64,000 bases of DNA, taken from assembly GCA_002869165.1 (NCBI GenBank), contig PKTK01000002.1, forward strand, positions 1,235-65,234, given 5' to 3'. Shown one piece after another: positions 1 to 64,000 of this stretch. The stretch is from Candidatus Parcubacteria bacterium. Lineage in GTDB: Bacteria; Patescibacteriota; Patescibacteriia; Patescibacteriales; UBA12075. The notes under the pieces were generated by a model that saw nothing but the letters and a program-made list of their open reading frames with translations, was not told where the DNA came from and ran no database searches. Numbering within the stretch: the stretch's first letter is position 1; each line of letters opens with the position of its first letter. Made by a program: the position numbers and the translations under genes.

Positions 1-710
1 ATAACAGGATTTGGAGTAATGACATATGCATCAGTTGACCCAGAGTCTATGCCAAAATTAATCGACTGAAAAGCTGAAGAGCTTGCTCGGACACTACCAT
101 TTACATCTAATTTATATTGAGTAGAAGAATTCTCCAGTCCCAAATTTCCATTCTTGTCAATTCTTAAAAAAGAAGTGCCACTTGAAGATGAAATATTTAA
201 CAAATTATAGTCTCCTTCTGTGCCCCAAATTTCAAGTTTTGCTGGCACCTCAGGTCTATTTTGTGGATCAGTTGAAGTACCTATTCCAATATGTCCTCTA
301 TAAGCACTAACATAAAGTTTGTCTGTATTATTAGTCCTTAAAGCAAATGAAGCATTGTTTAAGGTTCCAACATAACCAGAAGAAATTGGACTGTTTAGCT
401 GTAAATTTGCCCCTAACACAGTTCGAGTGGAGCCTCCATCGTCTACTTCAATAATTGCCTCTTGATTTCCCGAAACGTGCAAATTATGTAAAGGATTGGT
501 AAGGCCTACCCCTACCCTGTTATTTGTCACATCTACATATAAAGTATTAGTGTCGATTGTGGTAGTTCCAGCAACGGTTAAGCTACCGTCTGTAGAAATA
601 TTAGTACCAATACTAGTAGCACTAGCTAAACCAGCTACAAATAATGTACATATTATACTAGCTAAAATAGTTTGGCTAGAAAAAACAAGTTTGGTTAGAA
701 TTTTTTTCAT
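1..710 (-). CDS. secreted repeat (tail-fibre-like) surface protein, N-terminal part; 3' end runs off the window
   Basis: ATG at 710-708 and an open frame down to position 1. N-terminus MKKILTKLVFSSQTILASIICTLFVAGLASA looks like a signal peptide. It is followed by recurring L.V.G / VGVG / IGIGT motifs. The listed + ORF 496..723 is its antisense shadow. Confidence 0.6.
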   Translation of the reverse strand, partial: MKKILTKLVFSSQTILASIICTLFVAGLASATSIGTNISTDGSLTVAGTTTIDTNTLYVDVTNNRVGVGLTNPLHNLHVSGNQEAIIEVDDGGSTRTVLGANLQLNSPISSGYVGTLNNASFALRTNNTDKLYVSAYRGHIGIGTSTDPQNRPEVPAKLEIWGTEGDYNLLNISSSSGTSFLRIDKNGNLGLENSSTQYKLDVNGSVRASSSAFQSINFGIDSGSTDAYVITPNPV

Positions 711-824
711 AATTAACATTTAATAATTTACTCAATTTATTATAACACAAAAAAAATTTACAAAAACTATCTCTATTTACTATTACTTGATTTATACTAT
801 AATTAATGGTAACATTATTTTTCC

Positions 825-893
825 CTCTCCTTGGGGACAAGGTGAATTGCAAAGCAAGAGAGGGTGCCCTGGGGTAGAGGGTTAGGGTGAAGT
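825..893. repeat. GC-rich hairpin island in an AT-rich spacer
   Basis: ccctctc ... gagaggg stem, then ggggtagagggttagggtgaag. Composition is sharply different from the flanks. Confidence 0.4.
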
Positions 894-986
894 TTAAATT
901 ATATTTTATTCATAATTAATTGTCATTGAATTATTTATCTACAAAAATTACAAAATTCCTAAATCTTAATTCTTAAATCTAAAAAA

Positions 987-2810
987 GTGTCACTTTTCAA
1001 AGTCCAATCCAAATATTCACCAACCGGTGATCAACCTCAAGCAATTGAGGCTCTTTCAAGTGGGCTCGAAAAAGGCTACCGGGAGCAGACACTGCTAGGT
1101 GTGACCGGATCAGGTAAAACTTTTACCATGGCCAATATCATTGCCAAGGCTAATAAACCAACTCTCATTATGTCACACAACAAGACTCTAGCAGCGCAAC
1201 TCTATAATGAATTTCGACAATTCTTTCCTGATGCGGCGGTTCACTACTTTGTTTCCTACTACGACTACTATCAACCAGAAGCCTATATCCCCCAATCAGA
1301 TACCTATATTGAAAAAGAAGCTACTATCAATGAAGAAATCGACAGACTTAGACACGCAGCCACTCAGAGTCTCATCAATCGCAAAGATGTCATTATCATT
1401 GCTTCGGTTTCTTGTATCTATGGTCTAGGTGAAAAAAAAGACTACGAAGATATGGGGCGCATCTTTAATGTTGGACAAAATATCAAAAGAAATGAACTTT
1501 TGCGCCAATTAGTTTCGATACAATACGAAAGAAATGACGTAGCTTTTTATCGTGGACAATTCAAAGTCCAAGGCGACACTATTGATATTCACCTATCAAC
1601 CGGTGAAGCTGTGGTAAGAATAGAAATGTTTGGCAACGAAATTGAAAATATCAAAATATACAATGTCAAACCAGATGCCAAAAAACCTGTCTGGGCAGCT
1701 GACCTAAACACAACAAATTACAATAATTTAAATGAAGTAAATATCTTACCAGCCAAACACTTCATGACACCAAAGGAACGCATGCAAAATGCCCTCACAA
1801 ACATCCGGAAGGAATTAACAAATAGACTAAAAGAATTAAAAAAAGCTGGCAAAGAAGTTGAAGCTTACAGATTGGAAAGAAAAACAAATTATGATCTAGA
1901 AATGATGGAGGAGCTTGGCTACTGCAATGGAATCGAGAATTATTCCCGCCACCTCTCAGGTAGGAACGAGGGAGAACCACCTTCAACTCTCATGGATTTC
2001 TTCCCAGAGGATTTCCTCATGTTCGTGGATGAATCACATGTGACTATCCCACAGATTCGTGGTATGCACGCTGGTGACCAAGCGCGTAAACAAAATCTAA
2101 TTGACTTTGGTTTTCGCTTGCCCTCAGCTAGAGATAATCGACCATTAAACTTTGATGAATGGAATAAAAAAATCAATCAAGTCATCTATGTTTCTGCAAC
2201 ACCTAGTGAATACGAGATCAAAAACTCATCCCAAGTAGCTGAACAAATCATCCGCCCGACAGGACTACTGGACCCTGAAGTTGAAGTCAGAAAAAATGAT
2301 GGTCAGATCCAGGACTTGATAAACGAAATCGAAAAACGAGTTGAAAAAAAGCAAAGGGTGCTTGTTACTACTCTAACCAAACGTATGGCCGAGGAGTTGG
2401 CTGAATACTTAGCCGAAGAACGAATCAAAGTTCAATATTTGCACTCAGAAATTGACACTCTAGAACGAGTGGAAATACTCAGAGACTTGCGCCAAGGAGA
2501 ATATGACGTCCTAGTTGGTATTAATTTACTCAGGGAAGTATTGGACCTACCAGAAGTTTCACTAGTTGCAATTTTAGATGCTGACATGGCTGGATTTCTT
2601 CGTAACGAAACCAGTCTCATGCAAACCATGGGCCGAGCAGCCCGTCACCAAGAAGGAAAGGTCATCATGTATGGCGACAAGGTAACTCCAGCTATGAGAT
2701 ACTCCATCAAGGAAACCCAGCGTAGAAGAAAAGTTCAAATAGCTTACAACAAAAAACACGGCATCACACCACGTTCTACTAAAGCAAAATTTCATGATAG
2801 TTTTATTTAG
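987..2810 (+). CDS. uvrB: excinuclease ABC subunit B, short form lacking the C-terminal UVR domain
   Basis: GTG start. Has PTGDQPQAI, Walker [15 protein letters not shown], helicase motifs and YNKKHGITP near the end. Stops at TAG only 13 codons after HGITP, directly at the TGTACA palindrome. Confidence 0.9.
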
Positions 2811-2840
2811 TGTACATTTTAATGTACATTAAAATGTACA
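2811..2840. repeat. perfect 30-bp palindrome TGTACA-TTTTAA-TGTACA-TTAAAA-TGTACA
   Basis: Read directly from the sequence. It equals its own reverse complement. A second near-identical copy lies at 33260-33289. Confidence 0.85.
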
Positions 2841-2852
2841 CTAAAATACCAA

Positions 2853-2884
2853 CAAAAAAACGGACTTTTTTAAGTCCGTTTTAT
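2853..2884. terminator. bidirectional intrinsic terminator between convergent uvrB and 2891..3682
   Basis: acggactt / aagtccgt stem flanked by an A-run and a T-run. Confidence 0.75.
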
Positions 2885-2890
2885 TATTCT

Positions 2891-3682
2891 TTACATCTTC
2901 ATTTTAATTAAATCTACCCTTTGCATAAGATAATAGGCAATTCTTTCAACGTCTTTCAAATTTTCCATAGCTCCAAACATGCGAAATTCAATTGTGCCAT
3001 GCACAGTCATACGAATCAACATCCAATTATCTTTTGGATTTCTTTCCCAGCCCTTCTTCTGGTAATAATTAAACATATGTTCAAGAGAAGGAAATACAGG
3101 TGGTTGGCAAACTTCATGTACCTTTCCATAAATTTCAAGCCTTCCTGGAGACATTTCTTCTGCTAGATTCAAAAGATGATTAAACTCTTTTCCCACAAAG
3201 GCATTATAGATATACAAAGCAGTTTTAAAATCAGGCATTCCCACATGAAACTGAGTGGCGATTATCCTCATAGCTGATAATGCTTTTTCTGGCTCCATGG
3301 TCTCGAATACATCATACCTGCCGGTTGGATCAGGATAAAGATTCAGAGGCATATCAGCTGGTGCAATCTGCATGTGAGACATCTTTAGTCCCAATACCCT
3401 GAGCTTGCTAGCAAGTCTTGATCTCTCATACTTCATTCCCACACCAAGATCAAACAACTCACAAGGACCAACCCTATATTCGAGCTGACATTCTGATGGC
3501 TCGTAGCTATACAGATTAAAATCATTCAAATAATCCAAGGCCATAAAAGACTTTGTGCTAAGCTTATCAGTTCTTGCGTCGACCAAGAAAACTTCATCTT
3601 CTATACCCATCAAATATGCTAATTTAGGTTCAAACTCAAATTTACTCTTAAAATCTTCAAAAGTCACTTCTCTCTCAAACAT
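2891..3682 (-). CDS. carboxylate-amine ligase, glutamate-cysteine ligase family 2 (YbdK-like), short
   Basis: LMGIEDEVFLVD, TQFHVGMPD and IRMTVHGTIEFRMFGA match the GIELE / HVHVG / DIRP..GTVEVRV blocks of YbdK-type GCS2 enzymes (alignment from memory). Confidence 0.55.
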   Translation of the reverse strand: MFEREVTFEDFKSKFEFEPKLAYLMGIEDEVFLVDARTDKLSTKSFMALDYLNDFNLYSYEPSECQLEYRVGPCELFDLGVGMKYERSRLASKLRVLGLKMSHMQIAPADMPLNLYPDPTGRYDVFETMEPEKALSAMRIIATQFHVGMPDFKTALYIYNAFVGKEFNHLLNLAEEMSPGRLEIYGKVHEVCQPPVFPSLEHMFNYYQKKGWERNPKDNWMLIRMTVHGTIEFRMFGAMENLKDVERIAYYLMQRVDLIKMKM

Positions 3683-3791
3683 TCTCTCCTCCTTTTATTT
3701 TTAAAAAAGAACTATTGTTTCAATAATTATAAAACTTACATGTTTTTCGTATTTATGTCAACTATTTTTATTGCGCCTATATATCCTTTCT

Positions 3792-3833
3792 ACAAACAAA
3801 AGACCTCAGACGTCCCTGGGACGTCGAAGGTCT
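3792..3833 (-). terminator. strong GC hairpin plus T-run on the minus strand; ends a possible non-coding transcript
   Basis: Minus strand reads agaccttcgacgtcccagggacgtctgaggtct followed by tttgtttgt. Confidence 0.45.
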
Positions 3834-3950
3834 AAATAGCACGAATAGTCCTACAAACAATTCTTGTTATTTCCACCTACTCCGTCTTATTGCGGGGGAC
3901 GGAATTTTAGCGGAGAGGAGGTGAATCTCGTGAAAAATAATTCCAACAAG

Positions 3951-4195
3951 ATCCCCTTCCCTGTCTGCCAGCAGTCAGGCCTCGCTTCGCTCGCCGGGGA
4001 TGACAAAAGAAGAACCCTCCTCACTGTCATTCCCGGCCGAAGCGAAGCGGAGGGGAAGGGAATCTAGGATTTTTCCGTAGAAACTAAACTGTCGCATGCA
4101 AACATTATAGATCTATAAGCACAAAAAAATAATATATTGTGAGTACCGCTTTATCCTGGATTCCCTTCCCTCGCTTCGCTCGCCGGGAATGACAA
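3951..4195. repeat. cluster of three half-copies of the GC-rich TGTCAT/ATGACA MITE-like element
   Basis: ...cttccc..tcgcttcgctcgccggggATGACAA ends at 4006. TGTCATtcccggccgaagcgaagcggaggggaagggaatc spans 4025-4064. Its inverted partner ggattcccttccctcgcttcgctcgccgggaATGACAA spans 4158-4195. The last two flank about 90 bp of AT-rich DNA. Confidence 0.7.
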
Positions 4196-4211
4196 GGGGT
4201 TTTTGCAAAAT

Positions 4212-4243
4212 AAAAAATCACCAATTTAGATCAGTGATTTTTT
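4212..4243 (-). terminator. intrinsic terminator of tyrS
   Basis: aatcac / gtgatt stem followed by a T-run on the minus strand, 12 nt after the TAA stop. Confidence 0.7.
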
Positions 4244-4254
4244 AAATATTCAAA

Positions 4255-5466
4255 TTATACTATTTTTCTAAAATGAAGTTTTCCTTTTTGCAGAACTCTT
4301 TCTTTGTCTTCTGGTTCTAACTCAAAGTTTTCATCTGTAATCTGTTCGCCATCCAATTTAACCCCACCCTGTTTTATCATTCTCCTAGCTTCTGATTTTG
4401 AAGCAACTAGCTCTGAGTCAAACAAAACATCGATCAAACCTTTCTTCTCTGTTAATTTATATTCTGGGATATCTGTAGGAATTTCTTTTTTCTGAACTGT
4501 TGATACAAATCTTTCCTGAGCTTCCTGAGCTGCCTCTTCACAATAATTGGCTTTTACTATTTCAAAAGCCAATTTCATTTTCATGTCTCTTGGATTGGTC
4601 TTGGGATCTTCCAATTGTTTGTATATTTCCTTCACTTCCTCAAAACTAACTTTGGTAGCTAGCTCGAAGCCAACTCCTATAACACCATCAGCCCAAGACA
4701 TCACCACTCCATACATATTTGCTGGATCCTGATCTAGAAACACTGCATTCCCCTCGCTCTTACCCATTTTCTTTCCTGAGTCATCAGCCAAAAGTTTCAT
4801 GGTCAAAACAAACTTTTCTTTCTTGCCTTCGGCTTTCATGAGGTCTCTGCCAGCCATCATATTGAACATCTGGTCATTACCACCGATTTCCAAATCTACA
4901 TCCATAGCCATAGAATCATAACCCTGAGCCAAAGGATACAAAAACTCATGCAAGTGAATTGGTTTTTCATCCTTGAGTCTTTGTTGAAACATGTCTCGCT
5001 GAATCATTTGCTGAACAGTGAAATTACTTGAAACTTCAATCAAATCTTTGAATGTTAACTTATCACTCCATTCACTATTATATTTAACAAGAGCTGGATT
5101 GTCACCATCAAATTTCAAATATCCATTGGCCTGATCTTTATAGCTTTTGGCATTTTCTAGCACTTCTTCACGAGTCAGCTTCTTTCTGGTCGCTGACTTA
5201 TCAGTTGGGTCACCAATCATGCCCGTAAAATCTCCAATCAAAAATATCACTTCGTGTCCAAGTTCCTGAAACTGAGCAAGTTTATTTATTTGAATAGCAT
5301 TACCAATATGAAGTGATGGAGCACTTGGATCAAAACCACAATACAAACGAATCCTATCTCCGCTCATTAATTTTTTCTTCAAATCTTCTTTATTTGGATA
5401 GATTTTTTCAACACCTCGTTCAAGTAAATCATCAATTTGTTTTTCATCTGTGATAACTTTGGTCAT
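4255..5466 (-). CDS. tyrS: tyrosine--tRNA ligase
   Basis: HIGH-type motif PSLHIGN, KMSKS-type KKMGKS, and a C-terminal S4 domain (SKSEARRMIKQGGVKLDG). Confidence 0.93.
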   Translation of the reverse strand: MTKVITDEKQIDDLLERGVEKIYPNKEDLKKKLMSGDRIRLYCGFDPSAPSLHIGNAIQINKLAQFQELGHEVIFLIGDFTGMIGDPTDKSATRKKLTREEVLENAKSYKDQANGYLKFDGDNPALVKYNSEWSDKLTFKDLIEVSSNFTVQQMIQRDMFQQRLKDEKPIHLHEFLYPLAQGYDSMAMDVDLEIGGNDQMFNMMAGRDLMKAEGKKEKFVLTMKLLADDSGKKMGKSEGNAVFLDQDPANMYGVVMSWADGVIGVGFELATKVSFEEVKEIYKQLEDPKTNPRDMKMKLAFEIVKANYCEEAAQEAQERFVSTVQKKEIPTDIPEYKLTEKKGLIDVLFDSELVASKSEARRMIKQGGVKLDGEQITDENFELEPEDKERVLQKGKLHFRKIV

Positions 5467-5542
5467 ATTTTTATTTATTGTTTTTATAAAATGTATTGTT
5501 ACTATAACTAATATTTAATATTTTTTCAAGTTTACTTAAAAC

Positions 5543-5565
5543 TGTCATAGCGAGCAAAGCGAAGC
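5543..5565. repeat. solo half-site of the TGTCAT MITE-like family
   Basis: tgtcatagcgagcaaagcgaagc resembles tgtcattcccggccgaagcgaagc at 4025. Confidence 0.4.
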
Positions 5566-5597
5566 AATAACAAATGAAAAAATTACATAAATGGATT

Positions 5598-7034
5598 TTA
5601 TTTCTTCCATCTCCTCTTCCGAAGTTCCCGATGATATTTTATTGCAAATCTATGAGCTTCATCCCTAACTCTTTTGACAATATGTAAAGCTGGGCTAGCT
5701 AGGGATAATTTCAAGGCTTCTTTTTCGCCTGGGAAAAATATCTTGTCAGGTGCGTTAGCCCCACGAAGACCGGATCCCTTGGAAACTGCTATTACCGGAA
5801 TATCCAAGTCATATTTTTTTAGTAATTTAACTGCTACATTGAGCTGTCCCTTACCACCATCAATAATAATCAAATCAGGAAGTGCCCACATCTTCACACC
5901 CCTGTCTGCCGACAGGCAGGCCTCCTCTTTTCCTCCAATTCGGTGAACAGGCGGGTACTCCCCTATCTTAGGGGAGATTTTTTTACTAGTATCTGTTTCT
6001 GGAACAGAGCGTTTCAATCTTCTATCCAAAATTTCTTTGAGCATAAATGTGTCGCTAGCTTGGCCTTCTGATAATTTTATTTTAAATTTTCGATATTCGT
6101 TTTTATCCGGTTCACCATCTCTAAAAACCACCATTGAACCAACTGCATCCCGTCCAAATATATTTGATATATCAAAACCTTCTATTCGTTCAGGAATTTT
6201 TGGTAGAGCTAATACTTTGGCTAGCTCTATAACATCAGTCGCATACTTATCAATCAAATTAATGATTTCCGTATGCTCAAGAACTTTGCGAATATTCATC
6301 ACCTCAAACTTCAAGAATTCAATTTTCTTTGCATTTAATTCATATTTTGAATCACGTGTGAGTGATTCATCCACCGCACCGAAGGTGCTTTGGGCAGACT
6401 CAAGCGATTTTATTTCCTTCTCCTTATATTTTAAAATAATATTTTTATTACCTTGTAAAAAAAGCACAATTTGACTAACTATCTTGTCGTATTCACTTTT
6501 AGTTTCTGGGTATTCACACATCCCTAAACACTTCCCTATTCTATGATATAGACAAACTTTCTTGGGTAGTCTAGCACAAGACCTATATGGCCAAATACGT
6601 CTAATTACTTTCAAAACTTCTTTTACGGCAATACCAGACACAAAAGGACCAAAATAAGTCCCAGCCTTGTCCAAAGTCCTAGTTGAATATACTCGAGGAA
6701 ATTCTTCTTCGGTCGAAACCTTAATATACTGATGACGCTTGTCATCGCGCATATCGATATTGAAAGGTGGTTGATGTTTTTTGATCAAATTTGCTTCAAG
6801 TAACAATGCCTCGATTTCTGTATCAACTTCAATCCATTTTATCTCGGCTATTTCTTTCATCATGGCTCGTTTGGCAGGAGTATGATTGGTAGACTCGCGC
6901 CAATAAGACAAAACTCGAGACTTTAAATCCACTGCTTTACCCACATACAAAATTTCACCTTTCTTGTTGAAATATTGATAAGAACCAGGTGTTTTGGGAA
7001 TATTTAATTTCTTTACTTTCTCAATGTTTAACAT
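5598..7034 (-). CDS. uvrC: excinuclease ABC subunit C, short form without the C-terminal HhH domain; carries two in-frame GC-rich repeat insertions
   Basis: GIY-YIG N-terminus (PGSYQYFNKKGEILYVGKA), Cys cluster, endonuclease V-like domain (IEGFDISN ... RDEAHRFAI). Inserts lie at 6351-6400 and 5899-5927. Confidence 0.9.
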   Translation of the reverse strand: MLNIEKVKKLNIPKTPGSYQYFNKKGEILYVGKAVDLKSRVLSYWRESTNHTPAKRAMMKEIAEIKWIEVDTEIEALLLEANLIKKHQPPFNIDMRDDKRHQYIKVSTEEEFPRVYSTRTLDKAGTYFGPFVSGIAVKEVLKVIRRIWPYRSCARLPKKVCLYHRIGKCLGMCEYPETKSEYDKIVSQIVLFLQGNKNIILKYKEKEIKSLESAQSTFGAVDESLTRDSKYELNAKKIEFLKFEVMNIRKVLEHTEIINLIDKYATDVIELAKVLALPKIPERIEGFDISNIFGRDAVGSMVVFRDGEPDKNEYRKFKIKLSEGQASDTFMLKEILDRRLKRSVPETDTSKKISPKIGEYPPVHRIGGKEEACLSADRGVKMWALPDLIIIDGGKGQLNVAVKLLKKYDLDIPVIAVSKGSGLRGANAPDKIFFPGEKEALKLSLASPALHIVKRVRDEAHRFAIKYHRELRKRRWKK

Positions 7035-7115
7035 ATAAAAATACTAACATAACAAAAATAAAAAACAACCCCAAGAATATACTTCGAGTTGCTCTTCATT
7101 GTAATTCAATAATTA

Positions 7116-7286
7116 CTACACAGTGATAGCTTGCACTGGACAAGCATCTTTGGCTTTTTCGGCGCATTCTGAATTTGGGTCTATTACTTCTGATTTTCCA
7201 TTTGCACCTAGTTTAAAACCTGCGGGACACATTGCTACACATGCTCCGCAACCAATACATTTATCAAGATCAACTTGTGATGGCAT
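7116..7286 (-). CDS. 4Fe-4S ferredoxin (56 aa)
   Basis: My own translation: MPSQVDLDKCIGCGACVAMCPAGFKLGANGKSEVIDPNSECAEKAKDACPVQAITV. It has CxxCxxCxxxCP plus a distal C...CP. It falls below the ORF-track size cut-off. Confidence 0.8.
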   Translation of the reverse strand: MPSQVDLDKCIGCGACVAMCPAGFKLGANGKSEVIDPNSECAEKAKDACPVQAITV

Positions 7287-7394
7287 AAATTTATGTTTTT
7301 AAATTATTAAATATGAATTAATTTTATCAATTTTATTCAAAGTTAGCAACTATTTTCTGTGGAAATATATATTTTTATTTAATTTTAGCCAATT

Positions 7395-9572
7395 TTACAC
7401 TTCGGTCTTTCTTTCCTTGATAGGTAAAACAAAGGTGAAAGTAGTTCCCTTGTCTTCTCCTTCACTTTCAGCCCAGATCTTACCATCATGATATTCTATC
7501 ATTTGTTTGGCTACTAATAGTCCAAGTCCGGTTCCTTCGGTATGCTCTAGTGAAGCTGTTGTGCCACGAGAAAATTTCTTGAACATATTTGGCATATCAT
7601 CTTTGGATATCCCAATACCATTATCTTTTACAGAAAATACAAGTGCATTGTCTTTTTCTTTCAGGGTCACTACTACTCTACCTTTGTTTGTGTACTTAAC
7701 AGCATTGTCTATCAAATTCATAACAACTTGTCTGATCTTTTCCTCGTCAATCATTACTTTTGACAATGGTATATTGGGTTTTTTGAATTCTAGTTTAATT
7801 CCCTTGTCCTCAGCATTTCTTTTAATCTCCCAAATCACAGACTCAATCATCTTTTCAAGCTGAATCTCGGTATAGGTAAACTTAAGACGGCCCGATTCGA
7901 TGCGTGAAATATTAAGCAGATTTTCAACCAAACTAATAAGTCGTTCATTGGACTCAAACACTTTCTCAAGTGAATCACGAGATATATCCGGAAATTCACC
8001 GAAGCTCCCTTCCAGCATCATAGAAATATATCCTTTGATAACTGTAAGTGGAGTACGAAGTTGATGAGATGCAATAGAAATAAACTCTGACTTGGCAGCG
8101 TCTAGTTTCTTCAAACGTTCATTAGCCAAACGCAAATCCTTGGTAGCTTTCTTCACTTCTGCCTCCATGCGTTCACCAAAAGACCTAGTCTCTTCATAAA
8201 GCATAGCATTTTCAATCGCAATAGCCGACTGCGCAGATATAATGCTCAAAACTTGCAGATCTTCATCATTATACATATCCCCTGATTCTTTTTGGCCAAG
8301 CACCAATAACCCAACTATCTTATTCTTTACAATCAAAGGACACATTACATCAACATGGAAAGACTCAAGCAATTCAATTGTTTCTTTAGTTTTTTTGTTA
8401 CTATAAAGTGCTTTAAATTCAGAAACAACGATTGGTTGGTTATTCTTTACAAACATTTCATTCATATACTCATTCTCAGGAAAATTTACCCTTCTACCAA
8501 TATTAAAATTTACATTATACTTGGTACTGAAATGTTTCTTATCTTCTTCGTAGGTCAAAACACCAAAAGACTTAACGTGCATAGCTCCATCAATAGCTTT
8601 ATGAATATACTCATAGATCTGATTAATATCCAAAGTAGAACGAAGTCTCTCAGAAATATTTGCAATCACTTTTGAACTATCATAAAGAGATGAGAAGAAA
8701 TACTTATTAGCCACTCGAAAAGACCATTTTCTTACGCTTGGATAAACAGAAATAGCAACAGCTATCAAAGCCAAATCGATAAACAAAGAATATCCACTTA
8801 AAAATATTGAATCATAATATTTTATAATAAATGCAGGGACTAGCAATATTATAATTGATCCGAGCAATACCGAATATCTTCTCATTACGAATTTAATATC
8901 CATTAAGCGATGTTTGATAATTGAGTACACGAAAACAACTGGATATAAAACCACAAAAACATGCCCATAAGGAAGAATATCTATGTCATACCACAAAAAG
9001 AAATTTGTAGCTCCTCCTCCGAAGCCTAAAACTGTCCCAAGTATTACATATTTAATTTGTTCTCTCTTTAGGTTATTAGATTTTCGATATGCACTTACCA
9101 ATAAAGTTAAAGCATAAAAAGTTAAGCCAAAAAAGAAAAAAAATAAATAAAAGGAATACAAAAACCCAGCTTTTGGCCAAAAACTAAAAACACCCTTATA
9201 AGGCTCCACTGTTTTTACCATATAAGGAGAAAATGATAAAAACTCAAAAGGAATAACTAATACATAACAAAAAATTAAAAACTTTTTTAATTTTTTATTT
9301 AACTCAAGCAAAGAAACAATCCAATGAAAATAAAAAATTGGGATCAAGGTAGATCCTATCCCCAAAAAACGAGCCCAAAAAAGAGCCGAAGAATAATCAT
9401 TATAAACACTCAGCCATCTCCAATAAGCAATCATCCAAATAAAGGTGGCAAGTGTAAGGAGAAACAAAGTTTGATTGACAATATTTCTTTTATTCTTGTT
9501 TATAACAAGAACACCAAAAAATAAAGCAATAATAGCTGCTAACAAAGAATAAATTGATAAAAAATGTTGCAT
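7395..9572 (-). CDS. membrane sensor histidine kinase (multi-TM N-terminus, GAF, HisKA, HATPase_c)
   Basis: H-box SHQLRTPLT, N/G boxes DNAVKYT, DNGIGI, GTGLGL, and about 7 N-terminal hydrophobic helices. Confidence 0.88.
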   Translation of the reverse strand: MQHFLSIYSLLAAIIALFFGVLVINKNKRNIVNQTLFLLTLATFIWMIAYWRWLSVYNDYSSALFWARFLGIGSTLIPIFYFHWIVSLLELNKKLKKFLIFCYVLVIPFEFLSFSPYMVKTVEPYKGVFSFWPKAGFLYSFYLFFFFFGLTFYALTLLVSAYRKSNNLKREQIKYVILGTVLGFGGGATNFFLWYDIDILPYGHVFVVLYPVVFVYSIIKHRLMDIKFVMRRYSVLLGSIIILLVPAFIIKYYDSIFLSGYSLFIDLALIAVAISVYPSVRKWSFRVANKYFFSSLYDSSKVIANISERLRSTLDINQIYEYIHKAIDGAMHVKSFGVLTYEEDKKHFSTKYNVNFNIGRRVNFPENEYMNEMFVKNNQPIVVSEFKALYSNKKTKETIELLESFHVDVMCPLIVKNKIVGLLVLGQKESGDMYNDEDLQVLSIISAQSAIAIENAMLYEETRSFGERMEAEVKKATKDLRLANERLKKLDAAKSEFISIASHQLRTPLTVIKGYISMMLEGSFGEFPDISRDSLEKVFESNERLISLVENLLNISRIESGRLKFTYTEIQLEKMIESVIWEIKRNAEDKGIKLEFKKPNIPLSKVMIDEEKIRQVVMNLIDNAVKYTNKGRVVVTLKEKDNALVFSVKDNGIGISKDDMPNMFKKFSRGTTASLEHTEGTGLGLLVAKQMIEYHDGKIWAESEGEDKGTTFTFVLPIKERKTEV

Positions 9573-9622
9573 ATGTAATTCTTTATAAATTAATTATAAC
9601 ATTTTTAAATATTTTTTTAAAA

Positions 9623-9660
9623 TAAAAAAGCGACTAAAATCTTTTAATGATTTTAGTCGC
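9623..9660 (-). terminator. intrinsic terminator after the methyltransferase gene
   Basis: gcgactaaaatc / gattttagtcgc 12-bp stem with a T-run on the minus strand. Confidence 0.75.
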
Positions 9661-9666
9661 CAAGAA

Positions 9667-10701
9667 TTATTTACGACATACTGCAACCTGATGTATGCCT
9701 AGTGGCTCCAGATAAATTTCTGATTTACCACGAGAAAAACCTGCGTCATCAACAAGGGTTTTCATTTCATCTACTGTTCTGTAAATCATATTCCAAAGGA
9801 GCACCCAATCCAGAAATATCTTTTCTTTATTGGGAATTATATTGCAGGTAAGAAAAACTCCTGAAGCAGGAAGACCATTTTTAATAGCCTTAAACAAACG
9901 AGTCGCCATTGCGTCATCAAGATAATCAAGAAATCCAACCATCTCAACAATGTTTGGTTTAAATGTTTTCAGGTAAGTGAAAGCTCTAGCATATGAAGTC
10001 TTCACAAATTGGAAACAATTAACAATTCCCGCTTCCGTTGCTGCCTTCTTGGCTGCATCCAATGAATCCTGATTTACATCAATTAGAACTACATGAACAT
10101 CTTTATCTGGACACTTTTTGATTGCGGCAATAACCGCGTCAGCAGATCCAGAGGCAATTGAGAGAATTCGGGGATTCTCTTGCTTGGAAATTTCTACGGC
10201 CAAAAGGCCAATTACCATCTTAAGACGATTAGTAACCGCCTGACGATTTTCCATTTTTCCTATCCACCATTTTGTTATGAACCCCTCAAAATTATTCCCC
10301 AAATTAGGGAAAACCCTTTCTTGGTAGTGATAAAAAAGCTCCAAAGAATCACAAGTAGTTGCACCCCACTTTGCCTGAGCATTCCATTTGGAAAAGCCGT
10401 CAACAAACAAAGAAGAGACATGTTTTTTGTTTCTTCCAAGCTTATAGACTGTATAAGGAAAGCCTCGTTTTCTACATTTTTCATTTCTTGTTATCATAAG
10501 AAAGACCAAAAACCCATTTTTGATCATTGCTATGCAGCTAACAAACAAAAGAGTTAACTGATAAAACATACCTGTTTTATTACATTCTCCATTAATTTGC
10601 CCCGCACAAACTTCCGTCAACTGAATTTCTGTTGTAATACTATTTTTCTTTCTTTTGACACACCCTTCATTTCCGATACTAGTAACAATATTAGTAGCCA
10701 T
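9667..10701 (-). CDS. class I SAM-dependent methyltransferase with a Cys-containing, partly hydrophobic N-terminal extension
   Basis: Motif I ILSIASGSADAV, followed by VVLIDVN and VEMVGFLDYL. GAGGG lies 6 nt upstream of the ATG at 10701. The true start could be an internal Met. Confidence 0.7.
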   Translation of the reverse strand: MATNIVTSIGNEGCVKRKKNSITTEIQLTEVCAGQINGECNKTGMFYQLTLLFVSCIAMIKNGFLVFLMITRNEKCRKRGFPYTVYKLGRNKKHVSSLFVDGFSKWNAQAKWGATTCDSLELFYHYQERVFPNLGNNFEGFITKWWIGKMENRQAVTNRLKMVIGLLAVEISKQENPRILSIASGSADAVIAAIKKCPDKDVHVVLIDVNQDSLDAAKKAATEAGIVNCFQFVKTSYARAFTYLKTFKPNIVEMVGFLDYLDDAMATRLFKAIKNGLPASGVFLTCNIIPNKEKIFLDWVLLWNMIYRTVDEMKTLVDDAGFSRGKSEIYLEPLGIHQVAVCRK

Positions 10702-10838
10702 TTTTTCCCTCGCAAAATAATTTAATTTTAAACATCATTTTTTGTTTTTTACTACAAATAAAAAAAGTAAAAATATCTTCTAGCTACTTTTTACCCATTT
10801 TACTTATAATAAAAAGTGTTATTCTTATTAACACTTTT

Positions 10839-10867
10839 ATACTATCACTTTTCAACAATTTTGTCAA
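10839..10867 (-). promoter_or_regulatory. sigma70-like promoter for the methyltransferase gene
   Basis: Minus strand reads TTGACA, a 17-nt spacer, then TAGTAT. Confidence 0.5.
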
Positions 10868-11050
10868 TAGATTTATTAAAAAATCCTAATAAACAACAAA
10901 AAAACAGCTATAATTAGCTGTTTTCTTTATCATATTTTAATTAATCTTACTTTAAATTTATTTTATTTCATTATACATAAAAATCCTCGATAATTATAAT
11001 TCAATAATGCACATGCAATCTATTGGTGTTTTCAATCCCCTGATTTTCAT

Positions 11051-11079
11051 AAAATAAAAAGAGCAGTAAAAACTGCTCT
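11051..11079 (-). terminator. intrinsic terminator ending the peptide-rSAM-GT operon
   Basis: agagcagt / actgctct stem followed by TTTTTATTTT on the minus strand, 5 nt after the GT stop. Confidence 0.75.
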
Positions 11080-11083
11080 TAAT

Positions 11084-12259
11084 TTAAAATAAACGATTAA
11101 TAAATCGACAAACATCATCTACTGGCTTATATGCTCTAGATTCAATTTCCTTTTTCCAATATAAAACATTTTCAGAACATTCACCATCTTCAATCTTTTT
11201 TATAGCGCTAATTAAAGTATCTGGGCTAATTTCTTCAGGAGTTAAAACTAAAGCGCATCCAATTTTTTCTACATTTCTTGCATTATACTCTCTTTCTGCA
11301 AAAGTAGGAATGATAATACTTGTAATACCATTTTTTAAAGCTGTCAAACAGGCTCCGTGACCACCGTGATGTATCATTATTTTACATTTTTTAATAATAT
11401 CAGATTCGGATACCCATTTTTCAATCTTCACATTTTCAGAAACATTAAAATCTGAATAACTAAACCCACCTACCGACACAACTGCCTTGTTCTGGATTTT
11501 TTGGAGAGCCGGGAGAACGTTAGTCATTATCAAATTACCAGAATCTCCTCCCAAATCCTTTGGTCTACCAGGATATACAAAAATCATATCCTTTTCACTT
11601 AAAGAAGAACTATAATCATCTCCTGAGATAATATCATTACCAAGCATTGGTCCCACATAGCAACTATCACTTTTAATAGAGAGAGGATCAACTTCTGGGA
11701 TACTAGGAATTACAGTGATATCTCCCAACTGAATATCCTCAACTTTCTCAATTGAATCTAGGCCATTACTTGATAAAATGCCATTTATACTTTCAGTTAC
11801 TTTTGGCAAAAAGTCTGGAGCTTTTTTCCAATAAACTATATATTTACTTTTACGATTCTGGTGAAAACACGACTGAACAACTGACAAGATAGGAATATTT
11901 AACACTTTGCCTGCCAACATTGCGCTAGTATTAAAATCTACAACCAAAACGTCTGGCTTTATAGTTTTTATAGCCTGAACATACGCCTTGTGCCTTGCAA
12001 AAACAAAATCTCTATCAGACCAATTAAAATCATACAATAACTGATCAAGTGTCCACCAGTCTTGTTTTGGCTCGCCCTTTTGGGGTATGCTAATTGGTGA
12101 GTGAACTTTATAGCCCGCTCTCTTCAAATGATCTACAATGCTTTTCCCACTTACATGAAAAACACTCTTAATGCCATTTTTTTTCAGTTGTTCAGCGACT
12201 GGAAGAGCCCTTATAACTGGCCCCCAACCTGCGCTTAACATGAAATAAACTTTTTTCAT
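11084..12259 (-). CDS. GT1-family (MGT/UDP-glycosyltransferase-like, GT-B) glycosyltransferase
   Basis: C-terminal donor-binding signature HHGGHGACLTALKNGITSIIIPTFAEREYNARNVEKIGCALVL. Its ATG overlaps the rSAM stop (ATGA, 12256-12259). Confidence 0.8.
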   Translation of the reverse strand: MKKVYFMLSAGWGPVIRALPVAEQLKKNGIKSVFHVSGKSIVDHLKRAGYKVHSPISIPQKGEPKQDWWTLDQLLYDFNWSDRDFVFARHKAYVQAIKTIKPDVLVVDFNTSAMLAGKVLNIPILSVVQSCFHQNRKSKYIVYWKKAPDFLPKVTESINGILSSNGLDSIEKVEDIQLGDITVIPSIPEVDPLSIKSDSCYVGPMLGNDIISGDDYSSSLSEKDMIFVYPGRPKDLGGDSGNLIMTNVLPALQKIQNKAVVSVGGFSYSDFNVSENVKIEKWVSESDIIKKCKIMIHHGGHGACLTALKNGITSIIIPTFAEREYNARNVEKIGCALVLTPEEISPDTLISAIKKIEDGECSENVLYWKKEIESRAYKPVDDVCRFINRLF

Positions 12260-13653
12260 ATTTCACTCCTATCATTAATAAATTTAACTCCATAATCACT
12301 TAGTATTGGTAATATCCTCTCAACAAACATCTTATACCTTTCACAAGATTGCTTGTCTTTTGAGTTAATATCTTTAGCTACTAAACGACATCCTACACCG
12401 CAAAATTCAAGCAAATCACAATAAAGACATTCGCTAATATTTTTGATTGGATTATTTTTCATGACTTGCATCTCTTTGCTTTGCCATATTTTTTCTATCC
12501 CAATATCAAAAACATTACCGAAGCTTTTATTCCAACTAGTACAAAACTGCACATTACCATTTGGCTCAACACTACACGCATTTTGCTTATAATCACACAT
12601 CACATTTTCACCAGAAAATATATATGCGGTTTTATCTACCAACATATTTGTGTTAAAAAAACTCTCGACATTTAAAAGCATTTCACTTCCTGCTTGTCTA
12701 TCAATAATATGCTTTCTTATAAGACCCACATATTCATCAAATAGACTTTCGCCACCTACAACCAAAAAATGATTGTCTTTTAAATTTCCAACCAGTCGAC
12801 CAGAAGTCAGTCTCCATCTATCAATTCGAAGACCTAGTAAATAATCATACCAAGCTGCCAAATCCCTAAAATTCTCAGAAGAAATTAAACTATTTACTGA
12901 TATTTTGTAACTAGCGCCTGTTTTCTCACGAATAGACACCATTTTTTTGATAAAACTTACAGTTTTATCAAAAGAACCTCTCCCTCTGTTTTTATCATGT
13001 AGTTCTCTATTGGGGCCATCTAAACTTATATAAAAAGTGGTGGAAATATTTTTATCAATAATAATCGCCACTACCTCTTCTACTATTTTAGACCATATTG
13101 TACCATTTGTGAATATTGCCCCTAATAACATTTCTTCTTTAACAATAGACTTCAATATGTTGGGGAGTGATTTTTCTAGCATAGGTTCGCCACCGCTAAT
13201 GGCTACATTGTACACACCAAAATTTGACAACTCTTTTATTAATCCAATCCACATATGACCATCAACAACTTTGCCAATATTTAGTTTTTCTCCCCTAAAA
13301 CAATGCCGACAAAAATTAGCTAAATTACATCTATTAGTAATATCTAGATGCACTTCTCTTAGCCATGGTTGCTGAGAACATAGTTTAACGGTTATTTCTC
13401 TGTGCTTTTTTATCGGAAGCATTTTAATTATTTCCTCGCTAATAAATAGATCCAAAAAACTCATCAAATCATCTATGTTAACATCAAATTTTTTAGCTAT
13501 TCTAGATACATTATTACTACCATTACAAGCTAATATTATATCTACAAATAAGCTATCTCTCAAAGGGATTATTCTAAACTTTTTTGTATCGACTATATAT
13601 TGATCTCCCTCTGCGCCCCTAATTACAAAACAATCCTTTACCCTTGGATACAC
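12256..13653 (-). CDS. radical SAM / SPASM-domain peptide maturase with an N-terminal RRE(PqqD)-like domain
   Basis: Cluster CNLANFCRHC (CX5CX2C), GGEP, and C-terminal Cys clusters CDYKQNACSVEPNGNVQFC and CLYCDLLEFCGVGC (SPASM). The N-terminal ~90 aa (IVDTKKFRIIPLRDSLFVDIILACNGSNNVSRIAKKFDVNIDDLMSFLDLFISEEII) looks like a winged-helix RRE. I place the start at GTG 13653, preceded by AAAGGAGG. The track start at 13686 lies inside the terminator hairpin. Confidence 0.8.
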   Translation of the reverse strand: MYPRVKDCFVIRGAEGDQYIVDTKKFRIIPLRDSLFVDIILACNGSNNVSRIAKKFDVNIDDLMSFLDLFISEEIIKMLPIKKHREITVKLCSQQPWLREVHLDITNRCNLANFCRHCFRGEKLNIGKVVDGHMWIGLIKELSNFGVYNVAISGGEPMLEKSLPNILKSIVKEEMLLGAIFTNGTIWSKIVEEVVAIIIDKNISTTFYISLDGPNRELHDKNRGRGSFDKTVSFIKKMVSIREKTGASYKISVNSLISSENFRDLAAWYDYLLGLRIDRWRLTSGRLVGNLKDNHFLVVGGESLFDEYVGLIRKHIIDRQAGSEMLLNVESFFNTNMLVDKTAYIFSGENVMCDYKQNACSVEPNGNVQFCTSWNKSFGNVFDIGIEKIWQSKEMQVMKNNPIKNISECLYCDLLEFCGVGCRLVAKDINSKDKQSCERYKMFVERILPILSDYGVKFINDRSEI

Positions 13654-13668
13654 TTTATTCCTCCTTTT

Positions 13669-13698
13669 AAAAAAGCCACACCTCAAAAAAGGTGTGGC
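13669..13698 (-). terminator. intrinsic (probably leaky) terminator between the peptide gene and the maturase gene
   Basis: Minus strand reads GCCACACC-ttttttga-GGTGTGGC followed by TTTTTT. It starts 8 nt after the peptide stop. Confidence 0.75.
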
Positions 13699-13706
13699 AA
13701 ATTTTG

Positions 13707-13814
13707 TTAATCCTGATCCATGTCCACTGAAGCATGTGTGCGTTTTTTTATTTTAATAACACGCAACTTAAAGTTTTTAAGCTTTTTGTTTTTTTCTGTT
13801 CTTTTCAAAATCAT
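13707..13814 (-). CDS. candidate RiPP precursor peptide (35 aa)
   Basis: My own translation: MILKRTEKNKKLKNFKLRVIKIKKRTHASVDMDQD, with TAA at 13709-13707. AAAGGAGG lies immediately upstream; the TTG two codons in has better SD spacing. The position and the downstream leaky terminator are typical of precursor genes. The core is uncertain (see the A7-tract finding). Confidence 0.5.
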   Translation of the reverse strand: MILKRTEKNKKLKNFKLRVIKIKKRTHASVDMDQD

Positions 13815-13898
13815 CACCTCCTTTTCTTAAGTCTGTGTTTGCTTATAATTATTTAATTATGCAAACTTTTATCTATAATGTTAATGACCATTGGCTGA

Positions 13899-13927
13899 AT
13901 ATTACACTATTATCAAACAAAAGTCAA
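13899..13927 (-). promoter_or_regulatory. sigma70-like promoter of the peptide-rSAM-GT operon
   Basis: Minus strand reads TTGACT, a 17-nt spacer, then TAATAT, about 85 nt upstream of the peptide ATG. Confidence 0.55.
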
Positions 13928-13989
13928 CCTATAACAGTGATAACATTTTTCAAAAAAACACCTATAATCAAATCATTATAAAATATAAA

Positions 13990-15351
13990 TTACCTTAAAT
14001 TCTCCTCAAAAAACTTATCCAATTCATCCATTTTCACCCTACTTTGCTCCATAGTATCCCTATCTCTTACAGTTACACTTCCCTCTTCCAGTCCATCAAA
14101 GTCTACTGTTACGCAGTATGGAGTACCGATCTCGTCTTGTCTGCGGTAGCGTTTGCCAATATTACCATTGTCATCAAATTCGCAAGTGAATTTCTTGCTC
14201 AATTCTCCTAATATTTCCTTGGCCTTGGCTACTAGGTCTGGTTTATTTTTTAGAAGTGGAAATACTGCTACCTTGATAGGAGCTATATTTTTTGGAAACT
14301 TCATTACTACTCTATCCTCTTCTTCTGTATAGGCAGCGGTCATTGCAACTAGAACCGATCTATCCAAACCAAAGGTTGGCTCAAGAACGTGTGGAACGTA
14401 TCTGCGATTATTGACCGCATCGAAATATTCAAGCTTTTGATTGGAAAACTTGGAATGTTGTGTGAGATCAAAGTCGGATCTATGAGCTAGACCAGTGATC
14501 TCACCCCAACCAAAAGAAAATTTATATTCTAAATCAACTGTTTTTTGTGAGTAATGAGAAAGTTTGTCTTTGGGGTGTTCGTATCTTCTTAGATTTTCCT
14601 TGTCTACCCCTATAGAAATCAAAAACTCTTCCTGTTTGTCCAGCCATTCATTGAAAAGTGGCTCCCATTTCATTTCTGGATCAATAAAATATTCAATCTC
14701 CATTTGCTCAAATTCCCGAATTCTAAAAATAAAATTCCTTGCTACAATTTCATTACGAAAAGCCTTGCCAATTTGTGCTATACCAAAAGGTACTTTTACC
14801 CTCATAGAATCTGTCACATTTTTAAAATCTACAAAAATAGCTCCAGCAGTTTCTGGTCGCAAATATACTGGTTCATTAATCCCGTTCATTTCGGTCTTGA
14901 ACATCATGTTTAGATTTCTGGCTTCAGTGAAATCCTTGCCTCCGCATTCGGGACACTTATATTCACCTGATTGAAGTATCTTGGTCATCTCATCAAGTTG
15001 TCCTTCTAGATCCTGACCAGTTAATTCCTCAACCAAATGATCTGCCCTAAATCTTTTTTTACATTTTTTACAATCAACCATCGCATCATTGAAACCATCG
15101 GTATGACCAGAGGCTTGCCAAAGCTTAGGATGAAGTAATATTGGTCCATCGATTCCTACCATGTCTGCTCGCTCTTTGACAAACATACTCCACCAAGCAT
15201 CTTTGATATTCTTTTTTAATTCAGCTCCATAAGGCCCATAAGAATAAGCATTGGCAAATCCTCCATAGATCTCACAAGCTGGAAAAATAAAACCACGTCG
15301 TTTAGAAAACGAAACGATTTTTTGCATGGTGTCTTGTTTTTTTTCGCTCAT
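13990..15351 (-). CDS. glyQS: glycine--tRNA ligase (dimeric class II type)
   Basis: MSEKKQDTMQKIVSFSKRRGFIFPACEIYGG..., plus a zinc-ribbon-like insert and a C-terminal anticodon-binding domain. The 73 extra N-terminal codons in the track are the translated T-box and MITE leader. Confidence 0.92.
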   Translation of the reverse strand: MSEKKQDTMQKIVSFSKRRGFIFPACEIYGGFANAYSYGPYGAELKKNIKDAWWSMFVKERADMVGIDGPILLHPKLWQASGHTDGFNDAMVDCKKCKKRFRADHLVEELTGQDLEGQLDEMTKILQSGEYKCPECGGKDFTEARNLNMMFKTEMNGINEPVYLRPETAGAIFVDFKNVTDSMRVKVPFGIAQIGKAFRNEIVARNFIFRIREFEQMEIEYFIDPEMKWEPLFNEWLDKQEEFLISIGVDKENLRRYEHPKDKLSHYSQKTVDLEYKFSFGWGEITGLAHRSDFDLTQHSKFSNQKLEYFDAVNNRRYVPHVLEPTFGLDRSVLVAMTAAYTEEEDRVVMKFPKNIAPIKVAVFPLLKNKPDLVAKAKEILGELSKKFTCEFDDNGNIGKRYRRQDEIGTPYCVTVDFDGLEEGSVTVRDRDTMEQSRVKMDELDKFFEENLR

Positions 15352-15361
15352 ATATCTTGCT

Positions 15362-15472
15362 TTGTCATTCTGGGGCTTCATAGCGGAGCGGAGAAGAACC
15401 CGGAATCCAGATACGTTATTGAATGGTGGATCCCGGGTTCCTTCCGTTTCACTCCAGGACCCAGGATGACAA
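15362..15472. mobile_element. 111-bp GC-rich palindromic MITE-like element (TTGTCAT...ATGACAA) in the glyQS leader
   Basis: Terminal inverted repeats ttgtcattctggg / cccaggatgacaa and inner arms gaagaacccggaatcca / tggatcccgggttccttc. It sits between the T-box terminator and the start codon. Confidence 0.7.
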
Positions 15473-15484
15473 ATAATAATTAAT

Positions 15485-15645
15485 AAAAAAACTCGTTCTA
15501 AGAATCTATTATAAAATAGATTGCTAGAACGAGATTTCTCGCGGTTCCATCTAGCTTCCCTGTCTATCAACAGGGCACCTTGATCTCTAGTAGCTTATCC
15601 ATCTGGAATAAGGGCGCCAATCTCCTCACATAACTACTTATTAAT
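15485..15645 (-). promoter_or_regulatory. T-box riboswitch leader of glyQS
   Basis: Minus strand reads AGCUAGAUGGAACCGCGAGA (T-box; the UGGA bulge fits the UCCA end of tRNA-Gly). GCUAGA can pair with UCUAGC of the terminator 5' arm to form the antiterminator. The terminator is CUCGUUCUAGCAAUCUAUU / AUAGAUUCUUAGAACGAG plus U7. GGC and GGU triplets occur in the stem I region. Confidence 0.8.
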
Positions 15646-15767
15646 TTTTCACCTAAATACTATTATACGGATTTTAGGCATTTTGTCAACTCACATATCT
15701 ATATAACTCAAAAATGACAATTTATTTAAAAAATGCTACAATTCTATTATATAAATAAAATAATTTT

Positions 15768-16334
15768 ATGGCTAATTTTGAACAACAACAACAAAATATC
15801 AAGGAGAAAATTACTAGCGACAAAGAAGCTTGGCAAAAAAATGAAAACAATGTTCTGACTGATTATATGAATAATTTCGCCAAAGAAACTAGCCCAAGTC
15901 TTGCTAATAGAATTTTTCAAAAATTAAAAGAAGAAAAAGCAAGTACAGGAAATATTACTGAAAAAAGCATATTAGATGAGGCTAAACTAATGTTCAACAA
16001 ATTAAATACACCTGACTCAAAAATGAGCGAAGAAGAGCTAATCAATATCATCATGAAGAAAAAATTTCCAGCTCCTGAAGATATGAATCAAAAAGAAATA
16101 CTGGACAAAGAGTTTACTGATATTGAAGCTACTTACAATGCATTGGTCAAAAATTCCAGCATCGAAGAATTGGAACTTCTAAGAAAAAGAATAGCTGAAC
16201 TAGATTCTGGACTCAAAAGCACACCAGAAATAAAAAAAGAGTCAATGAAACAGATCGTTCCCTTGGCTCAAATGGATAAGAATATTGAACAAAGACTAGA
16301 CAATCTAAAAGAGAACATCCAACAAGCTATCTAA
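15768..16334 (+). CDS. hypothetical coiled-coil protein
   Basis: Long ORF on the otherwise rarely used plus strand. Charged heptad-like composition. Followed by a bidirectional terminator. Confidence 0.55.
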   Translation: MANFEQQQQNIKEKITSDKEAWQKNENNVLTDYMNNFAKETSPSLANRIFQKLKEEKASTGNITEKSILDEAKLMFNKLNTPDSKMSEEELINIIMKKKFPAPEDMNQKEILDKEFTDIEATYNALVKNSSIEELELLRKRIAELDSGLKSTPEIKKESMKQIVPLAQMDKNIEQRLDNLKENIQQAI

Positions 16335-16342
16335 AATATTAT

Positions 16343-16375
16343 AAAAAAAGCATGATACAAATCATGCTTTTTTGT
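16343..16375. terminator. bidirectional terminator
   Basis: agcatgat / atcatgct stem between an A-run and a T-run. It overlaps the TGA stop of 16362..16760. Confidence 0.7.
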
Positions 16376-16760
16376 TTATTGCTAAACTAACAAGATGGTT
16401 AAAAACATACTCCAGTTTATTCTTGTACTTATAGCTTAATAGAGAATGGCAAAAAAAAGTCCAGATCTCTCGTTCCTTTGTTCCTTGCACGAAATAATCA
16501 TAAGGAGCGTGTTTAATTTTTAAAAAGTATAACTCTTCTTCTGGTAGAGAAGTATTAACAATGATAACGCCCTTGGTAGACTCTAGTTCTTTTTTTGATA
16601 AACACGGAAAATCAATATTTAAATTTTGAAAGGTTTTTTCTATTTTTTTCTTTTCCGCTTTATCAATTATTTTTTCTTCTAATAATTTTTTTAAAATTAT
16701 TTTTAAACTTAGACTTTTTAAAAGAGCTGGCTTTTTGTGTCCTGAAACACATGATTGCAT
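16362..16760 (-). CDS. hypothetical protein
   Basis: 132-aa ORF with a strong SD (AAAGGAGGTAAAAATTA-ATG). I recognise no family. Confidence 0.6.
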   Translation of the reverse strand: MQSCVSGHKKPALLKSLSLKIILKKLLEEKIIDKAEKKKIEKTFQNLNIDFPCLSKKELESTKGVIIVNTSLPEEELYFLKIKHAPYDYFVQGTKEREIWTFFCHSLLSYKYKNKLEYVFNHLVSLAINKKA

Positions 16761-16835
16761 TAATTTTTACCTCCTTTTATTTAATAAAATACTCTAACAA
16801 TTTATTAATATTTTGTCAAGGCCTATTTTCCCATA

Positions 16836-16873
16836 TAAAAACAGCCCCTGTTTTAAACAGAGGCTGTTTTTTG
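16836..16873. terminator. terminator after the M20 peptidase gene
   Basis: acagcc...ggctgt stem flanked by A and T runs. Confidence 0.55.
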
Positions 16874-17077
16874 TTTTTCCTTAATGAGTTCTAACTTGCT
16901 AAATCGTTAAAACACCACTATGATTTATCTTCAGATGAAAATAAATCAACAATACTGTTTTATTAAAAAAATCGGTCCTAAACATTATGTATTAATTATA
17001 TACATTTTTTTTGATTTTGACAAGTATTTTTTAGATATTTTTAATTTTTAATTTTTTTATTTAAAATTAGACAAAAA

Positions 17078-18160
17078 TTAAGTACAAATTTCCACCAAAA
17101 AGCTTATCATTTTTTGCATATGTGTAATTTTTATACTTTCTCTTATGCTATGTGGATTACTTCCCCCCTTGGAAATCACCACACTATTTAGGCCTTTTTT
17201 ATTAAAAATATTAGCATCACTAGCTGCATTATCAATAAATTTACTATTTATCCCAAGTTCTTTATTTACTAGCACTATTTCTTTGATAAGTGAATTAGTA
17301 CGTAAATGACGATAACCAGGACATTTCAAACTAGACTTAAAATAATACCTGGCTTTATGTTTTCTAGAAGATTTTTTAAAAGCTTTAGAGACTAAATCAA
17401 TTTGTCTTAAAGCACTATCCTGATTATATGCTCTAACTTCGCCTTTTATATAAACTTCTTCCGGAACCGTATTTATCCCAATACCTCCTTTTATTTCACC
17501 AATATTTAAAGTAGTTGTTTTATTGATTCTGCCTATTTTTAATTCACTTATAGCATCTCCTGTTACCTTGATAGCATTAACTCCTTTTTCTGGCACATCT
17601 CCTGCATGAGCAGATTTGCCTTTTATTTTGATTTCAAAATTATAAATAAAAGGAGACTTCATGATAATAGCTCCAGGAGGCATAGAATGATCCAAAACTA
17701 TTACATCTTTTGATCTAATCTTCTTATAGTTTAAATTAATTGAACCAGCAAAATACTTTTCTTCCCCACAAGTAAAGATAAGCTCAATTGGCCTATGTTT
17801 GATATTTTTAATCTTTAAATATTTTACAGCTTCAAGTATTTCAGTAATTGACGCCTTATCATCAGCACCAAGAATTGTTTCGCCCTTTGATCTAACAATA
17901 TCATTCTTCACTACTGGTTCTATTCCTCTTCCTGGCTCAACCGTGTCCATGTGAGCACAAAGTGCTAAAAACTCTCCATACCCATCCAATCTAGCAATGA
18001 CATTACCAAATTTATCTTGGCTTGCATCAACACCAATCCTTTTGAGATATCTCTTGATATAAAAAGCAACCTTAGTCTCTTCCCCGGAAACTGAGTCGAT
18101 TTTTATGAGATCAAAAAATGTGTCTTTTATTTGTTTTTTACTAGTCATATTTTTTCTCAT
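17078..18160 (-). CDS. M20-family metallopeptidase (PepT / tripeptidase-like)
   Basis: IDSVSGEE, CAHMDTV, GADDKA and TCGEE metal/catalytic blocks. Start is ambiguous (Met at 18196, 18160 or 18148). Confidence 0.8.
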   Translation of the reverse strand: MRKNMTSKKQIKDTFFDLIKIDSVSGEETKVAFYIKRYLKRIGVDASQDKFGNVIARLDGYGEFLALCAHMDTVEPGRGIEPVVKNDIVRSKGETILGADDKASITEILEAVKYLKIKNIKHRPIELIFTCGEEKYFAGSINLNYKKIRSKDVIVLDHSMPPGAIIMKSPFIYNFEIKIKGKSAHAGDVPEKGVNAIKVTGDAISELKIGRINKTTTLNIGEIKGGIGINTVPEEVYIKGEVRAYNQDSALRQIDLVSKAFKKSSRKHKARYYFKSSLKCPGYRHLRTNSLIKEIVLVNKELGINSKFIDNAASDANIFNKKGLNSVVISKGGSNPHSIRESIKITHMQKMISFLVEICT

Positions 18161-18248
18161 TAATATAATAATACTACAATTTATAAATATAAACAATAAA
18201 AAAACTCCGATAAAAAATTTACCAGAGTTTTATTTTAGAGAGATTTTT

Positions 18249-18446
18249 TTAATTTACTTCCAATTGAAGAATTGCTTTTGGGTGAGCATAAACCTTGGTC
18301 ATTTCATCAATCCAATTCCTTACTTTTTCCTCACTTACCCCCTCTTTAACAGCACCATCAGGACTTATGGACCCTAAATGAAATCTAAAAAAAGGTTTTT
18401 GTTCATCTCTGGAATATTGATCATAACCCCGTACCCTCATCCTCAT
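18249..18446 (-). CDS. small hypothetical protein (65 aa)
   Basis: Start at MRMRVRGYDQ..., preceded by AAGGAGGAG. Third gene of a tightly packed small-gene trio. Confidence 0.5.
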   Translation of the reverse strand: MRMRVRGYDQYSRDEQKPFFRFHLGSISPDGAVKEGVSEEKVRNWIDEMTKVYAHPKAILQLEVN

Positions 18447-18457
18447 TTCTCTCCTCC

Positions 18458-18691
18458 TTATTTTTTCCTCATTTTCCCTACACTCATGATTATCCCGCTT
18501 GCATGCCAAACCATATTTAACACATCTACAACATCCTCAGCTTCTCTATCTGATATCTCATCACTAAAAATACCATCTTCGTTAAATCTACCTCTTGAAT
18601 AAATCAATAGAACAATTCTTTGTGCATCATTGTGCTTTGAAAAATTTTTTATAAACTTTGTCTTTTGTTTAAAATCACAACTTTTTGTCAT
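18458..18691 (-). CDS. small hypothetical protein (77 aa)
   Basis: ATG at 18691 (MTKSCDFKQ...). Gaps to its neighbours are 11 nt and 21 nt. Confidence 0.45.
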   Translation of the reverse strand: MTKSCDFKQKTKFIKNFSKHNDAQRIVLLIYSRGRFNEDGIFSDEISDREAEDVVDVLNMVWHASGIIMSVGKMRKK

Positions 18692-18712
18692 TTCCAAAAT
18701 TTTTCTCCCTAT

Positions 18713-18883
18713 TTATTTTTTTCTTTTTTCATAGCTAAGCATGCCGCATTCATTACTGCATTTTTTATATATCTCTATATTTCCCTTACTTTCTTCTATT
18801 GTTTCAATAATATATCCTTGGCCACATTTTTTACAAACTCCCATTTTTTTTCTTAGATCACAAAACTCGTATGTTTCAGACAT
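18713..18883 (-). CDS. small zinc-ribbon protein (56 aa)
   Basis: My own translation: MSETYEFCDLRKKMGVCKKCGQGYIIETIEESKGNIEIYKKCSNECGMLSYEKRKK, with two CxxC-like pairs. SD is AGAGGAGAGATAA-ATG. Confidence 0.55.
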   Translation of the reverse strand: MSETYEFCDLRKKMGVCKKCGQGYIIETIEESKGNIEIYKKCSNECGMLSYEKRKK

Positions 18884-19126
18884 TTATCTCTCCTCTCTTT
18901 TCAATGAACAGAATAAAAAACCACTCTTTACACAAGAGCAGTCATCTTTTAATAAATTTGAATAAAACTAATCAAAAGAAGCCTGCTCTTTTAAGAGAAG
19001 CAGGTTGACCAGTAACAAAATTGAACTGAAAAACTTTTGACTATTCATATATAAATTTATTAAATGTTTGATAACCGGAAATTTATTAAAATAAATTTCC
19101 GGTCTTTTGTTTACGGAGAGTTTTAG

Positions 19127-19321
19127 CTAGTCTTGCGGACCGCCTAATTGAAAAGAAAAAAATTTCTTTTCTGCTTTTTTTATTTCAAGAAGCTTAGCCG
19201 CTAATCTCCTTTTCTCGAGTGGACAGGTTGCCTCATTCATTCTGGCAAGCAAACATTCACCATTCTTCACAATTCTGTCAAAACTCTCTACCTTTTCCCA
19301 AGTTCCAGCGCCTCCAACCAT
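19127..19321 (-). CDS. small hypothetical protein (64 aa)
   Basis: Start at MVGGAGTWEKV..., preceded by AAGGGGGAAAGT. A terminator-like hairpin follows at about 18975-19010. Confidence 0.5.
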   Translation of the reverse strand: MVGGAGTWEKVESFDRIVKNGECLLARMNEATCPLEKRRLAAKLLEIKKAEKKFFSFQLGGPQD

Positions 19322-19331
19322 ACTTTCCCCC

Positions 19332-19529
19332 TTAAAAAATGTTTGATTTTGCGATTGCTTTTTCAATACCTTTTTTTGTTGTCTTCAATCCGTATTTATA
19401 TTTTTTATAACCTTCAACGTCGCCAGATGCAATTGCCTTTTTAAGCTTAAACTCCAAGGCATTTTGTTGAATTGCTAAATGCCCCAAAACTCCATCACTT
19501 TCCCTACACAAATGACTACCTAATTCCAT
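19332..19529 (-). CDS. small hypothetical protein (65 aa)
   Basis: The ORF ends 10 nt before the next small gene. No recognisable family. Confidence 0.45.
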   Translation of the reverse strand: MELGSHLCRESDGVLGHLAIQQNALEFKLKKAIASGDVEGYKKYKYGLKTTKKGIEKAIAKSNIF

Positions 19530-19837
19530 TTTCTCTCCATTTTAAATGAACGTTTAAATTAAATAAACCGCCTTTTCCCTGGGCGGTTCTTCTTCTTACT
19601 ATTTTGATTTACCGCCCAATTTTATCCATTCTTAATCAGCACCACGTTAGTCATGCCAAAAATAGAAGATAGAGTTGTCCAATAAATATTTTTCATACTT
19701 ATTTAATATTAAAAAAATTTAATGTTTTTGTCAATGCAATATTTAATAGCTAAAATTAGTAAATATTTTTTTATATTTTTAACTATTATCTAATATTAGC
19801 TAGTTTTCCACAATAATAGAGATAACAGGCAAGATAT

Positions 19838-19864
19838 AAAAAAAGAGGCTTTCGCCTCTTTTTG
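19838..19864 (-). terminator. intrinsic terminator after ndk
   Basis: agaggc-tttc-gcctct stem followed by a T-run on the minus strand. Confidence 0.7.
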
Positions 19865-19903
19865 AAATACTATCACCTATTTTCTGTCATCTACTATTTA
19901 AAA

Positions 19904-20542
19904 CTATTCTTTAATCCCATCCAAATTAACATCATAAAGAATTTTTTCTTGAACGTGATTGTACTTAAGTACTTCATCTTTTTCAAACCAAATTTTAATT
20001 TCCTTTTCTGCTTCATCAACTGCACCAGATGCGTGAATCAAATTTCTAACACTTCTTTGATCAGTATCAGCCAAAGCATATGAATCAAGAGTAAAATCGC
20101 CTCTAATTGTTCCTACGTCAGCTAGAAGTGGCGCAGTTGCTCCAGTAATTTTTCTAACCAATTCTACTGCTGCATGCCCTTCCCAAATCATAGCTACTAC
20201 TGGCCCTGAACTTAAATACTTAGCATTTGACTTTAGAACTGCCCAGCCATTTTCTTTGTTTGTTTTGTATGGACTTTCCTCGCCTTTTTTTTCATATGCA
20301 GCCCGAGCTTTTCTGCCAACTTCCTCGATCCATTCATCTCCCCCAACTTCATAATAATGTTTAGTTGCCATGTCTTCATCTGGCATTACCATTTTCATTG
20401 CTACTAACTTTAGACCAACTCTTTCATATCTACGGATAATTTCACCGATCAATGATCTTTGAACTCCATCAGGTTTCACAATAACCAATGTTTTTTCGTT
20501 TTTCATAAGTAAATTAAAACCATTTGCCTTATATTCAAACAT
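19904..20542 (-). CDS. ndk: nucleoside-diphosphate kinase with an internal insertion
   Basis: KTLVIVKPDGVQRSLIGEII and the active-site region NLIHASG. The likely true start is Met13 (20506, MKNEKTLVIVKPDG). Confidence 0.8.
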   Translation of the reverse strand: MFEYKANGFNLLMKNEKTLVIVKPDGVQRSLIGEIIRRYERVGLKLVAMKMVMPDEDMATKHYYEVGGDEWIEEVGRKARAAYEKKGEESPYKTNKENGWAVLKSNAKYLSSGPVVAMIWEGHAAVELVRKITGATAPLLADVGTIRGDFTLDSYALADTDQRSVRNLIHASGAVDEAEKEIKIWFEKDEVLKYNHVQEKILYDVNLDGIKE

Positions 20543-20570
20543 AAAAACAAATGGAGATTAATAAAATTAA

Positions 20571-20939
20571 TTATTTTAAATATTTTGCTACATGTTCAGA
20601 AACTTTACTTGGGGTAAGGTTGGCCTTTACCAAGTAATCAGTAGCGCCAAATTTCTCTCCCTTTTCTTTATCCTCAGTGGTGCCAAGATTTGTAAGCATA
20701 ATGATTGGTGTTTCCTTAAAAGTGCTTTTTAGTCGTAATTCTTGCAACAAAGCAAAGCCATCCATCATGGGCATCATCACATCCAGAAGTATCAAATCAG
20801 GTTTTTCTATCACAGCTACTTCCAGGCCTTGCCCGCCATTATCTGCTGTAACAACAGCATAACCCTCCTGCTCCAATCTGGTTTTATACATACCAGAAAT
20901 CATTGCATCATCTTCGATTATTAATACTTTTTTTGCCAT
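20571..20939 (-). CDS. stand-alone response-regulator receiver protein (CheY-like)
   Basis: MAKKVLIIEDD, DLILLDVMMPMMDG, PIIMLTNLG and a K in KANLTP. No output domain. Confidence 0.85.
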   Translation of the reverse strand: MAKKVLIIEDDAMISGMYKTRLEQEGYAVVTADNGGQGLEVAVIEKPDLILLDVMMPMMDGFALLQELRLKSTFKETPIIMLTNLGTTEDKEKGEKFGATDYLVKANLTPSKVSEHVAKYLK

Positions 20940-21018
20940 ATTTTTTAGATTAAATATATTAAAACTACTTCTAGTATAGCAAAAAATAACCAAATTTCAA
21001 GACCCGAGTTAAAAATTA

Positions 21019-21900
21019 CTATTTTTCAGTAACCACACTGATATTCTCACCATTACTAGAAAAACTTATTGTTCCCTGTAAATCCGTTCTAAATGTTTCT
21101 ACATTTCCTCTCTCTAATCTAGATATTACAATATTTTTGGGGTGACCAAAATAATTATTAGCCCCTACTGAAATCACGGCATAATCAGCCTGAACTGCGT
21201 CCAAAAATTCGACTGTGTTTGAAGTATCAGAACCATGATGAGGAACTTTTAAAACATCTACATCTAAATTACTATAATTTTCTAAAATAGCTTCTTCTAT
21301 TTCTTCTTCAATATCGCCCGTAAAAAGAAAGGTTGTATCTTTGTAAGCAAGTTTAGCTACAATTGAAGTATTATTAAGATTTGAAGAATCAATATTTTCT
21401 TTTGAAAAAGGGTAAACAATCTCCAAAAACAAATCATCTCCCAAAATTATTTTTTGCGGATGATCAACTATCTCCAAAACAATTTCCTTTTCTTTAATCT
21501 TTTCTAAAAAAGAAATATATTCCGGACTATTATGAATAGCGCCAGTATACAAAACTTGCCCCACCTCATATTCATCCAATATAAAATTAAGTCCACCAAC
21601 ATGATCTGAGTGCGGATGAGTTAAAATGAGCAAATCAATATATTTATCAAATGGAGATATTATTTTCGATAGTTCTTCAAGTATTTTTTCACTCTCTCCT
21701 CCATCAATCAGAATTTCTTGTTTGTCTGGAGTTCTGATTAAACTTGCATCTCCTTGACCAACATCAATAAAATCTACCTCCAACAAACCTGTATCAGCTT
21801 TGGCAAAAAAAGCATAATTTTCAATAGTTCTAAAAACTGCTACTACAAATATTATAATAACAAAAAAAACAAAAGAAACTTTTATGAAATTCTTAAACAT
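21019..21900 (-). CDS. membrane-anchored MBL-fold hydrolase (ComEC C-terminal-domain-like)
   Basis: N-terminal TM helix, ILTHPHSDHVGG and VPHHGS motifs. Confidence 0.75.
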   Translation of the reverse strand: MFKNFIKVSFVFFVIIIFVVAVFRTIENYAFFAKADTGLLEVDFIDVGQGDASLIRTPDKQEILIDGGESEKILEELSKIISPFDKYIDLLILTHPHSDHVGGLNFILDEYEVGQVLYTGAIHNSPEYISFLEKIKEKEIVLEIVDHPQKIILGDDLFLEIVYPFSKENIDSSNLNNTSIVAKLAYKDTTFLFTGDIEEEIEEAILENYSNLDVDVLKVPHHGSDTSNTVEFLDAVQADYAVISVGANNYFGHPKNIVISRLERGNVETFRTDLQGTISFSSNGENISVVTEK

Positions 21901-21906
21901 CTTTTT

Positions 21907-22308
21907 TTATAAAATGTTTTGAGTGTAGTCTCTAAATAAAGTAATAAGATAATCAATGCTAGTAAAAAACACTAATAAAACCCCCAGTCCAACTAAGCCA
22001 GAGATAAAATTTGTTTTATGAACATTGGCTAGGTCACCGTTAGCACTTTCTAATTTATATTTTATTGCTCCGATGAAAATTTTAGAAATAGCAACGATAA
22101 AAGCAATAGAGGCTACAAAATAAATAAACAAAGTCGCCACACTGATCATCATATCCCAGTCAATACTGACAATTGATGTTGGGGCACTACTACGAGAATA
22201 GTCACGCCAAATCTCATCTAAATCAGAAGCATACAAAAAAGAATCTGGGAAAAACAATATTCCCAGAAATATAAATATAATAAAAATTTTTCTTAAATTT
22301 ATTTGCAT
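21907..22308 (-). CDS. small integral membrane protein
   Basis: Signal/TM segment plus two further hydrophobic helices. No family recognised. Confidence 0.5.
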   Translation of the reverse strand: MQINLRKIFIIFIFLGILFFPDSFLYASDLDEIWRDYSRSSAPTSIVSIDWDMMISVATLFIYFVASIAFIVAISKIFIGAIKYKLESANGDLANVHKTNFISGLVGLGVLLVFFTSIDYLITLFRDYTQNIL

Positions 22309-22310
22309 TT

Positions 22311-23336
22311 TTACAATACACCAATCTTTTTCAAAATTAATTCACTACGCTCTTTTTTTAGCTTATCTTCTTGTGCTTGAAGCATAGCTTCTTCAGAATC
22401 CTTGATATATTTATCAATATTTTCATCTAAATTATTATTATTTAATAAATATGCAATCTCTGTGTCATTTATATCATAAGCGCCCTTTCTTAAACCAGAC
22501 ATAATCTCTTTGTTTTGATTTTTTCTTTCTAGTAATAATCTAATTCTTTTCTGGGCCTTGGCTACAGATGCTCTTTTATCAGCAATTTCTAGCCAAATAT
22601 CTTTTAAATCACTTAAAATATTCGAACCAGCTTCTCTACCTACCATGCCTCCAATAGACAATTCTTTTAATACACTTATTGCTTCAGCCATGCTTGCCGT
22701 ACCAACATCCAAATTGACTTCCAGGTCATATTTATTCATGACAGAATGATCGTCTATAGCGTTGATCTCTGATTGAGTTTTCTTTAAAATTTTATTAAAA
22801 TCTTCAAAATCTCCTTTGTATATTGTTGTTACTTCATCTCCACCATGTCGACAAACATTTCTGATATTTGACTTCAATCTATCTGCAATTTTTTTAAGTA
22901 ACTCATCACCACTAGCATGATTTCCTCCTTCATTTGCAATGCTCAAAAATGAGATATCACCCATCATTATATGAATCTTTTCTGTTTCAATATTCTTAGA
23001 CTCGTCAAACAATATCCTTTCTAAATCTTCTCTTGTTTCTATACCGTTTTTTTTAATACCAAAGATTCTTTCAATTTCTTTGTTTGCTATAGAAAAAAGC
23101 TCACCTCTTCTTTTTAGTCCAGTTAATTCATCATATTTAGCTTTATACAATTCTTTTTCTCTGCTTTCGTTAACATATTCTAAATCAATTCCATCAGCAA
23201 TAAAATCTTCCCTAAGCTTATCATATTCCTCTTTACTTAATTTATCTTTTAAGTTCTTGCCTTGTTCTTCATCAAAAAAATTTCCCAATTGTTCTTCGGG
23301 ACTAAAAACTTCCTTGTTGAAATTTTCAATGCTCAT
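22311..23336 (-). CDS. degenerate GGDEF-domain protein (GGDEV)
   Basis: DELTGLKRRGELF, GDISFLSIANEGGNHASGDELL and RHGGDEV follow the order of diguanylate-cyclase motifs. Confidence 0.6.
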   Translation of the reverse strand: MSIENFNKEVFSPEEQLGNFFDEEQGKNLKDKLSKEEYDKLREDFIADGIDLEYVNESREKELYKAKYDELTGLKRRGELFSIANKEIERIFGIKKNGIETREDLERILFDESKNIETEKIHIMMGDISFLSIANEGGNHASGDELLKKIADRLKSNIRNVCRHGGDEVTTIYKGDFEDFNKILKKTQSEINAIDDHSVMNKYDLEVNLDVGTASMAEAISVLKELSIGGMVGREAGSNILSDLKDIWLEIADKRASVAKAQKRIRLLLERKNQNKEIMSGLRKGAYDINDTEIAYLLNNNNLDENIDKYIKDSEEAMLQAQEDKLKKERSELILKKIGVL

Positions 23337-23345
23337 TAACTTATA

Positions 23346-23822
23346 TTATGAATGAATCTTTTGAATAAATTCCTTAATCTGCTCTTCGTATGCTTCTTTC
23401 TTAACCTGTAAGGTAGATAAATGTAAATTAGCCATAGATTTCTTTCCCAATTTCTCCTCCATCATACCAAAAATGTTCTCTTGTTTTGGCGGTTCTGCAC
23501 CTTGGGTAATAATTAATGCAACTTCGCCCATATTTTCTTTTTGTTTTTCAATAAAAGTACTTATTGGCACAGAAGGACGCCAAGCCCAAACAGGTGTAGC
23601 CAAAACACACAAGTCATAATCAGCTGGACTTTTATCAAATTCTTCCAACTCGGTCAAAGCTCCTCTCATAGCATCACTCCCGGCAGTCATATAACCTTTT
23701 ATTCCTGTTCGATTTTTTTTATCTTTAATCTCTAAAATATCAGCTGATAATTTTTCAGCTATTTTTTCTGCAATTTTTTTTGTTGTTTGTGTTCGAGAAT
23801 AGTAAATAATTAAAGTTCTCAT
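23346..23822 (-). CDS. flavodoxin-family protein
   Basis: MRTLIIYYSRTQTTKKIAEKIAEKL, an FMN-binding loop-type N-terminus; about 160 aa. Confidence 0.7.
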   Translation of the reverse strand: MRTLIIYYSRTQTTKKIAEKIAEKLSADILEIKDKKNRTGIKGYMTAGSDAMRGALTELEEFDKSPADYDLCVLATPVWAWRPSVPISTFIEKQKENMGEVALIITQGAEPPKQENIFGMMEEKLGKKSMANLHLSTLQVKKEAYEEQIKEFIQKIHS

Positions 23823-23840
23823 ATAATTAATTTAATAATA

Positions 23841-25634
23841 TTAATCTTTTCTGAACTTCAGTCCCAAATCCTTTAATTGCTTTTCATCTACTTTAGCTGG
23901 ACTATCCATCATCAAGTCCTTGCCTTTACCATCCTTAGGAAAAGCGTAAATATCTCTAATTGATTCGTAATCATTTAAAACCATCAAAATTCTATCAATC
24001 CCTGGAGCATTCCCGCCATGTGGTGGTGCGCCATATTCAAAGGCTCTGATCATAGCGCCAAACTTCTCATCTACTTCTTCTTTTTTATAACCAGCAATCT
24101 CAAAAGCCTTATACATGATACGTGGGTCATGATTTCTGATTGCTCCTGAACTAGCTTCAAAACCGTTAACAACTAGATCAAATTGAAAAGCCTTAATTTC
24201 TAATGGACTTTCAGTCTCCAAAGCTTCTAGGCCTCCTTGAGGCATAGAGAATGGATTGTGCCCAAAGTCAATTCTCCCGTCTTCAATTTCAGAATAATCA
24301 AACATTGGAAAATCAACTATCCAGCACCAAGCAGCTTTAGTAGTATCTTTTAATCCAAGACGGGCGCCACATTCATTTCTAACAGCTCCCAAGGCATCAC
24401 ATACTGTACGCCACTTGTCTGCTCCAAAGAAAATAATATCACCTTTTTCTGCCTTTGTCTCTTTTATTATTTTAGCACATATTTCGTCTCCCAAAAACTT
24501 AACAATTGGAGACTGCAAACTACCGTCATCTTTGAGTACAATATAAGCGAGTCCCTTCGCACCATTTTCAAAAGCCAGATTAGTTAATTCATCTATATCT
24601 TTTCTGGTGAATTTTTCACCACCAGCTACACGCATAGCATGAACTACATGACCTTCTTTTTCTGCCATGTCAGCAAATACTTTAAAACCACTCCCCTTCA
24701 CTAGTTCAGTTACTGAAACTATCTCCATGTCAAAACGCAAATCAGGTTTATCTGTGCCATATTTATTCATTGATTCCAAATATGGAATTTGTTTGAATCG
24801 ACCGTCTTTTTCCAATCCAACTATTTCCTTATCACTCATTTCCTTGGTCAAACCAATCATCAAAGGCTCCATAAGACGAAAAATATCATCTTGCTCCACA
24901 AAGCTCATTTCCATATCCAATTGATAAAATTCTCCGTAATGCCTATCCATTCTTGAATCTTCATCACGAAAACATGGTGCAATCTGAAAATACTTATCCA
25001 TACCACCGACCATCAAAAGTTGTTTGAATTGTTGCGGGGCTTGAGGAAGAGCAAAGAAAGATCCCGGATACATGCGAGAAGGGATTAAAAAGTCTCTAGC
25101 TCCTTCAGGTGAAGAATTTGCTAATATCGGGGTTTGAATTTCTGTAAAATCATTATCATGAAAATATTTTCTCAGATACTTGATCATCTTATCTTTTTGC
25201 TCAAGCATTTTTTGAATTTTTTCTCGACGCAAATCAATAAATCTATATTTTAATCTTATAGTCTCGTTGGCTTCATGAGCTTTTTCTTCGTCAAGTTCAA
25301 AAGGAGGAGTTTTGGATGTATTTAAAACACTGAGTTTGGAAATTTCTACCTCAATTTCTCCTGATTTTAATTTTTTATTCACCATGTCGTCTGGTCTGGC
25401 AATTACTTTACCAGTAACCTGAATAACCCACTCACTTCGCAAAACATCAGCTTGCTTATGAGCTTCTTTGTCCACCTCAGGGTCAAAAGTCACTTGGGTA
25501 AGTCCATACCTATCACGCAGATCAATAAAAATAATCCCTCCATGATCACGCCTACGATGTACCCAACCACACAATGTAACTTCATCACCGATATTAGCTT
25601 TGTTTAATTCGCCATTAGTATGTGTTCTTAACAT
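23841..25634 (-). CDS. aspS: aspartate--tRNA ligase
   Basis: MLRTHTNGEL...GWVHRRRDHGGIIFIDLRDRYG, class II motifs FRDED and GGNAPGIDR. The upstream in-frame Met codons (25652, 25694) lie inside the MITE. Confidence 0.92.
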   Translation of the reverse strand: MLRTHTNGELNKANIGDEVTLCGWVHRRRDHGGIIFIDLRDRYGLTQVTFDPEVDKEAHKQADVLRSEWVIQVTGKVIARPDDMVNKKLKSGEIEVEISKLSVLNTSKTPPFELDEEKAHEANETIRLKYRFIDLRREKIQKMLEQKDKMIKYLRKYFHDNDFTEIQTPILANSSPEGARDFLIPSRMYPGSFFALPQAPQQFKQLLMVGGMDKYFQIAPCFRDEDSRMDRHYGEFYQLDMEMSFVEQDDIFRLMEPLMIGLTKEMSDKEIVGLEKDGRFKQIPYLESMNKYGTDKPDLRFDMEIVSVTELVKGSGFKVFADMAEKEGHVVHAMRVAGGEKFTRKDIDELTNLAFENGAKGLAYIVLKDDGSLQSPIVKFLGDEICAKIIKETKAEKGDIIFFGADKWRTVCDALGAVRNECGARLGLKDTTKAAWCWIVDFPMFDYSEIEDGRIDFGHNPFSMPQGGLEALETESPLEIKAFQFDLVVNGFEASSGAIRNHDPRIMYKAFEIAGYKKEEVDEKFGAMIRAFEYGAPPHGGNAPGIDRILMVLNDYESIRDIYAFPKDGKGKDLMMDSPAKVDEKQLKDLGLKFRKD

Positions 25635-25645
25635 AAAAGATTTTT

Positions 25646-25739
25646 TTGTCATCTCGAACGGAGTGAGAGATCCCTTAAACATGAAATAGTTCACGGCTAA
25701 GGGATTTCTCCTTCCGCTTCGCTACACTCGAAATGACAA
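25646..25739. mobile_element. 94-bp GC-rich MITE-like element (TTGTCAT...ATGACAA) in the aspS leader
   Basis: ttgtcatctcgaacggagtgagagatccc ... gggatttctccttccgcttcgctacactcgaaatgacaa. Same family and relative position as the glyQS copy. Confidence 0.7.
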
Positions 25740-25751
25740 AATTTAATTAAT

Positions 25752-25965
25752 AAAAAAATTCGTCCTAGTTTCAGTATTAATAAATACTGAAACTAGGACG
25801 AATTTTCTTCGCGGTACCACCTAGATTCTCTGTTTTTTAACAAAGCTCTCAAACTGCTATAACGGGCTTACCCGGCAGGTTCTAGTCACTTTTTATTCAA
25901 GCTTTCTTCCTGCTCCTTCCTCAAGTGTTGGCTTGAGTCAAATGGATTTAAATATTTAATTGTAT
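25752..25965 (-). promoter_or_regulatory. T-box riboswitch leader of aspS
   Basis: Minus strand reads AAUCUAGGUGGUACCGCGAAG, a near-consensus T-box. CUAGG can pair with CCUAG of the terminator arm. The terminator has 21-nt arms (25758-25778 / 25784-25804) plus U7. A GAC triplet lies in the candidate specifier region. Confidence 0.85.
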
Positions 25966-26002
25966 TGCTATTATAAATAAAAAAAATCAAAATGTCAATA
26001 AA

Positions 26003-26710
26003 TTAAATTTTAATATCAAAATTATACAAAAATAATTCTTCTACTATTCTCTTGAAATTTTTATCTGATATATTTTTGCTAATATTAGTAATATTTTTAA
26101 AATCACTTTTTATAATGTTTTTTATGCCTTTTATATCATTTTCCGATATAGCAAATACTTGTTTATGGTTTTTTAAGCATTTTTCACATATTATTCCTCC
26201 AGCTTCTGCAGAAAAATAAAATCGTAATTCTTCTTTGGCGCAATCAAGGCATTTATTTAAATATGGCTCATAACCTAAAAATGTTGCCAGCTTCAAAGCA
26301 AATTTATAAAATTCCAATTCAACATCATCAATTTTATTTACAAATTCCAAAAATTCTTTTAACAAGTTATAAAGATTTTTATCTATTTCATGTTCTCTAA
26401 TAATTTTTTTAAACAACCTAACTGCTCGACCACTTTCTCCTAGCTTATCTAAGTCTTCTTTAATATTTACAAATGAATCCAAAGAAACAGCTGAAGTAAG
26501 GTACTGATAATTCTTACCCTTTACCACCATCATCTTGAGCATATTCAAAGGTTCTATATGACCAGCTAGCTTTGACTTGGGTTTTTTAGCGCCTCTAGCT
26601 ACCAAGCTCAATCGACCCTTTTCCTCGCTAAATACCAAAACCTTAACATCAAATTCTCTAAAAGTTTCTCTATCTAGAATTATTGCTTTTGTGAAATATG
26701 TTTCTTCCAT
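26003..26710 (-). CDS. recO: DNA repair protein RecO
   Basis: OB-fold N-terminus (AIILDRETFREFDVKVLVFSEEKGRLSLVARGAKKPKSK) and a C-terminal CxxC...CxxC zinc motif. Confidence 0.85.
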   Translation of the reverse strand: MEETYFTKAIILDRETFREFDVKVLVFSEEKGRLSLVARGAKKPKSKLAGHIEPLNMLKMMVVKGKNYQYLTSAVSLDSFVNIKEDLDKLGESGRAVRLFKKIIREHEIDKNLYNLLKEFLEFVNKIDDVELEFYKFALKLATFLGYEPYLNKCLDCAKEELRFYFSAEAGGIICEKCLKNHKQVFAISENDIKGIKNIIKSDFKNITNISKNISDKNFKRIVEELFLYNFDIKI

Positions 26711-26713
26711 AAT

Positions 26714-27127
26714 TTAAAACAATGGTTCATCAGTTTCTGCTCCATCAAAAAAATCTTGCAAAATAAGCATGGCAGCTATTTCATCCCGATTAGCTTTGGT
26801 TTTTTTATCCCCTGGCAATGAATCAGCGTGTTTGCTTGATAATCTTTCATCTATTTTCTTAATAGGCACATCAACTCTTTCTTCAAGTTCTCGAACAAAA
26901 GCAATATAATCTTTATCTAAATCACTATAAACATCAGCCATTTTCAAAGGTTTTCCTATGACCACAACATCAATCTCCTCATATTCAATCTCTGACAATA
27001 CGTCATTTATATCTCCAACTGTTTTATAAGGTGAAGCTATCTTGGTTGAAGAATCCCCAATTGCTAGACCAATTCGCTTTCCTCCCCAATCAATCCCTAA
27101 ATAAGTTTTAATACTACTGTCTTCCAT
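26714..27127 (-). CDS. ruvX: Holliday-junction resolvase-like nuclease YqgF/RuvX
   Basis: YLGIDWGGKRIGLAIGD start motif; about 137 aa. Confidence 0.85.
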   Translation of the reverse strand: MEDSSIKTYLGIDWGGKRIGLAIGDSSTKIASPYKTVGDINDVLSEIEYEEIDVVVIGKPLKMADVYSDLDKDYIAFVRELEERVDVPIKKIDERLSSKHADSLPGDKKTKANRDEIAAMLILQDFFDGAETDEPLF

Positions 27128-27130
27128 GTT

Positions 27131-27961
27131 TTATTTTGTTAATATTATATTCCCCTCTCGTGTGACAGCTACGCTATGTTCAAAATGTGCGCTAACAGAA
27201 CCATCAACTGTTTTGAAAGCAAAAGTTTTTTTATCTTCTTTTACTTTGAAGTTACCAGTAGTGGTCATAGGCTCAATAGCCAAGACCATACCTGGCTCTA
27301 AAGTAACATTTTCAATTTCAGCGCCAAAAATATAATTAGGCACATGAGGCTCCTCATGAAGTGAATGCCCTACTCCATGTCCAACTAAATCTCTAACCAC
27401 TGAAAATCCATTAGCCTCTACATGAGTCTGTACGGCTTTTGCTATATCACGCAAAGTATTACCTGGTTTAACTTGATCGATTGCCAAATCCAAAGATTCT
27501 TTAGTTACCTTAAGAAGTTTTCTAAGCTCTGTACTTATCTTGCCTACTGGAACAGTTCTAGACATATCAGTATAATACCCTCCTAGCTTAGAATAAGGAT
27601 TTTTAGGCCAATATTCTGGAATATCAGTCTTGCCATCATGCAACGGATATTCTATAACAAAATCAATACTAACAATATCTCCTGAATTAAGCTCCCTAGA
27701 AGGTAAAGCTGGGGCATGAACTACTTCATCATTAACAGCTGTAATTATAGCGGTCGGAAAAACTAAGCCCCCGCCCATAGGAAAATTCTTTTGCGCTGGT
27801 CTAGCACCTGCTTCCTTTATAAGCTTGCAAGCCAATGTTTCTAAATCACCAGTGAATACTCCAGGTTTTACTGCCTCACAAAGATTATCCATGATAGAAC
27901 GTAAAACCTTGCCACTTTCTCGCAACACCTCTATTTCTTGTTTTGTTTTTTTTATTATCAT
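27131..27961 (-). CDS. map: type I methionine aminopeptidase
   Basis: Metal ligand blocks DIVSIDF, GHGVGHSLHEEP, LAIEPM and EHSVAVT. Confidence 0.9.
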   Translation of the reverse strand: MIIKKTKQEIEVLRESGKVLRSIMDNLCEAVKPGVFTGDLETLACKLIKEAGARPAQKNFPMGGGLVFPTAIITAVNDEVVHAPALPSRELNSGDIVSIDFVIEYPLHDGKTDIPEYWPKNPYSKLGGYYTDMSRTVPVGKISTELRKLLKVTKESLDLAIDQVKPGNTLRDIAKAVQTHVEANGFSVVRDLVGHGVGHSLHEEPHVPNYIFGAEIENVTLEPGMVLAIEPMTTTGNFKVKEDKKTFAFKTVDGSVSAHFEHSVAVTREGNIILTK

Positions 27962-28094
27962 AGTTACTTTAATTTCTAAAATATAAATTTTAAATCCTAA
28001 ATAAATCCAAAATTCCTAATTTTTTAAATATTTGAGAATTTTAATTTGATATTTGTTTAGGATTTATTATTTAGTATTTAGGTTTTCATTGGTA

Positions 28095-29075
28095 TTATCC
28101 TCTCATCACAATAAATACCATATACAAAAAATAACAAATTAGCAAGTTCACTCCTTCAAATTTATCTAAAATGTTCTTTTTGCCAATAAAAATAAACAAG
28201 GTCAAAATCATGGTAGTAACAAACAACATTATAAAATCAACATTCAATCTGGTAGCAAAGTTAATGGGACTAACTACAGAACTAAGACCTAAAACCCACA
28301 AAAGATTAAATATATTAGATCCAACCACATTACCAACTGCTATATCAGTATTACCTTTCTTAGCTGCTACAATAGAAGCGGCTAGCTCAGGCAAAGAGGT
28401 GCCAAGCGCTACGATTGTTAAACCAATCAATGCTTCACTTAATCCGAGTTCTGATGAAATTGAAATCGCACTATTAACAATCCACCTCCCACCAACAGTT
28501 AAACCAATCAAACCTAAAGTTATCAATACAACAGAGTGAAAAGTTTTTAAAACAGGGATTTCTTCTTTAATATTACCGACCGTCTTCTGAAATATGTTTT
28601 CTTTTTCTCTGCTGATACCAAAGGTATAAAAAATAAAGATACTAAAAAATAATATCAATATAAGACCATCTATTCTAGTTAGACCGTTTGGTTCAACCCC
28701 GTCAATCAAAAAATCATTTACTAAAATTGCTACAGCCAAAATAGATAAAAGCAGAAAAGGAATTTCCTTGGTAATTGTAGTTTTTTTTACAAGCAAAGGC
28801 GCAAACATGGCAGAAGCTCCTAAAATAAGCAAAGAATTAGAAATGTTTGATCCAATAATATTGCCCAAGGCGATTCCGGCACTGTGTTGCATGCTAGCCA
28901 AAATTGAAACAACTAATTCAGGAGTAGAAGTACCAAAAGCAACTACCGTCAAACCAATAAAAAATGATGATAAACCAAACTTTTTTGCAATCGAAGAAGA
29001 GCCTTCTACTAAAATATCGGCTCCTTTGATTAAAAATATAAATCCAATTATTAAAAGTAAGACATCTACTAACAT
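28095..29075 (-). CDS. Ca2+/Na+ antiporter (CaCA/YrbG family)
   Basis: Duplicated alpha-repeats GLTVVAFGTSTPEL and GLTIVALGTSLPEL; about 10 TM segments. Confidence 0.85.
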   Translation of the reverse strand: MLVDVLLLIIGFIFLIKGADILVEGSSSIAKKFGLSSFFIGLTVVAFGTSTPELVVSILASMQHSAGIALGNIIGSNISNSLLILGASAMFAPLLVKKTTITKEIPFLLLSILAVAILVNDFLIDGVEPNGLTRIDGLILILFFSIFIFYTFGISREKENIFQKTVGNIKEEIPVLKTFHSVVLITLGLIGLTVGGRWIVNSAISISSELGLSEALIGLTIVALGTSLPELAASIVAAKKGNTDIAVGNVVGSNIFNLLWVLGLSSVVSPINFATRLNVDFIMLFVTTMILTLFIFIGKKNILDKFEGVNLLICYFLYMVFIVMRG

Positions 29076-29078
29076 ATA

Positions 29079-29690
29079 CTATAATCCTCCTATACGAGGG
29101 TGGTTACTTGAATTAACTCTATTATCATTAAAAGCTCCTGGTCCTGCTTTGCTTATACTCTGTTCTCCACCTATGGTTAAGCCTCTAGAATTTGGTTTAG
29201 AATCATTTTTTTTGGAAGCTAAATCACCATGAGCACCTGCCTTAAAGCCTTGATTAGCTGATTTTATGTCCAAGCTACCAGAATCTTTCCCACCCAAAAC
29301 CCCTGTCTGTTTATACAACTTATCTTTAGGACTTTGAAATTGTTGCTTCGCCACTCTTTTAAAGCCTGATAAAAAAGAATTTTTTTTCTTTGGTTTTGCT
29401 TTAGTCGTCTCAGCACTTTCATTTGAACTCTCGCCACCATAAAGCTTTTTCATAACAGGCATAAACTTTTTTATGTCATTATATTTTACCTTTTTTTTCG
29501 TAAGGTAAAGCTTAAATTTTTTATCATTTTTTTCTTTATTATTTATTGCCGAAAATCTGGAAATATCTTCCCCCCAATCCACAGATTCACCATTTGCCTT
29601 TATATTTTCAATCTTTTTCAATTTTCTCTTGCTAAGAAATTTTTTGTTCTTATGATATCCTTTTGGTATTATGAAATCATTGTTTGTCAT
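29079..29690 (-). CDS. hypothetical Lys-rich protein
   Basis: ORF packed 3 nt from the downstream gene. Low-complexity and basic. Confidence 0.45.
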   Translation of the reverse strand: MTNNDFIIPKGYHKNKKFLSKRKLKKIENIKANGESVDWGEDISRFSAINNKEKNDKKFKLYLTKKKVKYNDIKKFMPVMKKLYGGESSNESAETTKAKPKKKNSFLSGFKRVAKQQFQSPKDKLYKQTGVLGGKDSGSLDIKSANQGFKAGAHGDLASKKNDSKPNSRGLTIGGEQSISKAGPGAFNDNRVNSSNHPRIGGL

Positions 29691-29794
29691 ATATTTAAAT
29701 TAGCTCTTCTTCATCTTTTTTCATTGTATCGTTTAAACATAAGTATGAGATAGCGCTGATCTTCTTTGGTTGATTCTTTTTTATTAAATAATTT

Positions 29795-30115
29795 TTATTG
29801 CTGTTCTTCTTCAGATAATGCCTCTAATAATTTCTCCTTGTCTTCACTTTTTGTTTCTTTATCACTTACCATATCTTCAAAGATTTTCATAATAGCTTTT
29901 CGTTTCTCCCATTGATTACCTTTAACATCAGCTTGCTCAAGAATTTTTTCCAGTTGAGAAATAGTTTTTCCCCCATGAACTGCTTTCAAAATATATTCCT
30001 TGGTTTCTTTTTGGTTCAGGTCTTTGGTTTCGCCATTTTTATCCTTGATTCTAATAGGCTTGAACTCGCTTTTTGAAATTTCCTCCACTGTTTTTGCAAA
30101 AATTTTAAAACTCAT
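29795..30115 (-). CDS. hypothetical protein
   Basis: Starts 1 nt after the permease stop. Charged, helical composition. Confidence 0.5.
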   Translation of the reverse strand: MSFKIFAKTVEEISKSEFKPIRIKDKNGETKDLNQKETKEYILKAVHGGKTISQLEKILEQADVKGNQWEKRKAIMKIFEDMVSDKETKSEDKEKLLEALSEEEQQ

Positions 30116-30116
30116 A

Positions 30117-31322
30117 TTATTTATATCTTAATGCTTCCAAACAATTGATACGAGCAGCTCTTCTAGCTGGATAAAACCCAGTCATGAAACCAACAATTGT
30201 TGAAAAACTCATTATTAATAAAATAAACCAAATCGGTGTATAAAACATATCAATCTTATCACCACCCAAAGCTCCTGCTAGCATGTTTACACCATAATTA
30301 AAGACTTCACCGCCAAGCATACCAATAATAATCCCACCCATACCACCAAGAAAACCGATAATAACTGATTCAGCTAAAAACATATTCCAGATATCAATAC
30401 TAGTAGCTCCCAAAGCTTTCATAATACCAATTTCCTGGGTACGTTCAAGTAGAGCAATAGTCATAGTATTAAACATACCAATAGCTGATACGATTAAGGC
30501 CACAATTCCAAACGAAGCCAATACTATTTGAATAACTTTAAATATTTGATTAGCTTGCTCAATAATATCTGACAAAGCTGATACAGTAAAACCTTTTTCC
30601 ATAATATCATTTCTTACTAAATCTAAATTGTCTTCAATGTCTACTTTTACTTTTAGCTGCGAAAAATTATCCACTTCCATTTCATCAATTACTGATAAGG
30701 GCATATAAACATAATTTGAATTATCCTCTTCGACTATACCCACAACTTCAAAAGAATAATCCAAAGTCATAGAATTACGAACAATTTCTTCGTTTTCATC
30801 ATTACTTGGTAAAAAAAGCACAAAATTAATTTGCTTCTCAAACACATCTTCATAACTTAAATTGAAAAGTTGCAAAGCCGAGGAAGAAATAATAATTTTA
30901 TTTTTATCACCAGCTTCATCGGTATAAAACTCTCCTTCTTCCAAGACCGTACCATCTAATGAAAAATATTCATTATTAGTAAAGTTAGCCACCAATTCAG
31001 AAGATATATCATCAATGTTCATCTGTGCTTGCATAGTGTAAAGAGGACTAACCTTTTCCACTCCCTGCATGTTATTAATTTCATTGATAGAATCTCTATC
31101 AAGTTTAAGCCCCTCAAGATCGCCAGTTGTAACATCCAAGCTAAGCAAAGCTTCTGAGGTGGTTATACTATTTAATATAAAAACCTGTAAACCATAGCCA
31201 AGCGATACCAAAAACAAAATTGCACCGATTCCCACAGATATACCCAAAATAGTCAAGATAGTTCTTGAACGATTGGTTCTAAACATTCTAGTTGCTAATC
31301 TAAAAACGTCTACGACTAACAT
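30117..31322 (-). CDS. ABC transporter permease, FtsX/MacB type
   Basis: N-terminal TM helix, large periplasmic domain, and a C-terminal FtsX-type 3-TM bundle (IGIMKALGA). Confidence 0.85.
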   Translation of the reverse strand: MLVVDVFRLATRMFRTNRSRTILTILGISVGIGAILFLVSLGYGLQVFILNSITTSEALLSLDVTTGDLEGLKLDRDSINEINNMQGVEKVSPLYTMQAQMNIDDISSELVANFTNNEYFSLDGTVLEEGEFYTDEAGDKNKIIISSSALQLFNLSYEDVFEKQINFVLFLPSNDENEEIVRNSMTLDYSFEVVGIVEEDNSNYVYMPLSVIDEMEVDNFSQLKVKVDIEDNLDLVRNDIMEKGFTVSALSDIIEQANQIFKVIQIVLASFGIVALIVSAIGMFNTMTIALLERTQEIGIMKALGATSIDIWNMFLAESVIIGFLGGMGGIIIGMLGGEVFNYGVNMLAGALGGDKIDMFYTPIWFILLIMSFSTIVGFMTGFYPARRAARINCLEALRYK

Positions 31323-31415
31323 TTTGCTAATATTAAATTAATTATTATGATTTTCGGCTGTATCTTTCTGAGTATTTTCTTCAGTTTGCGACTTAGTGAT
31401 ATTTTCAGGATTTGA

Positions 31416-33134
31416 TTATTCTTTCTTTGTTAAAGCATCACCAAAAATCTCTTTTTTTTGCTCTTCATGTTTTTTCAAATCTTCGTCAACTTTTCTTACC
31501 TCTGTGCCAAGTTGTTCTTGCATTTGATTGAGTATTTCTCCTGGACTTGGTGCATTTCTACTTTCTTCTTCTGCCTTCTTTCTGGCTTCTTCTTCTCTTT
31601 GTTTTTCTTGCTCTTGTTTAACTTTTTTTTGCATGGCTTGATTTACACTCACTACTCCAAAACCAAGTATCAAAATAAGTTCTAATTCTTCAGTAAAGGC
31701 TTTGGCGGTTTTTGAATTAAGTCCTACTCCGCTTTGATTAAAAGATGTATCCAGATAGTCATTAAAGGCCCGCTTGTCCATAGTATTCATAAGTCTTTGT
31801 TTTATTGCATGAAATATTCTTTCGTGTTGTTTTTCGTTGAGCTTTTTATAATGCTCATCGTAACAAACTCGATACAAATATGATTGTACTTTATCAGCCT
31901 TTTCATCAAAAGTCACTTTTGGATGCTTGCCATTCTCGTCCTTTCTCTGTCTAGCTTTTTGATATACAAAATAGGCCATTTTTACTACGTCATTTATTCG
32001 ATCTACAACATTCTGGGCAGTTCTCCTATCCATACCCACTCCCCCAAATTTTGCTGGTCTATCTAATACTTCATAGAATTCTCTCTCAGAAATAGAGCCT
32101 AGCAACCTGCGTTGCAAAATATCTTCAAATATTTTAACCTCATCCATGCTCAGATTAGAGGAAAAATGATTTACAAAAACCTTAGCCTTGTATGGCATGA
32201 TCAAAATATTGATCTGCTCTGGACTCATACCCTGATATGCTCTCATTAATTCGTTTATTTGATTAGCAGCTGACTTTGGTTTTAGTATCTTTTTTTTATG
32301 ATGTTTATCATGATTAACAACTTCTCTGGTTATTATTCCATCCTTCATATAGAGAATACGATCAGCCACGTCCAAATATTCAGGATTATGTGTCACTAAA
32401 ATAACTGTCTTTTTCTCTTTCTCATTCAATTCACCCAATATCTTGAGTACCATTTTTGCAGAAACTGAATCCAAATTACCGACAGGTTCATCAGCCAAAA
32501 CTATCTGCGGATTATTTACTATTGCCCTAGCAATACCGATGCGTTGCTGTTGACCACCGGATAGCTCGGTTGGTATCTTGTAAGCATGTTCCAAAATCCC
32601 AAAACGCTCAAGTAAATTCTTGGCCCATCTATTTCTACGACCTCGAGAAACATTAACAAACATTTGCGGTAAGGCCACATTATCAAGCACAGATAAGGAA
32701 GTAATTAAATTATAGGCCTGATAAATCATGCCGATTTCATTTCGGTGATAAATAGCAAAGTCCTTACCACTCAATCTGGTTAGATCATGTCCCAAAACAG
32801 AAATGGTTCCTGAGTCTGGTGTTTCCAAACCAGCGATCACATTTAGGAGAGTAGATTTACCACAACCAGAAGGTCCAAAAACGATAATAAATTCATCTGG
32901 ATATATATCCAGACTAATATCTATCAAAGCGTGAAACTCATTATCCTTTCCTCGATTGTAAATAAAGTCAAGATTTTGTGCTCTAATTATTGGTTCATCA
33001 CCTGTATTCTTCGAATTAGTCCCAGCTTTTTCGATTGCTTCAGGATTATGCGGTGCGCTAATATCAATAGGCTCAGCCACTTGAGTAGCTGTTTCCGAGC
33101 TTCCACTGTTTTGTTCCAAATTTTCTTCTGGCAT
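31416..33134 (-). CDS. ABC transporter ATP-binding protein with a ~300-aa C-terminal extension
   Basis: Walker A GPSGCGKST, signature LSGGQQQR, Walker B LADEPVGNLD, then a long helical charged tail. Confidence 0.88.
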   Translation of the reverse strand: MPEENLEQNSGSSETATQVAEPIDISAPHNPEAIEKAGTNSKNTGDEPIIRAQNLDFIYNRGKDNEFHALIDISLDIYPDEFIIVFGPSGCGKSTLLNVIAGLETPDSGTISVLGHDLTRLSGKDFAIYHRNEIGMIYQAYNLITSLSVLDNVALPQMFVNVSRGRRNRWAKNLLERFGILEHAYKIPTELSGGQQQRIGIARAIVNNPQIVLADEPVGNLDSVSAKMVLKILGELNEKEKKTVILVTHNPEYLDVADRILYMKDGIITREVVNHDKHHKKKILKPKSAANQINELMRAYQGMSPEQINILIMPYKAKVFVNHFSSNLSMDEVKIFEDILQRRLLGSISEREFYEVLDRPAKFGGVGMDRRTAQNVVDRINDVVKMAYFVYQKARQRKDENGKHPKVTFDEKADKVQSYLYRVCYDEHYKKLNEKQHERIFHAIKQRLMNTMDKRAFNDYLDTSFNQSGVGLNSKTAKAFTEELELILILGFGVVSVNQAMQKKVKQEQEKQREEEARKKAEEESRNAPSPGEILNQMQEQLGTEVRKVDEDLKKHEEQKKEIFGDALTKKE

Positions 33135-33259
33135 TAATTTACCTAAAAATAGTAAAAAATAACAAAATAAATTTTTGTTAATACTCTAATATTATAACAT
33201 ATTTATACAAAAAAATAAAAAAACAAATATTTTTACGTATATGTTTAAACATAATCATA

Positions 33260-33289
33260 TGTACATTAAAATATACATTTTAATGTACA
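33260..33289. repeat. 30-bp near-palindrome TGTACA-TTAAAA-TATACA-TTTTAA-TGTACA
   Basis: Second copy of the TGTACA triple-box seen at 2811-2840. It lies 126 bp upstream of the ABC ATPase start. Confidence 0.8.
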
Positions 33290-33419
33290 CACTAGACCAG
33301 TCAAATAGTTTTAAATTATAACAAAACAGCAATTACACATACTTGCTGTTTTTGACAAAATTATTATTTATTATATTTTTGCATTACAAAAGTTTTACTC
33401 TTTCTTATTTACTAGAGAC

Positions 33420-33535
33420 AAAAAGACGCGTCAAAATATCAAAATGCAATTCCCCGTATAACCCTGCCTCTATGTGAGCAACAAAGTAAGTAGCCTGCCC
33501 GAGGCTAAACTCCACCGACGTAAGCACTCCAGTTT
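33420..33535. ncRNA. GC-rich island, possible structured RNA of unknown class
   Basis: Sits in a 565-bp ORF-free spacer. Contains the gacgcgtc palindrome, the tagcct-gcccg-aggcta hairpin and the 11-mer TAAACTCCACC identical to a conserved RNase P RNA segment. No P4 GAGGAAAGTCC was found. Confidence 0.25.
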
Positions 33536-33699
33536 TTTTGACCAGAGAAATTTATCTATTCATCAGAGGAACTAATTGTAAATTAAAAAGAAAAAATTAA
33601 AATATCATTTTAACCAGCCTATATAACTTACGTTATAGTTATGGGAAATTATTAATATACTTTTTTAAAATATTTTGTAAAGTAATAGTAACGTATTTT

Positions 33700-34248
33700 T
33701 TATATAAGTCCTCGAATAATAGTTGAAAACCACTCACTGACTTTAATAAATGTATGATAAAAAAAGAAACCAATAATCAGATGCGAAAAAGCCCACAAAA
33801 TACCACTAAAAATATTCCAAAAAAGAAATTTTTTTTCATCCATCTTGAATATTCCAGCTACAAAAGGAATAATAGGTCTAAGTAATCCGATAAAGCGCCC
33901 CCAAAAAACACTTTTGGTACCGTGTTTATAAAAAAAGTCCTTACCATATGCTAGTTTACTTTCATTAACTAAAAAAAATCTACTATTCTTGTTCGTAAAG
34001 GCACCTATACGACCCAGATAATAGCTAGTATAGTCTCCAGCAATTGCGCCAAGAGTTGCAAAGAAAAACAAATCACCAAAATCAAAAAAGCCTTTGGCTG
34101 ACAAATATCCAGAAAGTATCAAACTAATACTTCCTGGAACAAACAATCCAATTACTACAAAAGACTCTCCGTAACTCAAGAGAAAAATAAGCCAATAAAA
34201 CAGTAAATGAAGTTGAATATAAAAATCAACTAATGCTTGTGACGCCAT
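33700..34248 (-). CDS. DedA-family (VTT domain) membrane protein
   Basis: GESFVVIGLFVPGS and GRFIGLLRPIIPFVAG motifs. Overlaps the upstream gene by 19 nt. Confidence 0.75.
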   Translation of the reverse strand: MASQALVDFYIQLHLLFYWLIFLLSYGESFVVIGLFVPGSISLILSGYLSAKGFFDFGDLFFFATLGAIAGDYTSYYLGRIGAFTNKNSRFFLVNESKLAYGKDFFYKHGTKSVFWGRFIGLLRPIIPFVAGIFKMDEKKFLFWNIFSGILWAFSHLIIGFFFYHTFIKVSEWFSTIIRGLI

Positions 34249-35672
34249 AAATATTTACGATTATTAATTCGCAAACTATGATTAAAAAAATATTTTAACT
34301 CATAATAAGCAATTAAAATATAAGCAGTAAAAACATCAAAATACATCCACCATCTCAAAAAATCTCCTCTAATGGCTCCGTATTTTTCTTCCTTAATGGT
34401 TTGATAATAAGCAAATCTTTTTGACCCAAAACCGTTACCATGCCTACTAGCATAATAATTCATGGCAACCTCTATCCTATATCTATATTTAAATACTGTT
34501 GGTATTGCCTCCCACAACTCCCTGTTTACAGCCCTTTCTCCAGAGTTTAGCGCAAATATTTTAAACATTTTCTGAAACACATTATTGCGAAGACCTATAT
34601 ACATGTCATATTTCTTATTAAGCACTGGTTCGACAATTGAGGTGACTATTTCAGTATTAAGCTTTTTCAAATCAGCATCACAAAAAAATATTATATTTGC
34701 ATCAGTTTCCTCAACTCCTCTTTGCATAGATATGGCTTTGCCACTATTAACCTGATTCCTAATATAATTTATTTCAGAAAATGACTTGGCAATCTCACCA
34801 GTTCTGTCTGATGAACTGTCATCTACCACGATAATTTCATCTAGAATCTCAGTTTTTGATAAAACTGACAAAACATCAGCTATGTGCTTTTCTTCATTGT
34901 AAGCTGGAACAACTGCGGCTACCTTTTGGATGTTATTATTCATGCTTGACTCTTCAAAAAACTTAGCAACTGCAGAAAATAGCATTCTCTCATTGTCAAT
35001 GTTAAAAATATTATGGTAATTTTCAGTATAAAGCAGTATCTTGTGTTTGCTTTTTATTTTTTTCTCAAGTAGTCTTACAGACTTATGACTACCAACCTTG
35101 TCATGAATGGAATGAAGAGAAAAAATCGGAGCAGTAATATCTGGTAAAGATCTTTTTAATCTTTTCTTTCCTTCATTAACCAATCTAAGGCCGTTAACAT
35201 GCATTTGGTCATAATCAAGACTATCTTTTATTTTTTCATAATATTCAGGCTCGAATACCTTTGGCCAATATTTTTTATATTTAACTACATGAATCAAACC
35301 AGGAATATTCATGGGAAATTTTAACTTGGTTGGTAAATTGACGCTCAAAACACCATCAACCTGACACTCGCTAGCCAGTAGCAAAGACAATATTGCACCC
35401 CAAGACAAACCACCAATCACAATTCTCTGGTATTTTTTTCTATCCTCTTTTAATATATTTTTAAATTGTCGAACAAAATCATCAAAACTAATATTATCTA
35501 ACTTCTCTATTCCTCCGCCATGCCCAACTAACAAGGGAATTTTTACATCAACTTTATAGTTTTCATGAAGATATTTGGGAAAACCATTAAAATCAGATGG
35601 TGAACCAGTGTAACCGTGAATCAATAAATAAAGAGTTTTATAATTTTTAGTAAAATAAATCGCTTTTTTCAT
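34230..35672 (-). CDS. fusion protein: alpha/beta hydrolase (N-terminal) and GT2 glycosyltransferase (C-terminal)
   Basis: HGYTGSP and nucleophile elbow GGLSWGA, then VVPAYNEE, VVDDSSSD and FCDADL (GT-A DxD). Confidence 0.75.
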   Translation of the reverse strand: MKKAIYFTKNYKTLYLLIHGYTGSPSDFNGFPKYLHENYKVDVKIPLLVGHGGGIEKLDNISFDDFVRQFKNILKEDRKKYQRIVIGGLSWGAILSLLLASECQVDGVLSVNLPTKLKFPMNIPGLIHVVKYKKYWPKVFEPEYYEKIKDSLDYDQMHVNGLRLVNEGKKRLKRSLPDITAPIFSLHSIHDKVGSHKSVRLLEKKIKSKHKILLYTENYHNIFNIDNERMLFSAVAKFFEESSMNNNIQKVAAVVPAYNEEKHIADVLSVLSKTEILDEIIVVDDSSSDRTGEIAKSFSEINYIRNQVNSGKAISMQRGVEETDANIIFFCDADLKKLNTEIVTSIVEPVLNKKYDMYIGLRNNVFQKMFKIFALNSGERAVNRELWEAIPTVFKYRYRIEVAMNYYASRHGNGFGSKRFAYYQTIKEEKYGAIRGDFLRWWMYFDVFTAYILIAYYELKYFFNHSLRINNRKYLWRHKH

Positions 35673-35933
35673 AATATTAGTTTATAAAATTATAATATAT
35701 TTATAATACTATGCTAAAATTAAATTTTAATTAACACTAAATAAAAATCTTTTATAAACTTAATGCATTTTTTATATTTATTTTTTATAAATTAAAATAA
35801 TAAAAAGGCTTTTTATTTTTTAAAAAACCTTTTATTTGTTTTATTATTTTCCTAGTTATTTTGTTGCATTTTCTATAATTGTAATAATAAATCAAGTGTA
35901 ATGTATACATTAACGAATAAATGAATTAAAACA

Positions 35934-35964
35934 AGAAAAAAAATAAAGGTTCATATGAACCTTT
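35934..35964 (-). terminator. terminator after secY (end of the ribosomal super-operon)
   Basis: aaaggttcatatgaaccttt palindrome followed by a T-run on the minus strand. Confidence 0.65.
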
Positions 35965-35990
35965 ATTTATATTTGAAATTTTTTTCATTA

Positions 35991-37265
35991 CTATTGTTCG
36001 TATTCTCTCATTGACAGCTGAGCTTCAATCTGCTTAACTGTTTCAATTACCACAGCTACCACAATTAGTAGTGAGGTGCCACCAATAGCTAGCGATTGCA
36101 TGCCTGTGAAATATCTCATGATTAATGGTAGTACGGCAATTATACCTAAAAACATAGCACCTACGAAAATAATCTTATGGGTAGTATTTGCTAAATATTC
36201 AGCAGTATGTCGACCTGGTCGGATACCTGGAATAAAACCGCCTTGCTTTTGCAAATTTTCAGCAATTTGATCAGGGTGGAAAACAACCTCTGTATAAAAA
36301 TATGTAAATGCAAATACAAGTAAGAAGTACATAACACCGTAAGCTAGTTGATTTTCAAAAAATGCAATCACCCAAGTAGCTGATGATGCTATCCAGGCAG
36401 TCTTAGCTCCAACAAAGAATTGAGCAATCATTGGAGGAAAAATAACCACTGAAATAGCAAAGATGATTGGAATAACTCCAGCCATATTTACTCTAAGTGG
36501 TAAATGTGAAGTTGTTCCACCATACATTCTATTTCCTCTGATTTGTTTAGCGTATTGAACTGGGATGTTTCTTTGCCCTTCAGTAATTATAACTACACCA
36601 ATGATAGTTATTAAAGCAATTGCTATAAATCCAATTATAGTCATTAAATCCTGAGGATTGTAGCCGGCAATAATTTGTTGAACTGCTCCAGGAAGACCCG
36701 CAATAATACCAGCAAATATTAACAATGAAATACCATTTCCTACTTTTCTTTCAGTAATCAATTCACCAATCCACATTAAAAATACAGTACCAGTAGTAAT
36801 AATAATAATTATAGAAACAAATTCAAAAATATTGATCTCACCCAAAATTCCAGTTGAAGATCTTTGAAGTAAAGTAATCATACCAAATGACTGCATGGCT
36901 GCCATTGGCACTGTTAACCATCGAGTCCACATGTTTATTTTTTGTCTACCTGATTCTTCCTTTTGCATTTCTTCAAGTGCTGGCACAATCATACCAAGTA
37001 ATTGAAAGATAATGGAGGCTGTAATATATGGAGCAATACCCATCATCACAATTGAAAAATTCTCCATACTTCCACCCGAAAACATGTTTAGTAATCCTAA
37101 AACTTGATTTTTACCAAAAAAATCCTGTAAAGCGCTTGTGTCTACGCCAGGTACAGGAATATGAGCAGCAAATCTGAAAATAACCAACATGGCCAACACA
37201 AAAAGTAGGTTATTTCTTAGGTCACGAGCTTTCCAGATTTGGATTAATTTGTTATATAAAGCCAT
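35991..37265 (-). CDS. secY: preprotein translocase subunit SecY
   Basis: 10-TM protein with typical SecY blocks (GIAPYITASIIFQLL, GGTSLLI). Confidence 0.95.
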   Translation of the reverse strand: MALYNKLIQIWKARDLRNNLLFVLAMLVIFRFAAHIPVPGVDTSALQDFFGKNQVLGLLNMFSGGSMENFSIVMMGIAPYITASIIFQLLGMIVPALEEMQKEESGRQKINMWTRWLTVPMAAMQSFGMITLLQRSSTGILGEINIFEFVSIIIIITTGTVFLMWIGELITERKVGNGISLLIFAGIIAGLPGAVQQIIAGYNPQDLMTIIGFIAIALITIIGVVIITEGQRNIPVQYAKQIRGNRMYGGTTSHLPLRVNMAGVIPIIFAISVVIFPPMIAQFFVGAKTAWIASSATWVIAFFENQLAYGVMYFLLVFAFTYFYTEVVFHPDQIAENLQKQGGFIPGIRPGRHTAEYLANTTHKIIFVGAMFLGIIAVLPLIMRYFTGMQSLAIGGTSLLIVVAVVIETVKQIEAQLSMREYEQ

Positions 37266-37307
37266 TTGTTTTTTTAAATAATATACTTCAATTATAGCAC
37301 AAAATGA

Positions 37308-37748
37308 TTATTTTAGCTCTGAACTTGCACTTTTTGCTGCTTCTTTGGCAGTTTCAGAGAATTTAACATTCTTAAATTGAAGGCCTTTCAAGGTTAATTT
37401 TCCTTGTCCTAAAATCTTTACATCTTTATTTTTATCATCAATTAGACCTTTAGCAAGTAGAGTGGTAGGGCTCACAATATCATTATCTTTAAAACTACTG
37501 CTAATTACATTCAAGTTTACAACTTGATTTTTGTCTTTCAAGGACTTAAAACCACGTTTTTTTGGAGGTCGAAGCAAAACTTGTTTCATACCTAAACGCT
37601 TCAAGTTTGAAACACCTGATCTTGCCTTTTGTCCTTTAAGACCTTTGCCACTATATGTGCCTGTTCCACTTGCATTACCGCGACCAATTCTCTTTCTGGT
37701 TTTTCCTGAACCTGCACCTGGCTTTATTGTATGTAGTGATATTGTCAT
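37308..37748 (-). CDS. rplO: 50S ribosomal protein L15
   Basis: KRIGRGNASGTGTYSGKGLKGQKARSG. Confidence 0.93.
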   Translation of the reverse strand: MTISLHTIKPGAGSGKTRKRIGRGNASGTGTYSGKGLKGQKARSGVSNLKRLGMKQVLLRPPKKRGFKSLKDKNQVVNLNVISSSFKDNDIVSPTTLLAKGLIDDKNKDVKILGQGKLTLKGLQFKNVKFSETAKEAAKSASSELK

Positions 37749-37757
37749 ATATTTTAT

Positions 37758-37857
37758 TTGTCATTTCGTAAGGAGTGAAACGACTAGAGAAATCTCTTGA
37801 ACATCATCAGTATTAAAACCGTCTAAGAGATCTATTCGCTTCGCTACGAGATGACAA
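37758..37857. mobile_element. 100-bp MITE-like element (TTGTCAT...ATGACAA) in the rpsE-rplO spacer, where rpmD normally sits
   Basis: ttgtcatttcgtaaggagtgaaacg ... ttcgcttcgctacgagatgacaa. Same family as 15362-15472 and 25646-25739. Confidence 0.7.
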
Positions 37858-37872
37858 GCAATTTGTAATCTT

Positions 37873-38607
37873 CTATTTTTTAATTTCTTTTTTTGGAGCT
37901 ACCTTCTTGGCAACTTTTTTCTCTTCTTCCTTAACTTCCTTTTTGTCTACTACTTTCTTGGTATTTTTTGGTTTCTTTACTTCTACTTTCTTTAATAAAT
38001 CAAGAGCTTCCATCAAACATTTAGCAATAGTAACTTTGTTGTTTGTGCCCAAATTCTTACTAGTAACATTGTTAAGGCCAACTAATTCAAGCATAGTTCT
38101 TATAGCACCACCAGCAATAACACCTTTACCAAGTCTTGCCGGTTTTAGTAATACCTTGCCAGCACCATATTTATGATAAATCTCATGTGGAATAGTCCCA
38201 TTTACAATTGAGATCTCAATCATAGCCTTTTTAGCATTATTAACAGCTTTATTTACAGCTACTGCTACATCCGCACCTTTGGCCATACCTAGGCCAATCT
38301 TTCCTTTTTTGTCACCAATAGCGACAGTAGCACGAAAACGCATACGTTTTCCACCAGCCATAACCCTGGTAACTCTTGCTATATCAATAACTCTTTGTTC
38401 GTATTCATCTCTTCTTTCTTGAGTTCTTCTTTGATTTTTCTTTTTCGCTGCACCCTTTTCTTGTCTTTTTCTAGCATACACTGACTCACCGATAGCTTTT
38501 TTAGTCTTATCAGTTTTTGCCTCAGCTTTAACTGGAGCTGCACTTTTGTCAGTTTTTGCTTCAGCTTTTTTAGCTTCAATCTTGTTTTTTTCTTCTGCCT
38601 TTGCCAT
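37873..38607 (-). CDS. rpsE: 30S ribosomal protein S5 with Lys/Ala/Glu-rich N- and C-terminal extensions
   Basis: Core VTRVMAGGKRMRFRATVAIGDKKGKIGLGMAKG; 244 aa. Confidence 0.93.
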   Translation of the reverse strand: MAKAEEKNKIEAKKAEAKTDKSAAPVKAEAKTDKTKKAIGESVYARKRQEKGAAKKKNQRRTQERRDEYEQRVIDIARVTRVMAGGKRMRFRATVAIGDKKGKIGLGMAKGADVAVAVNKAVNNAKKAMIEISIVNGTIPHEIYHKYGAGKVLLKPARLGKGVIAGGAIRTMLELVGLNNVTSKNLGTNNKVTIAKCLMEALDLLKKVEVKKPKNTKKVVDKKEVKEEEKKVAKKVAPKKEIKK

Positions 38608-38625
38608 AAAAAATATTTAAAAATT

Positions 38626-38982
38626 TTAGAATTTAAGTCCACCTTCACGAGCGCCCTCTGCTACAGCTTTAACTCGTCCGTGATAAATATATGAACCTCT
38701 GTCAAAAATTACTTCGCTCACTTTTTTAGCTTGAGCTTTTTTTGCTATTTCCTTTCCTACCTCTGTAGCAATCTCAGTTTTATTAGCTTTTTTATTTTTA
38801 ATATCTCTAGAATGTACACTAGCTAATGTTTCGCCTTTTTCATCATTTATCAATTGAACATAAATAGAAGTGTTAGTTCTACACACATTCAATCTTGGTC
38901 TTTTAGCTGTACCAAAAATCTGAGATCTTGTTCGATTCTTTCTTCTTAGTTTTCTTCTGTTTTTAGCTATTATTTTATTCAT
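38626..38982 (-). CDS. rplR: 50S ribosomal protein L18
   Basis: RPRLNVCRTNTSIYVQLIND...FDRGSYIYHGRVKA. Confidence 0.93.
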   Translation of the reverse strand: MNKIIAKNRRKLRRKNRTRSQIFGTAKRPRLNVCRTNTSIYVQLINDEKGETLASVHSRDIKNKKANKTEIATEVGKEIAKKAQAKKVSEVIFDRGSYIYHGRVKAVAEGAREGGLKF

Positions 38983-39000
38983 ATATTATAATTTATTTTA

Positions 39001-39546
39001 CTATTCACCTTTTCCAGCAGTCTTACCTTCTTTTCTTTGAATGATTTCATCAATATATTTAATACCTTTTCCTTTGTAAGGCTCTGGTTTTCTTAATTTT
39101 CTAATTCTAGCAGCTGTTTCACCAACTAATTGTTTGTCGAAACCTGAAATAGTAATAATATTTCCTTCTACTGCTGCTGTAATTCCCTCAGGAAGTTCAA
39201 ATTCAACTGGATGAGAAAAACCTAAATTAAGATTCAATTTCTTTCCGCTAGCTGCAACTCTATAACCAACTCCATTTACTTCAAGTTTTTTTTCATAACC
39301 CTCTGTAACACCAGTAATCATGTTGTTTACTAATGATCTATAAAGACCCCAAAATGATCTCTCTTTTTTATTGTCTGGTTTAGCCACACTCACAGAAACC
39401 TCTTTTTCTGTTACTTCAACTTTTACCAAATCGCTTAACTTTTGTTTTAGTTCGCCTTTTGGTCCTTTTACAGTAATAAAAGTCTTGTCGATTTTTACAT
39501 CAACTCCTGCTGGTATTTCAATTGGTAATTTTCCTAAACGTGACAT
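39001..39546 (-). CDS. rplF: 50S ribosomal protein L6
   Basis: MSRLGKLPIEIPAGV...VKGPKGEL. Confidence 0.93.
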   Translation of the reverse strand: MSRLGKLPIEIPAGVDVKIDKTFITVKGPKGELKQKLSDLVKVEVTEKEVSVSVAKPDNKKERSFWGLYRSLVNNMITGVTEGYEKKLEVNGVGYRVAASGKKLNLNLGFSHPVEFELPEGITAAVEGNIITISGFDKQLVGETAARIRKLRKPEPYKGKGIKYIDEIIQRKEGKTAGKGE

Positions 39547-39647
39547 TTTATTTTAGTGGGAAACTTGGAATTCTTGAGATCCTTGGGATTCTTGAAAAAC
39601 TGTCTCAAAATTCCTAAGATCTCAACACTCTTAAGCATCCTAATTAT
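39547..39647. repeat. operon-spacer hairpin element, family C (CTTGGGAT / CTTAAG words)
   Basis: ttgagatccttgggattcttgaaa faces tctcaaaattcctaagatctcaa. Homologous to 42256-42363. Confidence 0.65.
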
Positions 39648-40061
39648 TTAATATACTTCACAAAGAACTTCCCCTCCCAAGCCTTTCTTTCTGGCTTCTT
39701 TATTGGTCATTAAACCTTGTGGAGTTGAAATAACTGCGATTCCCAAATTATTCAAAACTTTTGGAAGATTTTCCTTATTTACGTAAATACGTAAACCTGG
39801 TTTAGAAATTCTTCTTATTCTAGTAATAGCAGACTTTCCGCTTTTTTTGTATTTTAGGGTAATCTTTAATTCTTTGAAACTTGTTTTTGACTTACCTCTA
39901 GGTGCTGATTCTTCTACGCTCACCTCTTGAACCCAGCCTTCCTTAGCTAAAATTTTTGCAAGTTCATGCTTAACTTTGCTCATAGGTAAAACAACATCAA
40001 ACTTATTAACAGCTGAAGCGTTTCTTATTCTTGTTAGCATGTCTGCGATTGGATCAGTCAT
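39648..40061 (-). CDS. rpsH: 30S ribosomal protein S8
   Basis: MTDPIADMLTRIRNA. Confidence 0.95.
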   Translation of the reverse strand: MTDPIADMLTRIRNASAVNKFDVVLPMSKVKHELAKILAKEGWVQEVSVEESAPRGKSKTSFKELKITLKYKKSGKSAITRIRRISKPGLRIYVNKENLPKVLNNLGIAVISTPQGLMTNKEARKKGLGGEVLCEVY

Positions 40062-40185
40062 AATATTATTATTTAATCATAGTGCAAATCTACAAACGAA
40101 ATGCAAATCTACAAATTTATACTATCTACATTTAAAAATTATTTTCATGTGCCCCATTTATGGCGGAGCTCCGCAAAGCGGATAA
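40062..40185. repeat. operon-spacer element related to family B
   Basis: After the upstream stop (minus strand): CCGC-tttg-CGG mini-hairpin, CCGCCATAAATGGGGC, then repeated GTAGATTTGCA words. Confidence 0.55.
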
Positions 40186-40371
40186 CTACCAGCTAGATCT
40201 AGTTACTCCTGGCAAATCACCATTTTCCGCAAGTTCTCTAAAACAAATACGGCACAGGTCAAAATCTCTCATATATCCATGATTTCTGCCACATCTCCAA
40301 CATCTTCTTACTATTCTAGTTGAATATTTTGGTTTTCTTTTCGCTTTTGCGATTAATGCTTTTCTAGCCAT
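40186..40371 (-). CDS. rpsN: 30S ribosomal protein S14, zinc-binding short type
   Basis: 61 aa, CWRCGR...CRIC. Confidence 0.93.
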
Positions 40372-40382
40372 GTATTTAAAAA

Positions 40383-40934
40383 TTATTTTTTATCTTCTTC
40401 TTTCTTAAATGGAAATCCCATTAGATCAAACAGTTCTTTTCCTTCTTCTTTGGTTTTTGCACTAGTTACTATAGTAACTTCTAGGCCAAAAACATTATCA
40501 ATTTCATCAGCTTGAATTTCAGGAAAAGCAGTATGCTCCTTGAATCCAATATTTAAATTACCACATTTATCAATATTCTTTGCATCAATTCCTCTAAAAT
40601 CTCTAACTCTTGGGAATGTTACATTAACCAATCTTTCCAAAAAGTCATACATCCTTTCTCTTCTAAGTATCACTGAAGCTCCAACTACCATTCCTTCTCT
40701 GATTTTAAAAGCTGAAATTGATTTTTTAGCTTTAGTTAAAACTGGTTTTTGACCTGAAATTCTAGTTAAAGCATTTACCACATTCTCAATATAAGCTTTT
40801 TCCTTACTGTGTCTACCCATCCCTACATTAATTACTACTTTTTCAACTTTAGGTATTTCAAGAACATTAGAGTAAGCGAACTTCTCTTTTAGTTTCTTGG
40901 TTATTTCTTTTTTGTATAAATCTTTTAATTTCAT
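40383..40934 (-). CDS. rplE: 50S ribosomal protein L5
   Basis: LKDLYKKEI...NVGMG...FPEI. Confidence 0.93.
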
Positions 40935-41043
40935 AATTGTTTTATAATCCTAATACTACAAATGATATCCGAATACTACAAATCTATTTTCTTAAACATT
41001 CGGATATGCCCCGTTTGTAGTTGGGGCTCGCTGAAGGCGATAA
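40935..41043. repeat. operon-spacer element, family B (ATATCCGAAT ... ATTCGGATAT)
   Basis: About 80 percent identical by eye to 43915-44024. Minus strand: mini-hairpin TCGC-cttca-GCGA, GCCCCAACTACAAACGGGGC, then a 10-bp inverted repeat ATATCCGAAT/ATTCGGATAT. Confidence 0.75.
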
Positions 41044-41364
41044 CTAATCTACTACTTGATCACATTTCTTACAAACTCTGAATTTTTTCTTACCTTTAGA
41101 TCCTTCGTTTGTTTGGTGACCTATTCTAGTTGGTTTTGAACATTTAGGACAAACCAACATCACATTTGAAATATTCATTGCAGCCGGGAATTCAATTCTT
41201 TGCCCTTTTTCACCTTGTCTTCTTGGTCTCATGTGCTTAATAGACAAATTCAAACCTTCCACGCTAACACGGTTTCTATCTGTGAAAATTTGCAAAACCT
41301 TGCCTGTTTTTCCTTGGTCTTTACCAGCTAAAATTATTACTTTGTCACCTTTCTTAATATTCAT
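41044..41364 (-). CDS. rplX: 50S ribosomal protein L24 (with C-terminal zinc-ribbon-like CPKC...CKKC)
   Basis: IKKGDKVIILAGKDQGKTGKV KOW motif. Confidence 0.92.
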   Translation of the reverse strand: MNIKKGDKVIILAGKDQGKTGKVLQIFTDRNRVSVEGLNLSIKHMRPRRQGEKGQRIEFPAAMNISNVMLVCPKCSKPTRIGHQTNEGSKGKKKFRVCKKCDQVVD

Positions 41365-41368
41365 AGTT

Positions 41369-41517
41369 CTACGAATTACGAATCCGTTACGAATTTACGA
41401 ATCCGCTTATTTAATCTCTTTGATTATTTTATAACTAATTTTTATTTTGGCCTTTAATACTCCTCAATACATTTATTAAAATTATTCGTAAATTCGTACA
41501 GTTTCGTATTTTTGTAG
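41369..41517. repeat. operon-spacer long hairpin element, family A (TACGAAT words)
   Basis: 34-nt arms at 41369-41402 and 41484-41517 (15 bp perfect TACGAATTTACGAAT/ATTCGTAAATTCGTA) with an 81-nt loop. Paralog at 43077-43226. Confidence 0.8.
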
Positions 41518-41526
41518 CCTATTTTT

Positions 41527-41898
41527 TTACAATACTTCTGGAGCCAAACTTGCAATCTTGAAAAAGCCTGCTCTTCTCACTTCTCTGGCGATTGGGCCAA
41601 AAATACGAGTTGCTTTTGGTTCCTTTTTCTCTTTATCAATAATTACACAAGCATTTTCATCAAATCTTAAATATGTGCCATCCTTTCTTCTAATTTCTTT
41701 TTTGGTTCTTACTACTACAGCATGCAAAACGTCACCTTTTTTAATAGCTGTATGTGGGGTCGCTTGCTTAACAGTTACTGTGATTATTTCACCCACTCCA
41801 GCATATCTTTTCTTATATCCACCCAAAACCCTGATACACTGTACTTTACGTGCTCCTGAATTGTCCGCTACTTTAATTTTTGATTCTACTTGTATCAT
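41527..41898 (-). CDS. rplN: 50S ribosomal protein L14
   Basis: [27 protein letters not shown]. Confidence 0.95.
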
Positions 41899-41961
41899 AT
41901 AAATTAGTTTAAAGTTGAAAGTAAAAAACTTTTTAACTTTATAAACTTTTTAACTTTCTGC

Positions 41962-42255
41962 TTATTTAATTACTCTCCATCTTTTATTCTTGCTCATTGG
42001 GCGACATTCAGTAAATGTTACTTTATCACCTTCTTTAAACTCATTTTTTTCATCATGGCATTTATATTTCTTGGAAACTGTATATCTTTTTTTGTATTTT
42101 GGATGCACCACAACTCTGTCTACTCTAACAACAACTGTTTTATCCATTTTGTCAGACACAACAACACCGTGAAATTTCTTTCTGATAACTTCCTTTTGTT
42201 TGTGCTCAACTTTTTTTGGAGTTGCTTTCTTGGTTGTTTTTTTCTTCTCTGCCAT
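41962..42255 (-). CDS. rpsQ: 30S ribosomal protein S17
   Basis: [28 protein letters not shown]. Confidence 0.93.
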
Positions 42256-42363
42256 TTTTTTATATGTGACTTTCGGAACCCTTGGGATCCTTGGGACTTT
42301 TGAAATTATATCTCAAGAGTCCTAAGGATCTCAACAATCCTAATGGTCTTATCTTAATTTAAA
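42256..42363. repeat. operon-spacer hairpin element, family C
   Basis: cttgggatccttgggacttttgaaa faces tctcaagagtcctaaggatctcaa. Confidence 0.65.
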
Positions 42364-42594
42364 CTATTTATTTTCTTTATTTTCTACTTTAGTTTCAGTT
42401 TTCACTTCTTTCTTGTTTGCATTTAAAAGTGTCATAATCTGAGCTACGGTTACCTTGATCTTTCTAATCTCTCTTACATCTTTAAGTTGTTTATTCGCAT
42501 CCTTAAATCTAAGATCTCTTAGCTTGTCACGAGACTCAGCCAAAATCCTATGTAATTCTGTTTCAGTTTTCTTTTTTAATTCTTTAATATCCAT
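42364..42594 (-). CDS. rpmC: 50S ribosomal protein L29
   Basis: Start at MDIKELKKKTETEL (Met11 of the track ORF). Confidence 0.88.
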   Translation of the reverse strand: MDIKELKKKTETELHRILAESRDKLRDLRFKDANKQLKDVREIRKIKVTVAQIMTLLNANKKEVKTETKVENKENK

Positions 42595-42662
42595 ATACAA
42601 TATATTTATTCGTATGTGCGACATCCTTTAGTTAAAATAATAGTGTCGCGCTTCAAAAATAA

Positions 42663-43067
42663 TTATTTTTTGACAACTTTACACTTCACTGGAAGTTTGT
42701 AAGCGGCTAATCTCATTGCCTCTACAGCCATCTTTTCTTCAACACCATCCATTTCAAACATGATCATGCCAGGTTTTACTACTGCTACATAGTGATCAAC
42801 AGCACCTTTACCTTTACCCATAGGCATTTCACCACCTTTGGCTGTTACCGGTTTGTCGGGAAAAATTCTGATCCATATTTTACCACCACGCTTCGTATAT
42901 CTAGTCATAACTCTTCTAGCAGCTTCAATTTGACGTGATGAAACCCAGCAAGGCTCCATAGTTTTTAGTGCATATTGACCAAAGCTAATGGTAAGCTTTC
43001 TAGAAGCTTTTCCGCCTCTTCTGCCTTTATGTGATTTTCTGTATTTAGTTTTCTTTGGCATTAACAT
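42663..43067 (-). CDS. rplP: 50S ribosomal protein L16
   Basis: [16 protein letters not shown]. Confidence 0.95.
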
Positions 43068-43076
43068 ATTTGTCTC

Positions 43077-43226
43077 CTACGAATTACGAATCCTTTGCGA
43101 ATTTACGAATCCATCTATTTAATCTATTTGATTATTTTATAAACTATTTATTTTAAATTGCTAGAAAATACTTCCAGGTACTACGCAAATTTATTCGTAA
43201 ATTCGTACCGATTCGTATTTTCGTAG
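43077..43226. repeat. operon-spacer long hairpin element, family A (paralog of 41369-41517)
   Basis: 34-nt arms at 43077-43110 and 43193-43226 with an 82-nt loop. The loop shares ttataaaataatcaaa.agattaaata with the other copy. The right arm abuts the TAG stop of rpsC. Confidence 0.8.
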
Positions 43227-43227
43227 C

Positions 43228-43914
43228 CTATTTTTTCTTTCCGATTACTTCTCCTTTTTTATCGTCTGTTTTTTCAAATTTATCACCTTTATAAATCCAA
43301 ACTTTGATTCCGATCACACCGTAAGTGGTATTAGCAATACCTCTGGCATAGTCAATATCAGCTCTTAGAGTATGAAGTGGAATCTTGCCACTGGTCAACA
43401 TTTCTGATCTGGCAATTTCAGCACCATTCAATCTTCCTGATACAATCACTTTCACTCCTAAGGCGCCAGCTCTTTCTACTCTAGACATAGTTTGCTTCAT
43501 TACTCTTCTAAATGGCATACGCTTTTCTAGATCTAAAGCCATAAGTTGTACGTTAATCTGTGCGCTCAAGTTAGGTCTATCGAATTCGTAAATATTTAGA
43601 TTTATATTGCCTGGTTTATAATTTTTTAAAAATTTAGTATGAACTTTTTTCTTTAAATCATCAGCACCTGAACCACCTCTACCAATAATAATTCCTGGTT
43701 TTGCTGTATAGATTCCTACATTAACTTTTTTAGCATCTCTTTCAACCTCTACCCTGTCGACACCAGCTTCTCTTAATTCTTTCATTAAAAACCTTCTCAT
43801 AGCAACGTCTTGCTGAACGTTCTTGCTATAGTCTTTTCCGCTGGCATACCATTTTGATGGCCATGCTTTACTTACACCGATTCTAAAAATTTTTGGATTA
43901 ATCTTTTTTCCCAT
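43228..43914 (-). CDS. rpsC: 30S ribosomal protein S3
   Basis: [15 protein letters not shown] domain, [10 protein letters not shown]. Confidence 0.95.
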
Positions 43915-44024
43915 ATTTTTATAATACGAATACTACTAATTATATCCGAATACTACGAACCTTTTTTATAAATCAATTCGGATATGCCCTGTTCGTAGTT
44001 AGGGCTTCCCGAAGGAAACATCAT
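43915..44024. repeat. operon-spacer element, family B (paralog of 40935-41043)
   Basis: Minus strand: TTCC-UUCG-GGAA tetraloop hairpin right after the rplV stop, GCCCTAACTACGAACAGGGC, then the ATATCCGAAT/ATTCGGATAT inverted repeat. Confidence 0.75.
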
Positions 44025-44600
44025 TTAACCGCTTTTTCTTCTGAAAACTTTTGACCCAAATCCCTTAGTGCTAGTTCCTTCGATCTTGGTATTTTTACCT
44101 TTTCCTTCTCCTCTTGGATCAACTATTTTTTTTCCTTTTTCTTCAGTATTTTTTTTATCTTTTTCTTTCTTGGTTTTAAGCTTAGCGTCTCCTTCTTCTT
44201 TTGCCTTAGCTCCCAATGAAATTGGGGCTTCAATTGTTTGTTTCTTTGCTTCCTTTGCGCCTGAATCAACTAGCTCGCCTAAAATTAAATTTATATGTGA
44301 AGTTCTCTTTCTAATAGGAGTGGCTCTTCCTCTTGCTCTTGGCATCCATCTTTTCATGGTTACACCTTCATCAACTTTGATTTCTTTCACGAATAAATTA
44401 GTTTCATTAAGTTCATATGTATTTACAGCATTAGCAATTCCTGACTTAATAAGCTTAGCAACTACTTCTGTTGCTTTCTTATTCATAAACTTTAATTGAT
44501 TCAAAGCATCATCAACTTTTGCACCACGAACCACATCCACAACCAATCGTGCTTTTCTTGGTGAAATTCTTACATTTTTTACGCTTGCTTTAACTTCCAT
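44025..44600 (-). CDS. rplV: 50S ribosomal protein L22 with a Lys-rich C-terminal extension
   Basis: RISPRKARLVVDVVRG core; 191 aa. Confidence 0.92.
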   Translation of the reverse strand: MEVKASVKNVRISPRKARLVVDVVRGAKVDDALNQLKFMNKKATEVVAKLIKSGIANAVNTYELNETNLFVKEIKVDEGVTMKRWMPRARGRATPIRKRTSHINLILGELVDSGAKEAKKQTIEAPISLGAKAKEEGDAKLKTKKEKDKKNTEEKGKKIVDPRGEGKGKNTKIEGTSTKGFGSKVFRRKSG

Positions 44601-44709
44601 GATATTTTAGTTAGATTCTTAGGCTTCTTAAGGCCCTTTGGATTATTGAAAATCTTTTTTTCAAAAATCCCAAGAGTCTTAAAAGTCTTAAGGGTCTTTT
44701 TATAATTAC
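44601..44709. repeat. operon-spacer hairpin element, family C-like
   Basis: gattcttaggcttcttaaggccctttggatt faces aatcccaagagtcttaaaagtcttaagggtc. Confidence 0.6.
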
Positions 44710-44985
44710 TTATTTTTGAGTCTTGGCCATTTTACCGCCATGACTTACAAATTTTCTAGTGTGAGCAAACTCACCAAATTTATGTCCTACCATATTCTCT
44801 ACAACCGTAACATTTATATGTTGTCTGCCGTTGTGTACACCAAAAGTAAACCCAACCATCTCTGGAGTTACAGTACATGATCTATCCCAAACCTTAATAA
44901 CTGTTTTGTCATTAGGCTGCATATTCTTTACTTTATTTAGTAACCTTTCGTTTACGTAAGGTCCTTTCTTTAAACTTCTTGGCAT
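44710..44985 (-). CDS. rpsS: 30S ribosomal protein S19
   Basis: [11 protein letters not shown]...GHKFGEF. Confidence 0.95.
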
Positions 44986-45000
44986 AATATTATTTCTAAA

Positions 45001-45158
45001 CTAATACGCGAATTAATTACTAATTTACGAATTCTATTTCTATAGCTTCTATCCCTTTATTTTATTTTTTAATAACCTGCTTTATCTTACGAATTTACTA
45101 ACTCTATCAAAGGAAATATTTAATAGTATTAGTAAATTCGTAAGCAATTAGTTATTAG
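45001..45158. repeat. operon-spacer hairpin element, family A-like (TACGAAT / TACTAAT words)
   Basis: Perfect 16-bp pairing between cttacgaatttactaa (45086-45101) and ttagtaaattcgtaag (45129-45144). The outer arms 45001-45032 / 45127-45158 are imperfect. Confidence 0.7.
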
Positions 45159-45166
45159 TTTAGGAT

Positions 45167-46012
45167 TTATCTTTTTTTCTTACTTGATTTTCTTCTAATA
45201 ATCAGTTTATCACTTGGACGATTTTTCTTTCTGGTCTTAACTCCTAGAGCTGGTTTACCCCATGGAGTTTTTGGATGTTTCAAACCGATAGGTTGGTTAC
45301 CTTCACCACCACCATGTGGGTGATCGACTGGATTCATAGCTGTACCACGAACCACTGGTCTCCAGCCTAACTTTCTTTTTCTGCCGGCACTTCCTAGTTT
45401 AATATGTCTTTTATCAGGATTACTTGCTTGACCAACAGTACACATACATTCTTTTTTGATCAATCTAATTTCTCCTGAAGGCATTTTTATTTGTGCGTAT
45501 TTATCTTCTACACCCATCACTTGAACACTGTTTCCTGCTCCTCTAGCAATCTTTGCTCCAAAACCTGGCTCAAGTTCTACATTATAGATATCAACTCCAG
45601 CAATTAAAAATTTTACTGGTAAAGCATTTCCTGCTTTGATCTCAATCTTTTTTCTTGAGCTTAAAATTGTTTCACCAACTTTTAAACCTATTGGTGAAAT
45701 AATATATCTTTTTTCACCATCAGCATAATGAAGTAATGCTATTCTAGCACCTCTGTTTGGATCATATTCGATAGAAGCAACTTTAGCTGGAATGTCATAT
45801 TTATCTCTTTTGAAATCAATTATTCTAAGAGCTCTTTTCACTCCTCCGCCTCTATGTCTAATTGTAATTCTTCCTTGAGAGTTTCTTCCGCTGATTTTCT
45901 TTTTGGCTTTTACCAATCTTTTTTCCGGTGTTGTTTTTGTAATATCTACAAAATCATCAAATCTTGCTTGACGTCTTCCCGGGGTTGTAGGTTTTACTCT
46001 TTTAACTGCCAT
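45167..46012 (-). CDS. rplB: 50S ribosomal protein L2
   Basis: [21 protein letters not shown]. Confidence 0.96.
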
Positions 46013-46098
46013 TGTATTTATAATTTTTGCGATAATGTATTAACAATCTCATTCTCCGCAAATAATTTTTAATTCTTAATTATTAATTCTTAATTGAA

Positions 46099-46560
46099 TT
46101 AAACTCCCTCGTAAATATTAATGGTTTTACCTTTTGGTAATGTTACTACCGCTTTTTTCCAGTCTTTCCTTTTACCCATAGTTCTACCATATCTTACTTT
46201 TTTACCTAGAACAGTCACAATATTTACTGCAACTGGTCTGATGCCGTATACTTCTAAAACTGACTCGGCTATTTCAATTTTGTTAGCTTTTTTACTTACT
46301 GCAAAAACATATTTATGCTCCGCGCTCAAACTTGCTGCCTTTTCTGTGATCAATGGCTTAACCAATACTTTGTAAGCTTTTGTTTTTGAGCTGTTTTTTT
46401 CACCTTTCTTAATCACCTTTTTGTCATCCTTGTACAAGTCTTTGGTGGCTACTTTCTTGGTTTCTTCTTTCTTAGCTTCTTTTTTAGTAGCAGGTTTAGC
46501 TTTGCTTTGAGTTTTTGGCTCTTTTACGTCTTCTTTTGTATCTTTTTTAAACAAACCCAT
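46099..46560 (-). CDS. rplW: 50S ribosomal protein L23 with a Lys-rich N-terminal extension
   Basis: Core YKVLVKPLITEKA...YVFAVSKKANKIEI; 153 aa. Confidence 0.9.
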   Translation of the reverse strand: MGLFKKDTKEDVKEPKTQSKAKPATKKEAKKEETKKVATKDLYKDDKKVIKKGEKNSSKTKAYKVLVKPLITEKAASLSAEHKYVFAVSKKANKIEIAESVLEVYGIRPVAVNIVTVLGKKVRYGRTMGKRKDWKKAVVTLPKGKTINIYEGV

Positions 46561-46574
46561 ATGTTATTTTGCAA

Positions 46575-47237
46575 TTATTTTGTATAAATTTCTTGAATAC
46601 TGTCAACTGATTTCTCTGAAATAATTAGTACATTATATTTTAACAAATCAAGAATATTAATATTTTCTAAATTAATATATTTTACGCCTTCCAAATTTCT
46701 TAAAGAATATTTTGCCTTATCGTCCTTTTCTTCGTTAACTACTAGGAAACTTCTTTTTGGTTGCTTCTCTTCTTTTTTGTTAGTGATTTTTTCAAAGTTT
46801 TTAATAACTTCCAAAGCTTCTTTGGTTTTAAAATTCTCAATCTTCAAATCTTCAACAATCATTAAATTATCATTTTTAACAAAATCTGAAAGCACCATTG
46901 AAATTGCACTTCTTTTCATTTTTCTGTTAATATCTTTTTTAAAATTTCTTTCTTTAGTTGGTCCAAAAGTAATACCACCACCAATCCAAATAGGACTTCT
47001 GTTTGAGCCAACCCTAGCTCTACCTGTTCCTTTCTGTCTCCATGGTTTTCTGCCACCACCTCTTACTTCTGCTCTGCTTTTAGTATGAGCCAAAACCTGT
47101 CTTTCGTTTGAACTTTGAGCTACCATAGCTTGATGAACCAATGATTCATTAACTTCCATACCAAAAACTTTTTCATCAAGGTTTTTATCCTTAACTGCCT
47201 CTGCTTTTTGATTGTATACTTTAACTTTGATTGACAT
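46575..47237 (-). CDS. rplD: 50S ribosomal protein L4
   Basis: AHTKSRAEVRGGGRKPWRQKGTGRAR. Confidence 0.94.
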   Translation of the reverse strand: MSIKVKVYNQKAEAVKDKNLDEKVFGMEVNESLVHQAMVAQSSNERQVLAHTKSRAEVRGGGRKPWRQKGTGRARVGSNRSPIWIGGGITFGPTKERNFKKDINRKMKRSAISMVLSDFVKNDNLMIVEDLKIENFKTKEALEVIKNFEKITNKKEEKQPKRSFLVVNEEKDDKAKYSLRNLEGVKYINLENINILDLLKYNVLIISEKSVDSIQEIYTK

Positions 47238-47304
47238 GTATTTAATTGTTAAATTGCTTTATTGTTAAATTATTAACAATATAGTCATTTAACTTTTTGA
47301 CAAT

Positions 47305-48147
47305 TTATTTAGACTCTTCTTTCTTAGCATCTACTTTTTCTTTTGCTTCTATTACTTCTTTTTCCACTTCTTTAGGAGTGGTAGCCTCTTTTGCATCACG
47401 GGTAAGTGATTCATCCGCCGCACCAGAGGTGCTTTGGGCGGACTTATCTTTCTCTGCAATAGTCTCTTCTTTCTTTACTTCTTCTTTCTTTTCTTGTTTA
47501 GTGATTTTTAGTTCTCCTTCACCAGCAATTAACACAAGTCCATTTCTAGCACCAGGAATACCACCTTTAATATATAAAATATTATTTTCTTGATCTACTT
47601 GAACAATCTCTAATGTTCTCATAGTTACTTTGTCACCACCAGTTCTTCCACCCATTCTTGTGCCTTTGAACACGTGAGCTGGTCCAGTAGCGCCAATAGA
47701 ACCCGGCATTCTTGATTGATCTTTATTACCGTGTTGTTCGTTTGTTCCTTTGAAGCCATGTCTTTTAACAACACCTTGAAAACCTTTTCCTTTTGAAGTT
47801 CCGGTAATTTGAATCTTGTCACCAGCTTCAAAAGTATCAACTTTCACAACATTTCCTAATTCTATATCAGTATTAACCTCCTCTACTCTGAATTCTCTTA
47901 AATTATGTAACGTTGTTTTGTTATCTATGTTAACACCAGCTTTTTTCAAATGCATCTTTTGTGGCTTGTTTATATTCTTTGTCTTTCTCTCACCAAAGCC
48001 AAGTTGAACAGCATTATAACCATCTTTTTCCTCAGTCTTTAGTTGGGTAATTCGACATGGACCTGCTAAAACTTTAGTAACAGCAATCACTTGATCACCT
48101 TGCCAAATTTGAGTCATTTCTTGTTTTTTCCCTATGATAAATTTCAT
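47305..48147 (-). CDS. rplC: 50S ribosomal protein L3 with a C-terminal extension containing an in-frame repeat unit
   Basis: FKGTSKGKGFQGVVKRHGF core. The tail carries SAQSTSGAADESLTRDA, encoded by 47395-47444. Confidence 0.93.
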   Translation of the reverse strand: MKFIIGKKQEMTQIWQGDQVIAVTKVLAGPCRITQLKTEEKDGYNAVQLGFGERKTKNINKPQKMHLKKAGVNIDNKTTLHNLREFRVEEVNTDIELGNVVKVDTFEAGDKIQITGTSKGKGFQGVVKRHGFKGTNEQHGNKDQSRMPGSIGATGPAHVFKGTRMGGRTGGDKVTMRTLEIVQVDQENNILYIKGGIPGARNGLVLIAGEGELKITKQEKKEEVKKEETIAEKDKSAQSTSGAADESLTRDAKEATTPKEVEKEVIEAKEKVDAKKEESK

Positions 48148-48403
48148 AAAATTCTTTTAGAAAGGCTAGTTTTTAAAAACAAAAAACTGGAACCTTTAGG
48201 ACCCAGCCGACAATACAAAAGCCATATTTATGACTCTATTCTAAATATTTATTTAGATTAATATGAATGTCGATTATCTCCTAGTAAAAATTATTCTTTC
48301 CTTAAGCACTTTCGTTGTTAAACGAGTTACCAAAGACCAAAATAATTCCTTATTTTAATGATACTAGTATATACTATTTTCAAAAATAAATCAAGTCCCC
48401 TAG

Positions 48404-48525
48404 CTAATTACTAATCATTTACAAATTTACTAATATTTTTACCTAATATTAGTTAATTTAAAAACAAAATCTGTAGTGAACAAAATTAATCAGAATTAGT
48501 AAATTCGTAATTAATTAGTAATTAG
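48404..48525. repeat. operon-spacer long hairpin element, family A-like
   Basis: 31-nt arms ctaattactaatcatttacaaatttactaat (48404-48434) and attagtaaattcgtaattaattagtaattag (48495-48525), inside the 386-bp rpsJ-rplC spacer. Confidence 0.7.
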
Positions 48526-48533
48526 TTTAGTTT

Positions 48534-48887
48534 CTACATTTTAATTTCCACATCAACTCCTGCTGGAAGACTAAGGTTGGTTAGTTCTTCAACGGTTTTT
48601 GCTGTTGGTTCAACAATATCAACTAATCTCTTATGAGTTCTCATCTCATATTGATCTTTAGCTGATTTGTGAACAAATGTAGAACGATTTACTGTATATT
48701 TCTTCTTCTCTGTTGGAAGCGGAATAGGACCAAAAACTTGAGCACAGCTTCTTTGAGCAGTGTCAATAATAGTTTTTGTTGATTGATCAATAATCTTGTG
48801 ATCAAAAGCTTTGATTTTGATACGAATCTTTTGACCAACTGTTCCACTTTCATTTTTTTCTTCTTTTTTTGCTTTTTTCTCTACCAT
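48534..48887 (-). CDS. rpsJ: 30S ribosomal protein S10 (short Lys/Glu-rich N-terminal extension)
   Basis: [16 protein letters not shown]...[12 protein letters not shown]. Confidence 0.94.
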
Positions 48888-48939
48888 TTGAATAATTATA
48901 ATGCGAACCTACAAACAATTTGTAGATCAGAATAATATT

Positions 48940-48983
48940 TAATAAATAAGCACAACAAAGTCGCTCAAACAAAGTGAGCGACT
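48940..48983 (-). terminator. terminator-like hairpin after tuf
   Basis: agtcgctca / tgagcgact stem followed by a moderately T-rich tract on the minus strand. Confidence 0.45.
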
Positions 48984-48991
48984 CTATGTGA

Positions 48992-50179
48992 TTATTTCAA
49001 AATCTTTGTTACAACACCAGCGCCAACTGTTCTTCCGCCTTCACGAATAGCAAATCTTTGCTTTTCTTCCAAAGCAATTGGAGCAATTAGTTTAACTGTC
49101 AATGGAACAGTATCACCAGGCATAACCATTTCAGTTCCTTCGGCTAATTCTACTTCACCAGTAACATCTGTTGTTCTGATATAAAATTGTGGTTTATAAC
49201 CTTTGAAAAATGGTTTGTGACGACCACCTTCTTCTTTGCTTAGTACATATACCTCAGTCTCGAACTCAGTATGAGGAGTAACGGTTCCTGGTTTTGCTAG
49301 AACCTGACCTCTCTCAACGTCAGTTTTCTTCATACCACGAAGAAGAACACCTGCATTATCACCACACATACCTTCATCAAGTTGTTTGTTAAACATCTCG
49401 ATTCCAGTTACTACTGTTTTTTGAGTATCTTTCAAACCAACAATTTCGATTTCTTCATTTAATTTAACAACACCTCTTTCAATTCTTCCTGTTACAACAG
49501 TACCACGTCCTTCAATTGAAAATACATCTTCAATAGGAAGTAAGAATGGTTGGTCAACGTCTCTTTCTGGTTCTGGAATAGAAGAATCAAGAGCATCCAT
49601 CAACTCCATAATAGCATCTCCAGCTTCTGTATCTGGAGCTTCAAGAGCTTTTAGAGCTGAACCTCTGATGATTTTAATATTATCACCATCAAATTCGTAC
49701 TTTTTAAGTAGATCTCTTACTTCTTCTTCAACAAGATCAATAAGTTCTTTGTCCTCAACCATGTCACATTTATTTAAAAATACAACCATGTTAGGCACAC
49801 CAACTTGTCTTGCTAATAGAATGTGCTCTCTTGTTTGAGGCATAGGACCATCAGTAGCAGCTACTACCAAAATAGCACCATCCATTTGTGCAGCACCAGT
49901 GATCATATTTTTAACATAATCAGCGTGGCCTGGACAGTCAACGTGAGCATAGTGTCTATTGTCTGTTTCGTACTCAACATGAGCTGTAGCAATAGTAATA
50001 CCACGTTCTTTTTCTTCATGAGCTGCGTCAATTTGGTCAAGCTCCTTATTGGAAGCTGTTTTACCTTTTGCGATTAACACCTTTAGAATTGCAGCGGTTA
50101 AAGTAGTTTTACCGTGATCTACGTGACCAATAGTACCTACGTTAACATGCGGTTTATTTCTTTCAAATTTTTCTGCCAT
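48992..50179 (-). CDS. tuf: elongation factor Tu
   Basis: [19 protein letters not shown], full length 395 aa. Confidence 0.97.
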
Positions 50180-50312
50180 GTTTTTTAGCCTGTACGACCC
50201 TTAAGTCATCTATAGTTTGACTCAAGGTTTCTACCCCTTTAAAAAGGGAACCAGTCGTATTTTTTTAAATTAATTATTAAATTTAGTTTATAATAAGCTT
50301 ATTAAACTACTA

Positions 50313-50864
50313 TTAATCTTCAACTTCTTCCAAATAATACCTGTCCTCTTCTATTATCTCTTCAGCGTTCTTTTTTCTATCACCTGGAATTGCCCAGTTC
50401 TTTTTCTTCTTATTTTTTTTAATAAATTGTTCTTTTTCTCTTGCTATAGTTGAAAAACTGTGCCAATCATTATCTTCTTCATCTCCCTCCTCCTCTTCAT
50501 CATCGAATAATTCTTCTAATTCAATATCATCATACTCCTTAGACATATATGGATCATCTAAATCACCATAATAATCATCATCTGACAAATTTTTAACTTC
50601 ATTTTCTGCTATTATTTTATCTAAGCTTAGCTGATTTTCATCTATTTCTTGGTCACTTTTCCAAATTGCAATATCGCGATTTATTTTATCAGCCAACTCC
50701 TCTTCTGTCAAGCCTCTCACCGGAGACCTTCCCACCACTATCTTCTCATATTCATCTACACTCATAACAACAAATGGATCATTTTGTCCACTTTGATCAA
50801 AAGCTATAATTCTATCACCTGTCTTCCTTGATAAATCTATTAATTTTTGCAATTTATTATCCAT
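50313..50864 (-). CDS. hypothetical acidic protein inserted between fusA and tuf
   Basis: 183 aa with a D/E-rich centre. The N-terminal PFVVMSVDEYEKI faintly resembles Phd/YefM-type antitoxin N-termini (weak). Confidence 0.5.
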   Translation of the reverse strand: MDNKLQKLIDLSRKTGDRIIAFDQSGQNDPFVVMSVDEYEKIVVGRSPVRGLTEEELADKINRDIAIWKSDQEIDENQLSLDKIIAENEVKNLSDDDYYGDLDDPYMSKEYDDIELEELFDDEEEEGDEEDNDWHSFSTIAREKEQFIKKNKKKKNWAIPGDRKKNAEEIIEEDRYYLEEVED

Positions 50865-50899
50865 GTGTGTGATTTATTTATTATATAGTGAATATTGGC

Positions 50900-50993
50900 C
50901 TACGAAAATACAAATCAATACGAATTTACAAATCGGATAATTACGAACATTATAAAATTATTCGTAAATTTGTATTAATTTGTATTTTCGCAG
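50900..50993. repeat. operon-spacer hairpin element, family A-like (TACGAAA / TACAAAT words)
   Basis: 33-nt arms at 50900-50932 and 50961-50993. I count 29 of 33 positions complementary. Confidence 0.7.
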
Positions 50994-51015
50994 ACTTTTC
51001 CGTAAAAAAATCCGG

Positions 51016-53091
51016 TTATTTCTTCTCTGCAGTAATTTTTTCAGCAATATTTTTTGGTACTTCTGAATAATGTAAAAATTCCATAGTATAATTTGCTCTA
51101 CCTTGAGACATACTTCGTAGCTGTGTAGCGTAACCAAACATTTCAGATAATGGAACACTGGCATTTACCACCTTTGCATTTGCTCTATCTTCCATTTGTC
51201 CAATTTGACCACGTTTCGAATTCAAGTCTCCAACAATACTTCCCATATATTCTTCAGGGGTAACAACTTCAACTTTCATGATTGGTTCAAGTAGAACTGC
51301 ATTTGCTTTTCTACAAGCTTCTTTAAAACCAAAGATTGCTGCCATTTTAAAAGCTGATTCAGAAGAGTCAACTTCATGATATGAACCATCATATACTGCA
51401 ACTTTAACATCTACCATAGGAAAACCAGCAATAACACCAGAATCCATAGCCTCTTTAATACCTTTTTCTATCGCTGGAACATAATCAGCTGGAACAACAC
51501 CACCTTTGATCTCGTTTAAAAATTCAAAGCCAGCACCTTCTTCTTGTGGTTAAACTCTAAGCCAACAATGACCGTATTGTCCCCTGCCCCCTGATTGCTT
51601 GATGTATTTACCTTCTGCTTCAGCTGTTTGTCTGATTGTTTCTCTGTATGATACTTGAGGCTGACCGATATTAGCTTCTACCTTAAACTCTCTTTTCATA
51701 CGATCAATAATAACATCCAAATGAAGTTCTCCCATACCTGAAATCAAAGTTTGATTTGTTTCCTCATCAGTTTCTACTCTAAATGTTGGGTCTTCTTCAG
51801 CAAGTTTTTGCAAAGCAAGTCCCATTTTTTCTTGGTCTGCTTTTGTTTTAGGTTCAACCGCAATCTTAATAACAGGCTCTGGAAAAGTAATTGACTCCAT
51901 CAAAAGCTTTCTTGATTCATCACAAAGAGTATTACCAGTCACTGTTCCTTTTAGACCAATTACAGCAGCAATATCACCTGCATACACTTCACTAACTTCC
52001 TCTCTGTGATTGGCATGCATTCTTACAAGTCTTCCAATTCTTTCTTTGTTTCCACTTGAAGTGTTGTATACATATGAACCAGATTTTAATACTCCAGAAT
52101 AAACTCTCACAAAACAAAGTTTACCAACAAATGGATCAGTGGCAATCTTAAAAGCAAGTCCAGCAAAAGCTTCATTATCACTTGCTTTAACTGGGATCTC
52201 TTTTGTCTCATCATTTATATCCAAACCAACTAGCTCTTTTACGTCTAGTGGAGATGGAAGATAGGCAATCACAGCATCAAGCGCATGTTGTACGCCGATA
52301 TTCTTAAGAGCAGATCCTGCCATAACTGGAAAAAGTTGAGTTGCTAATACTCCCTTTCTGATAGCTCCTTTTAATTCTTCTACAGTAATTTCCTGTCCAT
52401 CAAGATATTTTTCGGTCAAAGCATCGTCAACTTCTACCACTCTTTCAATCATTTCATTTCTTAATTCTTCACATTTTGCTTTAATGTCTTCAGGAATGTC
52501 AATTTCTACTATTTGCTCACCATGCATTCCTTCAAATTTGTAAGCCTTCATAAGAATAAGATCAACAATACCACTTAGGTTGTCTTCAGCGCCAATTGGA
52601 AATTGGATAGCTACAGCGTTTGGATTCAATCTATCTCTGATTGATTTAAGTGACATATCAAAATCACCACCTAGCTTATCCATCTTATTTACAAAACAAA
52701 GTCTAGGAACATTATATTTATCAGCTTGTCTCCAAACTGTTTCAGACTGAGGTTCAACACCAGCAGCACCATCAAATACTGCTACCGCACCATCAAGCAC
52801 ACGTAAAGAACGCTCTACTTCTACAGTAAAGTCAACGTGACCTGGAGTATCAATAATATTTAAACGATGATCTTTCCAAAAGGCTGTAGTAGCAGCTGAA
52901 GTGATAGTAATACCTCTTTCTTTTTCCTGCTCCATCCAATCCATATCAGACTCACCATCATGAGTTTCTCCAATTTTATGTTTTTTACCAGTGTAAAAAA
53001 GTACCCGTTCAGTAAATGTGGTCTTCCCCGCATCAATGTGAGCCATGATACCTATATTTCTGGTTTTTTCAAGTGAATATTCTCTAGACAT
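51016..53091 (-). pseudogene. fusA: elongation factor G interrupted by a single in-frame TAA (51550-51552); otherwise full length and colinear
   Basis: [18 protein letters not shown], ...[46 protein letters not shown]... Both track ORFs (51550..53091 and 51016..51447) are in the same frame (105-nt offset). The 'pseudogene' call is only the literal code-11 reading. Confidence 0.85.
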
Positions 53092-53194
53092 ACTTATTTT
53101 AATTTTTTAATTTTTAATTTTCAATTTTGTAAACAATTTTCAATGTTTCAATTTTGAAATTTAAAAAACTTATTCTATTAATTTATATAAATTT

Positions 53195-53716
53195 TTATTC
53201 GTTTTCTTCTTCGAATTTTACAAATCTTTCAATTAAGTCGGTGCCTTCTTCGTCAGTTACTGCTACATAGCCCTCTTTGGTACTACTAAATTCGAAGTAT
53301 AGGGTTACAGAATATTTATTATCTCTTACCTTAACTTCTTCTCCCACTAAAGGAGTTTTGTCGCTCTTTCTTAATTCAACAAACACACTTTCCTTTTCTT
53401 GATCAACTGTTCCTTCTATTTTAAGTGGACTACTAACAACACTATCTTCTTCAATGTTAATAGTTAATGACTTGTTTACTGTTTCGCTGTTTTCTCCATC
53501 AATGATCTTATCAATGACTTCTTGATCTTGTTTTGTCTGCAAATTAATATCTTCAATCGCCTGCTTTGCTCCTTCATAATCTTCAGTTAACTCAACTGGA
53601 GTTTTTTTTGAAAAAAAAGAGCCACCATAGACAAGGAATGCTATTAGTAATACTACTACTAATAACCCTATCAGTGCGGCATAACCTTTTTTGTTATCTA
53701 AAAGTGTAAACATCAT
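53195..53716 (-). CDS. membrane-anchored hypothetical protein inserted between rpsG and fusA
   Basis: N-terminal TM helix (AALIGLLVVVLLIAFLVYGG), then a beta-rich ectodomain. Confidence 0.55.
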   Translation of the reverse strand: MMFTLLDNKKGYAALIGLLVVVLLIAFLVYGGSFFSKKTPVELTEDYEGAKQAIEDINLQTKQDQEVIDKIIDGENSETVNKSLTINIEEDSVVSSPLKIEGTVDQEKESVFVELRKSDKTPLVGEEVKVRDNKYSVTLYFEFSSTKEGYVAVTDEEGTDLIERFVKFEEENE

Positions 53717-53791
53717 ATTAGCTTTTAGGTATTAGCTTTTAGCTTTTAGGGCTTTCCTACAAGCTAGAAGCTAAAAGCTAGTAGCTAGGAT
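53717..53791. repeat. operon-spacer inverted word repeat (TAGCTTTTAG words)
   Basis: tagcttttaggtattagcttttagcttttagg faces ctacaagctagaagctaaaagctagtagcta. Confidence 0.55.
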
Positions 53792-54259
53792 CTACCTAGC
53801 AAAGTGAGCAAATGCTTTATTTGATTCAGCCATTTTATGTACCATTTCTTTCTTTCTTACAGCATTTCCTTCTCCGGTTGAAGCAGCGGTAATTTCTGAA
53901 GCTAAACGTTCAGCCATTGATTTTCCTTTCTTATCTCTAGCTGCTTCGATAAGCCAACGACACCCAAGAGTAAATCTTCTCTCACCTCTAACTTGGTAAG
54001 GAATTTGATAGTTAGCTCCACCGATTCTTCTACCTCTAACTTCTAGTAACGGAGAAACTTTCTTAAGTGCTTTATTAAAAACGTGTCTTGGATCTTGTTT
54101 GGTTTGTTTCTTGATAATATCAAAAGCTGAATACACAATTCCTTGAGCAATCCCTTTTTTACCATCAACCATGATATAATTTATAAATTTTGAAATATCA
54201 GTATCATTATATCTGATATCTCCTTCGATTTTTCTTTTTGGAGCTCTTTTTCCCCTCAT
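53792..54259 (-). CDS. rpsG: 30S ribosomal protein S7
   Basis: MRGKRAPKR...VEVRGRRIGGANYQIP. Confidence 0.95.
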   Translation of the reverse strand: MRGKRAPKRKIEGDIRYNDTDISKFINYIMVDGKKGIAQGIVYSAFDIIKKQTKQDPRHVFNKALKKVSPLLEVRGRRIGGANYQIPYQVRGERRFTLGCRWLIEAARDKKGKSMAERLASEITAASTGEGNAVRKKEMVHKMAESNKAFAHFAR

Positions 54260-54431
54260 AATGTTTTCTTCAACTTAGCCGGAGCATTCTTAACGCAATC
54301 ACCTGACACTAAGCTTACTCATTATTTTTCTTAAACTTTTTAATTTCTAATTTTATAATTTTCTATGTTTACAAATTTATTTATTTGTGTAATTTAAAAT
54401 TGTTTACAAATTATAAATTACTACTTATAAA

Positions 54432-54860
54432 TTAATTTGCTGTTGCTTTTTCTTTCTTTGCTCCATACATACTTCTAGAATTCTTTCTGTCAGCCACGCC
54501 TTGAGTGTCATAAACACCTCTTACTACTTTATATCTTACACCTGGAAGATCAGCTGTTCTACCTGCTTTAAGCATCACAATAGAGTGTTCTTGTAAATTA
54601 TGCCCTACACCTGGGATATAAGCGGTTACTTCCATTCCATTTGAAAGTCTAACTCTTGCAATTTTTCGAAGAGCTGAGTTAGGTTTCTTTGGAGTAGTTG
54701 TAGTCACCTTCAAACAAACCCCTCTTTTAAAAGGTGCTCCTTTTCTTAGTGTTGTTCTTTTTCTGTGTAAGGTATCTAGGGTAGTTTGCAATGCAGCGTA
54801 TTTAACTTTCTTTTTCTTGGAAACGCGCCCTTTTCTTACCAATTGGTTAATAGTATGCAT
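54432..54860 (-). CDS. rpsL: 30S ribosomal protein S12
   Basis: [10 protein letters not shown]...[10 protein letters not shown]...GHNLQEHS. Confidence 0.96.
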
Positions 54861-54950
54861 AATTATTTTAGTATTATATTTCAGTTTAAAAAATACTGAA
54901 TTAAATTTATTAATAAAACAAACCCGTTAAAACCGGGTAAATGCTTTTTT

Positions 54951-54979
54951 AATTTAGCAAAATACAAGAAATAAGTCAA
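54951..54979 (-). promoter_or_regulatory. candidate sigma70-like promoter of the ribosomal super-operon
   Basis: Minus strand reads TTGACT, a 17-nt spacer, then TAAATT, about 90 nt upstream of rpsL. Confidence 0.4.
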
Positions 54980-54995
54980 GAGCCATAACAAATTT

Positions 54996-55028
54996 TTAAT
55001 TTATAATTTATAATTTATAATTTATAAA
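54996..55028. repeat. short tandem heptamer repeat (TTATAAT x3-4)
   Basis: Read directly: ttataat ttataat ttataat ttataaa. Confidence 0.6.
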
Positions 55029-55123
55029 ATAAAAAATAATATTTTATCCTAAAATTAGCTATTTTTAGACAAAACACACCTAATCAACTTTAAAAATATT
55101 TATTTTAGTATTAAACTAAAAAT

Positions 55124-55321
55124 ATGCGTTTTATAATTCTTACAATTTTACTTTTTCTTTTCCTGGGAACGAACTTTCTTTCACTGATCTTTAATACTTC
55201 GGTTAGCGCTACTGAATTTAAACCAAGCGATTTTAAGAATGAATTAAGTGACTTTTCTATATCAATTGGCGAAAACCGAGAAGATGGACGATATATAAAA
55301 TTTAAATACGAGTATAAATAA
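55124..55321 (+). CDS. small secreted hypothetical protein
   Basis: 65 aa with a signal-peptide-like N-terminus (MRFIILTILLFLFLGTNFLSLIFNTSVSA). A terminator hairpin follows directly. Confidence 0.5.
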   Translation: MRFIILTILLFLFLGTNFLSLIFNTSVSATEFKPSDFKNELSDFSISIGENREDGRYIKFKYEYK

Positions 55322-55361
55322 AAACAGAGCCTAGCCCTGTTTTTATTTTTATATAAAAATC

Positions 55362-55973
55362 TTAAGTAATTCCTGTTATTAACGAAAATAAAATATAAAT
55401 TATTGGTAGTATCAATCTAAATCCTACTGCAATAAAGATAAATACCAAAAACATGCCGTATTGTTCAAATATTAGTAATTTTTCCTGAATACTTATTGGT
55501 AAAAATGGCATAATGACCTTTGAGCCATCAAGTGGTGGAATTGGTACCAAATTAAATACCATTAGCAATAAATTAACAAAAACAATTATTTGCATCATGT
55601 AGACCATGTCTGTATTCGCAAAAGGAACGAATCTAATCAGTAACCCAATAATTATAGCAACAGCTAAATTAGCCATAGGACCAGCCACAGCCACCTTAGC
55701 ACCTCCATACTTTTTATCACGTAAATTATACGGATTAAAAGGAACTGGTTTTGCCCAGCCAAACACAAAAGGAGCGCCTGTAGTAATTAAAATGAAAGGT
55801 AATAAAATAGAACCAATTGGATAAATATGCGGAATTGGATTTAAAGTCAATCTACCTAAGTCTTTTGCGGTAGTATCGCCCAACCTATCAGCCATCCAGC
55901 CATGCATATATTCATGAATGATCGCTGAAAAGATCAATACAATTACCTGAAATATTGCTATATTCATTGTCAT
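55362..55973 (-). CDS. site-2 protease family (M50) zinc metalloprotease
   Basis: HEYMHG (HExxH) in a TM helix and a later PIPPLDGS motif. Confidence 0.8.
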   Translation of the reverse strand: MTMNIAIFQVIVLIFSAIIHEYMHGWMADRLGDTTAKDLGRLTLNPIPHIYPIGSILLPFILITTGAPFVFGWAKPVPFNPYNLRDKKYGGAKVAVAGPMANLAVAIIIGLLIRFVPFANTDMVYMMQIIVFVNLLLMVFNLVPIPPLDGSKVIMPFLPISIQEKLLIFEQYGMFLVFIFIAVGFRLILPIIYILFSLITGIT

Positions 55974-56111
55974 AATTTTATCTTTTCTTCCTAGTCTTGC
56001 ATTTATTACGCAAACATGTTATGGTTAATTTCGAAATAAATATATTATCTAAATAGGTGCAAAAGGTCATCTTTTTATTTTTTTTATAAAACCTAAGCAC
56101 TAAAAAATATT

Positions 56112-56288
56112 ATGTATAAACAATGTGAAATTTGCGGAAGAAGTTCTACTAAAGGTGCAGCCAGGTCTCATTCTAACGTAAGAACAAATAAACGTCAAAA
56201 TATCAACTTGCAAAGCAAAACCGTAAAAGGTGGCAAAATGCAAGTATGTACAAAGTGTTTAAAAACTGCAAAAAAACTTGCTAACTAA
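56112..56288 (+). CDS. rpmB: 50S ribosomal protein L28
   Basis: My own translation: MYKQCEICGRSSTKGAARSHSNVRTNKRQNINLQSKTVKGGKMQVCTKCLKTAKKLAN (58 aa). Below the ORF-track cut-off. Two terminator hairpins follow (56290-56322, 56333-56364). Confidence 0.85.
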   Translation: MYKQCEICGRSSTKGAARSHSNVRTNKRQNINLQSKTVKGGKMQVCTKCLKTAKKLAN

Positions 56289-56470
56289 AATCCCCTTTCA
56301 AGTTGCAAGGGGACCAGTTTTAAAATCTATCAAATATTCCTTTCTAAAAAGGAATATTTTTTATTTACAAACTCATTAACAAAAAAATAAGTAGAATCAA
56401 AAGCACGCTTAAAATTATCAAGATCTTTAAGAATGTTAAACCTGGTTTTTCAGGATTAATAAACATAAAC

Positions 56471-56857
56471 TTAAACCATCCCTAGTTTCTTTTTAACTAA
56501 TGCAACCACATCTTCAAGTCTCCAATCGGTTTTTACCAAAAAATCAAACACGCCATAGCTAGCAACTTCAGAAACAGAATCAGGGTCACTTAAATTAGTT
56601 AACATAATTATTGGCACTTCTTTGCCCCAGGTGCTACTTTCTCTAATTTTTTTAGTTGCACTAATACCATCTAATTTTGGCATTAAAATATCAAACATCA
56701 AAATATCTGGTTTTTCTTTCAAAGCGATTTTCAAACCTTCTTCACCGTCAGGAGCGTTAAATGTCTCAAAATCACTCTTTTTAAATTTTTCAACCAAGGC
56801 TTCACGCATGGCTGTTTCATCCTCTACAATTAAAATTGTTTTTTTGCCTTCTGACAT
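56471..56857 (-). CDS. stand-alone response-regulator receiver protein
   Basis: TILIVEDE, DILMFDILMPKLDG, PIIMLTN. Confidence 0.85.
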   Translation of the reverse strand: MSEGKKTILIVEDETAMREALVEKFKKSDFETFNAPDGEEGLKIALKEKPDILMFDILMPKLDGISATKKIRESSTWGKEVPIIMLTNLSDPDSVSEVASYGVFDFLVKTDWRLEDVVALVKKKLGMV

Positions 56858-56920
56858 ATTATTTATAATTAAGATATTTTATTATTATAGTAAATGTAAT
56901 CAAAATATCCCTGTTTATTT

Positions 56921-58066
56921 TTATTCTATACTATTTAGTTTTTTTGTGCCAATCTTTCTTTTCATACCTTGCAAAGGAATTGTTATAAAGAAAGTTGTAC
57001 CTTGATTTTGCTTATCTATTGGAACATTAGACTGTTTCTTGGGATCAAGTAAAAGATCAAAGCTGGGTGACTGAAACCATATCCTACCTCCACTTTTTTC
57101 AATAATCGCTTTTGTAATATAAAGACCCAATCCTGTACCAACTGACTCCATTCTCTTTACATTATCTGCTCTAAACATCTTAGTAAAGACATTTGGTTGT
57201 TGTTCTCTTGGTATGCCACAACCATTATCTGATATCTTTATCAATACATCTTTTTCTGTTTTTCTAAGCACTATCTGAACTGTACCACCTTCAGGGGTGT
57301 ACTTGACAGAATTGGAAATAAGATTCTCAAAAAACATTTTGGTTAAGCGCCTATCAAGATTGATCAGTGGAATATCATCATAAAGTCTTTCAATGTGTAG
57401 CTTCTTTTCTTTGATTTCTTCAGTAAATTTTTCCAGAGCTTTATCAGCTCTTTCAGTGATATCAGTTGGCTCAGGTTCAATCGAAAAGGTACCAACATCT
57501 ATTCTTGATACATCCAACAAAGCATTCACCAGATCAATCAATCTTTCGTTACTTTCATAAGCTTCGGTTAAATATTTATGTTGCTCCTCGTTCATTTCAC
57601 CAGCGTCTCCTGCCAAAACAAAATCAATATACCATTTTATGATTGATAACGGTGTCCTCAACTGATGACTAGCCAAAGCAACAAAATCCGTTTTTGCTTG
57701 GGACAGTTCTTTGTGTTTGGATACGTCTTGAGCAATTCCGGTATTTAGACGTGACATAAGTTCATTAACAGCGTGTGCTAGTTGACCAATTTCATCTTTA
57801 GTGCCAGTTTTTAGATTTTCTGAAAAATTACCAGCTGCCATCTCTTCTATCTTAAATACGACATTTGCAAGTCTTTTGGAGAACCACCTACTTATTGTAT
57901 AAGCAAAAATAAAAGCAACTGTTAAAAGTATATAAGCAAGAATAAACAAATATGCCCAATCTATCTCTGTTAAAAACTTTACTAAAAAAATTACTATCAA
58001 AGTAAAAATAAAAAAGACCACCAATATCTTATCAGACAAATTTATACTCCTTGTTTTTATTTTCAT
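56921..58066 (-). CDS. HAMP-domain sensor histidine kinase
   Basis: Two TM segments, HAMP, H-box SHQLRTPLS, DNGCGI, GTGLGL. Confidence 0.88.
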   Translation of the reverse strand: MKIKTRSINLSDKILVVFFIFTLIVIFLVKFLTEIDWAYLFILAYILLTVAFIFAYTISRWFSKRLANVVFKIEEMAAGNFSENLKTGTKDEIGQLAHAVNELMSRLNTGIAQDVSKHKELSQAKTDFVALASHQLRTPLSIIKWYIDFVLAGDAGEMNEEQHKYLTEAYESNERLIDLVNALLDVSRIDVGTFSIEPEPTDITERADKALEKFTEEIKEKKLHIERLYDDIPLINLDRRLTKMFFENLISNSVKYTPEGGTVQIVLRKTEKDVLIKISDNGCGIPREQQPNVFTKMFRADNVKRMESVGTGLGLYITKAIIEKSGGRIWFQSPSFDLLLDPKKQSNVPIDKQNQGTTFFITIPLQGMKRKIGTKKLNSIE

Positions 58067-58344
58067 TTATTAAATATAGCTAATTTTAGGAAAATTTAAC
58101 CTAAAAATTACAAAAAACTTTGGTTTTTTGCCAAGCCATATGTTTATTAATAATATACACTTATTTTACAATAATTTACAATTTTTGTAAAACTTTAGTT
58201 ATCAACAAATAAAAAAAAAAATACATTGACAAATTTAAATAAATATGATATAATTTTAAGTTAAAATTAAAGACTTGAGTTATTTGTATTACTAGTATAT
58301 AATCTCTATTATTAGCAAAAACAAATAACATAACTAAAAAAACA

Positions 58345-60135
58345 ATGAAAAACATTTTTAAAAATCTATTAAAAAACAAAACTTCTAGAAATATCATACT
58401 GCTAGTTTTGATTGTCGGTCTGGTTTTTTCAGGAGTTTCTTTGGCTGTTAAAAATAATGAAAGCCAGGAAGAAAACAAGGAATTTATCAAAACTGTATCT
58501 ACTCAGATTATTAATGGCGATGAAGCGAATAAGAGCCAAATAGAAACTGTTGGTGTAGTTGAAGCCCAATCTAGTATTGATGTAATTTCCACCATTTCAG
58601 GAACTCTTAAAGGTTTGTACTTTAATGTAGGGGATGAAGTTTATCAAAACCAATCTCTTGCTCAATTATACAGTTCAACTGCATTAACAAGTTTAAACAA
58701 TGCTCAAACAAACTTAAATAATATTCAGAGTTCACTTACTACCACTCAAAGAATAACTGACGAATCTATCAGGCAAACAGAGATTGGTGTAGAACAAGCA
58801 AATATTGGCCTAGAAAATGCCAAAAAATCTATCCAAGTTGCTGAACTAGGTCTTAAAACAGCTCAGGATAATTTAAACAATGCTATAAAAATAAAGGAAA
58901 AGTCTTTAAAAGATCAAAAAAATAAAGCTGTAATAAACTTTAATGCATATGTTAATACTATATTTAGTGCCCGTGACCAAGTAGCACTACTTATCAATGC
59001 GAACACCTCTGAATTATTGAGTTCTAATCTTTGAGCAAAAAATCCCGAAACTATTTCTGAAACTAAATCAGCTTATGCTTTAGTTAATAAAAAATATAGC
59101 GAACTAAAAAATATCTCTCCTAGCCTGGAAACAATTGAAAGCAATTTACAAGATAGTGTAGATGGACTTAGTTTAAGTGAAAACATGCTAAACAAAGCTA
59201 TTAATCTTTTAGATAACACTGTAAGTGGTGGATCTTATTATGAATCTACACTTGCTAGTCAAAAAAGTTCTTTTACTCTACTTCGTGCCAATGTAATTAC
59301 GGCATTAAACGGAGCCAAAACAGAACTTGAGGCCTTATCAACTGTTGATCTAGCAAATTCTACAGATATCACAGCCTTAAACAATGCTGTAAGTGCTGCA
59401 GAAGCTCAATTATAAATTGCTATTACAGCCAAAGATAATGCAGAAATTGCTGTTAAAAACGCTAAACAAGCGGTTGAAAGCGCTAAAGTTGCTCAAAGCC
59501 AACAACTCTTAAGCGTAGAAACTCAGGTTGATAGTGCAAGAGGTCAATACAATCTAAGTAGCGCTCAAACTGCTGACTTGAATATCAAGGCTCCAATTAA
59601 AGGTACTATCACTGAAAAATACGTTGAATTAGGTACTGAGGTAAGTATTGGTCAAAAAATTGCACAAATTTCTCAATTAAACAACATGAAAATTGTTGTT
59701 AATGTTTCCAGCGAGGATATTTACAGAATTCAACTAGGCCAAACTGTGATGATTGAAAATAACCTTGAAGGGATTATTTCTTCTATAAATCCTTCCGCTG
59801 ATCCCGTTACCAAAAAAGTAAAGGCTGAAATTATTTTTAATAACGAAAATAAAGAATTGATTCAAGGAACATTTGTAAATGTTTCAATTCCAGTTGAAAA
59901 AATAGAAAAAAGTAAAAGCGACTCAGTTTTCATTCCCTTGCGAGCTGTAACAATTACTGCAAACGAAAAATATGTTTATGTTAATGAGAATGGCTTTGCC
60001 AAAAAAATACTTGTAGAATTTGGGAAAACAGAAAACGCTTTAGTTGAGATCACCAGTGGTCTTACAAGTGGTGATGAATTGATAACTGACGGAGGCAAGC
60101 TACTTGAAGATGGAGATGAGATTATAATTAAATAA
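58345..60135 (+). pseudogene. RND/ABC efflux periplasmic adaptor (HlyD/MFP family) with in-frame TGA (59032-59034) and TAA (59413-59415)
   Basis: The three track ORFs (58345, 59185, 59578) share one frame. N-terminal TM anchor, long coiled-coil hairpin, and C-terminal barrel (IKAPIKGTITEKYVELG ... DGDEIIIK). The sequence stays coiled-coil-like across both stops. Confidence 0.8.
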
Positions 60136-60240
60136 GATTCTAGAGACCCTTGATATCTTTGGGATATTTGAGAATCTGCTTACTTACAGATCTTAATTTC
60201 CCAAAAAACAAGACTCATAATAATCGTACTCAAATATTAT
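60136..60240. repeat. spacer element with family C-like vocabulary between the adaptor and RND genes
   Basis: agagacccttgatatctttgggatatttgagaatc ... cagatcttaatttccc. Confidence 0.4.
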
Positions 60241-63200
60241 ATGAAAACTACTAACCACCCGGGAGATAAAAAACCGGATATACTTTCAAAGGAAGAATAC
60301 TAAAAAAATCTAAACGAAAAATTAGACAAAGGACTAAAGAAGACAGAAAAATCTGTGATTGGTTTTTTTATCCGAAATTTTCGTTTTACATATCTATTAC
60401 TCCTAACCATGATTTTTCTTGGGACATATTCTCTTATGACTCTTCCTAAAGAGTCTGAACCAGAGATCGAAGTTCCTTTTGGTGTGGTGACTACAATATA
60501 TCCAGGAGCAAATCCTACTGATGTTGAAGAACTTATTACCAATAAGATAGAAAAGGAAATAAATAATCTAGACAACTTAAAGATATATACTTCTAGCTCA
60601 GGGGCTGGTTTTTCCTCTATCTTTGTAGAATTTGAAGCTGAAGCTGACTTGCAAGAATCTTTTAGAAAACTAAGAGAAGCTGTTGATAGAGCTGAGCCAG
60701 AACTACCTAGTGATGTTGAAAATCCACAAGTATCTGAAATTAATTTCAATGACTTTCCAATTGTAACCTATTCTTTGGTTGGCGACTATACAGATGTGGA
60801 ATTAAAAGATTACGCGAATATTATCAAAGATGAGCTCGAAACAATATCTGATGTTTCAGAAGTTGATATTTTAGGTGCTCTTGAACAAGAATTTCAAATT
60901 ATTGTAAATGAGAAAAAACTTAATTCATACAAGCTAAATTTATCAAGTCTAAGCCAAGCTATCAGTTCTGCAAATTTTTCCTTACCAGCTGGAGATATTG
61001 ATGTTGATGGCTTTACTTATGGCATTAGAGTAAAAGGGCGTTTTACAAGTATCGAAGATCTTGAATCAATTGTAGTGACATCTCTTGATGGAACTCCTAT
61101 TCTTCTGTCTGATGTAGCACAAATCAGTGATTCATTCAAAGAAAGGAATACAATTTCAAAAATTGGTTTTTCTGATACACCATCAAAAAATACAATTTCT
61201 TTACAAATCAGAAAAAAAACTGGTGGAAATATCTTGAAGATCGTTGACAATGCCAATCAAAAGATTGATGAAATCCAAAATAGTAATTTAATTCCAACTG
61301 ATCTAGAAATCCTAAAAACCAACGATAATTCAATTTTTATCAAAGATGATATTAAAACTCTCGGTACTAGTGGTATTCAAACTGTTATTCTTATTACCTT
61401 GATTCTTCTTATGGTGCTTAGTTTGCAAGGTGCTATCATCACAGCTCTAGCTGTACCATTTGCTTTTCTAACTGCATTTATCTTTTTAAATCTACAAGGC
61501 ATGACCTTAAACTCAATGGTGCTTTTTTCACTAGTACTATCTCTTGGTCTTATGGTTGATAATGCAATTGTAATTATTGAGGGTGTTAATGAATATATAT
61601 CCAAGCACAAAAAGAATTCCTATGAAGCTGCTATGCTTTCAGTGTGGAATTTTAAGTGGGCAATCACCGCTGGAACCTTAACTACAGTATCTGCATTTTT
61701 ACCCATGCTTCTTGTTTCAGGAATCATGGGCCAGTACATTGCTACCCTACCTAAAACTATTACCGTTACTTTACTCTCTAGTTTATTTGTAGCGTTAGTT
61801 ATCATTCCTACTTTAGTAACTAGATTTTTGAAAGTAAAAGTAAATGGAAATGCTAAACATAGAGATAAAAAAAGACATCTATTTATAGAAAATAAAATTT
61901 CAAAGCTACATATTAAATATGAAGCAATACTAAGAAATATTTTGCCATATAAGAAAAAAAGGAGAAGAATCATTGCTATATCATGGATTGTTTTTTTCTT
62001 GGCTGTATCTGTTCCAATAAGTGGTCTTATGAAAATTGAAATGTTTGGTGACATGGACCTTGATTATTTCTATGTAAATATCGAAACTCCTGTAGGGACT
62101 AGTCTAGAAGCTACTGAAAGGATAGTGGCTAGCACAGAAGAAATTGTTAGAAATATTCCCGAACTTGATAACTATGTGTTGAATGTTGGGGCATCTGCTG
62201 CTTCTGGTTTTGCTGGAGATACTGGTGCTACCGCTACTCACCTAGCAGGCGTTACCGTAAATCTAGTTGACCCTAGTGAAAGAGATAGAAAAAGTTATGA
62301 AATTGCGGATTCTCTTCGTGATCAGTTTGCTTCTATTCAAGGAGCTAAATTTTCAGTAACAGAGCTTACTGCTGGACCTCCAACTGGAGATCCAATTGAA
62401 GTTAGAATATCCGGAGATGATTCTAGTACCATTGCAGACATTACCGCTCAAGTTCTTGACTGGATGAATAATAAAGAAGGTGTAATAAATGCGGAAGACA
62501 ATCTAGAAAATTCAGCTGGAGAATTTACTTTTGAAATAAATAAACAAAAAGCCAACTACTACGGGTTAAATACTTTATCAATCGCCTCAGCTCTACGAAG
62601 CGCTAAATATGGAGCTTCGGCTGGAACTGTAAATGTTAATGGTGAAGATGTTGATATTACAGTAAAATACGATGATTCAGAATTCCAAACTATCAACGAC
62701 CTGAATGAAATATTACTTACAACCGCCACTGGAGAAAGTATTCCTTTAAAAGAAGTTGCCTCGGTTACATTAGAACCTGCTCTACTTTCCATTAGCCATA
62801 GAGATGGTGATGAAACAGCCATTGTAAGCGCCGACACTGAAGCTGGCGCAAATTTACAAGACATCTTAGCTGATTTTGATGAATACCAAAGTAAAATAGA
62901 CCTACCAGAAGGTTATTCTATTTCTGTTGGTGGAGAAGTTGAGGACATACAACAATCATTTACATAAATATTCTTATCAATGATTTTATCTGTTGTATTG
63001 ATTGCAGTTATCTTGGTCTTACAGTTTAACTCATTCAAACAACCATTCCTAATTCTATTTACTGTACCGCTTTCGTTTGTCGGTGTAATATTTGGTTTAA
63101 ATTTACTACTTATGCCGTTTTCATTCCTAGCCTTTATTGGTATAGTTTCTTTATCAGGAATTGTAGTAAATGACTCAATCGTATTAGTTGACAGAATAAA

Positions 63201-63456
63201 TAAAAATATCGATAATGGTATGGAATTTATTGACGCAATTGTTGAAGGTGGCATCTCTCGTATGCAACCGATATTCCTAACATCTCTAACAACCATTGCT
63301 GGTATATTTCCATTGATATACGCTAATGAATTTTGGAGAGGTTTTTCTATAACTGTAACCTTTGGTCTAATATTTTCAACATTTCTAATGTTATTTATGA
63401 TTCCAATATATTATGTTAGTATGTGTAGAAAGGACAAGTGCCAAACATTAAAATAA
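60241..63456 (+). pseudogene. RND (AcrB/HAE-type) efflux permease with in-frame TAA at 62965-62967 and possibly at 60301-60303
   Basis: ORFs 60355..62967 and 62980..63456 are in one frame. The protein is colinear across the stop (...[49 protein letters not shown]). The ATG at 60241 is in frame with GTG 60355, so the 5' end is uncertain. Confidence 0.8.
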
Positions 63457-63469
63457 TAAGGAGGAAAAA

Positions 63470-63799
63470 TTGGAAAAATGTACTGAAGGGAAAATATTAA
63501 ATATTTCCCGAATACCTGTTGACGCCGAATTATATACCATAGTTACTATCGTAAAAGAAGAGTTAAATAAGTTTATAATTCCCACCGACATAAGGCATAT
63601 CAATAGATTCAACTTAAAAATAGGTGATGAGATCAGTATAAAGTTCAACACCGAAGTCTTTTTGAACATTTTACGTTGTGAAAAACATACAATAAAGGAA
63701 CTCGCCACCTATGGAAAAGATGGGTACGAGCCACACGTTGATTTTACAAGTGAGCAGGAAAAGTATTACTACATTCATTTCCTGCATAAAAAAAACTAA
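63470..63799 (+). CDS. hypothetical protein
   Basis: TTG start 5 nt after AAGGAGG; 109 aa; terminator at 63805-63850. Confidence 0.5.
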   Translation: MEKCTEGKILNISRIPVDAELYTIVTIVKEELNKFIIPTDIRHINRFNLKIGDEISIKFNTEVFLNILRCEKHTIKELATYGKDGYEPHVDFTSEQEKYYYIHFLHKKN

Positions 63800-63852
63800 A
63801 ACTAAACCCGCTAGTTTTCCAATCAGAATCCTAGCGGGTTCTTTTTATTTTA

Positions 63853-63898
63853 AAAATGGGTATTAATAGGGTATTAATACCCTATTAATACCCATTTT
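63853..63898. repeat. perfect 46-bp palindrome (GGGTATTAATA x2 and its complement)
   Basis: aaaatgggtattaatagggtattaataccctattaatacccatttt equals its own reverse complement. Confidence 0.85.
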
Positions 63899-63929
63899 GA
63901 ATGTTTTAATTTATTTGTTTCTTGTATCC

Positions 63930-64000
63930 TTGTCACTTTCGTGCCACTCCCCGTGTCATTCTGCCTGCCCCGTCTATTCGCGGGAAACGAAGTTAAAAAA
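63930..64000. repeat. GC-rich TGTCAC/TGTCAT repeat-like sequence at the window edge
   Basis: ttgtcactttcgtgcc...gtgtcattctgcctgccccgtctattcgcgggaaacgaag resembles the MITE termini. Truncated by the window end. Confidence 0.35.

Follow-up and report, generated by a model that had tools for sequence, protein, structure and literature searches.

How does the same short GC-rich sequence come to be translated within two unrelated genes of one bacterium? The question is raised by a stretch of 64,000 nucleotides from a Parcubacterium (the window), in which positions 6351-6400 and 47395-47444, with the letters as first quoted, are identical at 44 of 50 positions by direct comparison; our recount agrees with the original prediction. 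In a repeat search of the window the match runs on to 56 nt (6345-6400 versus 47389-47444), of which 88% are identical. The chance of at least 44 matches in 50 for a 50-mer of such composition, anywhere in the window and on either strand, is about 4e-16. The GC content of the two copies is 54% and 58% and that of the window 33%, in line with the claim that the unit is much richer in GC than its hosts; across all copies, including those on other contigs described below, the range is 54-62%. Each copy is in frame with its host, uvrC or rplC, two unrelated genes whose long open reading frames at 5598-7034 and 47305-48147 run on the minus strand and bear out the predicted translation. Three independent assemblies of the source organism (ENA, JGI and Logan) contain the unit, as does a strain variant of rplC that is 99% identical (L003), which rules out an artefact of assembly.

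The unit is a 50-nt double hairpin, or 50-54 nt when the usual AAAA behind it is included. Its consensus is TCCGCC-N4-GCWSC-N3-GSWGC-GGCGGA-T-GAATCAC-N6-GTGATTC, then usually AAAA. In hairpin A, an outer 6-bp stem TCCGCC/GGCGGA surrounds, in the window copies, an inner GCACC-N3-GGTGC hairpin; hairpin B, GAATCAC-N6-GTGATTC, lies 3' of hairpin A. The inner hairpin had been recognized from the start, and the outer stem and second hairpin now replace the earlier picture of a single hairpin. We built covariance models of the full unit (R1) and of hairpin A alone (R2) and ran them on the window with filters off. Just two matches were obtained, at 75 and 74 bits, with a runner-up at 10.8 bits, and a scan of the window tolerating 15 mismatches gave no third copy. 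The copy number is 2 in 68.4 kb (the 64-kb window and an extra 4.4 kb). The hosts and the parts of each copy are as follows.

5598-7034, minus strand: host gene uvrC, 478 aa, with GIY-YIG, UvrC_M and RNase H-like endonuclease domains and without the HhH tail
6345-6398, minus strand: repeat copy 1, in frame in uvrC; 50-nt core at 6349-6398 and AAAA at 6345-6348; R1 75 bits, E = 7e-17; peptide SAQSTFGAVDESLTRDSK, UvrC residues 213-230
6370-6398, minus strand: hairpin A of copy 1; outer stem TCTGCC/GGTGGA, 4-nt bulge CAAA, inner stem GCACC/GGTGC, loop TTC; R2 39.5 bits
6349-6368, minus strand: hairpin B of copy 1, GAATCAC-TCACAC-GTGATTC; 7-bp stem, 6-nt loop
47305-48147, minus strand: host gene rplC, 280 aa, ribosomal protein L3
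47389-47442, minus strand: repeat copy 2, in frame in rplC; 50-nt core at 47393-47442 and AAAA at 47389-47392; R1 74.2 bits, E = 1e-16; peptide SAQSTSGAADESLTRDAK, L3 residues 236-253
47414-47442, minus strand: hairpin A of copy 2; perfect outer stem TCCGCC/GGCGGA, bulge CAAA, inner stem GCACC/GGTGC, loop TCT; R2 44 bits
47393-47412, minus strand: hairpin B of copy 2, GAATCAC-TTACCC-GTGATGC; one A/G mismatch

The uvrC copy is translated as SAQSTFGAVDESLTRDS and the rplC copy as SAQSTSGAADESLTRDA. Pairs 3 and 4 of the outer stem in copy 1 are U-G and G-U, a pairing that exists on the sense strand only. On that strand an A-run rather than a U-run follows the hairpin, unlike in an intrinsic terminator. 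Rfam gave no gathering-level match in the window (the unit itself reached at most 13 bits, with E = 3.3), and an origin from tRNA, tmRNA or another known RNA was rejected after ARAGORN and Rfam returned nothing.

Further copies, which the original prediction had called for, were found on three other metagenomic contigs (L002, L004 and L005). L002, from a different Parcubacterium with 66-68% identity in L3, has the unit in its rplC tail, with a compensatory A-U to U-A swap; both L3 copies are preceded by an (E)DK codon pair, GAT AAR. L004 has the unit in linker 1 of a uvrC orthologue with 58-62% identity, read in a different but still open frame to give the peptide NPPGAALQRRMNHSHVIQ; the offsets of the two uvrC copies (window and L004) are a few codons apart. 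In L005 a full copy stands directly after the nusA stop codon, in frame with nusA and behind two stop codons, accompanied by three decayed ones, which lie in the nusA tail and in an N-terminal insertion. The L004 copy, once more in linker 1 of uvrC, was the single further one that an unbiased scan of JGI metagenome contigs yielded. Among 1.84 billion representative proteins, a profile search turned up just one additional true carrier, a fragment of 32 aa.

When the copies are compared, 98.6% of cells are paired, and 24-60% once the partners are slid. The inner stem of hairpin A shows compensatory A-U/U-A and C-G/G-C pairs, and hairpin B of L005 reads GAATCGC/GCGATTT in place of GAATCAC/GTGATTC; variation sits mostly in the loops and the bulge, and stem changes are compensatory. 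Stem transitions on the sense strand produce G-U 15 times and A-C 4 times (p = 0.02), a count in which several copies are not independent because they are tandem derivatives in one gene. Every copy, decayed ones included, is in sense orientation. Synonymous positions are conserved as much as the rest. Four copies have frame and peptide in common, and the predicted peptide SAQST(F/S)GA(V/A)DESLTRD(S/A) is present in both window copies; it is not universal, L004 being read in another frame. These comparisons show that the conserved part is the hairpin-forming nucleic acid and not the peptide.

The position of the unit within each host protein was examined by domain analysis and with AlphaFold models. 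In the window UvrC it lies in the hypervariable linker 1, which is about 10 residues longer than in the nearest orthologues and has unalignable flanks. It had been assigned to the UVR coiled-coil region, but Pfam detects no UVR domain in this protein; the description of the hosts as two essential genes also has to be given up, since uvrC is not strictly essential. The placement in a C-terminal extension of L3 proved right: the unit lies there in a variable K/E-rich linker between the core and the conserved terminal helix (residues 259-278). UvrC residues 213-229 form the tip of a helical hairpin (pLDDT about 57), and L3 residues 236-253 fall inside a disordered stretch at 220-261 (pLDDT below 50). 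Modeling of the hosts had been proposed to see whether the insert maps to a surface loop, and it gives a loop tip in UvrC and a disordered linker in L3. Both window copies are, on these models, predicted to occupy structurally permissive places.

The unit is patchily distributed among orthologues. Carriers among the 120 best UvrC matches are the window protein (P0001) and P0029, and among the 120 best L3 matches only P0121 (the window strain variant, 99% identical) and P0132. The nearest orthologues (65-80% identity), among them P0036 with 80% identity to P0029, are without the unit. The carriers themselves are not nearest relatives of one another. Two findings had been named in advance as contrary to an insertion, namely the same residues in all orthologues and no copies elsewhere; neither was obtained, because further copies exist and the nearest orthologues lack the unit. 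The window uvrC and rplC copies agree at 43 of 50 positions and have the CAAA bulge and the GCACC stem in common, and copies in the same gene of different genomes agree at 38-40 of 50; the copies cluster by genome rather than by host gene. Nucleotide identity among copies is 76-86% overall, compared with 62-71% for host-gene DNA and 39-56% for its third positions, and the unit is thus conserved far above the surrounding synonymous sites.

Signs of movement were sought at the borders of the copies and among neighboring genes. No clean pair of filled and empty sites was found against orthologues up to 80% identical; between the L004 uvrC and the 80%-identical L025, the linker with the unit is about 9 codons (27 nt) longer, with no clean boundary. 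L025, whose uvrC has no copy, and L002, whose rplC has one, come from the same data set, SRR22388293. Sequence identity of the copies stops at the unit borders, and the flanks of five copies have no consistent target-site duplication and are alike in A-richness only (5' AG/AA, 3' AAAA/AAGA). TCCGCC at one end does not complement GTGATTC at the other, each hairpin being internal, and terminal inverted repeats are absent. Neither the 64-kb window nor the extra 4.4 kb encodes a transposase-like gene, and there is no Y1 transposase among the window genes. The proposal of a mobile element living inside ORFs stands as far as a structured repeat in frame in unrelated genes is concerned; its mobility drew no support from an empty site, a duplication or a transposase.

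Wider searches returned little. GTDB representatives, which do not include the source genome, gave a single chance match in Brevibacterium when scanned with GATTCATCCNCCGCACCNNNGGTGC, a negative that is limited to the window subfamily because the pattern fixes the GCACC/GGTGC stem. A metagenome scan with a peptide-degenerate pattern gave 0 matches and also missed the source contig itself, and a word search with both peptides joined gave no candidate from an index that also missed the window's own UvrC. The 11 matches from a scan of viral contigs were read as chance, none of them fitting the whole unit under R1; the best (L013) is partial, at 23.8 bits and E = 0.0005, with hairpin B at its centre. 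Phages and plasmids, searched by BLASTN, gave no match to the unit. P0241 was rejected as a carrier: it is a translated CRISPR-like array with FQSLTRDAKPSN every 25 or 49 residues, which has only SLTRDAK in common with the unit, by chance. A full-text literature search of incomplete coverage found no account of in-frame hairpin repeats in CPR/Patescibacteria.

With moderate confidence we favor the explanation that the unit is a low-copy selfish or neutral hairpin repeat, similar to the Rickettsia palindromic elements (RPEs) and tolerated only in permissive linkers. What was observed in its favor is that the copies are one repeat, that their hairpins covary, that two frames are used, that orthologues carry the unit only patchily, that copies of one genome are alike and that their sites are permissive. 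The copies would belong to one family of small GC-rich double-hairpin DNA repeats in the AT-rich genomes of Parcubacteria (Patescibacteria/CPR), copied from place to place in a genome by a non-autonomous, transposition-like process or, alternatively, spread by recombination between A-rich lysine/glutamate-coding tracts. They would survive only where 18 extra codons are harmless: in housekeeping proteins, at loop tips, in tails and in disordered linkers. The unit may be transcribed and translated passively, the host protein acquiring a short polar peptide; two of the three sense frames are open, and the sequence of the added peptide therefore depends on the frame. We infer that the unit spreads on its own and brings its host no benefit, being selfish or neutral. 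The very low copy number speaks against this, and so does its recurrence in uvrC linker 1 in the unbiased JGI scan, which random insertion would not lead one to expect.

Palindromic repeats in frame within genes are known as a textbook curiosity of Rickettsia. RPEs are characterized as repeats of about 100-150 bp in ten families, with tens of copies per genome, 44 of them intragenic in R. conorii, and as confined to Rickettsia (Ogata et al. 2000, as reviewed in PMC10969869). Like RPEs, the unit is a palindromic repeat of a reduced AT-rich bacterial genome, stands in frame in unrelated housekeeping genes and adds translated peptides compatible with the fold, and a transposase is known for neither. 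Its insertion in frame in uvrC and rplC and in line with the nusA tail, at tolerant sites, follows the Rickettsia pattern, and the analogy drawn in the original prediction holds for the behavior of the unit. In contrast to RPEs, with their 100-150 bp and long palindromic fold, the unit is a two-hairpin module of 50-54 nt, is found, judging by the names of homologues, in Patescibacteria, and is read in two frames. The 68.4 kb covered hold 2 copies of it. Judged from published descriptions of RPEs, it may represent a new, much smaller family of Rickettsia-palindrome-like repeats.

Three other kinds of repeat invite comparison. The GC42 clusters of yeast mitochondria have an AG target dinucleotide (PMC4478555), and the elements of Allomyces, as reported at second hand, have two hairpins each (Paquin et al. 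2000, via PMC4478555). The unit shares with them short GC-rich hairpins in an AT-rich genome and stems conserved over loops, and like the mitochondrial clusters it has no known element-encoded enzyme; its double hairpin fits this pattern as a functional resemblance only, the sequences being unrelated. Those elements are organellar, high-copy and mostly intergenic, whereas the unit is bacterial, low-copy and intragenic or in line with a gene, and has no consistent target of the GC42 kind. Coxiella QMITEs (PMC5896051) and ERIC/BOX repeats are, like the unit, small and non-autonomous and can add peptide segments inside ORFs. MITEs, however, derive from insertion sequences and carry terminal inverted repeats and target-site duplications, and the unit has neither. 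REP/BIME repeats are GTAG- or CGTC-tagged palindromes mobilized by RAYT transposases (PMC3733652). They resemble the unit as GC-rich imperfect palindromes of 20-40 nt with bulges, often paired into composites, but are extragenic, high-copy and tagged, with a RAYT alongside; the consensus of the unit has no GTAG/CGTC tag, there are 2 copies in 68 kb, and the window genes include no Y1 transposase.

The alternative that survives best, which we regard as unlikely but worth serious weight, is that the sense mRNA folds here into a functional structure acting in cis, maintained by selection with the peptide as a by-product. Such a structure could act as a stabilizing or processing signal, a ribosome-pausing element or a site for a trans-acting factor in A-rich lysine/glutamate-coding tracts. 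The sense-only orientation, kept even by decayed copies, and the G-U excess fit selection on mRNA structure as well as, or better than, selfish DNA, although that excess could also reflect a C-to-T mutation bias on the non-template strand. The outer stem of the window uvrC copy, preserved solely through U-G and G-U pairs that only sense RNA can form, argues in the same direction, as do the compensatory changes in both hairpins, conservation far beyond nearby synonymous sites, and the presence of the unit at the same two sites across lineages (the L3 tail and linker 1 of uvrC), the sole match of the unbiased scan included. The great majority of close orthologues nevertheless do without the unit, and no Rfam family matches it. 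Copies within a genome are closest to each other, and copying or gene conversion is therefore needed under any reading. The unrelated hairpin families in the same linkers look like permissiveness and not like a specific signal. A wider version of this idea seems rather improbable to us: that the double hairpin together with the other in-frame GC-rich hairpins of L3, UvrC and NusA linkers forms a selected sense-strand mRNA element. If it were true, the element may protect or punctuate long A-rich lysine/glutamate tracts or bind a lineage-specific factor, adding a layer of RNA signals within the translated disordered regions of CPR housekeeping genes, and the recurrence in uvrC linker 1 and the L3 tail would reflect function and not selfish spread.

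It is improbable that the unit is old linker sequence, inherited vertically and lost many times, never mobile, with gene conversion between A-rich repeats homogenizing the copies. The same genes and regions do carry it in lineages that are 58-68% identical, the same GAT AAR codon pair precedes both L3 copies, the insertion boundary is not clean and lacks a target duplication, and the 43/50 likeness within the genome is compatible with concerted evolution. Very many independent losses would be needed, however, for carriers to number 2 of 120 UvrC and 2 of 120 L3 matches and not be nearest relatives. The uvrC copies differ in reading frame and by a few-codon offset, nusA is a third host with tandem decayed copies, and a unit identity of 76-86% is hard to hold at 39-56% third-position identity without constraint or recent transfer.

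That proteins bind the unit as DNA, its inverted repeat TGAATCAC-N6-GTGATTCA serving as operator, or that it terminates antisense transcription, we consider very improbable. Hairpin B, a near-perfect inverted repeat of 7-8 bp around a 6-bp spacer, would match a dimer operator in size, but the unit lies mid-gene or at the 3' end of coding regions, away from promoters, and the changes in hairpin B of L005 keep the pairing and not the sequence. The LexA box reported for Patescibacteria is of the GAAC-N4-GTTC type, which the unit is not, and a LexA or other operator was rejected given the location inside genes and variation that preserves pairing. On the antisense strand of L004 and L002 a GC-rich hairpin is followed by TTTT or TTTAT, as in a terminator; this T-run is missing from both window copies (GGCAGACTCAAG and GGCGGACTTATC).

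That the conserved entity is the peptide SAxSxxGAxDESLxRDxK, a short functional motif of UvrC and L3, is hardly credible, for although four copies agree in frame and peptide and the polar residues are what one would expect of a linear motif within disordered sequence, this reading is largely refuted because L004 encodes a different peptide in another frame from the same DNA, and against it also stand the compensatory stem changes that turn ST[F/S]G into SSEG with pairing intact, the equally conserved synonymous positions, the L005 copy behind two stop codons and the single further true carrier, a 32-aa fragment, among 1.84 billion representative proteins.

If the favored explanation of a tolerated hairpin repeat holds, the occurrence in the Candidate Phyla Radiation of a much smaller, apparently unrelated family suggests that in-frame palindromic repeats may be general to reduced AT-rich genomes. 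Many hairpin families in the linkers of L3, UvrC and NusA would partly explain the length hypervariability of these linkers and their odd GC-rich peptides. L3 is a standard phylogenetic marker, and in-frame inserts may distort alignments, phylogenetic markers and domain calls. Should the hairpins instead be functional in mRNA, they would be signals of a new kind, carried within the coding sequence itself.

Other, unrelated GC-rich hairpins were observed in frame in the same linkers of other lineages. The hairpin AGACGCAA-N4-TTGCGTCT, read as VETQNVAS, occurs four times in L023; the linker of L024 has an in-frame GC-rich hairpin read as VETRRGTSVH, and that of L026 a hairpin TCCTCCG/CGGAGGA translated as SSSAKATEDK. 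Linker 2 of UvrC contains a 35-aa hairpin-rich insertion.

The original prediction placed the same 50-nt unit in frame in two unrelated genes, uvrC and rplC, and we recovered both sequences as quoted, identical at 44 of 50 positions. With a repeat finder the match grows to 56 nt at 88% identity (6345-6400 versus 47389-47444); by chance, such a pair would arise somewhere in the window with a probability of about 4e-16. The host genes are:

5598-7034, minus strand: uvrC, 478 aa, with GIY-YIG and UvrC RNase H domains
47305-48147, minus strand: rplC, ribosomal protein L3, 280 aa

Both copies read SAQST(F/S)GA(V/A)DESLTRD(S/A)K in frame on the minus strand and, as was also predicted, are GC-rich (54-58%, against 33% for the window). 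Homologues of the window UvrC, numbering in the hundreds, are Patescibacteria UvrC, and judging by homologue names the source organism is a Parcubacteria-type member of that group. The unit sequences recur in three independent assemblies of the organism (ENA ERZ794999, a 151-kb contig; JGI 3300007102; Logan SRR5894289) and in a strain variant, L003, whose rplC is 99% identical to that of the window, which excludes an assembly artefact.

Read on the coding strand, the layout of the unit is TCCGCC-N4-GCWSC-N3-GSWGC-GGCGGA-T-GAATCAC-N6-GTGATTC-(AAAA). Hairpin A is composed of an outer stem of 6 bp, a one-sided bulge of 4 nt, an inner stem of 5 bp and a loop of 3 nt; one base separates it from hairpin B, with a stem of 7 bp and a loop of 6 nt. 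The core is 50 nt long, and with the A-run the unit measures 54 nt, or 18 codons; by reading of the sequence, two of three sense frames and one of three antisense frames are free of stops. When two covariance models, one for the whole unit and one restricted to hairpin A, were run over the whole window without filters, just the two known copies came back, at 75 and 74 bits against 10.8 bits for the next hit; in 4.4 kb of the same contig outside the window they found none.

The repeat extends beyond the two predicted copies: three further loci, on other metagenomic contigs, carry it. The first (L002, Logan SRR22388293) encodes an L3 protein 66-68% identical to that of the window, whose tail reads SATSSEGAADESLARDSK, again preceded by an (E)DK codon pair; its inner stem is GCTCC/GGAGC where the window has GCACC/GGTGC. 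The second (L004, JGI Ga0172380_10038473), the sole match in a subfamily-neutral scan of JGI metagenome contigs, occupies the linker that also houses the window copy, in the uvrC of another Parcubacterium (its protein, P0029, is 58-62% identical to that of the window); here the inner stem is GCTGC/GCAGC and a different reading frame yields NPPGAALQRRMNHSHVIQ. The third (L005, JGI Ga0399990_035435) came from searching 1.84 billion representative proteins with a profile. Its full copy (44.5 bits) directly follows the TAATAA stops of nusA, in frame with that gene, and carries a compensatory change in hairpin B (GAATCGC/GCGATTT). Three decayed copies, made up mainly of hairpin A, are found in an N-terminal insertion and in the K/E-rich tail of NusA. 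That tail (L005:1780-1975) ends at the double stop, beyond which the frame stays open for 39 more codons with two more repeat copies; the final 32 codons are annotated as an independent ORF of 32 aa. The arrangement suggests a recently shortened tail, or possibly read-through. A representative-library protein of 172 aa (P0241), in which FQSLTRDAKPSN recurs every 25 or 49 residues, was rejected as a carrier: it has only SLTRDAK in common with the unit, and a translated CRISPR array is almost certainly what it represents.

Of the stem cells in the four best copies 98.6% pair, compared with 24-60% when partners are slid. The inner stem shows two-sided changes at two pairs (A-U/U-A and C-G/G-C), and the outer stem of the window uvrC copy is kept solely by U-G and G-U pairs; these counts come from few sequences and are suggestive rather than statistically decisive. 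Between genomes the host genes are 62-71% identical in DNA and 39-56% at third positions, the unit 76-86%, and its synonymous positions are conserved equally. This equal conservation, the frame change in L004, the compensatory changes that alter the peptide and the L005 copy behind two stops argue that it is a hairpin-forming nucleic acid, and not a peptide, that is constrained or was recently copied.

Of the best 120 UvrC matches only the window protein and P0029 carry the unit; of the best 120 L3 matches only P0132 and P0121 do, the latter being a strain variant with 99% identity to the window L3. The carriers are not mutual nearest relatives. Insertion, as originally predicted, agrees with the absence of the unit from the nearest orthologues of UvrC (P0002-P0007, 65-69% identical) and L3 (P0122-P0131, 65-75%), and it is also absent from P0036, 80% identical to P0029; however, comparison of the L004 uvrC with its 80%-identical counterpart L025 gave no clean empty site, the unit-bearing linker being just 27 nt longer and its flanks unalignable K/E codons. 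No consistent target duplication was found across five junctions, where flanks are merely A-rich, nor any transposase-like gene in the window. Compared copy by copy, the two window copies are identical at 43 of 50 positions and have the CAAA bulge and GCACC stem in common, whereas same-gene copies across genomes match at 38-40. Copies thus cluster by genome and not by host gene, which, with the patchy carriers, requires within-genome copying or gene conversion and gain or loss on a short time scale.

AlphaFold2 predictions built on orthologue alignments place the unit differently in the two hosts. In UvrC a low-confidence turn (pLDDT about 57) separates helices 197-218 and 229-254, so the unit (residues 213-229) is predicted to form the tip of a helical hairpin. 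It lies where UvrC usually has its UVR region, as originally noted, but Pfam called no UVR domain in the window protein. In the window UvrC and its CPR orthologues (407-542 aa) the RNase H-like domain is the C-terminal end, and the window protein is without the canonical C-terminal helix-hairpin-helix domain. In L3 the unit (residues 236-253) is predicted to lie within a variable disordered linker (pLDDT below 50 at residues 220-261), before a conserved terminal helix (259-278) with the widely conserved motif (T)PE(E/Q)VEKEVVEAKEKV. At both sites orthologues are hypervariable in length. Other in-frame GC-rich hairpins occupy the same linkers or a second UvrC site:

about 5868-5976, minus strand: UvrC linker 2 segment, residues about 346-383
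L023:226-1137, L3 gene of other Parcubacteria: AGACGCAA-N4-TTGCGTCT, read VETQNVAS/VETQDIAS, four copies in one tail
L024:341-1180, likewise L3: GTAGAGACGCGCCGCGGCACGTCTGTAC, read VETRRGTSVH
L026:5143-5997, likewise L3: TCCTCCG-N9-CGGAGGA, read SSSAKATEDK

The linker 2 segment encodes ISPKIGEYPPVHRIGGKEEACLSADRGVKMW (AlphaFold pLDDT below 50) and is built of two hairpins, CTCCCCTA-AGA-TAGGGGAG and CCTGTC-GGCA-GACAGG; alignment with the solved structure of Bacillus UvrC (3c65) shows an insertion of about 35 aa within the RNase H-like endonuclease domain, and orthologues have different GC-rich peptides there (PLLxKEG, CLPAGR, VIARNEAQRSDAAIS). Such hairpin peptides are present in many of the 120 L3 homologues. 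The UvrC and L3 linkers thus act as general sinks for inserts that form hairpins, which favours tolerance at permissive sites as the cause of recurrence. Two other ORFs, a nucleoside diphosphate kinase (19904-20542, 212 aa) and a methionine aminopeptidase-like protein (27131-27961, Peptidase_M24, 276 aa), each match their own Pfam family in two separate stretches, a hint that other housekeeping genes, too, contain internal insertions.

On balance, we consider the unit to be probably a double-hairpin repeat of low copy number, either selfish or neutral. It would be copied within genomes by non-autonomous transposition or by recombination between A-rich tracts, would persist only in permissive linkers, and would be translated passively, in any open frame into which it happens to fall. 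What is observed is the identity of the repeats, their structural covariation, the use of two frames, the patchy occurrence among orthologues, the similarity of copies within a genome and the permissive location; self-propagation and lack of function we infer. The main rival, a selected sense-strand mRNA structure, seems rather unlikely. It draws support from three observations: all copies are in sense orientation, the sole unbiased metagenome match again fell in uvrC linker 1, and G-U stem changes outnumber A-C changes (15 versus 4, p = 0.02), although mutation bias and the non-independent nusA copies qualify this excess. Were the hairpins functional in mRNA, or were a census to show CPR housekeeping proteins widely shaped by such elements, the finding would be weightier. 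A vertical relic homogenised through gene conversion, one of the processes that could account for clustering by genome, is more doubtful still. A DNA operator or antisense terminator is very improbable, and an intrinsic terminator was rejected because the sense strand has no U-run after the hairpin. A peptide motif is scarcely credible, given the conservation of the nucleic acid across frames.

The original likeness to Rickettsia palindromic elements holds in that both are palindromic repeats of a reduced genome, carried in frame and translated, but the mobility claimed with it is presumed, and by its length the unit is not a member. It resembles mitochondrial GC clusters and double-hairpin elements without belonging to them. 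It has neither the terminal inverted repeats nor the target duplication of MITEs; membership in REP/BIME was rejected as well (no GTAG or CGTC tag, intragenic position, low copy number, no RAYT gene seen). No Rfam family matched the unit, and the literature searched contained no description of such elements in CPR bacteria.

Other repeats occur in the window. Several strong GC-rich hairpins, with energies of -17 to -23 kcal/mol, fall in an intergenic region of about 500 nt (3790-4210) between an ORF at 2891-3682 and tyrS (4255-5466). The region also contains GTCATTCCCGGCCGAAGCGAAGCGGAGG and, at about 3978-4006 and 4169-4197, two copies of CTCGCTTCGCTCGCCGGG(G/A)ATGACAA. The ribosomal-protein cluster has unusually long intergenic spacers, mutually repeated at 79-92% identity, with motifs of the TACGAATTTACGAAT type and, inside them, segments complementary to each other (ACTACAAA...CCGAAT / ATTCGG...TTTGTAGT), which may be repeated promoters or processing signals. 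Further features are:

40925-41050 versus 43905-44030; 41360-41530 versus 43065-43240; 50865-51020; 45115-45175 versus 48482-48542: cluster spacer repeats
25757-25800, 63853-63896, 2805-2848, 33249-33292: very long perfect AT-rich palindromes, all four intergenic
60355-62967 and 62980-63456, plus strand: AcrB-type (ACR_tran) transporter in two adjacent ORFs, 870/908 aa and 158 aa

Two of the four palindromes have stems of 18-19 bp (-28 and -27 kcal/mol), and the other two have the motif TGTACATTTTAATGTACA in common. Both transporter ORFs match one and the same Pfam family, which suggests that a frameshift or an internal stop split the gene, or that it is a pseudogene.

Follow-up and report, generated by a model that had tools for sequence, protein, structure and literature searches.

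The window, i.e., the whole 64,000-nucleotide stretch of DNA analyzed here, encodes a short peptide and a radical SAM enzyme that very probably belong to a genuine family of enzyme-modified peptides not studied so far, since the same peptide–enzyme pair is found in more than 20 other uncultured bacteria. The minus strand carries the peptide ORF, a hairpin, an RRE–radical SAM–SPASM gene, a GT1 glycosyltransferase gene, a terminator and a class I methyltransferase gene (Table 1). These are the genes and elements listed in the initial annotation, and its interpretation as a RiPP-like cassette held for the grouping and RRE of the radical SAM enzyme, the upstream short ORF and the co-localization of the glycosyltransferase, but not for the methyltransferase. 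The conserved unit consists of peptide, hairpin and enzyme, and we consider it likely that this unit is a RiPP system, whose core would combine a gene for a precursor of 25–46 residues with an attenuating hairpin and a maturase that fuses RRE, radical SAM and SPASM domains. In agreement with the view that the cassette is not a described class, no match to it was found among curated families or papers. The proposed CPR-type genome is supported indirectly, by a GC content of 33% and by the hosts of the closest radical SAM and glycosyltransferase homologues, which are Curtissbacteria, Buchananbacteria, Uhrbacteria and Paceibacterota MAGs.

Table 1. Features of the cassette and its surroundings, in order of position in the window.
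Feature	Position	Strand	Details
HisKA_7TM–GAF–HisKA–HATPase sensor histidine kinase	7395..9572	-	Pfam; conserved neighbor
Terminator of methyltransferase gene	9629..9661		
Class I SAM methyltransferase	9667..10701	-	PF12147
Promoter-like match before methyltransferase gene	10867..10839	-	TTGACA-17-TAGTAT
Second hairpin past glycosyltransferase terminator	10898..10927		
Terminator hairpin after glycosyltransferase gene	11059..11080	-	
GT1 glycosyltransferase	11084..12259	-	GT-B, MGT/YjiC/OleD-like; ATGA overlap with maturase gene
Stop/start overlap of maturase and glycosyltransferase genes	12259..12256	-	ATGA, 4 nt
SD and 465-aa RRE–radical SAM–SPASM maturase	12256..13664	-	PF04055, PF13186, homologues, AF2
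Maturase CDS	12256..13653	-	SD GGAGG 13664..13660, 6 nt, then GTG 13653
SPASM domain	12343..12597	-	7 invariant Cys and invariant C-[DE]-Y-K at residues 353-356
Radical-SAM motif	13300..13329	-	C109-x5-C115-x2-C118
N-terminal winged-helix (RRE-like) domain	13378..13653	-	Residues 1 to ~92; AF2, hhalign
Intrinsic-terminator-like hairpin and T6	13669..13698	-	Between peptide and maturase genes; stem 13698..13675, T6 13674..13669
SD and precursor ORF	13707..13824	-	Homologous short ORF 5' of radical SAM gene in >20 loci
Peptide ORF	13707..13814	-	ATG 13814, stop 13709..13707
Invariant Val30-Asp31 of core	13727..13722	-	
SD of peptide ORF	13824..13817	-	AAAGGAGG
Sigma-70-like promoter match	13899..13927	-	TTGACT-17-TAATAT; position only, 5' of peptide gene

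Judged by its conservation, the precursor is a real gene. The 35-codon ORF and its SD are present as annotated, the ORF reading MILKRTEKNKKLKNFKLRVIKIKKRTHASVDMDQD and encoding a peptide of about 35 residues that is indeed free of Cys. Its start is ambiguous: GTG 13817 overlaps the SD, ATG 13814 lies just 2 nt past GGAGG, and TTG 13808 has an ideal spacing of 8 nt. In all checkable family loci, i.e., those with upstream sequence available and a radical SAM identity of at least 29%, a short ORF sharing the C-terminal core of the window peptide is located 40–130 nt 5' of the radical SAM homologue; the expectation that such an ORF, with a conserved C-terminus, would recur upstream of the homologues is thus borne out in more than 20 loci. 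A profile search of 5.8 billion sequences retrieved 26 unnamed peptide clusters, with E-values down to 9e-11. The 12-residue core, K-R-T-H-A-S-V-D-M-D-Q-D, is identical in the window and in loci L007/L097, with eight synonymous and no non-synonymous differences, and all four Val codons occur across loci. The family consensus is K-R-T-x-[AS]-[AS]-V-D-[MR]-[DE] followed by 1–5 residues; only Val-Asp is invariant, the residues 3' of the core vary in sequence and number, and the precursors of the window subclade all terminate in VDM[DE]Q(P)D. The core occurs once per precursor, without tandem repeats, and a leader motif, [FY]-x-[ILV] (F-K-L-R-V in the window), precedes the invariant Val by 15 residues; the leader–core spacing is fixed.

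Between the peptide and maturase genes lies the predicted hairpin with its T6 tract, which has a 10-bp stem and a free energy of -18.5 kcal/mol (z = -5.2 against shuffles). A stable hairpin occupies this position in 18 of 21 homologous loci, and the region holds more terminator-like sites than expected from shuffles (11 versus 3.2±2.1). The hairpin is presumed to be an attenuator that sets the precursor:enzyme ratio by allowing read-through. The terminator proposed to separate the glycosyltransferase gene from the methyltransferase gene is likewise present. The sigma70-type promoter proposed for the peptide gene exists as a sequence but carries no statistical weight, because such matches are equally common in shuffles of this AT-rich DNA (33 versus 31±6).

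The maturase matches PF04055 (1e-15) and the SPASM model PF13186 (1.4e-8), both above the gathering scores, and its N-terminus agrees with that of the public gene call P0001 and of 22 homologues. An alignment of 23 full-length homologues shows 3 + 7 invariant Cys, seven of them in the SPASM domain (C353, C371, C409, C412, C418, C422 and C437; CX12GX4C…CX2CX5CX3C…C), as anticipated from the C-terminal Cys clusters. The non-canonical CX5CX2C spacing is real; about half of the family has the canonical CX3CX2C, and the window motif therefore represents a 2-residue insertion. The N-terminal ~90 residues, previously described as winged-helix-like, adopt a beta3-alpha3 winged-helix topology in the AF2 model (pLDDT 93) and align with PqqD-annotated N-termini (hhalign probability 91%, E = 9e-7). 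The Pfam PqqD search did not detect an RRE in the window protein, and PF05402 was matched weakly, in 3 of 18 family members.

The whole length of the enzyme resembles SkfB, SuiB and CteB, all peptide maturases, in sequence profile and predicted fold. SkfB, SuiB, PqqE and CteB head the PDB profile search; SkfB, SuiB and CteB are the top Foldseek matches of the AF2 model, with ~480 aligned columns that include the N-terminal domain; and in NCBIfam, too, peptide maturases score best (StsB, ScmE, WgkB and MftC). SkfB (sporulation killing factor), SuiB/StrB (streptide) and CteB (sactipeptide) share the three domains (RRE, partial TIM-barrel radical SAM and 7-Cys SPASM), a small precursor gene directly 5' and a hairpin between precursor and enzyme genes, although identity to these best full-length matches is merely 15-21%. 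They differ from the window system in the CX3CX2C motif and in the absence of a translationally coupled GT1, and in their substrates: the window core lacks both the Cys that SkfB and CteB chemistry needs and the Lys/Trp pair required for streptide. As expected for a peptide maturase, the window enzyme ranks anSME lower, with matches confined to its core. In principle, the short ORF could have arisen by chance or serve as a regulatory leader, and the enzyme could, like anSME, mature a protein or some non-peptide substrate instead. anSME structures do fit the catalytic and SPASM part well (target-normalized TM-score 0.72-0.74), but this reading is extremely improbable given the amino-acid-level conservation of the ORF across phyla with purely synonymous divergence, an extra RRE-like domain that anSME does not have, and a neighborhood with no sulfatase or comparable target gene.

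If the peptide is the substrate, the [FY]-x-[ILV] strand motif of the leader would dock on the winged-helix RRE, as its fixed spacing and the fold suggest. The radical-SAM site would then generate a 5'-deoxyadenosyl radical that abstracts hydrogen within the invariant Val-Asp dyad, and the two SPASM auxiliary clusters would accept the second electron. By analogy with related SPASM maturases, the net 2-electron oxidation may, at Val/Asp, either cross-link the peptide intramolecularly or dehydrogenate it. The family core contains neither Cys nor an invariant aromatic or hydroxyl residue, and therefore no known radical SAM cross-link chemistry can be assigned to it. The main alternative to such an oxidation would be epimerization, in which the enzyme, like YydG/EpeE of the epipeptides, converts Val and/or Asp to the D-form and produces a protease-resistant peptide of unchanged mass. 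YydG acts on Val and Ile of a Cys-free core, EpeE/YydG is among the sequence and fold matches, and an obvious cross-link partner is absent from the window core. Nevertheless, epimerization is unlikely: SkfB, SuiB and CteB are far stronger matches than EpeE, which aligns with the core only; the SPASM domain of the window enzyme is complete, with all 7 Cys and two auxiliary clusters; and C359, the one further Cys that could act as H-atom donor, gives way to V, I, M or L in 4 of 23 members.

The cyclopropylglycine synthases TvgB/TigE (PMC10878394; PDB 8VPO), which are likewise RRE–radical SAM–SPASM enzymes, target a conserved aliphatic position (Val or Ile) of a core that is free of Cys; TigE matches the window enzyme significantly in sequence and fold, RRE included. 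A GYW motif is reported to be strictly conserved in, and specific to, cyclopropylglycine synthases (PMC10878394); the window family lacks it and has the invariant C-[DE]-Y-K instead. Moreover, the core motif is single here and tandemly repeated there.

In the window subclade, the translationally coupled GT1 would next glycosylate the modified peptide, although its acceptor could also be another molecule. The proposed GT-B/GT1 identity agrees with matches to the EryCIII-like_C, UDPGT and MGT models, and the nearest solved structures are YjiC, OleD and CalG. Orthologues (45-64% identity) lie directly 3' of the radical SAM gene in L006/L097, L007, L083, L085 and L086. This holds for all orthologues at least 45% identical, and the 4-nt overlap, confirmed in the window, is shared by four of these six loci. 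Homologues of at most 40% identity have no radical SAM gene alongside; conversely, the glycosyltransferase accompanies all members at least 44% identical in the radical SAM enzyme and is missing from more distant ones. It is thus kept directly behind the maturase gene only in the closest subclade. The methyltransferase, whose class I identity is supported by PF12147 (33.5 bits versus a cut-off of 21), has a single relative in other loci, that of L086 (19% identity, E = 4e-7), in the same position directly 5' of the kinase gene. It is an accessory gene, loosely linked and not a conserved partner, and may be an occasional further tailoring enzyme. Hence, of the co-localization expected in relatives, the glycosyltransferase part applies to radical SAM identities of at least 44%, and the methyltransferase part to L086 only.

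Glycocins and other glycosylated RiPPs also combine a ribosomal peptide and a dedicated glycosyltransferase in one operon. The glycocin transferases SunS and ThuS belong to GT2 and glycosylate Cys, Ser or Thr in peptides that carry no other modification, whereas the window has a macrolide-type GT1 coupled to a radical SAM enzyme. Another parallel in gene content is mycofactocin, with a short precursor, a Val-containing conserved C-terminal core and a radical SAM/SPASM enzyme, followed by glycosylation (MftF) and methylation (MftM). Accordingly, the product could be a peptide-derived cofactor or intracellular metabolite of the PQQ or mycofactocin kind, in which the modified Val-Asp core is excised by cellular peptidases, and the small product is glycosylated, methylated and put to use intracellularly. 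MftC (TIGR03962) ranks with the best NCBIfam matches over the full length (and first for P0016), PqqE is close in the PDB profile search, small ferredoxin and flavodoxin-like genes lie nearby, the glycosyltransferase and methyltransferase pairing resembles late mycofactocin tailoring, and the CPR cassettes sit in housekeeping operons without exporter or protease. Yet the scores fall far under curated cut-offs (at most 101 bits versus 265 for MftC), the core has neither the C-terminal Val-Tyr nor a Glu/Tyr pair, and what follows it is variable in length and sequence. The RRE is part of the enzyme and not a separate MftB, MftB/D/E or PqqB/C equivalents and co-occurring partner dehydrogenases are absent, the glycosyltransferase is GT1 and MftF is GT2, and Firmicutes-like loci carry the exporters and RRNPP peptide receptors typical of secreted peptides. 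A cofactor is therefore quite unlikely.

Two features of the neighborhood were missed in the earlier reading, namely linkage to a kinase and flanking by aminoacyl-tRNA synthetase genes. The 7TM-GAF kinase, encoded downstream in the window, is a better conserved neighbor than the methyltransferase: orthologues (38-48% identity) lie on the same strand within 6 kb of the cassette in L085, L086, L012 and L094/L017, and the linkage is seen in five CPR loci, even at a radical SAM identity of only 29%. It could reflect inherited gene order instead of a functional link. The CPR cassettes are embedded in housekeeping operons, an unusual setting for a secondary-metabolite locus, beside synthetase genes that flank about half of the distinct loci. 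These encode mostly ValRS (L001, L002/L090, L015, L088, L102 and L094), on either the 5' or the 3' side, in addition to GlyRS (the window), MetRS (L094), LeuRS (L019) and ThrRS (L003). RelA/SpoT adjoins the cassette in L088 and is near it in L095, Peptidase_S66 (MccF family) occurs in L094 and L023, and RimL-like GNAT genes occur in L097/L006. This setting raises the idea of a product tied to translation, either a synthetase-directed inhibitor or mimic, against which the neighboring synthetase, S66 peptidase and GNAT genes would confer immunity, or a signal of amino-acid starvation whose expression is shared with synthetase and RelA/SpoT genes. The direct adjacency of synthetase genes, the RelA/SpoT, S66 and GNAT genes, and ValRS on both sides of a cassette whose invariant core is Val-Asp would fit. 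It is nonetheless very unlikely: synthetase specificity varies by locus, an adenylating (MccB-like) enzyme is absent, the sole T-box nearby appears Gly-specific and does not adjoin the cassette, and the ValRS-upstream loci L002, L090, L088 and L102 may descend from one ancestral arrangement. Additionally, second, resistant synthetase copies are unlikely in tiny CPR genomes, and the flanking synthetases are therefore probably housekeeping genes.

The family is not limited to CPR genomes: it also has members in Lachnospiraceae and further Firmicutes-like loci, accompanied there by RRNPP regulators and exporters. L003, L004 and L009 have HTH_3+TPR/RNPP_C regulators and MFS transporters, L011 has an ABC exporter, and L004 and L010 have AsnB-like enzymes; neither a dedicated leader protease nor an exporter was found in the window or the other CPR loci. 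Loci L003 and L004, from Lachnospiraceae, reproduce the layout of the quorum-sensing-regulated RaS-RiPPs of streptococci (PMC9389541), with an HTH+TPR/RNPP_C regulator, a short precursor, a radical SAM/SPASM enzyme and an MFS transporter. The VD[MR]D motif is absent from the RaS-RiPP subfamilies named in the text of that review, and the window differs in having a 7TM-GAF kinase and no RRNPP regulator or exporter, and the family in having hosts that include CPR. Because of this kinase in CPR, and of the RRNPP-type receptors and MFS/ABC exporters in the Firmicutes-like loci, the product of the preferred RiPP system is most likely a small acidic signaling or bioactive peptide.

The cassette comprises a precursor peptide ORF, a hairpin, an RRE–radical SAM–SPASM maturase (rSAM) and a GT1 glycosyltransferase (GT), and every feature described in the initial annotation was found on the minus strand where it had been placed (see table). 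The interpretation offered there, of a RiPP-like system, is also supported, with corrections concerning the methyltransferase (MT), the promoter, the host range and the sensor kinase.

Features of the cassette and its neighbourhood in the Candidatus Parcubacteria window
Feature	Position	Strand	Remarks
Shine-Dalgarno (SD) sequence AAAGGAGG	13824..13817	-	5' of the short ORF
Precursor ORF, product MILKRTEKNKKLKNFKLRVIKIKKRTHASVDMDQD	13707..13814 (ATG 13814)	-	End at 13707
Hairpin, 10-bp GC-rich stem and T6	13698..13669	-	Between the ORF and the next gene
rSAM, 465 aa	12256..13653 (GTG 13653)	-	GGAGG and 6-nt spacer before GTG
rSAM cluster motif C109-x5-C115-x2-C118	13300..13329	-	Three Cys invariant in the alignment of rSAM homologues
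GT1 glycosyltransferase	11084..12259	-	Start overlaps rSAM stop, ATGA 12259..12256
Terminator after GT	11080..11059	-	
Class I MT (PF12147)	9667..10701	-	Own terminator
HisKA_7TM–GAF sensor histidine kinase	7395..9572	-	Directly after MT; outside the cassette as initially annotated
GlyRS	13990..15570	-	Directly upstream of the cassette
TyrRS	4255..5466	-	

At every locus with upstream sequence available and an rSAM at least 29% identical to that of the window, a short ORF with the same C-terminal core is located 40–130 nt 5' of the rSAM gene (e.g., …KRTHASVDMDQD, …KRTYSAVDRDIEVW, …KRIYAAVDMDDIW, …KRMSAAVDMDMPD, …ARTLKASVDSGGPED), the conservation on which the initial annotation had staked its reading. 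The short ORF is thus a real, conserved gene. Val-Asp alone is invariant across the cores (Val30-Asp31 in the window peptide; core of the family K-R-T-x-[AS]-[AS]-V-D-[MR]-[DE]), and a leader motif, [FY]-x-[ILV], recurs at constant spacing, 15 residues N-terminal to the core Val. The precursors are of minimal size (25–35 aa), lack an invariant aromatic residue (three residues N-terminal to the Val, members have H, Y, F, Q, N, S or K) and end in varied acidic tails; Cys is limited to sporadic occurrences in leaders, the window peptide and the other precursor cores having none. The core is present once, not in tandem, in the window peptide, and no further copies of its motif occur in the window or the examined loci of the GT-bearing subclade. 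Enzymes more distant still (26–33% identity) are preceded by related ORFs in which [LM]-N replaces V-D (e.g., …KLRVIRKHKNIKAMLNDSGDGA). A profile built from 14 peptides retrieved 26 peptide clusters from 5.8 billion proteins, with E down to 9e-11, all of them unnamed or 'hypothetical'. The 12-residue core of the window is identical in protein to that of the homologous loci L007/L097 despite eight synonymous and no non-synonymous differences, and all four Val codons are used for the core Val across loci, so selection acts on the protein and not on DNA or RNA. The start of the window ORF is ambiguous, with candidates at GTG 13817 (overlapping the SD), ATG 13814 (2 nt past GGAGG) and TTG 13808 (8 nt).

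The sigma70-type promoter proposed upstream of the peptide gene (TTGACT-17-TAATAT) exists as a 9-of-12 match, but such matches occur just as often after shuffling (33 versus 31±6), and it is thus not evidence by itself. Terminator-like sites are enriched in the region (11 versus 3.2±2.1), and the hairpin between the peptide and rSAM genes, annotated as a terminator, is stable (-18.5 kcal/mol; z = -5.2 versus shuffles). Stable hairpins, each of a different sequence, occur after the ORF at 18 of 21 loci, indicating that a 'precursor – attenuating hairpin – enzyme' unit is conserved.

Radical SAM enzymes are recognized by PF04055 and a three-Cys motif for the SAM-cleaving [4Fe-4S] cluster, canonically CX3CX2C. 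The maturase matches PF04055 at 58.6 bits (cut-off 29.5) and can by sequence be assigned to this superfamily, its cluster spacing being CX5CX2C, as first described. Among the 23 members of the rSAM alignment this spacing is shared by 11, and the other 12 carry CX3CX2C; the window's form is thus a 2-residue loop insertion, a natural polymorphism inside one orthologous family. Membership of the SPASM subfamily, defined by a C-terminal seven-Cys motif (CX9-15GX4C…CX2CX5CX3C…C) for two auxiliary clusters, is likewise indicated by a PF13186 match (35.4 bits; cut-off 21.5) and by seven invariant Cys (C353-x12-G366-x4-C371, C409-x2-C412-x5-C418-x3-C422 and C437), in agreement with the Cys clusters noted initially. 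An eighth, C359, is present in 19 of the 23 members, and residues 353–356 form an invariant C-[DE]-Y-K.

A profile search of PDB sequences placed SkfB, SuiB, PqqE and CteB on top, with TigE matched from residue 10 on. In Foldseek, the AF2 model of rSAM (pLDDT 93.2, pTM 0.91) aligns with SkfB, SuiB and CteB over ~480 columns, N-terminal domain included, whereas anaerobic sulfatase maturases (anSMEs) align over a ~390-column catalytic core only. Both sequence and model therefore point to an enzyme of the peptide-maturase type, the grouping favored from the outset over that with anSMEs. An RRE is a PqqD-homologous winged helix-turn-helix of three beta strands and three helices, and the N-terminal domain of the model has this beta3-alpha3 topology (strands 9-14, 17-22 and 28-31; helices 34-42, 49-55 and 60-72). 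Its alignment by hhalign with the PqqD-annotated N-termini of distant homologues reached a probability of 91% (E = 9e-7), but Pfam PqqD gave weak matches in 3 of 18 family members; the proposed RRE is thus supported at the level of fold and not fully proven at the level of sequence. Since a conserved precursor gene, encoding a leader followed by a conserved core, adjoins that of a modifying enzyme, the cassette shows the generic gene arrangement of RiPPs as far as sequence can tell.

The translational coupling of the GT gene to rSAM also stands: the 4-nt overlap is common to four of six GT-bearing loci (L006/L097 from Buchananbacteria, L007, L083/84, L085 from Curtissbacteria and L086/87), and GT orthologues (45–64% identity) directly follow rSAM at all loci where the latter is at least 44% identical. 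No rSAM gene adjoins those of GT homologues of 40% identity or less. GT1 enzymes bind the nucleotide sugar through a C-terminal domain (EryCIII-like_C/UDPGT) and match MGT models over their full length; the window protein matches PF06722 (EryCIII-like_C; 1.4e-18), PF00201 (UDPGT; 2e-11) and TIGR01426 (MGT; residues 10-369, 1.4e-22, under its cut-off), with YjiC, OleD and CalG1 as nearest PDB sequences, which makes it a GT-B, MGT/UGT-type member of GT1. Because of its constant place behind rSAM and the precursor ending shared by the whole subclade, VDM[DE]Q(P)D, the GT is a genuine, subclade-specific partner of rSAM. The expected terminator downstream of GT is present, followed by a second terminator-like hairpin (10898..10927), an odd tandem arrangement; between the two (11059..11080 for the first) sits an 18-codon ORF, MKIRGLKTPIDCMCIIEL (10994..11050, minus strand), which lacks an SD and is probably spurious.

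Of the two tailoring enzymes expected to co-localize with rSAM in related genomes, the GT does so, but the MT does not. No tblastn match to the window MT was found at any other locus, and a single remote homologue is encoded in L086 (19% identity over 195 aa; pairwise E = 4e-7), in the window's position directly upstream of the kinase; the MT was therefore rejected as a conserved cassette member and appears loosely linked to it. The third gene of L085, at the MT position, is unrelated to the window MT, as are the class I MTs flanking rSAM in L005, L012 and L023. The latter may be independent recruits, and methylation may be a recurrent, non-orthologous tailoring step.

None of the named classes tested accommodates this family. 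Sactipeptides and ranthipeptides require a thioether-donor Cys in the core, and thioether chemistry is excluded because the cores have none, as had been concluded from the window peptide. Cyclophanes of the streptide, darobactin, ryptide and triceptide type require a conserved Trp, Tyr, His or Phe, and are unsupported because no aromatic residue is invariant. The invariant Val of the core and the RRE-inclusive match to TigE drew attention to the cyclopropylglycine synthases TigE/TvgB, which possess a strictly conserved GYW, its Tyr being a ligand of the Aux I cluster, and act on a repeated Val/Ile precursor motif (PMC10878394); the alignment contains C-[DE]-Y-K instead of GYW, and the core is single-copy. 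MftC is recognized by a TIGR03962 score above cut-off, by mftB/D/E as neighbors and by Val-Tyr at the C-terminus of its precursor, whereas the family scores 66–109 bits (cut-off 265), with acidic tails and no mftB/D/E nearby; PqqE is likewise rejected on scores and precursor features. An anSME has no RRE and recognizes (C/S)-x-(P/A)-x-R in a sulfatase; here the RRE-like domain is extra, a sulfatase gene is lacking and the motif is absent from the peptide.

Curated collections gave the same picture. In NCBIfam release 20.0, the best matches of the window protein and six other members were StsB, ScmE, WgkB and MftC, at no more than 130 bits versus cut-offs of 265–850, and ten precursors matched no curated precursor family at E up to 10. 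A full-text literature search with the core motif (SVDMD, AVDMD, SVDRD, AVDRD) returned nothing relevant, the accessions OGD83010, A0A1F5FTS3, KKS26208 and KKT76457 are absent from the searchable literature, and a search for RiPPs and radical SAM enzymes in CPR/Patescibacteria returned general surveys only. Since no tested class fits and neither motif nor accessions appear in that literature, the cassette represents an uncharacterized family, outside the named classes and curated families tested, within a well-known kind of system, the RRE-dependent rSAM/SPASM RiPP pathways.

The following working can be proposed. The leader motif would bind the RRE of rSAM, and the 5'-deoxyadenosyl radical would take a hydrogen from the Val-Asp dyad. 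The two auxiliary clusters could then draw off a second electron, yielding a cross-link or dehydrogenation (-2 Da) as happens in the enzymes nearest in structure. In the window's subclade, the GT1 enzyme would next glycosylate the product. Epimerization, in which C359 is the sole candidate for the H-donor Cys, is the main mechanistic alternative, rated lower because the SPASM domain is complete and C359 is not invariant. Whatever the reaction of rSAM, it is unlikely to be a known cross-link, since the precursor lacks Cys and any invariant aromatic residue, and Val-Asp alone is invariant. Possible electron donors for rSAM are a 56-aa 4Fe-4S ferredoxin encoded immediately downstream of the kinase (7116..7286, minus strand) and a flavodoxin-like protein (about 23346..23822).

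The family extends beyond the reduced CPR-type genome in which it was first noticed. The 22 other full-length rSAM homologues (29–49% identity) derive from Curtissbacteria, Uhrbacteria, Paceibacterota and other Patescibacteria MAGs, which hold the closest ones, and from unnamed metagenome contigs; the genome and metagenome collections scanned added further loci, including two Lachnospiraceae MAGs and one MAG labelled 'uncultured Bacilli'. At E below 1e-70, an exhaustive HMM search detected full-length members in some 50–60 clusters (50% identity). Several loci contain additional radical-SAM/SPASM genes near the cassette (L006 1754-3190 / L097 329-1765, accompanied by a RimL-like GNAT; L085 9199-10518; L001 3259-4515; L023 1639-3006 and 9477-10640). 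In L085 and L023 the second enzymes are preceded by short ORFs that contain Cys, suggesting distinct systems akin to those of sacti- or ranthipeptides. A Peptidase_S66 gene (LdcA/MccF family) occurs near the cassette in L094 (2584-3564) and L023 (8414-9406), and near a GT homologue without rSAM in L098 (8056-9144). Six small called genes of the window (24–77 aa; 18249..19696, minus strand), between an M20/M28 peptidase gene and ndk, have no Pfam matches and no visible similarity to the precursor.

The neighborhood offers hints to the role of the product. Orthologues of the window's sensor kinase (38–48% identity, same 7TM–GAF architecture) are encoded in L085, L086, L012 and L094/L017, on the strand of the cassette and 0–4 genes from it, and in L094/L017 the linkage persists although rSAM is just 29% identical to the window's; the kinase may act as a receptor for the peptide or regulate it. 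The Lachnospiraceae loci L003 and L004 contain HTH_3+TPR/RNPP_C regulators and MFS transporters, L009 an MFS transporter, L011 an ABC exporter, and L004 and L010 an AsnB-like enzyme. The Lachnospiraceae and human-gut loci share this layout with RaS-RiPPs, which are quorum-sensing-regulated (PMC9389541), whereas the RRNPP/Rgg-type regulator and the exporter that adjoin RaS-RiPP genes are both absent from the window. Given the kinase linkage in CPR bacteria and the RRNPP regulators and exporters in Lachnospiraceae and gut-metagenome loci, our best guess is that the product is a small acidic peptide, secreted or sensed. It could also be a cofactor-like intracellular product or have a translation-linked function.

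The last of these possibilities bears on a second recurrent neighbor. At about half of the distinct loci the cassette directly adjoins an aminoacyl-tRNA synthetase gene, mostly that for ValRS; a rough estimate, from ~20 synthetase genes per 700–1000 genes, predicts about one such neighbor among these loci. ValRS is encoded downstream in L001 and upstream in L002/L090, L088, L102 and L015, some of which probably share ancestry; L094/L017 have MetRS upstream and ValRS downstream (16-nt gap), L019 has LeuRS downstream (17-nt gap) and L003 has ThrRS downstream. Specificities as mixed as these speak against simply taking the synthetases for immunity genes. The occurrence of ValRS on either side of a cassette whose peptide has Val-Asp as its invariant residues is striking. 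In addition, a RelA/SpoT-type (p)ppGpp synthetase/hydrolase gene or HD_4 fragment lies by the cassette in three loci (after rSAM in L088, 1923-3359; nearby in L095, 14009-15413; and L086, 4005-4295). A T-box leader in L090 (2425-2632; 124 bits) was considered as a ValRS–cassette link and rejected: this sole T-box has an apparent GGU (Gly) specifier and lies two genes from ValRS, in the order T-box, TnpB/IS605-OrfB-like fragment, 299-aa gene, ValRS, precursor and rSAM.

A more far-reaching reading, which we regard as improbable, joins an unprecedented radical modification of the unactivated Val-Asp dyad to a glycosylated product functionally coupled to translation. The modification could be, for one, a cross-link or ring joining the side chain of Val to the adjacent Asp/Asn, or an adenosylation, and the product a ValRS-directed mimic or an amino-acid-starvation signal read by the 7TM–GAF kinase. 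If true, this would account for the position of the cassette in minimal CPR genomes, wedged as it is between synthetase and RelA/SpoT genes.

Many uncharacterized rSAM-RiPP families exist, and radical-SAM/SPASM RiPPs have repeatedly been a source of new peptide chemistry. What is unusual in this one is the core with Val-Asp alone invariant, the cluster-loop polymorphism, the coupled GT1, the CPR hosts and the kinase and synthetase neighbors. New chemistry is likely, and the system is compact enough (a peptide, one enzyme and one GT) to be experimentally tractable. The rSAM maturase and its translationally coupled GT1 form an unusual tailoring pair, and the CX5CX2C/CX3CX2C polymorphism provides a useful case for the study of cluster-loop tolerance. 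The potential importance of the family rests on its chemistry and on the synthetase link, the recurrent adjacency to ValRS and other synthetases providing a testable hypothesis on a connection to translation. Its hosts span ultra-small CPR bacteria and human-gut Lachnospiraceae; to our knowledge, dedicated peptide natural products and signaling systems are barely known in the former, and the kinase linkage provides a testable hypothesis on peptide signaling in episymbiotic bacteria.

Follow-up and report, generated by a model that had tools for sequence, protein, structure and literature searches.

CGTC-tagged REPs, a class that includes Neisseria dRS3 and Rickettsia RPE-4/RPE-6, are described by Di Nocera, De Gregorio and Rocco (2013, PMC3733652) as carrying a terminal CGTC, in many repeats TGTC (also CCTC), a stem of 8–9 bp that opens with complementary A and T, a loop of 4–5 nt and a 3-bp tail. 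They form mainly head-to-head (HH) dimers with spacers of 20–100 bp, fold singly or as one long hairpin, and have no dedicated transposase (PMC3733652). In Neisseria and Wolbachia, small GIY-YIG nucleases named Ssn bind such repeats in the form of single-stranded DNA hairpins and cleave them; for SsnA, both binding and cleavage are decided by a GTC before the palindrome and a C right after it, with loop identity and length irrelevant (PMC11893778). The same source reports that NTS repeats cluster non-randomly around genes, and that the Ssn gene, a small (~94 aa) cd10448 GIY-YIG, is often flanked by repeats.

Here we analyse a 64,000-nucleotide stretch of DNA from a Candidatus Parcubacteria genome (the window; positions are counted from its first letter). 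The small palindromic elements found in it are probably head-to-head dimers of TGTC-tagged REP units of the CGTC/dRS3/NTS/RPE class, carried as tolerated passengers in the leader gap of two aminoacyl-tRNA synthetase (aaRS) genes, glyQS and aspS.

Units and dimers compared with described families

A pattern search recovers three short TTGTCAT...ATGACAA elements, placed exactly where the preliminary description had put them. The pattern TTGTCAT-N(70-100)-ATGACAA has exactly these three matches in the window versus 0.02 expected from shuffles, and all three form long hairpins whichever strand is folded (-33 to -57 kcal/mol, z -4.2 to -8.8). The repeats are as follows.

15362–15472, unstranded: glyQS-leader head-to-head REP dimer, 111 bp (pattern search, folding, unit detector)
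15362–15409, plus strand: A unit of the glyQS-leader dimer, loop ..TAGCGGAGCG..
15427–15472, minus strand: B unit of the glyQS-leader dimer, loop ..GGAGTGAAACG..
25646–25739, unstranded: aspS-leader head-to-head REP dimer, 94 bp (pattern search, folding, unit detector)
25646–25674, plus strand: B unit of the aspS-leader dimer
25701–25739, minus strand: A unit of the aspS-leader dimer, loop ..TAGCGAAGCG..
37758–37857, unstranded: rpsE-rplO spacer head-to-head REP dimer, 100 bp (pattern search, folding, unit detector)
37758–37796, plus strand: B unit of the rpsE-rplO dimer
37827–37857, minus strand: A unit of the rpsE-rplO dimer
4025–4195, unstranded: longer head-to-head A/A dimer, -82.9 kcal/mol, 60 nt downstream of the tyrS stop
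4025–4067, plus strand, and 4156–4195, minus strand: units of the A/A dimer, spacer ~90 nt
3951–4006, minus strand: solo unit TTGTC ATCCCC (39-nt loop with GAGCGAAGCGAG) GGGGAT C
5543–5570, plus strand: degenerate solo unit CTGTCATAGCGAGCAAAGCGAAGCAATA; the tyrS start lies 76 nt downstream

All three short dimers are built alike, from an A unit with a TAGCGRAGCG loop plus a B unit with a GGAGTGA loop; the dimer was therefore copied as a whole and inserted in either orientation. At glyQS it points the opposite way from the copies at aspS and rplO: the glyQS mRNA reads the B unit before the A unit, the aspS mRNA the A unit before the B unit. The rpsE-rplO dimer lies 15 nt past the rpsE stop and 9 nt ahead of the rplO ATG (37748–37746). 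In the longer dimer, both units read GTC ATTCCC..GGGAAT C. Half-copies had been proposed at 3951–4195 and 5543–5565; repeats are present at both places, in the first case as a solo unit and a complete dimer instead of two half-copies, in the second as the degenerate solo unit upstream of tyrS. A probable half-copy at the window end (from 63953) is unconfirmed, with no hairpin partner within 300 nt beyond the window. The family is abundant, with 10 units in 71 kb of this genome (window plus 7 kb beyond), and the same-population assemblies L167, L169 and L170 all carry the elements (L-numbers otherwise denote related CPR sequences used for leader and unit comparison).

Each arm is a complete unit, comprising a TGTC tag, a local hairpin with an AT-first stem and a C-first tail. 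A rule-based detector with reversed-sequence controls (loops varying from 4 to 39 nt) finds seven window units versus none in the control under the stricter filter, and eight versus two under the relaxed one. The features shared with the published class (PMC3733652) are several: the TGTC variant of the tag, on 10 of 10 window units; AT-first stems (ATTCCC/GGGAAT, ATTTC/GAAAT, ATCTC/GAGAT, ATTCTGGG/CCCGGAAT and ATCCTGGG/CCCGGGAT); a C-first 3-bp tail (CCA, CCC, CTC, CTA or CTT) in the nine well-formed window units, missing from the degenerate solo unit at 5543–5570; and HH dimers with the tags outside, in 4/4 window dimers and in those of L088, L091, L096, L011, L012 and L114. Heterodimers, intragenic copies and lineage-dependent abundance are likewise common to both.

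There are differences, too. Window stems are shorter than or equal to the published ones (4–9 bp) and the loops bigger (11–39 nt), which puts these units outside the 8–9 bp and 4–5 nt of PMC3733652; units within those limits occur in the relatives L005, L081, L090, L084 and L114, and L005 holds a long-loop unit and canonical units in the same genome. Published copies lie mostly near the 3' ends of upstream genes, whereas here they stand beside start codons in T-box leaders. The host group, Patescibacteria/CPR, is not named in the portions of PMC3733652 or PMC11893778 drawn on here.

Similarity to the NTS repeats (Nat Commun 2025, PMC11893778) is closest in the relatives. Units of L005, L090, L084 and L081 agree with the NTS consensus CGTCATTCCCGCGMAVGCGGGAATCYRG, those of L005 and L090 at 27/28 positions and within the published SRM pattern; true matches to that pattern occur in L005, L084, L090 and L114. 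In the window, the pattern (HGTCWYN(0-2)YYVSBRHN(0-5)WNVSBRGN(0-2)RNCYNB) has no match. All nine well-formed window units keep GTC before and C after the palindrome and would thus hold the SsnA determinants, and in both systems repeats appear to cluster near particular genes; the degenerate unit retains GTC, but its imperfect palindrome is not followed by C.

We found no Ssn-type (cd10448) GIY-YIG gene, RAYT or other transposase in the window or the 7 kb beyond, and no Y1 transposase among 20 window ORFs scanned. A 263-aa ORF by the repeat cluster (2891–3682) was considered as partner enzyme and set aside, as it has no Pfam match, and neither a GIY-YIG nor an HUH motif could be made out by eye; the two small GIY-YIG ORFs of L013 and L087 have no flanking units. 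The short stems and large loops, the unmatched SRM pattern and the lack of a partner gene in 71 kb count against the class assignment.

Two further comparisons help to place the dimers. As in REPIN/RAYT systems, a spacer separates two inverted REP units that together fold into a long hairpin, the replicating unit of a REPIN, with singletons as remnants; the tag, however, is TGTC instead of GTAG, and no RAYT gene accompanies it in the sequence searched. Correia/NEMIS, ERIC, RUP and BOX are similarly small, palindromic, gene-side inserts, co-transcribed as stable hairpins able to alter mRNA fate, but their TIRs are longer, and several come with target-site duplications and an identified parent IS; the elements here show none of these.

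T-box leaders and the slot before the start codons

Rfam matches (RF00230) reveal a T-box in both aaRS leaders, each with T-box sequence, a terminator hairpin and a 7-U run, and each preceded by a promoter matching the consensus at 12/12 positions.

13990–15351, minus strand: glyQS coding region, 453 aa from ATG 15351
15522–15684, minus strand: glyQS T-box leader (RF00230, 38.6 bits, E 4e-7)
15689–15662, promoter; 15533–15492, terminator hairpin; 15491–15485, U-run: parts of the glyQS leader
23841–25634, minus strand: aspS coding region, 597 aa from ATG 25634
25791–25951, minus strand: aspS T-box leader (RF00230, 60.7 bits, E 7e-13)
25998–25970, promoter; 25804–25757, terminator hairpin; 25758–25752, U-run: parts of the aspS leader

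Stem I is short, which keeps both scores under the gathering score of 93. Over the whole window, Rfam returns no family at its gathering score, and at the elements only hairpin-like noise. The coordinates bear out the earlier placement of the element between T-box terminator and aaRS start in both genes, as part of the read-through 5' UTR. In each leader it begins 12 nt past the U-run; it ends 10 nt before the glyQS ATG (15351–15349) and 11 nt before the aspS ATG (25634–25632), and neither remaining 10–11 nt contains a Shine-Dalgarno sequence. A 29-nt junction is identical between the two leaders at 26/29 positions with the same 12-nt spacing, and the 13-mer TTTTTATTAATTA is found at these junctions and nowhere else in the window. 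We rejected a promoter within the element (ATGACA as a -35 box), since the only consensus promoters are those ahead of the T-boxes, and no -10 box stands at the proper spacing.

Gene callers run glyQS through the element, giving 526 aa instead of 453 aa, and another caller extends aspS likewise (613 aa instead of 597 aa). In aspS the element does supply the extra in-frame ATG described earlier (MTKKSF-MLRTH). This upstream ATG is unlikely to be the true start; it lies base-paired within the stem, and MLRTH is the start annotated at NCBI. A literature search on peptides spuriously encoded by these repeats (FARNDK and similar) turned up no relevant report under those terms.

The T-box leaders predate the insertions. 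Orthologous T-box leaders were found in L082, L171, L001, L096, L084 and L085, and five of them have no element: aspS in L082, L001 and L171, and glyQS in L084 and L085. The L171 aspS leader has a 21-nt empty slot, L082 and L001 have ~75–82 nt of AT-rich sequence in place of the element, and L084 has a 125-aa ORF between T-box leader and glyQS. An ordered hairpin replaces the element in none of the element-less leaders. A unit scan finds no unit in L082 or L171, and the family is absent from 21 kb in each of two syntenic relatives. The preliminary description had proposed this comparison, taking sister leaders that lack both the insertion and any compensating feature as evidence against its reading of the position; such leaders are what we found. 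The sixth leader, that of L096, is filled: T-box, terminator and dimer are followed by 10 nt to the aspS ATG. Its two arms do not pair with each other but fold into one small hairpin each (z just -2.35), so conservation does not extend to a long RNA hairpin. Units also lie inside coding regions of relatives.

Passengers, preferred position or co-opted RNA

The passenger reading favoured here would work as follows. In a compact genome, the ~22-nt AT-rich gap from U-run to start codon may be a rare harmless site for ~100 bp. Copies inserted there, which give no sign of regulating glyQS or aspS, would be tolerated; in the transcript, each would fold on its own and keep the initiation region open. 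Any effect would be at most modest, on mRNA stability or ribosome loading.

Passive tolerance does not explain everything, as the aspS slot is filled in four more scattered CPR lineages, L096 included. The exact 12-nt spacing from the U-run and the near-identical junction in both window leaders are a second observation counted against a purely passive passenger.

It is unlikely that repeats of this same kind hold a non-passive position, either through a copying mechanism that prefers certain sites (single-stranded DNA flanking a strong terminator hairpin, for example, or the region 5' of aspS and further aaRS genes) or through retention for a DNA-level role like that of Neisseria NTS clusters, with Ssn cutting incoming single strands and limiting recombination. 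An automated scan for units facing the start of a long ORF, with a reversed-sequence control, finds tag-facing units 10–30 nt before the aspS ATG in L081, L091, L003 and L096. This is 4 of 35–36 aspS genes of other CPR genomes against 4–6 of ~450 other genes (~1%; Fisher p 0.0014–0.0035; reversed control 0), which hints at the preferred insertion target suggested by the preliminary description. The carriers are scattered in the AspRS tree beside non-carriers, and the L096 dimer again stands behind a T-box terminator. Another class II aaRS gene, in L088, is preceded by a dimer that stops 10 nt short of it, and tyrS in the window is flanked by units. The shared junction and its 13-mer also fit such a position, as does the reported clustering of NTS repeats around genes (PMC11893778).

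Against this, the enrichment would drop, by a rough estimate, to ~3–4-fold with p ~0.05 when only spacers of at least 100 nt are considered (~179 genes), and a comparison of density per kb of intergenic sequence gives ~3-fold with p 0.04–0.07 (counts plus manual assignment). Distances to the ATG vary between 10 and 30 nt, with no common target sequence in the flanks. The rpsE-rplO and other copies lie away from aaRS genes, AT-rich post-terminator sequence is also present in the element-less leaders of L082, L171 and L059, and genome sampling was centred on aspS, the aaRS gene compared. The specific proposal that CPR repeats of the NTS/CGTC type are drawn to or kept in the slot before aaRS starts, chiefly that of aspS and repeatedly past T-box terminators, is doubtful, a shade more so than the broader one.

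Co-option of the element as an RNA structure of the read-through transcript, whether as a second checkpoint on initiation or as a stabilising 5' hairpin, is very improbable. It would draw on the great stability of the hairpin (-47 to -53 kcal/mol), which ends 10–11 nt from the AUG, inside or at the edge of the ribosome footprint, in leaders lacking a Shine-Dalgarno sequence, and on the refilling of the same slot in L096. Processed T-box leaders such as that of B. subtilis thrS are stabilised by a 5' hairpin. Folding, however, gives no base pairs from the element to the T-box, terminator, start codon or coding region. The AUG region is 0.58–0.75 unpaired, and positions -9 to +12 are as open as in an element-deleted construct, so that occlusion of the start codon is rejected. 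The glyQS and aspS copies are mutually inverted and their leader RNAs therefore differ in sequence. The checkpoint suggested earlier also runs counter to the five related T-box leaders without element, the unpaired arms of L096, and the presence of the same dimer in the rpsE-rplO spacer and of units within relatives' coding regions.

Less probable still is a classical MITE, an IS deletion derivative moved by a DDE transposase recognising TTGTCAT TIRs: terminal inverted repeats, a length of 94–171 bp, non-coding sequence, several copies and both orientations would suit it, but no direct repeat indicates a target-site duplication in the flanks of any of nine dimers, solo units are common, each arm has its own tagged hairpin with stems covarying between genomes, no transposase or parent IS was found in the sequence searched, and the supposed TIR is the tag and stem of a known REP class. 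Given the solo units, the separate hairpins and the absent duplications, 'MITE with TIRs' is better replaced by head-to-head tagged-REP dimer; what stands of the original label is a dispersed family of small palindromic elements.

Meaning for CPR genomes and T-box biology

Membership of the tagged-REP class would extend the dRS3/NTS/RPE hairpin repeats, whose partner enzyme has been known only since 2025, to CPR; a term search of the Ssn paper (PMC11893778) gives no occurrence of 'Patescibacteria'. It would also add a new form, a large-loop heterodimer missed by published search patterns. In practice, the repeats cause errors of annotation and assembly: GlyRS and AspRS are over-extended, and one contig begins inside a unit. 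For T-box biology, a stable hairpin of ~100 nt appears tolerable between terminator and start codon even where a Shine-Dalgarno sequence is lacking. If occupancy of the aspS/T-box slot holds genome-wide, it would offer a natural filled-versus-empty series for insertion studies (L171 empty; the window and L096 filled). A preference for the slot, if true, would point to a copying mechanism that senses single-stranded DNA by strong terminator hairpins, or to a function at the DNA level, for instance Ssn-type control over recombination at core translation genes.

Tagged hairpin dimers in an AT-rich window

The window is AT-rich (~33% GC) and carries almost all of its genes on the minus strand. The motif TTGTCAT-N(70–100)-ATGACAA occurs in it three times against 0.02 expected, and each of these three elements is predicted to fold as a long hairpin on both strands (folding energies −33 to −57 kcal/mol; z-scores −4.2 to −8.8).

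Elements, solo units and neighbouring genes in the window
15362–15472, element, glyQS leader; downstream gene glyQS, minus strand, ATG 15351
25646–25739, element, aspS leader; downstream gene aspS, minus strand, ATG 25634
37758–37857, element, rpsE–rplO spacer; downstream gene rplO, minus strand, ATG 37748
within 3951–4195, solo unit plus a complete longer dimer (dimer fold −82.9 kcal/mol)
5543–5570, degenerate solo unit upstream of tyrS
4255–5466, tyrS

The arms of the elements are themselves complete units, each built from a (T/C)GTC tag and a stem starting with AT, whose closing strand follows a GC-rich loop and leads into a tail with C as its first base. The aspS element, for example, consists of GTC ATTTC (21 nt) GAAAT CCC and GTC ATCTC (11 nt) GAGAT CCC. 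A rule-based detector found seven window units against none in a reversed-sequence control under a stricter filter, and eight against two under a relaxed one. All three short dimers join an A unit (TAGCGRAGCG loop) to a B unit (GGAGTGA loop), a shared layout from which it follows that the whole dimer was copied; the glyQS copy has the opposite orientation to those of aspS and rplO. No target-site duplication was found at any dimer examined, in the window or in relatives.

The preliminary description had placed half-copies at 3951–4195, from 5543 and probably at the window end. Repeats are indeed present in the first region, where a solo unit and a longer dimer that is complete take the place of half-copies; the second is a degenerate solo unit; the third was dropped because it lacks a hairpin partner. 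The total is ten units (four dimers and two solo units) in ~71 kb of the source genome, the 7 kb outside the window containing no further units. All three window aaRS genes (glyQS, aspS and tyrS) have a unit upstream.

ATGACAA, the element terminus, is also the first heptamer of three genes including rplO (37742–37748, 29684–29690 and 55967–55973), and at the rplO start this places two TTGTCAT copies 9 nt from each other. At 3790–3930, beside the repeat cluster, lie two stretches that are GC-rich and prone to form hairpins (for example, AAGACCTCAGACGTCCCTGGGACGTCGAAGGTCT), with neither an Rfam match nor a TGTC tag. Public gene calls extend through the elements: GlyRS is called at 526 aa (proteins P0121 and P0243; 13990–15570) versus 453 aa at NCBI, and AspRS at 613 aa (P0246; 23841–25694) versus 597 aa. 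Within the ribosomal-protein gene cluster the spacers run to 100–160 nt, which is unusually long for a cluster of this kind; they are filled by at least four other AT-rich repeat families (for example, ACGAATTACGAATCC... and GGAATTCTTGAGATCCTTGGGA...; 72–92% identity) unrelated to the TGTC units.

AT-rich repeat copies in the ribosomal-protein cluster, one family per line
39547–39618, 42255–42326, 44601–44672
41369–41527, 43077–43236, 50891–51003
40940–40998, 43917–43975
45115–45175, 48482–48542

T-box leaders with filled and empty slots

The element had been described as lying between the T-box terminator and the aaRS start codon, which is correct: both leaders run promoter, T-box, terminator, 12 nt, element, 10–11 nt, ATG. 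RF00230 matches both (38.6 bits, E 4e-7 for glyQS; 60.7 bits, E 7e-13 for aspS), both scores falling short of the gathering threshold of 93 for want of most of Stem I. The T-box sequence is present in each leader, as are a ~20-bp terminator hairpin and a run of seven U, with a perfect TTGACA/TATAAT promoter 5′ of the T-box; no promoter was found downstream of the element in either.

Stem I is much reduced in T-box leaders of the window (15522–15684 and 25791–25951) and of loci L082, L171, L096 and L001 from other CPR genomes or assemblies, 62–75 model positions being missing; the T-box leaders of this particular CPR group escape standard annotation because all score below the Rfam gathering threshold. 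The aspS leaders have a conserved GAC 5′ of a small covarying hairpin.

The window's AspRS and GlyRS each have an identical counterpart among the proteins of a ‘Candidatus Parcubacteria bacterium’ MAG, and AspRS identity to the nearest other genomes is 79–84%. NCBI proteins PLX27482–PLX27550 map to the window's contig, which has a 151-kb version in ENA ERZ794999 (NODE_58). We compared the slot, the gap between the terminator U-run and the start codon, in relatives.

Leaders and slots in relatives
L171: AspRS 79%, syntenic; T-box leader; slot 21 nt, without element
L082: AspRS 80%, syntenic; T-box leader; slot ~82 nt, AT-rich (9921–10002), without element
L001: AspRS 73%; T-box leader; slot ~75 nt, AT-rich (about 955–1027), without element
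L084 and L085: GlyRS 83% and 80%; T-box leader; without element

Minus the element, the window slots measure 23 nt (aspS) and 22 nt (glyQS). The rpsE–rplO spacer likewise lacks the element in L082 (53 nt) and L171 (31 nt), neither of which has any unit in its 21 kb. Since relatives have T-box leaders without element or units, these sequence comparisons indicate that the leaders are ancestral and the insertions lineage-specific. The 10–12 nt distance to the start codon results from the element having landed in a 22-nt gap. The slot is length-variable across the clade, and the extra sequence in L082 and L001 could represent decayed insertions.

We searched 496 kb from 38 low-GC CPR loci automatically for units whose tag faces a long ORF starting within 65 nt; this yielded 11 hits (ten distinct units at nine gene starts), against zero for reversed sequence. 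Units lie upstream of aspS in L081 (20 nt), L091 (23 nt, dimer), L003 (30 nt) and L096 (11 nt, dimer, 3′ of a T-box terminator), and in L088 a dimer ends 10 nt 5′ of a second class II aaRS gene; three remaining hits are 5′ of unrelated genes and two look spurious. Occupancy is 4 of 35–36 for aspS against 4–6 of ~450 for other genes (Fisher p 0.0014–0.0035), where ~450 is an estimate and sampling was centred on aspS. In the AspRS tree, carriers are scattered and adjoin non-carriers, and each bears the unit subtype of its own genome, so repeated gain would be more parsimonious than a single ancient insertion.

The idea of a preferred insertion target has a real but weak signal behind it: by rough estimate, the aspS excess would fall to ~3–4-fold, with p near 0.05, among genes with an upstream spacer of at least 100 nt (~179 genes), and comparison of per-kb density gives p 0.04–0.07. 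Over the 29 nt from the terminator end through the U-run to the start of the element, the glyQS and aspS leaders agree at 26 positions, the 12-nt spacing to the element is the same, and the exact 13-mer TTTTTATTAATTA occurs in the window only at 15477–15489 and 25744–25756. Similar AT-rich sequence also follows T-box terminators without an element, so this junction may belong to the leader itself and not mark a target. We regard a preferred slot as suggestive.

L081 (1–47) begins within a unit, 20 nt 5′ of aspS; L086 (1–24) begins 24 nt 5′ of glyQS; and a 151-kb assembly of the source organism (L168, 10331–10633) stops ~300 nt past the gene adjoining the window end. The repeats may be breaking assemblies. 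A membrane-fusion gene (58345–60135; 229 + 185 aa) and an AcrB-like gene (60355–63456; 870 + 158 aa) are split in the window and intact in the 151-kb same-population assembly (596 and 1071 aa), probably through frameshift errors or strain differences.

Predicted folding of the leader RNAs

Co-option of the element as a second structural checkpoint on translation initiation, also raised in the preliminary description, is not supported; none of the following observations fits a dedicated checkpoint. The glyQS and aspS leader RNAs differ because their element copies are inverted. In the minimum free energy fold of each whole leader, no base pairs form between the element and the rest. The computed probability of being unpaired at −9 to +12 around the AUG is 0.58–0.75 with the element versus 0.42–0.70 without it; as this region stays open, the start codon is not sequestered. 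The slot dimer of L096 folds as two small hairpins, not one long one (z −2.35), for which reason the conserved feature is the DNA unit rather than an RNA shape. A dimer of the same layout also occupies the rpsE–rplO spacer. A modest influence on mRNA stability or ribosome loading may exist.

Dimers or units also occur in frame within coding regions, in ArgRS (L011 1980–2072, between the catalytic and DALR domains), a MiaB-like radical-SAM enzyme (L012 14759–14892, between UPF0004 and the radical-SAM domain) and TGT (L084 593–620). All three genes are tRNA-related, in a small and biased sample.

Relationship to CGTC-tagged repeats

The anatomy of the window units matches that of the CGTC-tagged REPs as characterized by Di Nocera, De Gregorio and Rocco (PMC3733652): the tag is often TGTC, stems open with complementary A and T, the tail is 3 bp, HH dimers (tags outside) with spacers of 20–100 bp predominate, and members include Neisseria dRS3 and Rickettsia RPE-4/6. 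The Neisseria repeat has since been redefined as NTS, CGTCATTCCCGCGMAVGCGGGAATCYRG, in a study describing SsnA, a 94-aa GIY-YIG protein that binds and cuts NTS solely as single-stranded DNA (PMC11893778). According to that description, binding depends decisively on the C directly 3′ of the palindrome and cutting on the three bases preceding the palindrome, whereas neither the identity nor the length of the loop is critical.

Units in relatives from the CPR are close to canonical: TGTCATTCCCGCGCAGGCGGGAATCCAG, present in L005 and L090, is identical to NTS at 27 of 28 positions, and the SRM pattern as published recognizes units of L005, L090, L084 and L114. In the window units, the tag, a stem beginning with AT and the C after the palindrome are all preserved, but the loops measure 11–39 nt, and none of these units fits the SRM pattern. 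The two forms are linked by L005, where canonical and long-loop units share one genome. On these grounds, we regard the window elements as a heterodimeric variant of the CGTC-tagged class with large loops, not as strict members. Also in L005, one canonical unit and then seven tandem ~21-bp copies of its tag-side half (GGGAATGACAGAGTGTAAGT...) lie 5′ of aspS (3215–3360; start 3399), the array ending 43 nt from the ATG.

Within the ~71 kb analysed, neither a small GIY-YIG gene, a RAYT nor another transposase was found by searching 20 window ORFs with Pfam, by scanning all six frames for motifs or by inspecting the small ORFs in the largest gap without annotation. The 2013 account of the class states that no dedicated transposase was found, and on this point the 2025 study reports only a resemblance between the NTS–ssnA–NTS arrangement and an insertion sequence (PMC3733652, PMC11893778). 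In L013 (9590–10140), a 103-aa GIY-YIG ORF without flanking TGTC units lies between duplicated tRNA-like stretches (GGGTGGATACCGAAGCGGTCAAACGGGACAGACTG on both sides), an arrangement suggestive of homing-type insertion into a tRNA gene.

Our literature search found no report of such repeats in the Candidatus Parcubacteria group or in T-box leaders. Tagged hairpin repeats are a known class; the host group and the structural variant are new.
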